Assembly (NCBI GenBank): GCA_003614675.1
Contig: ML002320.1
Coordinates: 1 to 42,148 of the forward strand
Length of the DNA stretch: 42,148 nucleotides
Reading direction: 5' to 3'
Source of the DNA: Dimargaris cristalligena
Lineage: Eukaryota
Part shown: positions 1 to 42,148 of the stretch, one piece after another
How positions within the stretch are numbered: the first letter of the stretch is position 1
Layout of the letters: each line of letters begins with the position of its first letter
Notes under the pieces: generated by a model
Seen by the model: only the letters and a program-made list of their open reading frames with translations
Database searches by the model: none
What the model was told of the DNA's origin: nothing
Position numbers and translations under genes: made by a program

Positions 1-2483
1 GCTATGTATTACCCATAGACGCGAAAATCCAACGGATTGCAATTATAGCAATAAGTTATACTGGACTACGCTCATTGTCCTCTAGACGGAAATTTAGGAA
101 TATCCGAGTATTGCCATGCGCCAAGCACATCAACGGACCCACCACAATAGTAGCACCAATCTACAACCACATGAAGCAGTTTACAAGGAATATCTATATA
201 AACTGTCAACTCCACCCCCTCTACCAATTTCGGCCGCCTTGTTCACTAACACCCCCTCCTGATGCTGGAACTATTTTCAACTTAACAGGAGGTTTTATAT
301 TCGACTTAAATCCCAAAGGAATGGCTATCTGCTATCTAACTTTTGATCCAACAAGGTCTTTTATTTCTAGAGTGACGATGCATGTCCATAACTATGCTCT
401 ACTTGAGTAGGATAGCTTCACTCTTTGCACTAAAGGGTGAATAGTAGGCCGGGCCTTATTTACACCAAACTGATCGGTTAACGGTTTCATGGAAACCTAG
501 GTCTGGGTATATTTATATGATACACACTTTGCACTATTGGAAATACCAAAGATGTATCAAAGCAAAGTGGAAGTAAAGGTAGACAGAAGGTAAATGATAG
601 TAAGTGCTTCTGGGTGGTTAGTTTTATTGAATAGTGTAGTCGATAGAGGGGCATTTTCAGTGGTTAAAAAGAATAGGCACAGGTTAGCTATATAAACTAA
701 CATAATTGACCAGAAACAGGAGAGGATAAGAGACCCATCGGGACATATTTTTTAACAACCCCTACGGCCCGTCAATACATCAACCCCTTGGACAACAACA
801 GACCCGCCATCTACATGTCCTACAGTCCCTGCACTCGTGCCCACGACAAGCCTCAAGGCCCTTTTCTACCCTCAGCGAGTACGCCCCCCCCCCAGCCCAA
901 CTAATGGACGTCGGATGGGACATTGGCAGTGTGTGGGCTCTGATCGCTGGTCCCAATGCACCTATAATTACCAAGTGGTATCCCAGGTGGCCTATGCATA
1001 CTGTCTGTAGTCCAAGTGGAGACGGTGTACACGATTTGCTTCGAAAACCATCAGTGACATGTATTTACCAATTTATGCCCTATATTAATGTCGCTACTAT
1101 GCACGGTGAGCTTTATCATTTATATCAAACCCCGAATATACACTATTCGAATATCTGCCTGCACTCCAATTTAGCTTATCCAGGGACGATGCCTCAGCTG
1201 TATTGCTATTCCAATGACTCATTGCATGATTACGGATTGTATTCAAAGTAACCGTGATAAACCTCCGGCCATCACTGTCGATGTTGCCACCCAGCAGCCA
1301 TTCCTGCTATTCCCGTCATCGTATAAATACCGACGGAATTACCAACCAATTAATAAAGCAGCCGATAATAACTCCGGTTTCTTGATATTATACTTCTTAG
1401 TACCAGTTAGTAGTATCATTCAATACCTTATCGTTATTTCACCTTTATTCCTAACCTCTCCGGTGGTGGGAAATCCTAACGCCCTCCGTACCCTTGTTCT
1501 CCCGAGCCCCTATCTATGACCCATGTACCCTCACTGCCTAAAAAGCCATATATGTATCACCCACAATGTTTCCCATTTAGTTACATACTATATGTCTATA
1601 TTCTAAATAAGTATGCCCATACCATTCGCTACTTTAACCAGCACAATTAGTCGCTGGCTCATTTACCATTATTAGCTGATTTAATCACGGTGTATCCTCC
1701 GACTTAGCAACTGAATCGAACTGGTAATGCTGACGAATGAAACGCCCCCCCCTCTATAATGCGGATAAACAGCCCTAGGTTGATCTACAGGTTGGGGGTC
1801 GACCCTACGCGATATACTATGAGGTCAAGGCACACATCAAGCCATTGATATTAAAGTATCATGGGGGCATTGGGGCACGCTAATCCAGTCCCAATAGAGG
1901 GTTCCACCAGGTATCTACGGTATTAGGCGCCCTCCCAAGCCCCAGGTGGATAGCCAGCTGTTGCGGGAATTGAGGACGTCTCTGGTAAGGAGTCGGAGTT
2001 CTGGTCACTTACTCCTTAAGTATAATTACTAATAATAATGCCAGTGGGAAAATATCGCCAATTTATGCACGATGGGACTACGTAATGTGAATGATTCAGA
2101 CGGGTTAATCCACCGGATAGCTGACTAATAGGTTATGAGGCTTTCCCATAGGCACACCTGGACAGCCCATCTCCGATATATTGCTACTGACTAGTTTGGG
2201 TCAGGTCAACTGTTACACCCAAGCGGAGTTGGTCGTCTTGGCTAATTGCCGTCTAAGCACGAAGGGGCCTTGATTATCCCTCAGCCTCCCCATATACTCC
2301 TTTGCGTAGCCAGGCCCAGTGGCCCACCGTCCATTATAAAAAGGGCCGCCTGTCTCGCCTTCTAATTGGCCCATCAATCATTACTCGCATCGCCTGTCTT
2401 ATTAACTCATTTTGTGCGTCCCCTTTCCTCCGTCGTACCTCCCCCCCCACTTCATCTGCCCAATCAACCCGTTGTTATCAGCC

Positions 2484-3143
2484 ATGACTCGCTTCGAAAT
2501 CCTGTATTTCCAAGCCACCGGCCGGGCCGAAATTCCGCGCGCTATTCTGGACTACGCCGACGTCGAATACAAGTCGACCTACCCGACCGACTGGCCCGCC
2601 GAAAAAAGCCAGACCCCCTACGGCCAGCTGCCCGTGCTCAAGGAGTTTGAATCCGACTCCACCGAACCGTCGTTTGTACTGACCGACTCCGACGCCATCC
2701 AACGCTACCTGGCCGCCCGTTACGGCCTGTACGGGACGAGTCCCGCTGATTTGAAAAACAACGCCCAGCAGGACGCGGTGCTCGGTCAGTGGAAGGATGT
2801 GACGGAGGTCCTGGTTCAAGCCGTCTTCGTTGCCAAGACCGAGGAGGAAAAGGTGGCCAAATTTAAGAAACTCGGGGAAGTTGCCGCCCACTTGTTTAAG
2901 AAGCACGACGAACTGCTGCTCCGCAACGGGACCGGTCACTACGTGGGTAATAAAACCACTTTGGCCGATATTATGGCTTACCTGTGCCTCGAAAACCTGA
3001 CCAAAATGCCCATTTACAAGGATACCCTGGAGGAACATGTGGGCGAGGGTCTGCGCAAGTTCCAGGCCACTCTAGAGCAGGACCCCGCCTTCAAGCGCTA
3101 CCAAGAGCGGGCCGCTGTGCGCCAAGCCGCTTACCAACACTAG
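2484..3143 (+). CDS. Glutathione S-transferase, Tyr-type/sigma-like, intronless, 219 aa
   Basis: ATG in gccATG context at 2484. N-terminal 'LYFQATGRAEIPRAIL', 'TPYGQLPVL', 'DSDAIQRYLA' and C-terminal 'VGNKTTLADI' are typical GST N/C-domain motifs. TATAAAA lies at about 2335. Confidence 0.93.
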   Translation: MTRFEILYFQATGRAEIPRAILDYADVEYKSTYPTDWPAEKSQTPYGQLPVLKEFESDSTEPSFVLTDSDAIQRYLAARYGLYGTSPADLKNNAQQDAVLGQWKDVTEVLVQAVFVAKTEEEKVAKFKKLGEVAAHLFKKHDELLLRNGTGHYVGNKTTLADIMAYLCLENLTKMPIYKDTLEEHVGEGLRKFQATLEQDPAFKRYQERAAVRQAAYQH

Positions 3144-4150
3144 GTTCAATCACTCCATAGCCCCAACCCTCCCATCCTTTTCATTTATTCCAACATGGTC
3201 TGACGTATTGCCTTTCACTTCACTGAGTCTCGAAATGGGCTACGCTTGGCTCAGTGGTGGATATAAATATAATAAAACCTAAATACAACTTTACTCATAT
3301 AAGCGTATATTTTCTTAATTTTGGTCCTTCACTTCAAATTAAAGATTATAGTAGGAGAGGGTAGTTCCTACCGGATTGACCTGTTACTGCTAGTTCGCAA
3401 ACCAGGTTGAACGAAATGGGGTGTCGCAGCTCTTAGAATTCCCCCTCATGATTTTGTTGGAAACGGCGTCCTTATATGGATAATACTAACCGAAAAATAG
3501 TGTATCACACACGCCCCACTCTACTTCCAGACTCGCTAACTTTGCCGCCCCCCTCCCCTTGAATACCCCCACATATTACGACGTAGATGAAATCCAGTAT
3601 AGTCGTATAATATTTTAAATTATATATGTTTCGGCAAATAGAAAGGTTAATTATTCTTAACCAATCTTACTCATCTTACCAAACAGAGTTTTCTTTGTAA
3701 AGCAGGATTGGGCCTTGCCCACATACGCTCTCCTCTACATCAAGTTCGCTCAGTTGGAATATGCCCACAGCCACACTGGATATATTACAAATCGCTTCCC
3801 ATTAATTTCCTCCTCTCGCTCGCCCCACAGAAGGCTTCAGATAGGCCTCTCCCCACTTCCCTGCAATCCAAGTGTTATCATCACGTGATGGTCGACTGGA
3901 TCACGGGGTTACTTGACTTTTATAATCGACGTTTATTTTTATTTTTTCCGTTGCGGAAAAAAATGGATACTATTGAAGCTGATGAGTCTATTTAAATGGT
4001 CTACTAGTTGGTTAATGTAACAGGCAGTATCTTCTTTGGTTCTCCATTATATCTATTTATTTTTCATTCGCCGTTATCGGCAAATGCATCCGTTCGTCTA
4101 ATATGAGTAAACGTAAGTCTATCCTATATTTCTGGTCGAACACCTTTATT

Positions 4151-4225
4151 GTCCAATGATGTATTAATGGAATTACCGTCTGACAATCGTATTCAACCTA
4201 TGGAGTCACATTGCAACCTGAGGGC
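4151..4225 (+). ncRNA. snR77: Box C/D snoRNA, snR77/SNORD65-like (18S Um578-equivalent guide)
   Basis: Box C variant ATGATGT 4156-4162. Guide TGGAATTACCG 4168-4178 is complementary to conserved SSU rRNA CGGUAAUUCCA. D' CTGA 4180-4183 puts the +5 base opposite the U of CGGUAA. D box CTGA 4218-4221, terminal stem GTCC/GGGC. Confidence 0.85.
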
Positions 4226-4414
4226 TTTTACCCCACTATTTACCAGTGTGTTCACTGCGACGTAAGACTAACCCATTTCTTAATGTGCTTGGTTATATTT
4301 ACATTTTTATAGGCTGTTTCATGATGCGATTCCACTGAGATTTATCAATGGAGGGACCTGGTTAGCATACATCATAAGGTAAGACGCCGATTCGATATCC
4401 TGAATTGAAGATAC

Positions 4415-4511
4415 ATCGATGATGACAGAAAACAACAGAGCACTGGTCGCCGACTACAGTCCTGGGGATAAACATGAGGCAGTTGCTCTTAACATGGCGA
4501 CTGCCTGAGAT
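4415..4511 (+). ncRNA. snR76: Box C/D snoRNA, snR76/SNORD88-like (LSU Cm2197-equivalent guide)
   Basis: Box C ATGATGA 4419-4425. Guide CAGAGCACTGG 4436-4446 is complementary to conserved LSU CCAGUGCUCUG. D' CCGA 4450-4453 (+5 base pairs with the C of CCCAG), C'-like ATGAGG about 4474, D CTGA 4505-4508, terminal stem ATC/GAT. Confidence 0.82.
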
Positions 4512-5312
4512 AATTTCTATATTGAAATTCCCTGTCGTGGATATGTTTGAATTGGTATTAATCGATTTCCTTCCTGTTTATGTTACCATTCATATGTATC
4601 TAGGTGTATTGTAAATTAATAAATTCTTAATATTTCCTGTTAAACAACCATTGGATTGTGATTGCCGTTGGTATTGCCTATTTTTGGATGTGGGGAAGTG
4701 TGAATATATTGCCGATTAGGAGAGTATTTTTCAAAGCGGCCTGATGCAACTGTTCGAAAATATTAATAAACGCGGTGATCACGTATGTAGACATTCTTAG
4801 TGTTGTTGTTAATGTAAGACGGTAATAATAGTCCCAACCACTATTACTTTCTATTCAAGTAAGCCGTAGTTAAAGGAAGTATGGCTAAAATAATGACAAT
4901 GTAGAGCGTTAAATGTGCTGAGCCATTCTATATATAATGTGAAGATTATGTGAGAGAAGGGACGCTCTGAAGAGGAATACGAGTAAATGTATACGGTAAA
5001 AAAGTAGGTGAACCAGCATTTTTTTATTACACCAGTTGCTTGCTGACGATGAAGACTACCAAGTGCTAAACTAATATTTCGCAGTGCCCCAAAATGCGAC
5101 ATTGTTGGCAGATGGGCTTTGGGGCCAAATAATAAAGAGCTAGATTCTCAGGTTGAGGCCTGTCGATAAATTTAAACGTATTACTATTCGACGATTAAAG
5201 TATCTAACACGAAATAAAGGACATTACAGTTGGGCATTCCGCTTCGTTAAGAGAGTTAGCGGGATGATAATACTAGTTAATATAATTTAAAGACCATATT
5301 TATTGATATGAA

Positions 5313-5387
5313 GCCTTATTAGCTCAGTTGGTTTAGAGCGTCGTGCTAATAACGCGAAGGTCACAGGTTCGATCCCTGTATGAGGCA
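5313..5387 (+). tRNA. tRNA-Ile (anticodon AAT, read as IAU), intronless
   Basis: Acceptor stem GCCTTAT/ATGAGGC. D arm GCTC...GAGC. Anticodon stem TCGTG/CGCGA with loop CT-AAT-AA (5348-5350). T arm ACAGG-TTCGATC-CCTGT. An oligo-T Pol III terminator follows at about 5395-5400. Confidence 0.97.
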
Positions 5388-5450
5388 ATATTTATTTTTT
5401 GGTTTTGGATTAAACGGGTCGTTGAGTCCTTTTTTAAATTCAATTAGAGG

Positions 5451-5580
5451 ATATGGGTGAAATTCGACCCAGCTATATAAGGTTTTAAATGATGTGTATG
5501 GGAGATTTATTTTCAACCAGTAAGATTTGCTTCATCCAATGGATTTTTCGCTATACAGCTCGGTTGAACCTCTCCCATAT
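5451..5580 (-). mobile_element. MITE-like dispersed repeat, copy 1 (reverse orientation, internally shorter)
   Basis: Imperfect ~30-bp TIRs ATATGGGTGAAATTCGACCCAGCTATATA / TATACAGCTCGGTTGAACCTCTCCCATAT. Homologous to 7132, 14803 and 40918. Confidence 0.75.
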
Positions 5581-7131
5581 ATTACATTTTTATTAATATT
5601 TTCAATTTAATCGATGGTCTTAATGGTATTTATTTATTATGGTTGTTATATAATTACCGAGCTGAATAACGTTGCAAAGCCCAATGATGATTTATAGGTG
5701 AATTGTAATTTATCATTCACGCTTTAGTGTCGCTGAAATGGCTGGCACCTGTTTGACGGTGGGTAGTTTACAAAATGTTATCGGTATAGGATAGGCGATG
5801 GGAAGTAGTAAATGCTATTTATATGGCAAAAACCTGGGGGTTCTGGACTGCGCTGTAAATATCACGTGTTTCCTTTAGTGTGAGTTTAGCGGCTTTGATC
5901 CAGCCGATTGACAGGTAAGCTGACTAGTTAATGGGATAGAAATCAAGGTAAAGCTCTTCTAACTAAGTGAACCTATCCATTTCGGAGGGTGATGTCTATA
6001 TTTCTTCTTCTACTAATTTCGGTAATTTTAGGCATTACACATGAGTATAGGCAAATTAGCAGTATATTTATTTTATTACTATACTAGCAGCGTAATCAAC
6101 AAAAAACAATAATCGGTAAACACCCTGATTGGACCTCTTCTTTGTCGAATGTGGCGATTAAGACATTGCTAAACATAGTTCCCAATTCAGACACTGATTG
6201 AAGATAAGTTGTAGGCATAAGGCCTCGTCATCCTGACGTTGAAATAGTATCGAATTTAAAAGCATGTATTGCCTACGTTTGGCAAACTACGATACAAGCT
6301 GCTACCTATCTTTGCAACCTCAACACCATTTATGCACAGCTCGTTACTGTGTATACCCTCTTACGGCTACTCTTGAACATCCAGTGAATATTTTTACGAT
6401 GAAGTGGTTTATTATTATTTAAAAGACAAACTTAATACAAAATATATAATAAGGGTAATGTATGAATACAGACCGAGACCATTGAAGTAGAATAATTCAA
6501 AGATCTGCGGCCCACAGTTTCGGGAGGTCAAACAAGTTGAAATCTCCCAATGGCCCATGTTCGTGCAAGATACAGGGCCGTTTGTTATCCCCCCAGTTTC
6601 CCACATCAAAGCAACGTGTCACTCATGGACTGCTAGGATGCATTAATAGGGGTTGTAGTCAGACCAGCGTCACTACACAAATATACGCGTCTGACTCGAT
6701 TGACCGGTTGCGTTGCATAAAACTTGAACAACAGTAAATAATAGACTCACCGGGGTTGGAAACGCTAGAAATACATGATGGGTAAAATCAGAATGGACAC
6801 CACGGTGTACGGAAATAGTGAATTTATTAAAGCATAGGAAATCAAGCCGGTGGTAAAATGGACATAATAATATCTTACTGTGAGAGTGGGTAGCGAACTG
6901 TAAATAAAATTACAAATGTAATATTGTTTAGTTCATTATCCAAGAGCGAGGTATGGTTTATATAGAAGAGCGAAGGAAGTGGGCGGGGGTGCTAAGCCCA
7001 AACTGAAGAGAAAAAACCCTTATTGATTCAGATTGCCGAAATAAAAATTTGAACAACCATCAATTTTTTTTCTGAATATGTGCAATGATATCACGTGTTC
7101 TATATGGGGTTGGGCTGGGAGGGTGAGATCC

Positions 7132-7275
7132 ATCTGGGAGAAGTTCATCCAAGCTGTATAACGAAAAATCCATTAGATTCAGCCAATATTACTAGTTAAC
7201 AATACATTTCCCATATATTTTCCCATACACGTATAATGTAAACCCTTATATAGCTGGGCCGAATTTCACCCAATC
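7132..7275 (+). mobile_element. MITE-like dispersed repeat, copy 2
   Basis: GGGAGAAGTTCATCCAAGCTGTATAACGAAAAATCCATT...CCTTATATAGCTGGGCCGAATTTCACCC. Colinear with 40918-41061. Confidence 0.75.
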
Positions 7276-7447
7276 TTCTAAATGCTCTAGTGAGTGTGTG
7301 TTTATACCAATCACTCGTTCTACGCAACTTGTTCTAAAAAAAATAATAATACTGCTCTAGCACGAACTCGCTTGCCCACGGCGATTCAGTGACTGGGGAG
7401 GTTCACTAATGTTTCCCCTGGTACAGTCGATCAAAATAGATGCGAGG

Positions 7448-8791
7448 CTAGTAATATCCAATGTCTAGACAGAAATGCTGGTTGAGACCGTTAATGATTT
7501 CCATGCTCAACTTGTCATGGGGGTTCAGCAAAAAAAAGCCGCCGCGATATCTGGATTGGAGCCATTGGAATTGGTCATTCGAACGCGTCATATCCGGAAA
7601 ACGACCATCCTCCTGAACCTTTATACGGAAGCGGGTGCCCCGGACCTTATATTCACAAGTCTGGGGGTGGACCAAACCCTCGTTGTTTATAATCTGAATG
7701 GGATTACCGTCGGTGGAGGAGGAGGAGGCGGTACTCGAAAAGTAAAACGGTAACTGCAGTTGGTAGGTTGGATGGAGCTGGGGCGGGGGGTTATTCAGCG
7801 AGGGGGTACGCTGCGCTTGGGCCCGTTTAACAAAGTCGTTGATACTCACGACATCGTCCTTCGAATCCGTGTCGGACTCCTCTTCCGGACCGGCGTGTAG
7901 GACTTCGCCCGAGTGAATGGGCCTTAGCGAAGGGCGCCGGTGTTGGCTCGCCAACAGACGGCGGAAGGAATCGAAATCAATGGGATCGCCCAGTTCGTCC
8001 ATGCCCGACCAGTCGGACAGGATCTGGGAGTTTCGGTTGCTTCGCGACCCCTTGAACGGGCGGACGGGACGGCGGAAGGGCTGGGTGTACTGCTGGGGCC
8101 CGAATTGGATACCGCCCCAATCATCCTCGTCGTCCACGGCGGCACCGTATTCGTTAATATAATCGGCCTCGTTGTCACTGGAATACCCGTCCTCGTCCTC
8201 GTCCTCGTCCCCATACTCGCCCTCACCCTCGCCCTCGCCCTCGTTCAGCGGGTGGCTGAGCATCGCAGGGGTGGGGGAACGGTTCCCGCGGTAAGGGCCC
8301 ATCGGGGACTTGCCCTGTCGGCGAGTGAGCTGTACCATGTCGGGCTCAATCGTTACGAGCACGTAAGCGCCTTGGCTAGCCATGTTGAGGGCATTTTGGC
8401 GCTTGGCCGACACAACGAGGTATTCACTTTCGGACATCTTGTCCTTCAACCCGGGCCAGGCGAGGTAGTCGTTGATGAGTTGGTTAAGGTGGCTAAGGTG
8501 GTTGGATTCCACGTGCAAATTGGCCTGGGATTCGCTAAACCGGTCCGAAATAATCGACAGGGATGAAGTGCGCGACAGGTTGCTGGTCTGGTCGAACGGG
8601 AGGGCGGGGGTCTGCGACTTTTCCTTGGTGATTTTGATGAAGGGGAATGCCCGGGTCGTTGTGATACCCAGTCGTAACCGTGAGCCGCTCGAAGACAAGT
8701 CCGGAGACTCTTCCTGCATCGGCTGGCCTAGCGACTCGCTCGATAGGAGCAGGAGGAGGCCTATGGTACCTATTAAACGGGCTTTAGTCAT
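7448..8791 (-). CDS. Orphan secreted protein (447 aa) with acidic low-complexity centre; candidate effector
   Basis: Long ORF with strong codon bias. Signal peptide MTKARLIGTIGLLLLLSSESLG. Contains a GEGEGEGE/DEDEDED tract. No recognisable family. Confidence 0.8.
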   Translation of the reverse strand: MTKARLIGTIGLLLLLSSESLGQPMQEESPDLSSSGSRLRLGITTTRAFPFIKITKEKSQTPALPFDQTSNLSRTSSLSIISDRFSESQANLHVESNHLSHLNQLINDYLAWPGLKDKMSESEYLVVSAKRQNALNMASQGAYVLVTIEPDMVQLTRRQGKSPMGPYRGNRSPTPAMLSHPLNEGEGEGEGEYGDEDEDEDGYSSDNEADYINEYGAAVDDEDDWGGIQFGPQQYTQPFRRPVRPFKGSRSNRNSQILSDWSGMDELGDPIDFDSFRRLLASQHRRPSLRPIHSGEVLHAGPEEESDTDSKDDVVSINDFVKRAQAQRTPSLNNPPPQLHPTYQLQLPFYFSSTASSSSTDGNPIQIINNEGLVHPQTCEYKVRGTRFRIKVQEDGRFPDMTRSNDQFQWLQSRYRGGFFLLNPHDKLSMEIINGLNQHFCLDIGYY

Positions 8792-11450
8792 GCTGGTCTA
8801 AATCTACCGGATATTTAAAAATGAGGCGGGTATATATACCTCTGTAATAGGATACGGTGGAGAGAATCTCAAGTGGCATTAATTTACTTCAGGATAACTC
8901 AAGCAAAGCAAATAAATACAAACTGCACATTCATAAGAATAGGTTTACGGCATTAGGTTAAAATGGGCAAGACTAGTAGTTGGTGGAGAGTGTAACTTAG
9001 AGGCAGGGGCGATTCCACTTAACTTATATACCTCCCAGGTGGAGGAATATAAGTGTTACTAGTGCGATTGTCGGACCCCAAAACTGAAATAGGTAACCCT
9101 CTCCTCACATGCCGCCTACCAAACGCCGAGGGGCCTGATTGGGTTTTAGCAGCCGCTACCCTTATCTCGGGTGGAAGCATTGGAGTTTAGGAAGCGAGGA
9201 ATAGCCGAACGAGGTCATTTTTCATTCGTTTGGTTTTCTACATCAGGGAATGCTGATTTGGCTTCTGTGTTGTTTCATCCATATGGTCATCCCCCCCTTT
9301 TTATCGTTCCCTAATCTCTAATTTTAGCAGAGAGAATAAGAGAGAGAGAGATATCTTTGCAATTCGTAACACATACGAAGTCGCCAAAATAGGACACTCA
9401 GGCTCGTTACACATGAAAGAGGCGCGATTCCCAAAGAGTCGCTGGCCAATCTTTGTTTAATCGGGGGCGACTTCCGCTGATTTAATAATCCCAATGATCG
9501 GGTGGACTGAAGCTGTGGCCCATCGGTGGTGGACAAAGACCCTTGGGGATGGGTATAGGTGTCCGGACGTGAAAGATTTGGCAGTGTCTCATACCCTGCG
9601 TAACGTTGGGCTCTGACACAATCCGCTTCCCGGCCTACCCCGTCGACGGACGAATAGAATGCCGAAGATTACTTAAAAATAGAAGCAAGCCTTCTGCGTC
9701 AGTGGCTCAAAATAGCCATTCGTTTTAGGGCGTACGCGGAATTGCTGCCGCTGATGCCATTTCAGTCGGGTGACTGGGTTAGCCAGCAACTTGGTCAGCT
9801 ACAACATCTCGGCCGGTTCAATTGCCCCAGCGTACGTCATTTCCGGGGATTTGGGGTCTATGAGTAAGGAAGCCAGTCTATTGAGTATCCTTAATATACC
9901 ACCGGTGGATGAAGCGCTCGATGGACTACCCCCCACTCACCCATCTTAGCTTGTCGTAGCATGTGGGTAGCGCAGACCGGAGTGTATTTACTGCACTGCT
10001 CGGGGTGCGTTAATAACCCCTTGGGGTGTATCATACCCATGGTGAGCTGAATGCGACCCTGAAGTCGTTGTCTGATCCCTGCTTTACCATAATTAAGGCC
10101 GACACCAAATAGGATTTTTCAGCCCAAGGGTCAACTGATCAGGGTGCGACGTGGTGCACACCCGCAGTGGAGATGTCTGATGGAGCCCCTTTGGCTAAAA
10201 AGAACCATTCCCCTCCTCCCCGTTTCCCATCAAATCGGGCCAGACTGGACGACGGGAGTCGTCAGCTTGTTGGCGCGATGGAGCTACCTACTTTTTAGGG
10301 CAAACTGGGCCTAGGAAAGGATCCAGCGAAAATAATCTATATCACTGGTGGCCAAAACCGGACGGAACATCTGCCCTCTTGTCCTTTATGACACTCGATT
10401 AGGCTGGCGGTGGGCCGTGTGCAACATGTAAATACATAAACAAGTGTGCCCAGCCCAATATCGCAATAAATACCCTGGCCTGCTGTCGTTTGGCGAAGAT
10501 GAGATGGATTGGGGAGGCTGGTTAAATAGGGGACTGGCTGCTACATGCCGTGCTGAGGAGGGGGGCTTCAGCAGCAATAGAGGTAGGGGATATAATAAGG
10601 GCAATATGCCCATGTTGGTCAGCCGCTCCCAGGACCATGCAGTGGGCTGGGCCCAGCTTGGGTCACTTGATAGGGGAGATAACCCCAGTCCAGTCTATTC
10701 CGGCCTTAGCTGAGCTACGGTTATAGAGGAGAGGTATCGTACTTACACGATCGATGTAGTGGAAGAACCCCGCCAGAGTGTGCGGGGCTTGATTTTATTC
10801 ATTGGCCTTAGCCGTACATACCATAGGGTAGAGTGAACAGCACCAATGGGATACGCAAGGTTTGTTGACAACCCCGTTCCCCTCCTCCCGGTCCTGGCTT
10901 CGGAATTCCGACCAGGCTTGTGGTTGTCCTCATCCCCCGAACGTCGCATTGCCCGACTGACTGGCGTTTACCTTTTACCCAGCGCTTGGCTTGGTTAAGC
11001 TTAATTTTCGGCTCTGCTTAGGTTAATAGGCAGGCTTTCCCCTTCCTTACACACGCTTCGTTTTTCCCTTCTCCTTACATCATCTCAGCCCTTGCCTTGA
11101 ATCCCCCCCTCGCTTCTTTCCTTCGTCTCACCGTATCTATCCTCTCTATTGCCATTCCGCTCGTTCCCTGAATTTGGATCTACGTGTTTCTAGGGGTCGA
11201 TCGTCCGCATCCTATTTTGCCTCCGCCGAGCCCTGCCTCCCGCCGGTCCACTAATCTGCCATACCCCGTCTATTCCGTAATCGACTCTGAATACCCGTGT
11301 AGTCGGCATTCTCTAGCCTATCTTTGAATTAAGCCAAGGTCGTCGTCGTCAGCTACTTGTAGCCATACCCGCGGTTGAATTCATCCCCTCTCCAAACCCC
11401 CGTTTAAACTATTTGAGCATTGCTTCAAGTCACGCCCCATCCGCATCGCC

Positions 11451-13651
11451 ATGGCCACCCCATTTACATCCACGCTGGCCCCGCGGAAAAAACAAGAACT
11501 GTAAGTATCAATTAATGTTATTCGAAGGTTCGCCAAGGGAAACCTAATGACCCTACGTACCCGGCGTGCGCGGGTGGTTCGATCATGCCCCGTTGCTGCC
11601 ATAAATACAATTCGTTGTACAGGCAGTTAGTTATACCAGGGTGGCAGTCACTAAGCAATTCTTCCTTGACTGCTTTCCATTTATTGGCGTAAACCTCCTG
11701 GAAGACGCCTCTGGGTCCTACCCAGCACGAAGGGTGGCTCATCATTATCGTTAATCCTGATTTCCATAGTTAACTACACCTGCGCCCAAGGCCAGTTTTC
11801 CGCGACCCCCTTGTGCTGTAGCGTCCGTTAAGGCCCACATGGATATCCACTAGCTCATACCGTCATTTTTTATTTTATGAACCACATCTGACCTTATCGC
11901 CCACCACATTGCACCACTAGACAGCGAGCGGTTCTTGATTTTCTACACACCAGTGGCTACGAGGAAGCGTACACCGCCCTCAAGAAGGAGACCCAAAACG
12001 AAGACTTTGTTCCCGATCGTAAGGGCAAGTACGCCGGCCTGCTCGAGAAGAAATGGGCGACATTTGTGCGGCTACAGCTTCGGGTAAGTTTATAGTGTAA
12101 TGATCCCCGTTTATTTCGCAGGACCACCCCAAGGTCCCGGCTCCGCTTTCGATGATCGGAAATGGCTAGCTATACTCAGTCGGCTGACCATAGTCTTCTT
12201 CTACCCTGTTCTTAATATACTTCCTTATCCATGCCCCTTCCCCTTTTATCTTGGGTATCGGCAGTACTAACCCACCGGCATATAAATGCCTTTCGTATTG
12301 CATTAATATACAATCCCCCCTATAGATTATGGAGCTCGAAGGTAAAATATCTTCCCTGGAGGAAGAACTAAAGAATGCCCCCGTTCGGAAGGCCACCCGT
12401 TCGGTCGATTGGATACCTCGCCCACCAGCGAAATTCCACCTCAAGAGTCACCGCTCACCCATTACCCGGGTTTGCTTCCATCCCGTATTCAATGTTCTGG
12501 CGACCGCCTCGGAGGACACGACCGTGAAGATCTGGGACTACGAAACCGGTGAATTTGAGCGGACTCTTAAGGGCCATACCAAAGCTGTGCAGGATGTCAC
12601 CTTTGATCCCAAAGGCACCTTTCTGGCCTCCTGCTCCGCTGACCTCACGGTCCGCCTGTGGGATCTTAGCAATGACTACCAATGCACCAAAACCCTTTTC
12701 GGACACGACCACTGCGTATCCTGCGTGCGCTATCTTCCATCGGGTGACAAACTGGTGTCTACTAGCCGAGATAAATCCATCCGGATTTGGGAGGCCTCAT
12801 CGGGGTAAGTATTGCACTATTTCTATCGGCCAGCATGATTTATTTCGCTTAAGGTCATTTGATGAGAACCAGTCCGATTGGGTCTCCATTTCCTGTATAC
12901 CATATGGTGGGTAGTCGAAGTTGCCTTTTCGCACATGGCTCTGTGCCCTGGCCCATTCATCAGCTAACTGTTAATTGTGTTTGTTTTGGTTACACTACTT
13001 TACGTGGCCCACAGCTATTGCCTAAAGACAATACAGGGTCACGCGGAATGGGTGCGGTACATCTCCGTCAGTGAGGACGCGCGGCTCTTTGTGACAGGCT
13101 CAAATGACCAGAGTGTCCGAGTATGGGATCCGAGCTCGGGCGAGTGTAAGTTCGATCTCCGGGGCCACGAACATGTCGTCGAATGTGTCCAATTCGCCCC
13201 ACCGATTGCCTATTCCTTTATCCGCCAATTACTGGGCATTGCCCCTAAAGTACGGGCCAAATCCCCGTCCGTATCGGGCGGCACCCCGGCGTCGGCTGTG
13301 GCGGTTTTGGCCAATGGTCACGCCGAACCATCCCCGGGCAATTACGCGGTGTCCGGCTCCCGGGACAAGACCATTATACTATGGGATACCCTAACGGGCC
13401 AGCTCCTCCATACATTCCGGGGCCACGATAACTGGGTCCGGGAAATCATTTTTCACCCCAGCGGCAAATTCATGCTGAGTGCCTCGGACGATAAGGCCAT
13501 TAAAATCTGGGAACTATCGACGGGCCGGTGCATGAAAACGTTGGCTGATGCCCACGGCCATTTTGTAACAAGCATTGCGTTTAGTACGGTGACCCCCGTG
13601 GTGGCCACGGGTAGTTACGACCAAGAGGTCAACATATGGGAGTGCCGATAA
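11451..13651 (+). CDS. LIS1: LIS1/NudF/Pac1 dynein regulator (LisH + coiled coil + WD40); exons 11451-11500, 11921-12083, 12326-12804, 13015-13651
   Basis: Spliced N-terminus [40 protein letters not shown]...[10 protein letters not shown]...RIMELEGK matches the LIS1 LisH/coil. 'DWIPRPP', 'GHTKAVQD', 'GHEHVVEC' and 'GHDNWVR' are LIS1 WD40 signatures. All three introns are GTAAGT...AG with consistent phases. Confidence 0.96.
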
Positions 13652-13864
13652 GGAGGAGAAAGCAGAAGAAAGGGAGGGAGGCAGGGGACGTATCCATTTC
13701 TTCTTCCCACCTTTTCATTCCCCCCCTCCTCGGTTTTCAAATCCGAAAAGATGATTTAGTCGACCCAATCCACTCCCGTCTTACCCGACCTCTTATGATG
13801 ATACTTACCCGAGCTCGCCCGTATCTCTTTTGTTTCGCCTGCTTCTTAATATACATAACCCCAT

Positions 13865-13894
13865 TATATATATATATATATTTATACATATATA
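13865..13894. repeat. (TA)n microsatellite in the LIS1 3' region
   Basis: TATATATATATATATA followed by an imperfect TA run. Confidence 0.7.
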
Positions 13895-14802
13895 CAGATT
13901 GGTAGACACCGATATTCGTAGGTGGTCAAAGTGGGACTACTATTTCCGACATTGCTAGTTAGAGTAGTAGCTACCCATGGGTTGGATGGTCTTGTGGTTT
14001 GTTACTCATTATCTGCTTCCTTATATATCGTCCTACCCGATTTTCAACACCAGTTCCCTCCCTCCTCCTCGCCCTCCTCTGCGCGTCTCCTACTATATCT
14101 ATAACCCATCTAATACTACCCCGTCTCTCCACCCCTTCCTACCTACCTACCAATTTACTTACTTTCAACACTAATTCTCGTCTTCCCCTCTAATGTACTA
14201 TGCTCTTCGTCCGTCCCCATTGCTTTCACCATCGTTTTCGCCATTTGTTTCCAATAATCGGTCAGGATTAGACTTGATTCATATTTTATCCCTAATTTCT
14301 CTTTTTTTTTCCCTCAATTTTTTTAATATCTTACTATATTCCAAATTCACTATTTTATTCAAAATTGCCCCTTCTCCACCGCCTCATCCGACCCTCCCCC
14401 CTTTTAATCCATCTACTCCCTCCGGACCATTTTCAATAAAAAACGGGGCCTGTTCCTAATATCCCACATCCGAGTGTTATTCTGACCGGATGCGGTCTAA
14501 TGGGCCACTCATACAATAAACCTTTACCTTTAACTACTGCGCTTAGCTGCTATCACTATACGGATCACCGAATACTATAAATCGCCCCACTTCTAGTACG
14601 CCAAATGCGAGTTGTTGGATATTGGGCCATCGTGTCAGATGGTTATTGCGAGGAGGATATTGTTCCCGATCCATAAGCAGAAGTGGACCGGGAAATTTGA
14701 AGAAATAACCGTGCAGTGATATATTGCCCTTTTTATAAAATACCCTACTAAGGAATGCCTTGATTCCAATGTAAACCCGCCTAAGTTAATACATCGGGAT
14801 CC

Positions 14803-14932
14803 AAATGGGAGAAGTTCATCCAGGCTGCATAACGAAAAACCCATTGGATGAAGCACACATATCAAGGGGCAAAAGTTATTCTTCTATATATCATCTAAAA
14901 CCTTATACGGCTGGGCTGAAGTTCACCCAAAT
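14803..14932 (+). mobile_element. MITE-like dispersed repeat, copy 3 (divergent interior)
   Basis: AAATGGGAGAAGTTCATCCAGGCTGCATAACGAAAAACCCATTGGATGAAGC...AAAACCTTATACGGCTGGGCTGAAGTTCACCCAAAT. Confidence 0.72.
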
Positions 14933-16531
14933 GTTACCCACTAAACTGGTTGCCATTACAGGCTTTCCTTCGGAAACATCTCACTTGCTTCCATGGTTCC
15001 AATGGAACCATTAACCGCCCATGTGCCACCGTCGCTGGACTTATATATCGACCAGATGTCCCCCATAACCCAGTATCGGTATATTAGTATCGCTGTGGTA
15101 ATAGGGGGCGGGATTTACTATCGCTTATATTTCTCCACTCTTTAGCGATGTGTGATAATGCTTGTCACTACCCACACGAATGCCATCCCTGGATTAAATA
15201 AGTAGGAATTTATGTCATAACTTTAGTACTAAATTTGCATCTATTTAAACCCCGTGTTGATGGACGTGCGGCTTTTTACGGAACCTTGCTCCGACTTTTT
15301 GGGTATTCTTTACTCCACGCTCCGCAGACCATATCCTCCCAAATGCTCCGGTAAAACAATAATAATAGGACCTATTGTGTAAATGATCCATCAGCTGGGT
15401 TGCACTTGTCCCCCCATGTATCAAGGGGCTATAGCAAGGGGAGGGAGGAGGGTAGGCTTAGGTTAGTCATGGAAAAGAGAAGGGTCAACCTTGTCCAGTT
15501 TCGGAGCTTCTATTGGGGGGGAATCATGGTGCCAGTATTTTTACATTTCACCATTGGCGTGGAGGTCCAGCGCAATGCTGGACTTGTCGCAACTATAGTG
15601 GGGTCTATGGAGCGTAGAGTCTAGAACAGGCGATCCAAAATTATAGCGCTCGCTAGTGTGCAGGTATAGGTCAGATTGGAAATGCCAGTTATTGGGAGGG
15701 GGGGCTTGGGCCCATCGATTTGACTAACCGCCTATGTATAAGGTGGGGTAATGGCTGTTTAGCGCATAGGCGAGGGGGAAAGGCTGCAGGCAATTGTACA
15801 ACTGCAAAGAACCAATTCTCCACTGCCGCCCACTTCTTCAAAAATACAGGTGCGCAGGAATGGCACGGTTGGCCAGCCCTATTGGCGATGAAAGTAGCGG
15901 TTAGTTACACGACGGTAAACGCAAGCGTTTGACAGAGTCAGCCTTTGGGAAAACAGAGCTCGTTCATTAGGTTTCCATTCAACCAGCTGTTGTTGGTCCG
16001 AAAGCACCCTAGGGTCTATTGAGTGGAGGGACCATCGGCCTATACCCCTCCCCTTCCCTCCCCACCCATACAGCATCTTATTATTGGTGTTATTCGTTGG
16101 ACCAATCCACCTATTGTCTGACCATTTTCCCGCCCCGTTCACTTCGCACCCCTCCATCCCTCCCCGCCTTCCTTCCCCGCTTTTCTAATTCCCCAACGGG
16201 CCGGCATGGAAGCACCTGTCGTCTATTGGGAGGTACGTAGTCAGCGGGGGATATAGCTGGCATTGTGGTTCAAGTAATCGCAGCTATATATACAGCATCA
16301 TTTGCCCACTTTGACTAATATCTTGTTTACGATCCTCTTGTTTAAAATATATTGCACGCTGACTAGGTTTATAGCCGAATTAGTTGATCGATACCTTCCT
16401 GCTGTTACGATACTTTACGATCATTCTTTATATCTATATATTCCGATAGTCTAGGAATAACGATTCATTTTTGTCAATTTACGTCCTCTTGCCTTCTCAG
16501 AATTTCGGTGGATTCTCCTCCCTAAACTACC

Positions 16532-18097
16532 ATGAAGGTCACTTTTGGACTGTTATTTTGTACGGGTCTGGCCTCCGTCGCCCTCAGTCGCCCTACGAAC
16601 CAAAAAGATGCTCGTTTCACGCCTAGATACGCCGATGAAGGTAGTAGCCATCCCGCTCCCCTCACGGACGAAAATATCGAGGCCAGCATTGTGGCCCTTG
16701 ATACCCCGCATCCTATCGATGCTGAAGCTAAGCGTAAGGCCGAGGATATGAAGGCCCAAACCTTCGCCGCCCAGAAGCAGCAGCAGTCCACCGGCCCGAC
16801 AGTGATTCACCATGGCCAAATTGTGAATGATGAGCGCAGTCTCCCGCGTACTCTGGAGGCCTCGACCCACCTGGAGGCCGAACCTACCTTGATGGCGGAG
16901 CTACTCAAGTACAACTACGTGCTGCGCCTTAACCAAGACGGTGAGGGCCAGTACTTGCCTAACTTCCCCGAACTCCTGGAAAAGGGTCTTATCAAATACC
17001 CCCAACCGGCATCGACCGCCGGTGCTCTGTCCGAGAGTGAAACCACCCCGGCTGACCTCCCGTACGTGATTTATAATGTCAAGGAGTTCCCCCTCAATCC
17101 CACCCAGTGGGCCCTGGGGGTCTATCTGGACCGCGCCAAGGAGGCCCAGGACCTGCTGCCCTACATAGAAGTCGAGCCCACGGGAATTATATTCAACTTT
17201 TCCAAACTCCACGAAATGGTCAAGACCGACATTTACCGCGAACGCATCGCCGCACAGCGCGAGAACATGGCCTTTACCCAGGAGCCCCATGCGCAAGCCA
17301 ATCAGGCCGCCGGCTACAGTTCGGGTTCCACGTCCGGCCAACAGAGCACCCCCGGTCAGCTAACTACCCCCCAGGTCGAGTCGAGCCCGGGTTCCGATGC
17401 CGCGTCTGAATCCAGCGAGGGCCACCGTAAGATGCCCAGTTCCCTCCATGAAAGTGACGACGACGTCGTTGAAGAGCCCACCCAGAAAGTGGAACCCGAA
17501 GTGGCTAATCCCCAGCCGAAAAAGAAAAGCAATTTCCTCTATGACCTTTTCACCAAACGCATTCTCGGCCGCCACCCGGCGACGCCTAAACCCGAGGTGG
17601 AGGTCCAGTCCAGTGATGCTGACGTCGAGGAGACTGACGAAGAGGAAGACGAAGTTACTCTGGTGAACAAACCTATGCCTGGCGGCTTCGTCCACGAGCC
17701 GGTCGTGTCCGCTAATGATCACACTAACCCTGCCTCGACTGATAGGGATATCCATACCGAGCAACCTAACCACAGCAACGTAGGTCCCCAGGCCGAGTCC
17801 TCCTCCACCAGCTCCAAGCAGGCGTCAACCAGTTACCCTTACTATCCCCCCTATTACCCTCCCGTTACCAAGCAGCATGACCACAGCGAACGAGTTCCCC
17901 AGGCCGAGTCCTCTTCCTCCCGCTCCCAACAAACGTCCCGTGGCTATCCTTATTACGCGCCCTACTACCCCCACCCTCACCCTACCGGTAACCCTACCCG
18001 AGCCTTCGGATCCGGTATCCTACCGCCTCCCAACACCACCCCTTTCTCCCAGAATGGGGATTTCAAGCGCTTTAGCGAACTTCTAAACCGGCTCTAA
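16532..18097 (+). CDS. Orphan secreted protein (521 aa), disordered C-half with internal duplication; candidate effector
   Basis: Signal peptide MKVTFGLLFCTGLASVALS. accATG context and strong C-ending codon bias. Duplicated PQAESSS...YPYY.PYYP unit. Confidence 0.85.
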   Translation: MKVTFGLLFCTGLASVALSRPTNQKDARFTPRYADEGSSHPAPLTDENIEASIVALDTPHPIDAEAKRKAEDMKAQTFAAQKQQQSTGPTVIHHGQIVNDERSLPRTLEASTHLEAEPTLMAELLKYNYVLRLNQDGEGQYLPNFPELLEKGLIKYPQPASTAGALSESETTPADLPYVIYNVKEFPLNPTQWALGVYLDRAKEAQDLLPYIEVEPTGIIFNFSKLHEMVKTDIYRERIAAQRENMAFTQEPHAQANQAAGYSSGSTSGQQSTPGQLTTPQVESSPGSDAASESSEGHRKMPSSLHESDDDVVEEPTQKVEPEVANPQPKKKSNFLYDLFTKRILGRHPATPKPEVEVQSSDADVEETDEEEDEVTLVNKPMPGGFVHEPVVSANDHTNPASTDRDIHTEQPNHSNVGPQAESSSTSSKQASTSYPYYPPYYPPVTKQHDHSERVPQAESSSSRSQQTSRGYPYYAPYYPHPHPTGNPTRAFGSGILPPPNTTPFSQNGDFKRFSELLNRL

Positions 18098-19376
18098 GCA
18101 ACAATAGCTTCTCGTCTTCAAGTGCAGTCTATCTTTAATCCTGCTTAATGGCCTGACTTATAATTATATATCCTGTCGTTTCATAATAACGTTTTCCGAT
18201 CGCTTTGCCCCGTTTCTTAAGGATTGAGAGACTTTACCAACCCGTCATGATTTTTTTTTTTGGCTTCAGTTTTTTCTAATAATAATGTCTCTTTTTCAAA
18301 TGTGGCTCTATCATGGATAACCTTGGGCATGCTTTTGCGTGGTGTATAGCGGCAGCACCAAAATTTATTCGAATCCAAGGTTGGGGGACGCATTGTAGCT
18401 ATAGTTATTATTACTCATTTATTTTACCGCGACTTACCAATATACGGATTCGCTGTAATTGACTGATAGGTTTCCACACAATGGGCCTCATAGTTCACTT
18501 CGTTTGTTTAACGTAGGACTATGCATCTTTCGCTATACTATTTGTATCAAGTCCTACCAATGCCCACTAAAGCGACAGGGTGAGTATGGGCCATGGACAA
18601 AGGAGAAACGGGGGAAATTGTCGGAGGTGCACAGCTATGTACTCTAGGTACAACCTGACTGGCCAATGATATGAAACTATTAGCTAAAAAGTCGACCATA
18701 GTATCTGTAGTAGGCTGGCTGAAACCATCAATAAGATCCTTTTAATATATAAGGTCTAAACTCGCCAATTTTGGGACGAACAATGGGTGTCTATAGATTG
18801 GGGACCTAGGTAAATTAATTACCATTTACTTAAGCCTGTTATTCCACGGAAAACTGTTCAATAGAGGGTACTCGACCAGTATTTTCCCTAAACTTCAGCG
18901 GAAGATATTGGTTTTATCTGGCTCATTCCAATGACCCGGGCACGTGCCATTTTTCATAAATCGGTTACAGTTAAAGAGCCGTAGCCAATTCGAATGATTT
19001 AACTGATTTATAATTAGTGCAGTACCGTAGGCCGGGACTGATTTGGCAACAATTGCTTACTTACCAGACCAGATATATTCGAGAGAATTCGGCAGAGTTT
19101 AGCGAGTAATTTGAGCGACTTCTCAATTGGCCTAGTCTTAGGGTTACAACTTCTCCACAGGTGGTCTGCCCGAGTTTACATATTAAACCCGAGAGTTAAT
19201 CATTTTATAACCCAGTTCTTCTCTACATACCTTGGGTAGATTCACCACCATATTATACTGTTGCGTGCCATTCATCTTTTTAAAATGAGCGAGATTAAAT
19301 GCTGATAAAACATGCCGTCATTCTTACCCATTATAGGGTGACAGCTGGCAAGAATAGTGTTTATAAAAGCATCACT

Positions 19377-19413
19377 CAAAACCCTATACAGCTACACTGA
19401 ATTTCACCCATAT
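19377..19413 (+). mobile_element. Partial (right-end) copy of the MITE-like family
   Basis: AAAACCCTATACAGCTACACTGAATTTCACCCATAT matches the 3' TIR of the other copies. Confidence 0.55.
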
Positions 19414-20857
19414 CACACCAAATTCTGGAAATTTAATGAAGGTCAACCCTTACAACAGCTTGCTGTTACTGTGGTTGCCTCGATATTTTGATCCGAATTA
19501 GTGATTGGTTGTAATTTTTACCTCTTAACCTTAGACTTGATCCGTACAAATTCCTACAAATAGCACCAATTGACAACTTTCTTTGATATTTCATGGCTAT
19601 GCCTATAGTCGTAAGTTTTGGCTAAGTCGCCATCCATTCGGTTGTCATTTGATAGGCCGACCAAACTTCGATGACTTCTAAAACTTATTTTCTCTTACTA
19701 ATAATCCAATAATTTGAACATGCAACTATCATTTGGTGTTGACCTATCTGTTGATGTTATAACATAAAGGACAAATGCAAAGTCTTACAGGAGCAACCTA
19801 AAAAAAATTGAAGAGAAAAAGAACCGCCAGTGACATTGCTAGATACTCGCAGTTGGTCATATTGGGTTAGGTAAAAGAGACGCTCAATATGAATGATGGT
19901 ACGAGTATGGGATGGCATAGCCAAGGTTATTGAATCAACGGGACGGGAGAAATGAATTTATACCACTAATAAATTATCCCCTCCAATCGCCAGGCATTCC
20001 TTTATTGCTTCCTGGCTTTTATACGATCTCTTAATACACACTGGGTTACCTCCATTTTCGTTCGGCCAATATTGGCTGTGGACCACACGGAAGTACTGAT
20101 TAACTAATTTAATGCCGCACATTATCATACACCACAATCATTATCAACCGGATTTTCCAATTGAATAGTTGAACTGAGTGCCATTCACTGTTTTTGGTCG
20201 TTGATCGAAAAAGATAACATAATATCCGTTTTTTCTATCTATTTAGAAAACTACGAGTGTAAAATAATATTACCTATTGTTTCTCCAGCTGCTTAATAGC
20301 GCAGTGTTCTATATGCGATGCACGTGTCACTTAAGTGGGATGACACCCAACATCGATACTAGCCTTTGTTAGACCGCTATTGAATTGGTCTATTAGAAAA
20401 GAAATGGAAATGGGTAATAGAGTTCGCCTGTGTTCAATGGGCGGTGAATGTACACTGACATCAGCCTTGTTGAACAATTCATCTTTGGAATATAGACCAG
20501 ATTATAAAGTCATGGGTGCACTTTAGGGTACACAATATAACACTGTGGCACTTGGAAGTGGGTTTTATGCCAATAATACAAACTTTATCTGAATCCATAT
20601 ACATCCTGTATATATAGACGTCGACCCTCCTTTCTTCTGCTACGTGTCCCCCTTCTATGAACCTTCTATTGAGAACTGCCGTGTTTACATGATCCACTTT
20701 AGCATCTGTCTTAAATACAAAACATACCGCAGTGGTCATTTTTCTAGCAGCATTGCTAACTCAAGTAGCCCGTCAGTCTGTTTTTTCTTGTTTCCGTCTT
20801 AGCTGACACACCTTTACCTTTCGTTTTAGTCGAATAATCCCAAATAACTGTCCTAAA

Positions 20858-22028
20858 ATGCACGCGTGCAAAATGACCGGCCTACTGTCTTTGCTCTTTC
20901 TAGTATGTACCTCTGGAGCAAACGATTCTGAACTTGATTTCAATAACACTGTTCTCTATAACTACGGTCTCCAGTTTAGCATTGCCGACGTGGCGACAAA
21001 CCCATTCCCGGGACCCCGTGCCAAAGCCCCACCGTTATCGAATATCCTCGATTGTATTAGTCAATTGGACAGCGATGGACTAGGGTATTTCATTAACCGG
21101 CTCGAACAGATCATGGGCGGCCGTGATATTCTGGAGCACCGGGATCCAGAACAGATGTATAGTACAGACAATCTCAGCAATCAACGAGTTTTAACTAAAT
21201 ACATTTCCCAAGCAGAGGCCGGTTGATCTGCCACGATAAGCGCTGGCAGTGGGAGGAACAGCGCCGCTCTCGGCCCAAGGCTGTTTGACAATCCGCCTGG
21301 TATAGAATGGGATCCCGTCGTTGAAAGTATATTGCCATCAGGAGGCATTCCACTCTGTCAGCAGGCAAGACAATTCATGAAATTGGATTCCAGAAGTTGT
21401 CACCACGAACTACTCGAGCCCATGGATCCTATATGTAATGGCAAACATACGGTAGTGCACAACCGCGAGAAGCCTTACGCCTATGGGCACTGTGAAAGCT
21501 CATACACGAACCAGAATGACCTTGGAACTCATTTGCGATTACATTCACAAGTGGGGTCTGGCATTTGCGAACTTTGTGACAAATCGTTTCCAACGTCCAG
21601 TCGTCTCGATAGGCATATGCGATCACATACCAGGACGAATAATTCAACCTGCGATAAGTGCGGGAAGGCGATTTCATCAGCCGGGAATCTCAAAAAACAT
21701 TTACGAATCCACACCAGAGAAAGGCCCTATATCTGTAAGTATTGTGGGAGGGCATTCTCATTATCCAACAATCTCAAGAAACATATGCGAACCCACACCG
21801 GAGAAAGGCCTTATGCCTGCGAGAATTACGGGAAGCCATTTTCATCATCCAGCAATCGCGCATCACATATGCGAGCACTCCATAAAGATACTACTCTTTT
21901 GTGATTGCTGTAGCCATTCATATGCAAAATCTAACGGCCTCAATCATCATTTAAACCCATACACCTGCGGGGAGTCTCTAAATCCTTGCCCTGGATGGGA
22001 GTTTCTGTACACAATACCTTTATGTTAA
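20858..22028 (+). pseudogene. Signal-peptide + tandem C2H2 zinc-finger gene, disrupted (in-frame TGA 21224-21226; frameshift about 21896-21900)
   Basis: ORFs 20858-21226 and 21332-21904 are in the same frame and separated by a single TGA. N-terminus MHACKMTGLLSLLFLVCTSGA. Five fingers (some degenerate) with HTGERPY-type linkers. A sixth finger (CDCCSHSYAKSNGLNHH) continues in another frame. Confidence 0.72.
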
Positions 22029-22652
22029 CTAGAATCTAAGATAACTACTTGGAATGTGTAATGGGATTTGATCTATTGAAATGCCTGTTTTACGATCCTC
22101 GAGCGGGGAGTCCTTTTCAAAACAGATATAGCGGTGTCCTGTTCACGAGTTTCCTTAACTTTGCATATTTGAAATCTCCCTAAAATAGTGGTTTTTATAA
22201 ATATTCTGCTCGAAAAAGCGCCACTATATGCCCCCGTTAATTAAATATTTCGACCGGTACATTGCTACAATATCCCACCCCTTTTGTGTATTCTAATCCG
22301 GTCAATGGCCCTAACATTATCAGCAAGGTGACTCCCCCATGGACGCCGGTAGGTTCTGAAAAGGGGCCCACTTATCCCAACAATATCCCTAAAACTTAGC
22401 GCTGTAAAGTCGAACCCCAGCGATAATAAATAGCCTTAGGAAGTCGACCCGTACGCACACCGATATAGTGTTATAGTGGTTAACTGTCACGAAAAATCAA
22501 CTATAGAATGCAAATACACATGTATAAATAACTAAAATAATTTATATGTATAGGATTTTAAGAAGCGACCCCCACAATGTTAATACAGCATAGATGCTGG
22601 TGCATTGAGTGTTTTGCAGGGGGTTTAAACTGATACCAGAGTAAGGTTAAGG

Positions 22653-23813
22653 TTAGCGATTGGAAGGTTCCCCAATATTGTACAATTCCTGGGAAGATAT
22701 CGGTTTAAGGTTGTACCCTGACAAGAAAGTGCCCTGCTTGCGATTTCGAGATTCAGCAGCATCGAGCTTTTCAAGTTTCTGGGTATTTTCGCGAATACGA
22801 TCTCGGATTTCACTAATTTCAGCATCAATCTTCTTTTGATCTATAGATGTTTATAATTGTAGAATGTAAAGGCGACATGATACGATTCTGAATTAACCAA
22901 AGTAGTATGGTGGTGAGTGGAGATTCATCAGTAAGATTATTCAATGAATTTGCGATCATACGGGTGGTTGGGAAGAGAATACCCTCACGCATACCATCGT
23001 TAAACAAACTTAACTCAATACGGGTGACTCTATCCGGCAATTAAAGAGAGGTTGAGAAAACTATACGGCATTTCTACCGGGGTATTTAAACTTACCTTCC
23101 TGAATCAGTTCTTGAGCGGTTGGGTGGGGTAATTTGATGAATATGTCACCAAGGCTCATCCACGACTTGGTCTCTATAGAAAAGTATATAATTGGAGGGG
23201 GCAGCTCATTAGATTTCGAATTGGGTCTACATTGGAGATCTTTAATGGGGGTGAAGGCTGCGAAGTATTCTCGGGTCTCCTGGAGCCCATTATTAGATAT
23301 TTATATAGCGACATACCTTTGGCACCGCCCTTTTGGATGGACCGAAGGGCCTCCCGGTTGGAGTTACGCCGCCGGTCGTAATCAATGGACTGGTAGAATC
23401 GAATTAATTAGGGAGTAATATAAAATTAAATGAATTAAAAATCAGGAGACGATTCAGTTTAACCGTATAGGTCGGGGTATAGTAGAGTCCGCGAAGAAAT
23501 CGAGGGAATGCGGAGTTCAGACGTAAGTGGACGTATTGTGCAGGTGACTGATTTACTTACCAGCTGCCGGTCAATGAGGATCGATTCCCCAATAAGTTCC
23601 TTTTCAGTTTGCTCTGTTGAGGTTAATGGGAGTTACAGGTATGTTTTTTGGTACACATTGTAAGTTGTGTCCTCGTTTCCATTGGGTTGAGTGGCTTTTG
23701 TATACAATGGCTGAATCCGGAACCACGGTCGTTTGACTGGCTACATTCAACGAGGATGTATCCAACTCACGGCCATCAATGAACGCCTAGAACCTACCGT
23801 CAATAAAGTCCAT
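22653..23813 (-). CDS. PDRG1: PDRG1 (p53 and DNA damage-regulated 1), prefoldin-like subunit, 135 aa; exons 23813-23798, 23613-23561, 23389-23317, 23173-23096, 22840-22653
   Basis: Manual splicing through canonical GT-AG sites with matching phases gives MDFIDEQTEKELIGESILIDRQLSIDYDRRRNSNREALRSIQKGGAKETKSWMSLGDIFIKLPHPTAQELIQEDQKKIDAEISEIRDRIRENTQKLEKLDAAESRNRKQGTFLSGYNLKPISSQELYNIGEPSNR*. This matches PDRG1 motifs (RNxNREALR, GxxFIKxPHP, GFNLxPL). Confidence 0.9.
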
Positions 23814-25692
23814 GCTGAGTGGGGGATTGGAGGGTTGGCGAATTCCAAAATGGGCCGTTAGTCGAAGATTGGTCAAGTGAGAAAGCGTGGCGAAAGTTAA
23901 AATTTTGAAGGGAAAAAAATAAATGGGTGAGTGCTTCCAAATGGCCTGTAAGGAATTTACATCCTAAGGTTCTACTTTTGTGAGTGAGATGGCCCTTATT
24001 GGTGGCTTAGCGGTTATGTGCTGCATTAGTAAAAGTGTGCGCTGCATTCCCACCAGACTACTCCAATCAATTCAATTTATTCAAAAAAGGGCTGGCTTGT
24101 CAAGTTCGTTGAAGTCTTGGCTGTATCGTGGCATCGTGTACCACGGAGTCAGCCGGGATTTGGCCCTTTTCAAGATAGTAGCCAATAGTATGTCCGAAAA
24201 TAGATATGGCATAATCGTGGGGGTACAGAGGGGGCGGTAGTGAGCACCATGTAAATCGTTTAGGCGGATAATGTCCAGTGAATATAAGCCTTCATGGCGT
24301 GAATATCAACATAATATTCAAATGGAATCGGATCTGCGAGTGGAAGTCAGCGATTTTAGGTGGGCTGGGCATTGGTGAGTTGTATGCGGGATAGCGATAA
24401 TAACCATTTCGCAGGGGCTAATCTATGTATAAACAATGGTGGATAGGCTCATGCGACTTCCAAGTGGTCAAAATGCTCCCCAGGGCCAACACCGCGGACC
24501 TGTTGCGGCACTCCCGTAACAGGTGGCGCGCTACAGTGGGTAAGATGTAAAGGTCCGCCTATCTCCACCATTAATATACATTTCGAAAGGGATAGCAAAT
24601 CACCCTTCCAAAGGCGTTCCTTCTTTATTTCTGGTGACCACCCTGGGGAGTCATTTGATCTACAAATAATTGAAGGTGGCTTTAAATATATTTATCCATT
24701 TCGGCGACCCTACGGATGCCAATGAACAGGACATACTATGAACCGTGCCCTCACTATATGAGTCTTATAGTTGATTGATGGGACCTACTTGAACACATAA
24801 TTCTGGCCATATCTATCTAATACATACATATTTAGAGACCGAATAGGTTTTACATCAATGTGTAGGGGGGGATTCATTTTGGGAAGGTTGTCCCCGGTGC
24901 GCGTCGGCATGATGTGTGTGAACGAGAAATTAATTTATAATACAAACATGGTGGACAAATCCGTCAGTCTGTGACAAGGTATCGGTTCAGCTAGCCGTCT
25001 GACCGGCAGTTTCAAACTTCGGCACCATCTGCCAAATCGAGTCGCTTCCCATGATTTTCCACAGGGGGAGTGTTCGGGGTAAACTGGCTTTAGTGTAGCT
25101 CCGTGTAAATCCTCTAGGGATTAGACATACTATACACTAACAGCCGAATGTGGATGGGCGATTGGCCACTACATCAATAGTGTTGGGGTGATGTTAGACC
25201 TACAGCATAGTCATTCGCCTAAACTGGAGATAATATTTGGGATAAAGCCCCCAGATGGATTCATCTACAAGTTCATGATTTTCACATATTCATGTCGACT
25301 TGGGCTGCTCGAGAATGACAGCCCTTCTATGTTGGATTCTTTGGAAGTCGGCGGGATAGGGGTTGCGATCAGCAGGATCATGGCTATTCATTAATGTCAA
25401 CACTGGGCGTATGGCAGAATTCTATTGTCAGCCCATACCTCTGTTGATGCATGTCCTTACTATATAAACCCCGCCCACCCACCCTAGCGGCAAATTGTCT
25501 TGATAAAACCCTCCCTCATAGGCTCATTGTTACACATATTCATAATTTTTCAACCACGACGTACCGTTTTCGTAATAATAGGATATTGCGTTACTAAGAA
25601 CGCCGATATCCTCCGCCCTATTCTGATCATACGGCAGCTTTTCTTTCTAAGTTTAGTAATAGTCCTTAAGTGAGAAGGATTCGATTGCCGTG

Positions 25693-26040
25693 ATGCGACA
25701 GGAAGGTCACCGTATTAACCAGTGGGGGAGCCATCCTGACCAAGATAATGGCTCGCCGGGCTGCCCGGGCGTACAAGAAAATACCAGCTACCATCAAAGC
25801 CAGCCCCTTAAAAATTTCACGCAAGAATTTACTTGTAGCCAGTGTGCCCTGTCTTTTACGACCCCCGTGGAATATATGACCCATATCAATGAAAACCATA
25901 TGTATATTTGCCGGTACTGTCCATCATGGTTCGTTACCCCCGAGTTGCTCACTCAACACTACACCCAGTGCCTAAGCCGCCCTCCCGATGGTGTCGCCGT
26001 AGTGCCACCGCCCCCTCCCCAACCACCCACGGAGGACTAA
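25693..26040 (+). CDS. Small two-finger C2H2/C2HC zinc-finger protein (115 aa)
   Basis: FTCSQCALSFTTPVEYMTHINENH and YICRYCPSWFVTPELLTQHYTQC, with a Pro-rich tail. TATATAAA at about 25461. Confidence 0.65.
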   Translation: MRQEGHRINQWGSHPDQDNGSPGCPGVQENTSYHQSQPLKNFTQEFTCSQCALSFTTPVEYMTHINENHMYICRYCPSWFVTPELLTQHYTQCLSRPPDGVAVVPPPPPQPPTED

Positions 26041-26613
26041 GGAAGCAAGCCCGGTTAACCTGCGGGTTATTGATTTTCTTCATATCGGTGGGCAAATCTC
26101 TATGCATCGATAGATGTCGTTCTTCCCTAATAAAACCCTGCGATATACTAATAGTTCTAACGTTAGGAGTGGTTCGTGTAAGCCAAGCTAGGAATAGTGG
26201 TATGGCTTTGCTTGATAAGGTACACTGAGTATCGTAAATTTCGCCCTGTAATGTATAAAAACCAATGGATAAATCTCAATGGTATAGGCCTTCGCGACGG
26301 TGGGCCAATTCCTAGTGCTATGGACAAAGGGAGGACTGACCAAGGCTGCGGCATGTCGACCTACTTTGTGAATGCCAGGCCATACCTTTCACTGTGGGAA
26401 AGGAGGGGAGAACATGAGCGTGCTGAAATTGGAAGGGTGGGCGCTCTCTGACTAGAATGCGTCAAATTAACATCACCGCCAGCGTTTAGACTTACCCCAG
26501 TAGGTTCTGGGTTCAACATACACACACGTTTTTTCTTCTCAACCTCCCACTTCAGTTACTTTTACCCACATCCCCCAGTTTGCCCAATCATTCTACCCTC
26601 CTCCGTCAGCCGC

Positions 26614-28527
26614 ATGGACAATCGGGAGCCCAGCTATGCCGCCCCTTTCGGTAACGACCGAGACCAGGTCAATCGGTTACTGAAGGAAGTTAAAGCCCTG
26701 AAGCAGAAAGTCGAATCCCTCGAGGAGGAGAACCGCGTTCTCAAAAAGTCCATTTACGAACTCAGTGTTAGCTATTCGAAATCCGTATGGTATGGCAGTC
26801 CAGCTGCTCCATCGGACCATTCCCCGCCCCATCAACCACCCCCCTACGAGCTCCATTTCGATACGTCGGCCTCTAACTCACACCTGTCCCTTGCGGACGG
26901 GCCGGTCCGTCAGCCTGAATCCTTTGGAGTGGGTCAATCCTCCACCGGAGAAACGACAGCCCCCTCTCTTCTCAGCCACAAACCCACATCGAGTACGACG
27001 AACCAGCGGGCCCCTGGGTCATCTCCCCCGACCCTCGTTGTCGCCGGGGGGAACCCAGACTCCACGGATAATTATGTGCCCGGCAAGCGCCCGAGTGTAA
27101 CAGATGGGCTCGGCGACGGTCAACGACGAAACAATAATAATATCGGCTCCCGAGTGGGCTGGACTACAGGATCCTCCACCAAGTGGAATAGTTGTACATA
27201 CACTAGCAAGATTGAACTCAAGGTAAATTGGATGTTCGGCGTTCAAGCATACCCATCATCACTTCTTTCCAATGCACTGTCACTTTTCCGGGCCAGACTA
27301 GTACTATAGTCTGTGATACGCCACGTCATCTCATTTTAGCGAAATGCCTAGAGTTGGCTAATCTGACTTCACCATCGTTTCCTCGATTTTAATTATGCAT
27401 TGTCATCATGACAGGGCCATACGGGTGCAGTTTATACGGCCAAGTTTTCCAATGACGGCCTTTGGCTTGCTTCCGGGTCATTTGATAATTCGGTTCGGCT
27501 ATGGGATTTCCGGACCCACCAAGAACAGTCGGTTCTACTGCACCACATCCTGAACGTTTCCAGCCTAGCCTGGTCAGCCGATAGCCAATCCCTACTTTCC
27601 GGTTCCTACGACAAAACCTGCCACATTAGTTCGATTAGCCGCGAACAGAGTGTCTATTCGATGCCTTGTGGAGGTTTTGTATTGGATGTCGGCTTTCACC
27701 CCACGGACCCATCCCTTTTCTTTGTGGGTACTTCCCGCAACTGTTTACTCATGGGAGACACCCGGGCAAAGGATCCGGTTCTCAGCGTAAAACACCCTGG
27801 CATGGTCAACTGCCTTCACGTCGACGGAAGCAGCGGGGGTTCGGCGCCTGGGACTCAGGTGTGGACCGGTGATTCTACAGGGGTGCTTCAACTGTGGGAC
27901 CTTCGGCAAACCAAATCCCAGCGCGTGTGTGAAACCACTTTGGGGCCCTCGGCCGCCCTTTCGTCCATTTGCCGGCCCCGCCGTTCCCATGCCGCAGTGG
28001 ATGCGGACTACTTAATCACCAACGCCTACGATGATACTCTCCGGGTTTACCGCACAGCCCGACCCCCTGCCTCAAGTACCAACTCCTCGTCAAATGGCCC
28101 AACTCTCTTACAGCAGGCCAAGGGGTTCCGGAATCGCAACTGGCCCATTGGTAATGCCGCCATCGTACAGAACCGCCCGCAAATGGCAGGCGGTTTGTTC
28201 ATTGATATGGACATGTCTTACGATCATGACTCTGAACGAGTTGGTTCAACGGGTCACGCCAGTGGTGGAATTGGTGGGGCCCCGAATGGTGGCAGTGGGG
28301 TGGGTGGGGGTAGTGGTTCGGCCGACTCCCGTCTATTATTGGCCACGGGAAGCGCCGAGCCCTTCGCCTATATTTATACCCTAGACCCCGAAAGCCTTGC
28401 GCTAACCGCCCAGCGCCTCGAAGGACATACCGAACGGGTGTACGACGTAGACTTCCATCCCTGGGAGCCTTTTATGTGTACTAGCTCGTCTGATTTTACC
28501 ATTCGACTGTGGTCGACCAGGGAATAA
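26614..28527 (+). CDS. N-terminal coiled-coil + WD40-repeat protein; exons 26614-27222 and 27415-28527
   Basis: Coil 'VNRLLKEVKALKQKVESLEEENRVLKKSIYEL'. Intron GTAAAT...GCTAAT...ACAG joins IELK|GHTGAVYTAKFSNDGLWLASGSFDNSVRLWD. The last repeat is GHTERVYDVDFHP...SSDFTIRLW. Confidence 0.85.
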
Positions 28528-30103
28528 CTCAATGTCTACAATCGGAGCATTTGTTTATCCGTCTACTAATATGGCCTTGGATTTGATGCTCTTGAGTTGG
28601 GCATAATGGTGTATTTACTGCTGATGTTTACATCCCCATATACCCTGGCATGTAATTTTTCATTTTCTGGCCCCTCATGTTTCCACAATATGCCCTGGGC
28701 TTTAGGGCGATTCCTAAAAAATCATCCCCAAATTTGTAAGAAATATGCGAATCAGCCTCTATAAATTGAAAGAATTTATTTTGTTGAGAATCCTTAACAG
28801 GCTATTTGTTTTTGACCCCATTTGATGGTAACCATCATTTCTGAATTAACAACCAAGGTGCCTGTTTACTGGTAATTGATGAGTTGAATAATACCTATAA
28901 GCGGGGTTGGTAAGTGTATTGATGTTTTGGGGGTTTTCAGCCCCCCTTAGCCTTGGCCATTCCGTACTTTACAATGCAGGCTATCGAATGCCCAATACCG
29001 GATTCAAATACACATCTGGTCAAATAATTTGTCGTTGACATGCAATTAAAAGCGCCGGGTTGCCAGTACTATACGAGTTTCGGGTAGGAAGTAGTCAGGT
29101 CTTGCGCGATTTCCAGCCCACTAATTTGTTGATAGGTAACCACTGTATGAGCAACAAAGATGCTATAAAGCGGTGAATATTTATGTAGATGCAGACATTT
29201 CTACAACGACAGTCCAGAGGTGTTTGTGCTGACCAAATTTCATCCATATAGGCCCTATTTTACCATCTGGGCTGATTGAAACCCCACAATCCACAGGAAA
29301 AATACATTCTTATTAACACATCTACATAATTGGTCCGATTGTATCGTATGGGGCAGTGGTACCACTTCATTATGGCGCTGTTTGCCCCCATTCTTATTGC
29401 CCTCTTCTGTTTCTGGAGCTTCCTTAGGTGGGGCTATAATTAGGCACTTTAATTTCCATTCAAGACAATCAATCACCAGATTACTAGGCCTCCGGAACTA
29501 CCCGTCTTAAAGGCAACTGCATCAAGAGAAAAGTTGGTTTTCATCATTATTTTTATTTTTATATGGAGGGGGGGGGGGCTTCCAGGAACCTGGCCTTTGT
29601 TCCATCAGCCCTTAAGTTCCTCCATTTGTATACTATATCATGCGGGCTTACTTCAATACTGTATTCCAATTGGAACTAATCCGTATATTGGCTGAATCGG
29701 GGCGCGGATATAGCTCATTGAAAAGCCGGCTTGCATCTACCACCAGATAATCAGCCACATTGCCAACATACCTTGCAATATAAAATGCCTCCCAGATTGT
29801 TGAATCAACCGACAATACCCATGGCGGAATTCTCTTCGGTTACAATGCTCACAGCTCATTATAGTTAGGCGGTAGTACCCATATATTTAGAAACCCCTAT
29901 TGACGATGACCGATATATAAATGAGCTGCGCCCTTTTGCATATCCAAAACATTACGACATATCTCATTTTCTGCACTTGCCCGCTATTGACCCGTTTCGA
30001 CCAATTTGTTCATTGGCATACTTGCTTCGTTATTTGGCAAAGCATTGCTACCACCTCTTCAGCTTTCTTCAAATACATTTGACCGCCTTCATATTCTTCA
30101 ATC

Positions 30104-30730
30104 ATGCAATTTTTTGTAGTATTGTCCACCCTTTTCTGCCTGCTTGTAATCGGTTCAGTGGCCGGACTTCCCGTTGAAAACTCCTGGATAAATGACAGCA
30201 GCCCGGAAGGTGATTTGAAAAGCCAGTATTCGAATGCCCTGATCAATATATTGACAGGATTGCAAATATTCAACAATGCCCCTTCGAATGTCGGAGTAAT
30301 GAGCCCTGTCGATGAAGATGTGGGAAAGTCGGCGGATAGCTCGGTTACCGTCGCTGAAGCCCCCACTAGCCGGCGGTGGTTCTGGCAACCTACAATGACA
30401 TCCGGGTCTATACAACCAGCCGCCACCACTACCGCTGGCCAGGCTCCCGAAGGTTCCTGGAGCACCGTCCCCAAAGCGAACGCACCTAATTGGGGCGACT
30501 CTTATCCTCCTTCGACCCCTAGTTCCGTGAAATCGGGTACTGTCCCCACTTCCGCTGTTCCCGAGGGCAACCGGGGTATTGTCACCCCCGCAATTACCAA
30601 CGATTGTGGGGAGCTGTACCCCACAGTGGCAGCCGATTTAGTGCGTCCCATCAACATTCCCAACCCCCATTATACGATTGCCGATAGTAGCAACGCCGAC
30701 GCCAATTTGCCCTACTGTGACGAGGTCTAG
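30104..30730 (+). CDS. Orphan secreted Ser/Thr/Pro-rich protein (208 aa)
   Basis: Signal peptide MQFFVVLSTLFCLLVIGSVAG followed by LP. Two C-terminal Cys. TATATAAA at about 29914. Confidence 0.8.
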   Translation: MQFFVVLSTLFCLLVIGSVAGLPVENSWINDSSPEGDLKSQYSNALINILTGLQIFNNAPSNVGVMSPVDEDVGKSADSSVTVAEAPTSRRWFWQPTMTSGSIQPAATTTAGQAPEGSWSTVPKANAPNWGDSYPPSTPSSVKSGTVPTSAVPEGNRGIVTPAITNDCGELYPTVAADLVRPINIPNPHYTIADSSNADANLPYCDEV

Positions 30731-31557
30731 TCATAAGTCCAGTTTGTTTATGAGATTGGTGAATATCCTCGTACGTCTGGGTGCTTAAAGAACACATTTG
30801 TATAAATATGTTATGACTAAGTTCCTTTAGGATGCTGTTGCACCCTTGGTTGCTCCCTGGATGGACGATCAGGTACAATAAAACTCTTCAACCAATCCCC
30901 CGCCGGAATAGTACATGCGTTTCCATCCGATTCATAGAAAACTCCACCATAATGTAGCACATGGGGATTGTTGGTGAATAGAATAGTGTTTTGATTTTGT
31001 TGACCCTGATTGAAAGAAAAGGGTTATTCTAACCAAAGGCTTAGTAGGACGGGTGTATTGGATATGGAGAGTGGACCAATTTCAATCAACCCTGTGATGT
31101 CCCGCCTCTAAAATGCTGCAAATGGCCTGTCACATCGATTCTTTAAATAGAGCCAGATGTGACAAGGTAATAGGATATATAGCCACCTATTTCGTAAATA
31201 AAAGGGGTTTCCGGAGCTATCGGGGTTGGAAAACCCCAGAGCAACACTCGCTTTCCGCTCCCGAATCTGGTCAGCCACCGAGTCTGAGGTTGGCAGGTCC
31301 AGCCCATTAATTATAGATTCAGTGAACATCAGCTGCAGCTTGCCACACACTGCCAGCTGGCACTGATAAACAACCGCCTATCGTAGAAGAAGTTTTCGTG
31401 AATATTTTTCTTGGGCTTAGTTGATTTCGACTGTCTTCTCCTCCTCCTTCCTGACCCTAGTAAAGGCGGCGCATTCCCACATTCCGCTCTTGCACACATT
31501 AGTCCACTTTTGTTTATTTTCTTTTTACATTCCTTACTCTATTTCTATAGTCCCACC

Positions 31558-33426
31558 ATGGCCAAGCCTCTCTCCTCGTCCGCCGCGACCTATGCTACAA
31601 TCGACTATACCCAAATCTGTCGGACCCTGCTGGGCCGTCGGTGGTTGGATTCGGTCGGCATTCTCGCCGGTCTATCGGTGTGTTTGGGCCTCCTCTTCAG
31701 CTTCCAGCCCACCCGAGGTCTCTGGGGATCCCTCGCCCACCTCGTTCAATCCAGTCGCCTCTACTCCATGATTCACATTTTCATCGTTTTATTCGCCCTG
31801 AGCCTGCTGAGCAAAAAGCATTTCCAAGTGGACCGCACGGTTCATTCGAGCCGCATTGTCAAACTCCAGCTTCTGGCCCGACCTGAATCCTGGAAGATCG
31901 TGGCCAGCTATACGTTGGCCAGTTTCCTCCTGAGCGGAGTTTACCTGCGCCTGGTCTACCACGAGGCGGCCGTTCCAACTCCCCTCCTCCCCCGCGCCAA
32001 TCCCGCCAATCCCCTGTACATCAACACCAGTCGAGCCATGTGGAATTGCGCAGTGTCGCTGCTGGGCTTCGTCTACGGCTGGCACATTGTTTGGTCCGAA
32101 CGTTTGCATCTGAGGTTCACGCCCCTGCACCAGTCGCGTTTTTTCACTCTCAAGGGCCGCTTGCCAACCGTGTTCGCCAACTCTACGCGGTTCGCCTGGC
32201 GCTTCCTCTGTGCCTTTGTCCCCGTCTACTTCATAATCCATCCCACCATGACGGCCATCAACGCCTTTTTGGCTTCCCTGGATTTGTCCGGCACAACCGT
32301 TACACCGCCAGGCAACCCCATCTGGAGCCCCACTTGGTTGATTCATATCTACCTATCCGCCCTCTTCATGCTGATCAGCTGGGAGGCACAGTTGGCTATC
32401 TTCGAGGTGATATTTACTGAACCCATGGACGTGGCCCCCTTGAGCATGGATTCCAATGCCTGCTTGTGTGATGGTCTGACCCCCCTGCGCAGCAGTCTGC
32501 TGTCCGGCATGGCTGATACCCTATACGAATATTACAGCCCGAGTGACCGGCAACTGGTTCGCTACCATGCCTTTTACGAACTAGCCCGCCTCGCCCGTTT
32601 CAGCCCTAAGCAGCGGCACCAGCTGTTCCAGGACATTGATCGGTCCCAGACCATGTGGCAGGGGGTGGCCAGCCAGTGCTTCGGAGTACTCGACCAGGCG
32701 GTCAACACCCTCCAAGCCAAGTCGGCGCCAGAGAAAACGAATCCAGTCCTTCCGCCTACTGATTTGAGCATTACCCCCGTCGACCCTTTGGCCAATATCA
32801 CCATGCGCCGCAGGGGTGCGTACATCTCCGACCTATTAGACCCCGCCCTTAAACAAGGCAATGCTCCGACCTCAAGTTCCCCATCATTGGGTTCCACGCG
32901 AGCCCCGGCCGCGCCCAAGTCTATGGACGGCTATTTATTCAATCTGGCTGCGTCATTTTTGAAAAAGTCCAAAATCGGCAAGGAACTGCTTCTCCGCGTA
33001 TCCAATGATGCCAGTATCACCATATTCGCCGATTTTCAGTTACAGCTGTGGGCGATCCAAGCCATCGGTGATTTAACGTACCATTCACTCCGGGAGGATC
33101 CGTTTGGTAGCGTTCACCCGCAGATTGGTCGCATTCTGGAGCGGTTGGTGGAATACCTTATCCTTTTGGAGGACTTTAGCCGCACGCCGTATTACCGCAC
33201 CCTGTCGCTCACCAATGGTCAGGCTAATGCCACGGGTTCCTCCTCGTCGGCCCTGTTTCGCAACTCCCCGCACCAGCGCCTTCATCGCCAGGCCTACGCC
33301 CTCATCCAGGCGCTGCAGACCACTATCTATCTTATCATAACGACTTTCTACGAGCATTTAGCTCAGTACAAATTCACTCCTCGATGCGCCAAAAAACTGC
33401 AAAACTTTGTGCAGTTCCGCGAATAA
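31558..33426 (+). CDS. NDC1: Nucleoporin NDC1 (transmembrane pore membrane protein)
   Basis: accATG at 31558. About six N-terminal hydrophobic segments ending at 'VIFTEP', then 'AFYELARLA...RHQLF...W', 'LWAIQAIGDLTYHSLREDPFGSVH' and 'LQTTIYLIITTFYEHL', matching Ndc1 conserved blocks. Confidence 0.9.
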   Translation: MAKPLSSSAATYATIDYTQICRTLLGRRWLDSVGILAGLSVCLGLLFSFQPTRGLWGSLAHLVQSSRLYSMIHIFIVLFALSLLSKKHFQVDRTVHSSRIVKLQLLARPESWKIVASYTLASFLLSGVYLRLVYHEAAVPTPLLPRANPANPLYINTSRAMWNCAVSLLGFVYGWHIVWSERLHLRFTPLHQSRFFTLKGRLPTVFANSTRFAWRFLCAFVPVYFIIHPTMTAINAFLASLDLSGTTVTPPGNPIWSPTWLIHIYLSALFMLISWEAQLAIFEVIFTEPMDVAPLSMDSNACLCDGLTPLRSSLLSGMADTLYEYYSPSDRQLVRYHAFYELARLARFSPKQRHQLFQDIDRSQTMWQGVASQCFGVLDQAVNTLQAKSAPEKTNPVLPPTDLSITPVDPLANITMRRRGAYISDLLDPALKQGNAPTSSSPSLGSTRAPAAPKSMDGYLFNLAASFLKKSKIGKELLLRVSNDASITIFADFQLQLWAIQAIGDLTYHSLREDPFGSVHPQIGRILERLVEYLILLEDFSRTPYYRTLSLTNGQANATGSSSSALFRNSPHQRLHRQAYALIQALQTTIYLIITTFYEHLAQYKFTPRCAKKLQNFVQFRE

Positions 33427-35027
33427 TATTTACTATATGTCTGGTTGTCTAATGACCTTTCTTCGCATTACTTATCATTATATATTCATACTAAACCTTG
33501 ACTCATTCGTGAATGTAATTGGGTGGATTCCTACGGATTTATGCGGGATCCACTTGACTATGTCAATCAACTTTGAAGTGAATAGGGGGGTAGGTGTTTA
33601 GTGTTATTTAGGGGCTTGGTGGAAACGACCCTATACTTGGATAAACGGTGTATGGCCTTGGCTATTAGAATATGAATGGGGCCAAACGTTCGTTGTATCA
33701 CCTGTTCCCTTATCCAGTCTTTAATGGGCACGGCGGCAATCTTCTACGGCCCGATTACTCTAACCGTTCACTTAGCCAAGCGTAAGTTAGCAAGAGTAGC
33801 ATCTAACTGGATCAAAAATGTATCACATATACATATAATTTGCGAAAGCCAATCCACCATTCTCAACCCATACGCCTTCAAGTAATTACATGGCTTTAGC
33901 AGTGCGGCATGGTCACCAAATTTGGATGAATTAGGTTTACCGGTGCTTATCCTGACAAGCACACGTGTAATTATTAGGTCAACTGAAGTCTCGGGATTGA
34001 CCTATGGTGCAATGATTCCCCGGCCTTGTTAGCCCATGCCGAAATTTTATAATAGGTTCGGAATCTATTGATAGACTCGGTTTAGCTGCTATTTTAAAGT
34101 TGTCCACAATCGAGAGCTTTGAACTGGACTATGGACTGAGATTGATCGCCCTTTTCCCCGCCTGTTATGCAAAGTTGTAATCATACTAATTGAACCACGC
34201 CACGCTAAACCACCCCTGCCCACCCTACCACGCAAAACCAAGTCTACAGTACAGTATATCCTTCGAATTACTCAGCCAGTGCGCCTTGAAAAGGTGCTTT
34301 TTTTTTGGCGATTTTCAGGGTGTGTACGTTCACCCATCGCCGAGTCGGTTGATCACGATAACCCCAGAACTAGGCGGCGTACCTGCCTAACCCAGCCGCG
34401 GATTGCTCACTCGGGACACTTGCCTAACTCGTTGTTAACACCAAGTAGAATCCGGGCGATTGCCCTTGTACTATGTACGTCGCCCTTTGCAACGTGCCAA
34501 TCCATGGTCTAACCCCCTCATCATCCCTTTATTTCTTTCCCCAACATTGTAAACCGCGCGGGTCGAATGATCGGATGGACTCAGATACGTTTAGTTATGG
34601 TGTTGAGGTACCATCAGGGCAATTGGACTGTGGGTTAGTTGGTTGCCACGCTGTGCGAATAGATGTTGCGAAATAGTACACACCCACTCATTACATTTTA
34701 CATTAAATTCTAAGATCCATGGCAATCCTCCATGGCAAGGTAACATTGGTGTGATAATTATTTGGTTTCAAATCCCGGTAGGGCTACCGTTGACAGTAGC
34801 ATTCTCTCACTTGGAAAGTTCATTGTGGTTTGCCGGTATAAATATCACAGCCTTGGTCTAGTCATATAGTACCCGTGAAACGCTAAATGTAGGCTAATAT
34901 AAACATTTATTTCCTTTTTAAAAATACATGGATGAATAAAACTGAGTTAAGCTAAATAATACAGGTGTAAATACTGGAGTGAACCTTCGCTAACCAAGAT
35001 CACATTATCTAATCTAATCCCGCCGTT

Positions 35028-36440
35028 CTATTGTTCTTCGCCTTCAGTGCGGTATTTTTTCTTGTATGCGTTCTTGCTTAACGAATGTGGGCGGTTGGTG
35101 TAAATCTGCTCAATAGTCGTAAGTCCCATGAGGAGAGACCCCGACTCCGAATCCACGGGCCGACGTGTCCCGTTCAACTCATCAACGAACCGCAGATTCT
35201 TGTACAGGAGCATCCGGCCAATTCCGTCGAATCGGTACCCGAAGGTGGTTAAAAATATAACCGGACCAATGGAGTTCAGTTGCCCCTGGATATCAAAGTT
35301 GGGCTGCCGCGGGTCGTAAATGACACGTACTTTGATACCCGAAGTCAAATCGGTTTCGTAGAAGGCCACGATTTGTTCCCGGCCCTCTAGCCGGGGTACC
35401 ACAGCGCACGATCGAATGAATCCCTTGGAATTGCGCTGGATGGAGCGGTTGCGCAGCGCGTGGTATACGGAGAGGTTATTGGAAATTTTACTGAGTCCCC
35501 TGCCGTAGATGTTCATTTCGTAGCGAGCCTGGAGTTCAGTCAGCTCGGCCGGTGAAATGGTCAATTCCTGAACCCTGGCTTCGAACCTACGGGGGTTATA
35601 CCGGTCGTCGATGGAATAGTTGCGCAACTGGGGCATTGTGGATGGTGGCGAGGCGCTCTTGGCCCTGCGACTTAGAGTCGAGTTACCGTCGAAGATGACT
35701 GATCCATTTGGTACTACCGCACATGAATCTTTCAGTTGCTGTGAATGTGTACCATTACGGGGGATAGGGTCGGGTGAGTTAATTGGCTTACTAGTTGCGG
35801 AATATTTCGGACGGTAGCTTGGATTTAAAGCTGGTGTATACTGTAAAGGCGAGATGATTACCGCTGGGCCATCTGTAGTGAGGTATTGTAGTGGGGCTGG
35901 ACTAGAAAGTGCCAAAAATCTATCGCTCGATGATTGCGGTGGTGGCGCACCCCTACGGGTCTGATTGGTTTGGCTGGATTTGATTCTGGGTATCCCCGAA
36001 GAAGGTTGGGTCCGGCAGTAGGGCAGGTAAGAACTCCCCCGGTGCACTTGGGCTCGGGCCACTCCTGAGTAGTTAGGCATATCTAGCTGACCCATATACT
36101 GTCCGCGTGAGGGTGGCGATAAGGCGCTAGAGATGGAGGCTGAGCGAGTGTCGCCAAAATTGGAACGGGGGCTACTGGTACTGTTTGTGGCATTTGAACA
36201 GTTGGGTGAGATACCAGAGGCAATGGCCATTGATGCTGGGCTTTCGGAAACGGAACGTCGTATCAGGTGGTCAACATAAACGAAACGATCCCGCACGGGG
36301 TCGTAGTAGCTCATGAGAGAGTCGGGGGTCGGCGAACGTTCACTTGGAGAACGGGAATCCATTGATGGGGAGTGAACGTCCTCCTCCATAGTGAACAGGA
36401 ATGGTGATTTCAAAGCAGGCTGTTTAAATGACAGGCTCAT
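35028..36440 (-). CDS. Hypothetical protein (470 aa): Ser/Pro-rich disordered N-half, globular C-terminal domain, basic tail
   Basis: Long uninterrupted ORF with accATG context. No recognised domain. KKKYR near the C-terminus. Confidence 0.75.
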   Translation of the reverse strand: MSLSFKQPALKSPFLFTMEEDVHSPSMDSRSPSERSPTPDSLMSYYDPVRDRFVYVDHLIRRSVSESPASMAIASGISPNCSNATNSTSSPRSNFGDTRSASISSALSPPSRGQYMGQLDMPNYSGVARAQVHRGSSYLPYCRTQPSSGIPRIKSSQTNQTRRGAPPPQSSSDRFLALSSPAPLQYLTTDGPAVIISPLQYTPALNPSYRPKYSATSKPINSPDPIPRNGTHSQQLKDSCAVVPNGSVIFDGNSTLSRRAKSASPPSTMPQLRNYSIDDRYNPRRFEARVQELTISPAELTELQARYEMNIYGRGLSKISNNLSVYHALRNRSIQRNSKGFIRSCAVVPRLEGREQIVAFYETDLTSGIKVRVIYDPRQPNFDIQGQLNSIGPVIFLTTFGYRFDGIGRMLLYKNLRFVDELNGTRRPVDSESGSLLMGLTTIEQIYTNRPHSLSKNAYKKKYRTEGEEQ

Positions 36441-37735
36441 GGTGGCTAACTAGTTATATGTATCACTATAGATGTTCGCGGCTGATAGTCCAAAAGTATG
36501 GGGCCGAGATAAAGAACAAAAAATATATATCCGTGCTAGGCTCGCTTTTTAAACAAGGGGCCTGAGTAATGCCGATTCAAAAAAAAAGCAACTAGAGTGG
36601 GGATTGGATGTAGCGGTTGTTTTGAGGGAATTTTACGCTGTTAAACTACGGTGTTGGTAGAATTGGGCTAAAGACCACTTAGCTATGGGGGTTTTTTTTA
36701 ATAGTTAAACGAACTAGGTGATTTGAGGGATATAAGTATTTAAAATACTAAATCTGGTATGGGTGAGGCTCAAGAAAATAGTAATAGGTAAGGGGGGCTG
36801 CTGATGTGCAATAACTGGCAACTTGTTGGTCCGACCGGCAGGTATATATATCCGGGCCAATTTCTGAGGTACTGTAGGGATTTTGAGTGCGCTTTGCGAT
36901 CCTCGATCATGGCCTAGTGTGGGGGGGGGGTTATATAAGAGGAAAAAGAATATCAAACGGGCGATCGGGTTCCATACACCCGATATACTCCCCCTACGGT
37001 GGGATGAAATAGGCAAGTGTTCGCTAATGTGCAAGCGATAGCCCCCTCTGGATTTCATGAAGTAGTCTGTAAAAAAAAGAAGACCGTGGAAAATGGGGTG
37101 AGGTTCGCATCTATAGTATCCCAAGGGGAGACCTTGGGTGGTTTACTTTACCCGTTACCAACGCATACCAAAAATATAGTCCCGCATATGCTTTCGCCGA
37201 CTGGGTCACTAAAAATGAAAGATGGTAAAGCCCATATCTAATAATGTATTTAATTTTTCTGGCCGACATGGTGTTTGCCAGCTGTTACTCAAAATTAGAG
37301 CTAAAGCAGTCGGATGGGGGACCCTATGTAATAGGCATGGGGGAGATTCAGTGTAGCTGTAAAAGACTTCAGGTAGCGGGTGTTCTTTGAAATACTGTTA
37401 TTTTTACTAAGAGTGAAGTCAAAAATATGTCACGGTGGAATATTATTTTTATTAGCAAGGAGCTAATAAATGAATACAGTCTGGTGAAAGCTGTAGAAAA
37501 ACGTACTTTGTAAATAGTAGTGCTGGGTAGTTCTGGTTCCATTTCAGGATGGTGTCTAAGTTTGGTGTGTTGGTTCCCCGGTCTAAACCTGCGGGAGTAC
37601 TCACTAATCCGGAAAAGGCGGAATTGGGGGGTACTGGATCTTACAATAAACAGCAAATATATTGCGGGGATTTATGTAATACTACGCCAAGTAATATTTC
37701 TCTAAAGCGACAAAAATAATGAAATGAGAGAAGTT

Positions 37736-39793
37736 TTATTTGAGTAAAACTGGCGGTGAGAACCTTCTTGTCTCCCCAATTGACGTCTTTCCCCTCGTTG
37801 TAGGACTCTGCCATGGATTCATTAAAGGTAAAACATAGGCTGTATAATTATTGATAGTGAAATAAACGTTGTTGACGAAACATTCGGCGGTATCAGAATA
37901 TTCCCTATTGTGATTTCCAGTCAAAAAGTCAATGAATTCCACGCATTGGGAAAAAATGAGGACAATAGGTAAATAGCTGAGTTTAACGCCTATCCAAAAC
38001 TAGCTGTGCTGGATAAAAAAACCATAAACAGCGTAATCACAAACAAAATTTGACAATACAATACCAATGGGGTAAGTTGGGGCCCAACTAATTGGACACC
38101 AGGTTCGAATAGCCCTAGAGGGTGAGTTATTGACTGACCAATATATCGACCAGGGCTTTATCCTCGAAGGCCGATTCAGGCAGCGTGAGATACTGAGGCA
38201 AAGAGGACTGAAGCGCCACGAACGACACGGATATTTTCTTATCGCCATTTGAATCAGTGCTGCGATTGAGGTACACCGATCTTCTTGCGCCGTAATTGGG
38301 GGCACAGCGTCGGGGTGTACCTGGGTTGGATTCGAGGGGCTCACCATATATTTTCGTCAGCGACAAGGCAGCCTTGTGGAATCCCAGATAGTTGGAACAT
38401 GCGATGATTTCGTCAATAGCGTAGGTCAATTCGCGTAAAGCCCTGTCCTTCAGACCATCGACTTGGAGTTCGAGCTCGAATTCCAAGGCCATTAGGCTCA
38501 CGAAATGAGACCCCCAACCCAACAGTCGTTCAGCATCTAGAATTTTGGCAATATACTGACCGAGCTTATCGAACTGCTTATATGCCACCATGGCCACAAT
38601 AAATTCCGCTACAATAGAATTGAATACGGCGAGTTTACAGATTCCTTCCACATCAAGGGCAGCGTAAGTGGGGACAATACCTCGTTCGGGGGAAAAAATA
38701 TTCCCGAATGGCACAATTCCAGGGCGCCCTCGTCGGTAAAAGTCACTATTTTTATTTGTCGAGTGATTTTCATGATGGTGTCGACGTCGTTGTTGAGGGT
38801 GAACTCTACCATTTGGAATACCATGGCAAGCTGCTTCAGGGACAGCTGGTCGAGGCGAAAATAGCGCCAGTCATCATAGATCATTTGTAGTTCTGGCAAG
38901 AGTCCAGGTAGGGCTACGATGGCATCCCGGTCGGTATGGGCAGTTTCGAGGTCGGATTGATTGGTTCCTCCAACCGGAGTGGTTCCATAGAAACCCAGCT
39001 TTTCGTAGAGATTGCGGAACATAGCATTGGTTAACTCGACGCTCATAAGTTCCTTGATGGCACCCTCATCGTCCACATTATGGTGGCTAGAGTAGTGATT
39101 GTACCTGCAGATACACAACATCATTATTTTAGACATCACATTATAGATAAATGTGGCAGTGTGCGAATATTGGTTTAGAAGTAGTTTGAAAATGGATATG
39201 ATCAATACACATAATCTTAAGGTTATCATAAGGTGGTGGGGGACGTATTTCTCAAAAAGAGTAATGGTGACCTCGTTATTGGGTGGCAGGATATACGGTA
39301 AATCATGGGTGGTCTACAATACTGGGAAAATTGCTATAATTTGACCTACTCTGAGCGAATGACCATAGTCTGGGTTTAAGAATGCCATTGCTTGGCCCCT
39401 TTTTGATGTCTGGGCAACCTGGGCCAACTCCACCTGGTTGAGATGGTCACCGATTTTCCACAATATAACCTGCGGCAGGCCAGTAGGTTTCAATTCATGG
39501 GGGATTTCTGATTGAGTTTGGCCAATAGCGTCCGGCTCCTCGGTTTGGCCAGGTAAATGACTATTACCGTCTTAGCTGTCAACTGCACCGGTCATGGCAT
39601 TTCGAAGCGACTCAGGGTCGCTGGGAAGAGCTGGGTATCCTATATTACTATATTTGGAACTCGAAAATGGTCCTGGTCCAGCCGGCTCTTGCGAAGGAGA
39701 TTCATTGGTGGGAAGGCCAGGGTAGGGGTAGGTAACGGCACAGTGGGCAACGATCATACCCACCAGGGTGACGGAGAAACACACGGACTTCAT
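37736..39793 (-). pseudogene. Decayed signal-peptide + F-box-like protein gene (candidate effector family member); 3' end approximate
   Basis: Signal peptide MKSVCFSVTLVGMIVAHCAVT. In-frame TAA at 39574-39572, then LPQVILWKIGDHLNQVELAQVAQTSKR (39478-39398), then TAG at 39316-39314. Phase-consistent intron 39248-39105 with ATACGT donor. Frameshift at about 38700 and further stops at 38129, 38117 and 38090. Confidence 0.75.
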
Positions 39794-40917
39794 GGTTAGA
39801 GTTACGGACGAATGGGTTAATATGGGCGACGTTGGATGGGTAAAATAAGAAAAGTAAAGTAGGATAGTAGTAATACTAAAATACTTTCAGGTGAAGGCAG
39901 GGTTATTTCAAGAGAAGGTCAATCGAAGGAGCACAAATTGAATGAATAATTATGGGGCGAACGGAGGCTAGTACTTATACTCAAGCCTTTGGACTGTCTC
40001 CAATAGTGAGCCAATCACGGGGGGGGTGAGTAGAAGGACTAAGCGGGCGACTAGACAAAAATAATACCACGTAAATGGGCTTCATCAAATGGTTTATCTC
40101 AGCGACGGCCATTTGAGGGTGATGCCGCAATGCCATATAATACATCTCGAGACATGGTCGCACAAGTGTCCAAATGTGTATTGCGAATTCCAGAATCGGA
40201 CGCCTCCATGAATCTGGATTAATACCCATGGGACTAGTTCCGAGCCTCTGGGTGGTGAGTATTGCCATGTCTCCCACGTACACCATATGATTGAAAAAGG
40301 TAGGTATAAGATGGGTGCAGTGATATATTTACCGCCCATTCTATCCAATTGGCTGATTAGGCTGGACAGTGTGAGGGCGAGTTTCGCGAGCCCCATTGTA
40401 GCTGCATTGGGAAATAATGCCCCTATTGGCCTTTGCAGCTCTTTCAATTAATATGACCATTCACTTATCCGTGCAACCCCTTGTATGGTCACCTGTGCCT
40501 CTGGTGAGATTATATTACAATTCAATTACCTGCACCTTTGCCTCCGGTTAATCGTCCGCTTGAGATTAAGGTGCCCTTCAATGCATAACCACCCTTTCAA
40601 GCGAAAATTACCAAAAACTGCCCAAACTCGTGAAGGATATGTAGTGTCCTTTTTAGAGCCGTGCCATAGACCGGGTTCCGCCAAGATATCTGAATACAAG
40701 GCGGGAGGTCGCCTATTAGCCCGTCGCATGATAATATTCACAGGCGCGGTAGTTTATACTACCCTATGCTCAATGATATTAATAATGCAGGCCGCAAAGT
40801 TGGGGTAAGCAGTATTACCCATTCAATTTTATAATATGTTATTAATGTAGTATAAAGGGAAAACCCCATTACTACTTACTCAACGGAGTGTAATTGGAGG
40901 GGGGGCTATATATATTA

Positions 40918-41061
40918 ATATGGGAGAAGTTCATTTAGGCTGTATAATGAAAAATCCGTTGGATGAGGCCAATATTACTGGTTAAAAGCTATTCTCACAT
41001 ATGTTCGCCCATACACGTATTATGAAAAGCCTTATACAGCTGGTTTGAATTTCATCCATAT
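40918..41061 (+). mobile_element. MITE-like dispersed repeat, copy 4 (144 bp)
   Basis: TIRs ATATGGGAGAAGTTCATTTAGGCTGTATAA / TTATACAGCTGGTTTGAATTTCATCCATAT. Confidence 0.78.
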
Positions 41062-42148
41062 TTTGTTTTAAATATGTAAGCTCCCATCTAATTCGGGATG
41101 CGGATGATAGGCTAAGCTGGATAGTAAAGATGATATGGCACCCGTTCCCGATGGTTTTTCTTCAATTAGTGACGGGGCTGGTCGGTTATTTACTTGGGTC
41201 CTCCAGTTTGCATAATCAGAACTCGTGAAACAATCAGGCACCAGAATGAATGGGTGAATAGTATCAGCTGCTGATCATATCACCTTCATCCTCCCATAGT
41301 GTGACACGAGTTCCCCTCCGCCTTTAATTGTTGGATCTATTGATATGCTAATATCACAATTGTAGTATCATTACGGCTTCCCTTCTTTGGTTGGAGCAAA
41401 AGCTCGCCGAAATAGTGGTGGTTCATTTCAAATTTTCCAAAAATAGTGGTGATATTTTCCACTTTGCCCCAAACCGTAAGTCCTGCAGTGGCCATTAGGG
41501 ATGAGGCAAGTGAGGAGTTAGAGGGTATAAATGTGACACTTGATGGATATCAATAAGAATGTCGTGAAGGCATATTAAAAATAGTGATGAACTAGTCTGG
41601 CGAAAAATTTAAAGGACGGGGGCCCACCTAGTCTGGGCGCTGAAGCCCTGATAGCTGATGGAGCGTAGCTATGAAGGACATTTAATGTGGGATTGGATTG
41701 GTTCATTTGATAATAGAATCCGGTATCTATATTGCCTCCCCTATTATTGAGAGACTATCAAATATTGCCCTTGTATCCCAAATTTCTCATAAATATCTAC
41801 CTACTATTACTTGACATGTATCTTCTGCTAATCAAATAAAGATCCCTACTTAAATCCAGGTCTAATAATAATTTTTACTGAAATTTGGATAATGGCTATT
41901 AGAGAAATTTAGGCAATATGGGTTGATACTTAAAAGTACTATTAAATTTATATAATTATTAATATGGAATCCCTAATGTGTTAAGCTCAGTCACTTAAGT
42001 GAAGTGTAGTTATTTATAAAAAGAATCTAAGGTAGGCAACCATTAGGCCATAATTTGCCATCAACAAGGAATATAATAATGGATAACTTGATTAAAACCC
42101 TCAAAAGCTACAGATATAGAGGGAAAGGACAGGAGGTAGAATAAAGAA

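Follow-up and report, generated by a model that had tools for sequence, protein, structure and literature searches.

A stretch of 42,148 nucleotides from Dimargaris cristalligena (contig ML002320.1 of assembly GCA_003614675.1, hereafter the window) carries at positions 20858–22028 of the forward strand what was very probably one gene and is now a pseudogene, in which a leader-like N-terminus and a tandem C2H2 zinc-finger array share a reading frame. Taking the statement as a whole, we lean towards a pseudogene relic whose intact ancestor was probably secreted, and for which a role as a host-nuclear effector is possible at less than even confidence. That the leader-like N-terminus and the finger array belonged to one gene, as an earlier sequence-only reading of this DNA had held, is supported by P0125, a public protein that is collinear with the window copy across its in-frame TGA.

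Results

The reading frame that begins at 20807 stays open to 21904 on the forward strand save for one TGA at 21224–21226, which leaves stop-free runs of 139 and 225 codons in one common frame. The other two forward frames over 20807–22030 contain 10 and 26 stops, and the continuity of the frame from leader to fingers is therefore more than chance would give. The start ATG lies at 20858 and a second ATG at 20873 (M6). From the first Met, the frame encodes a signal-peptide-like leader (residues 1–21, 20858–20920), called by a home-made heuristic and matched by a leader-like segment at the aligned position of P0125; the first part of an acidic orphan N-domain (residues 22–122, 20921–21223; pI 4.3, one Cys, no Pfam family); the premature TGA at codon 123, where P0125 has an ordinary residue at the aligned column and reads on; and the second part of the N-domain (residues 124–191, 21227–21430), homologous to P0125 residues 128–192. 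The finger array follows, and all of these features lie on the forward strand. The sequence-only reading had listed a leader, 5(+1) fingers, TGERP-like linkers and a single TGA, all of which we recovered at the same positions.

The N-terminus (MHACKMTGLLSLLFLVCTSGA, followed by NDSELDF) consists of a basic residue, then an uncharged hydrophobic core of 8–12 residues, with small residues at −3 and −1. Leaders were called with a rule of our own making, which asks for eight consecutive uncharged residues that start in residues 2–15 and average ≥ 2.0 on the Kyte-Doolittle scale, small residues at −3/−1 soon after the core, and an uncharged run of ≤ 24 residues. This crude rule flags the window protein from either Met, with a best 8-residue mean of 3.15, and it also flags P0125, whose weaker core includes a Gln and reaches a mean of 2.34. 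When applied to the Met-starting C2H2 proteins retrieved in the finger search, the same rule flags 3 of 111, and among the window's own ATG ORFs of at least 60 aa it flags 11 of 74 (~15%), several of these being long orphans that resemble real secreted proteins. Met1, Lys5, Gly8-Leu9 and the hydrophobic core occupy the same columns in the window copy and in P0125, at about 30% identity overall. These common columns would fit a conserved leader, and they stop short of proving export itself. Zinc fingers need a reduced, metal-loaded state, which is awkward in the secretory pathway and counts against a secreted product. On balance, the leader of the intact ancestor probably directed its product into the secretory pathway.

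P0125 is recorded as 'hypothetical protein H4R33_004369, partial [Dimargaris cristalligena]' and has 192 aa. It was found with the 122-aa N-terminal ORF as the phmmer query against 1,835,955,588 representatives, an exhaustive search that returned two proteins at E ≤ 0.001, namely the window's own protein and P0125 (E 4.9e-05). Relatives were sought with single-sequence queries, by which further family members may have escaped. P0125 aligns collinearly with window residues 1–191 across the TGA, with 58 of 192 residues identical, one gap of a single residue, and an E value of 3e-26. The piece behind the TGA (21227–21457) was absent from the query by which P0125 was found, and on its own it matches P0125 residues 128–192 in BLASTP, with 26 of 65 residues identical, no gap and E 9e-13. 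Since this piece finds P0125 by itself, the window's two ORFs are read as the halves of one former coding sequence. P0125 ends 15 residues short of the point at which the fingers start in the window, so that leader and fingers together are known from the broken window copy alone.

The relationship between the two copies can be judged from their labels. P0125 shares its H4R33 locus-tag prefix with P0129 (H4R33_003450, labelled Dimargaris cristalligena), which clusters at ≥ 90% with the window's P0128. Because the prefix is that of the window's own counterpart, we read P0125 as an apparent same-genome paralogue rather than an orthologue. A tblastn search of the window with the read-through protein and P0125 returned the locus itself and a weak finger match at 25819–25959, and no second copy. 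A word-indexed search with read-through residues 1–200, in which X stood for the stop codon, gave a score to none of its 314 candidates. The sequence-only reading had allowed for intact paralogues, and this expectation is borne out in part: P0125 has an uninterrupted N-region, and no intact leader-plus-finger protein was seen in these searches. It had also named homologues devoid of the N-terminal hydrophobic segment as evidence that would speak against it, and P0125 keeps that segment.

Between leader and fingers lies an N-domain of about 170 residues that is acidic and poor in Cys. Its two parts have pI values of 4.3 and 5.0 in the window copy; P0125 has a pI of 4.05 and no Cys, and the finger part a pI of 9.7. 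Pfam assigned no family to either N-region, the 122-aa N-terminal ORF included, or to the 190-aa ORF of the neighbouring frame. AlphaFold2, run on the N-domain with a two-row alignment, gave an unusable model (mean pLDDT 35.7, pTM 0.23), and at this pLDDT we make no statement on the fold. A search of the ESM Atlas with P0125 gave no usable match, and a scan of JGI metagenomes with the two-row alignment produced 103 pattern matches, of which none was confirmed. On present sequence evidence, the gene family has so far been seen only in a Dimargaris-type haustorial mycoparasite.

The finger array is recognised clearly by Pfam, which on 21227–21901 reports zf-C2H2 with E 1e-23 (82.8 bits, cut-off 25.2) and zf-H2C2_2 with E 6.3e-23 (80.2 bits, cut-off 40), so that the curated cut-off for the profiles PF00096 and PF13465 is passed. 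There are six finger units with a strict period of 84 nt (28 residues), starting at 21476, 21560, 21644, 21728 and 21812 and then at 21894. The step from F5 to F6 is 82 nt instead of 84 nt, and F6 accordingly falls into the next frame, which runs on without a stop as far as the TAA at 22026–22028; the main frame closes after F5 with a TGA at 21902–21904. All four zinc ligands are found in F2, F3 and F4 only, not in every unit; F1, F5 and F6 each have Tyr in place of one ligand. F1 (21476–21544) is degenerate, with the Tyr codon 21482–21484 at its first Cys ligand. F2 (21560–21628), reported by Pfam, has its four ligands and a degenerate linker, TRTNNST, to F3; F3 (21644–21712), likewise reported by Pfam, has four ligands, Ile in place of the usual aromatic core residue, and the linker TRERPY. 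F4 (21728–21796) is canonical, is followed by TGERPY and forms the best Pfam stretch (residues 168–190 of the 225-aa piece). F5 (21812–21883) is degenerate, since Tyr (codon 21827–21829) takes the place of its second Cys ligand and Arg that of the core Leu, and F6 (21894–21962) has the Tyr codon 21960–21962 at its last His ligand. The linkers after F3 and F4 are of TGEKP type and the remaining ones are degenerate. An ATG at 21377 opens a 175-aa ORF that contains F1–F5.

Used as a query, the finger part matched 534 proteins at E ≤ 0.001 among 772 candidates. The best 120 of these 534 share 31–48% identity across 40–79% of the finger region and are mostly animal poly-zinc-finger proteins, and none of these 120 covers the N-region. 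Judged by sequence, the finger-part matches are generic and not orthologues.

The lesions of the window copy are the TGA at codon 123, a net loss of 2 nt before F6, and Tyr at ligand positions of F1, F5 and F6. The TGA qualifies as a premature stop by comparison with a homologue, as P0125 continues where the window copy has the stop. Degenerate fingers also occur in working proteins, and the TGA and the frameshift are therefore the sole unambiguous lesions; together with the three ligand substitutions they make a pseudogene the simplest reading. The sequence-only reading had called this copy decayed, and that is supported. Over 20700–22100, the TGA included, the contigs of 4 of 4 DNA runs (two samples, two studies) differ from the window in no letter; these runs may be the source of the assembly, and their agreement is consequently no independent support and excludes only a local assembly slip. 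The public gene models, P0124 (117 aa, from M6) and P0126 (122 aa), end at the TGA at 21224–21226. At most, the window copy would yield a leader-bearing fragment of 122 aa, which is all that public annotation calls at this place.

Repeat-induced point mutation (RIP) was considered as the origin of the Tyr substitutions. RIP is indicated by TpA/ApT above ~0.89 and (CpA+TpG)/(ApC+GpT) below ~1.03, and it needs a duplicate copy. For 20858–22028 these indices are 0.64 and 1.38, and as they are not RIP-like and the window holds no second copy, we do not attribute the Tyr substitutions to RIP.

Discussion

We propose the following hypothetical scenario for the intact ancestor. Its single frame would have encoded a cleavable-looking leader of ~21 residues, an acidic orphan region of ~170 residues (pI ~4), an array of six fingers and a short tail, the fingers being basic (pI 9.7), tandem C2H2 units with Krueppel-type linkers. 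The leader would have taken the product into the secretory pathway, and in a biotroph that draws its food through haustoria within host hyphae the product would most plausibly have ended up in the host nucleus, modulating transcription there by binding DNA; the fingers would have read the DNA and the acidic region would have been the activating part. By analogy with MoHTR1 and MoHTR2 of Magnaporthe oryzae, which act in this manner in rice, we tentatively suggest that the ancestor acted as a DNA-binding modulator in host nuclei, a suggestion that we hold with less than even confidence. More speculative still, and on the whole unlikely, is the broader idea that Dimargaris-type mycoparasites possess a private family of secreted transcription factors, each composed of a leader, an acidic activation region and a tandem C2H2 array, which would travel out of the haustorium to the host fungus's nuclei and reprogram transcription there, the window copy having been lost recently and P0125 being live. 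The intact sister gene, P0125, is a candidate for a host-nucleus-targeted protein.

The main rival reading takes the locus for the remains of an ordinary C2H2 transcription factor that resided in the fungus's own nucleus, with nothing ever secreted; we consider this possible but doubtful. An acidic N-domain followed by basic fingers is the standard layout of a nuclear activator, and the hydrophobic stretch could then be part of a folded or protein-binding segment. The true start could also lie elsewhere, as a pyrimidine-rich tract ending in ...TTTTAG at ~20822–20829 could be the acceptor for an unseen upstream exon. Yet the two paralogues share the Met column, Lys5, an uncharged core and small residues despite 30% identity, and the ~12-residue core is too short to span a membrane; both points speak against this rival, even if the core of P0125 is weakly hydrophobic. 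As for the leader call itself, it stems from a crude heuristic that accepts 11 of the 74 ATG ORFs of the window, whereas only 3 of the 111 Met-starting C2H2 proteins pass it. It is improbable, in our view, that the locus now comprises two independent units, a small secreted protein gene (122 or 117 aa, from 20858 or 20873 to 21226) and a separate or dead finger remnant, for which the ATG at 21377 may serve as start of a 175-aa product with three good fingers. Such a division would agree with P0124 and P0126, which both stop at the TGA, with the 175-aa ORF, which holds F1–F5 and in which F2–F4 keep all their ligands, and with the presence of three other orphan ORFs with leader-like starts in the window. 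However, the 68 residues that follow the TGA have their homologous counterpart in the onward sequence of P0125 (E 9e-13), and the split at the TGA is therefore secondary. Moreover, exact look-up found neither the 175-aa nor a 160-aa finger ORF in a collection of 15 billion proteins, and the missing ligands, like the frameshift, suggest that the finger part has come under weaker constraint.

That the gene still works, its TGA at 21224 being read through, recoded as selenocysteine or a reassigned codon, or spliced out, seems to us very improbable indeed. The 225 open codons behind the TGA might suggest it, as might the terminators: none of eight other long ORFs of the window ends in TGA (four TAA, four TAG), and the zinc-finger locus has TGA at each of its two stops. 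The eight ORFs (ends 33426, 18097, 30730, 3143, 7448, 28527, 13651 and 35028) are a small sample, some perhaps being exon ends, and TGA is found just outside long ORFs, a placement expected of a stop. We know of no nuclear TGA reassignment in fungi; if TGA is treated as a sense codon within the window, many ORFs fuse in every frame and no coding pattern emerges, and reassignment was rejected on prior grounds. Selenocysteine recoding was likewise rejected, since an Rfam scan of 19000–24000 at E ≤ 1 found no SECIS element and only two weak, unrelated matches. As regards splicing, 218 GT-AG pairs span the TGA, 74 of them in frame, and none of these 74 has a GTRNGT donor; the five spanning pairs that do have one (GTATGT at 20903) are all out of frame. 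Removal of the TGA by splicing was rejected on this account, and an intron there is unlikely also because the alignment with P0125 is gapless through the region. The array also bears further lesions downstream.

The effector idea draws on comparison with known systems. TAL effectors of Xanthomonas are bacterial proteins delivered by type III secretion that read DNA through repeats of 33–35 residues. The sequence-only reading had likened the proposed ancestor to them, and in concept the two agree, each being a DNA reader of modular build that a parasite makes, that has an acidic part for activation and that acts in the host nucleus; as Pfam finds zinc-finger families only at this locus, the likeness is one of analogy and not of membership. 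With Krueppel-type C2H2 factors (PF00096, PF13465) the locus shares the 28-residue period, the C-x2-C-x12-H-x3-H pattern and the TGERPY linkers. It differs in that such relatives match the finger part only and that 3 of 111 pass the leader heuristic.

The closest parallel is found in Magnaporthe oryzae. According to the accessible parts of the published accounts, MoHTR1 and MoHTR2 are exported by the fungus, reach the nuclei of rice cells and attach to promoter elements; MoHTR3 combines a signal peptide and an NLS with a C2H2 domain at its C-terminus; and 20 predicted secreted proteins of this fungus have a DNA-binding domain, half of them of C2H2 type (PMC7672089, PMC10189765). As described there, MoHTR1–3 have an N-terminal signal peptide ahead of the C2H2 part, an order that the putative leader and the fingers of this locus would repeat, and they are like it in belonging to a biotrophic, host-penetrating fungus, and in being lineage-restricted. 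The MoHTR proteins, compared here by their descriptions in those texts, are small, and their DNA-binding part has been likened to the single-finger GAGA factor. This locus, in contrast, has six tandem fingers with Krueppel-type linkers and an acidic orphan region of 170 residues. The host would be a fungus here and is a plant in the case of MoHTR, and the window copy is broken and known from its sequence, whereas the accessible text describes secretion and host-nuclear entry as shown for MoHTR1 and MoHTR2. Going by these sources, secreted C2H2 nuclear effectors are already known, and the idea is less new than the sequence-only reading implied. What would be new, if it is true, is the tandem Krueppel-type array with a private acidic domain, the fungal host and the phylum, Zoopagomycota; no DNA-binding effector passed from one fungus to another, and none from the early-diverging Zoopagomycota, would have been known before it. 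Among the matches listed in a literature search for C2H2 effectors of the host nucleus, the work concerned plant pathogens and animal parasites, with no mycoparasite case, and a full-text search for Dimargaris and zinc finger led, among the matches listed, to secondary metabolism.

The proposed parasitic-fungus source accords with the neighbouring genes. The Ndc1 ORF at 31402–33423 (Pfam Ndc1_Nup) has, besides itself, two relatives at E ≤ 1e-10, from Tieghemiomyces parasiticus (40% identity) and Dispira parvispora (38%), both Dimargaritales, an order of mycoparasites, and near-identical cluster-mates of the window's proteins are labelled Dimargaris cristalligena. As set out in the accessible text of a comparative paper on Kickxellomycotina, Dimargaritales parasitise Mucoromycota and some Ascomycota by means of an appressorium and a biotrophic haustorium, and that text deals with proteases and secondary metabolites rather than with DNA-binding secreted proteins (PMC9866270). 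The means by which haustorial mycoparasites among the early-diverging fungi control their hosts are poorly understood. If P0125 is secreted and host-nuclear, transcription-factor effectors extend from plant pathogens to fungus-on-fungus parasitism, and the finger code could, if the proposal is true, indicate the host targets. For annotation, the 'hypothetical protein' of 117 or 122 aa represents what a broken zinc-finger gene has left of its N-terminus and not a stand-alone small secreted protein.

Other features of the window

The window looks rich in orphan genes of secreted type. Leader-like orphan ORFs are found at 16532–18097 (+, 521 aa, MKVTFGLLFCTGLASVALS), 30104–30730 (+, 208 aa, MQFFVVLSTLFCLLVIGSVAG) and 7448–8791 (−, 447 aa, MTKARLIGTIGLLLLLSSESLG). 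The 521-aa and 208-aa ORFs are publicly annotated (P0127 and P0128), and the 447-aa ORF is not, by exact look-up. Pfam gave no family for P0127, P0128 or the ORFs 16526–18094, 30083–30727 and 7451–8797. Within the 521-aa ORF, 17755–17970 (+) is a tandem repeat of 105–111 nt, encoding Ser-rich stretches followed by YPYY(P/A)PYYP motifs.

At 27412–30730 (+), the 747-aa model P0129, from the other public annotation, that of the counterpart contig, fuses a WD40 part (Pfam, residues ~173–377) with the P0128 sequence, whereas the annotation of the window's own assembly keeps the leader-bearing, 208-aa P0128 separate from the WD40 part; one of the two models is probably wrong. At 25693–26040 (+) lies a small ORF with two C2H2 fingers of non-Krueppel type (Pfam zf-C2H2, E 5.6e-06), which measures 115 aa when read from the first Met. 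Save for a weak finger match it bears no relation to the array at 21476–21962, and the exact ORF is absent from the public protein collection.

A dispersed repeat family, which looks MITE-like, has copies at 5450–5580, 7127–7272, 14798–14932, 19363–19414 and 40913–41058. The copies measure ~50–140 nt at 71–90% identity and lie in both orientations in AT-richer intergenic stretches, one of them 1.4 kb upstream of the zinc-finger locus.
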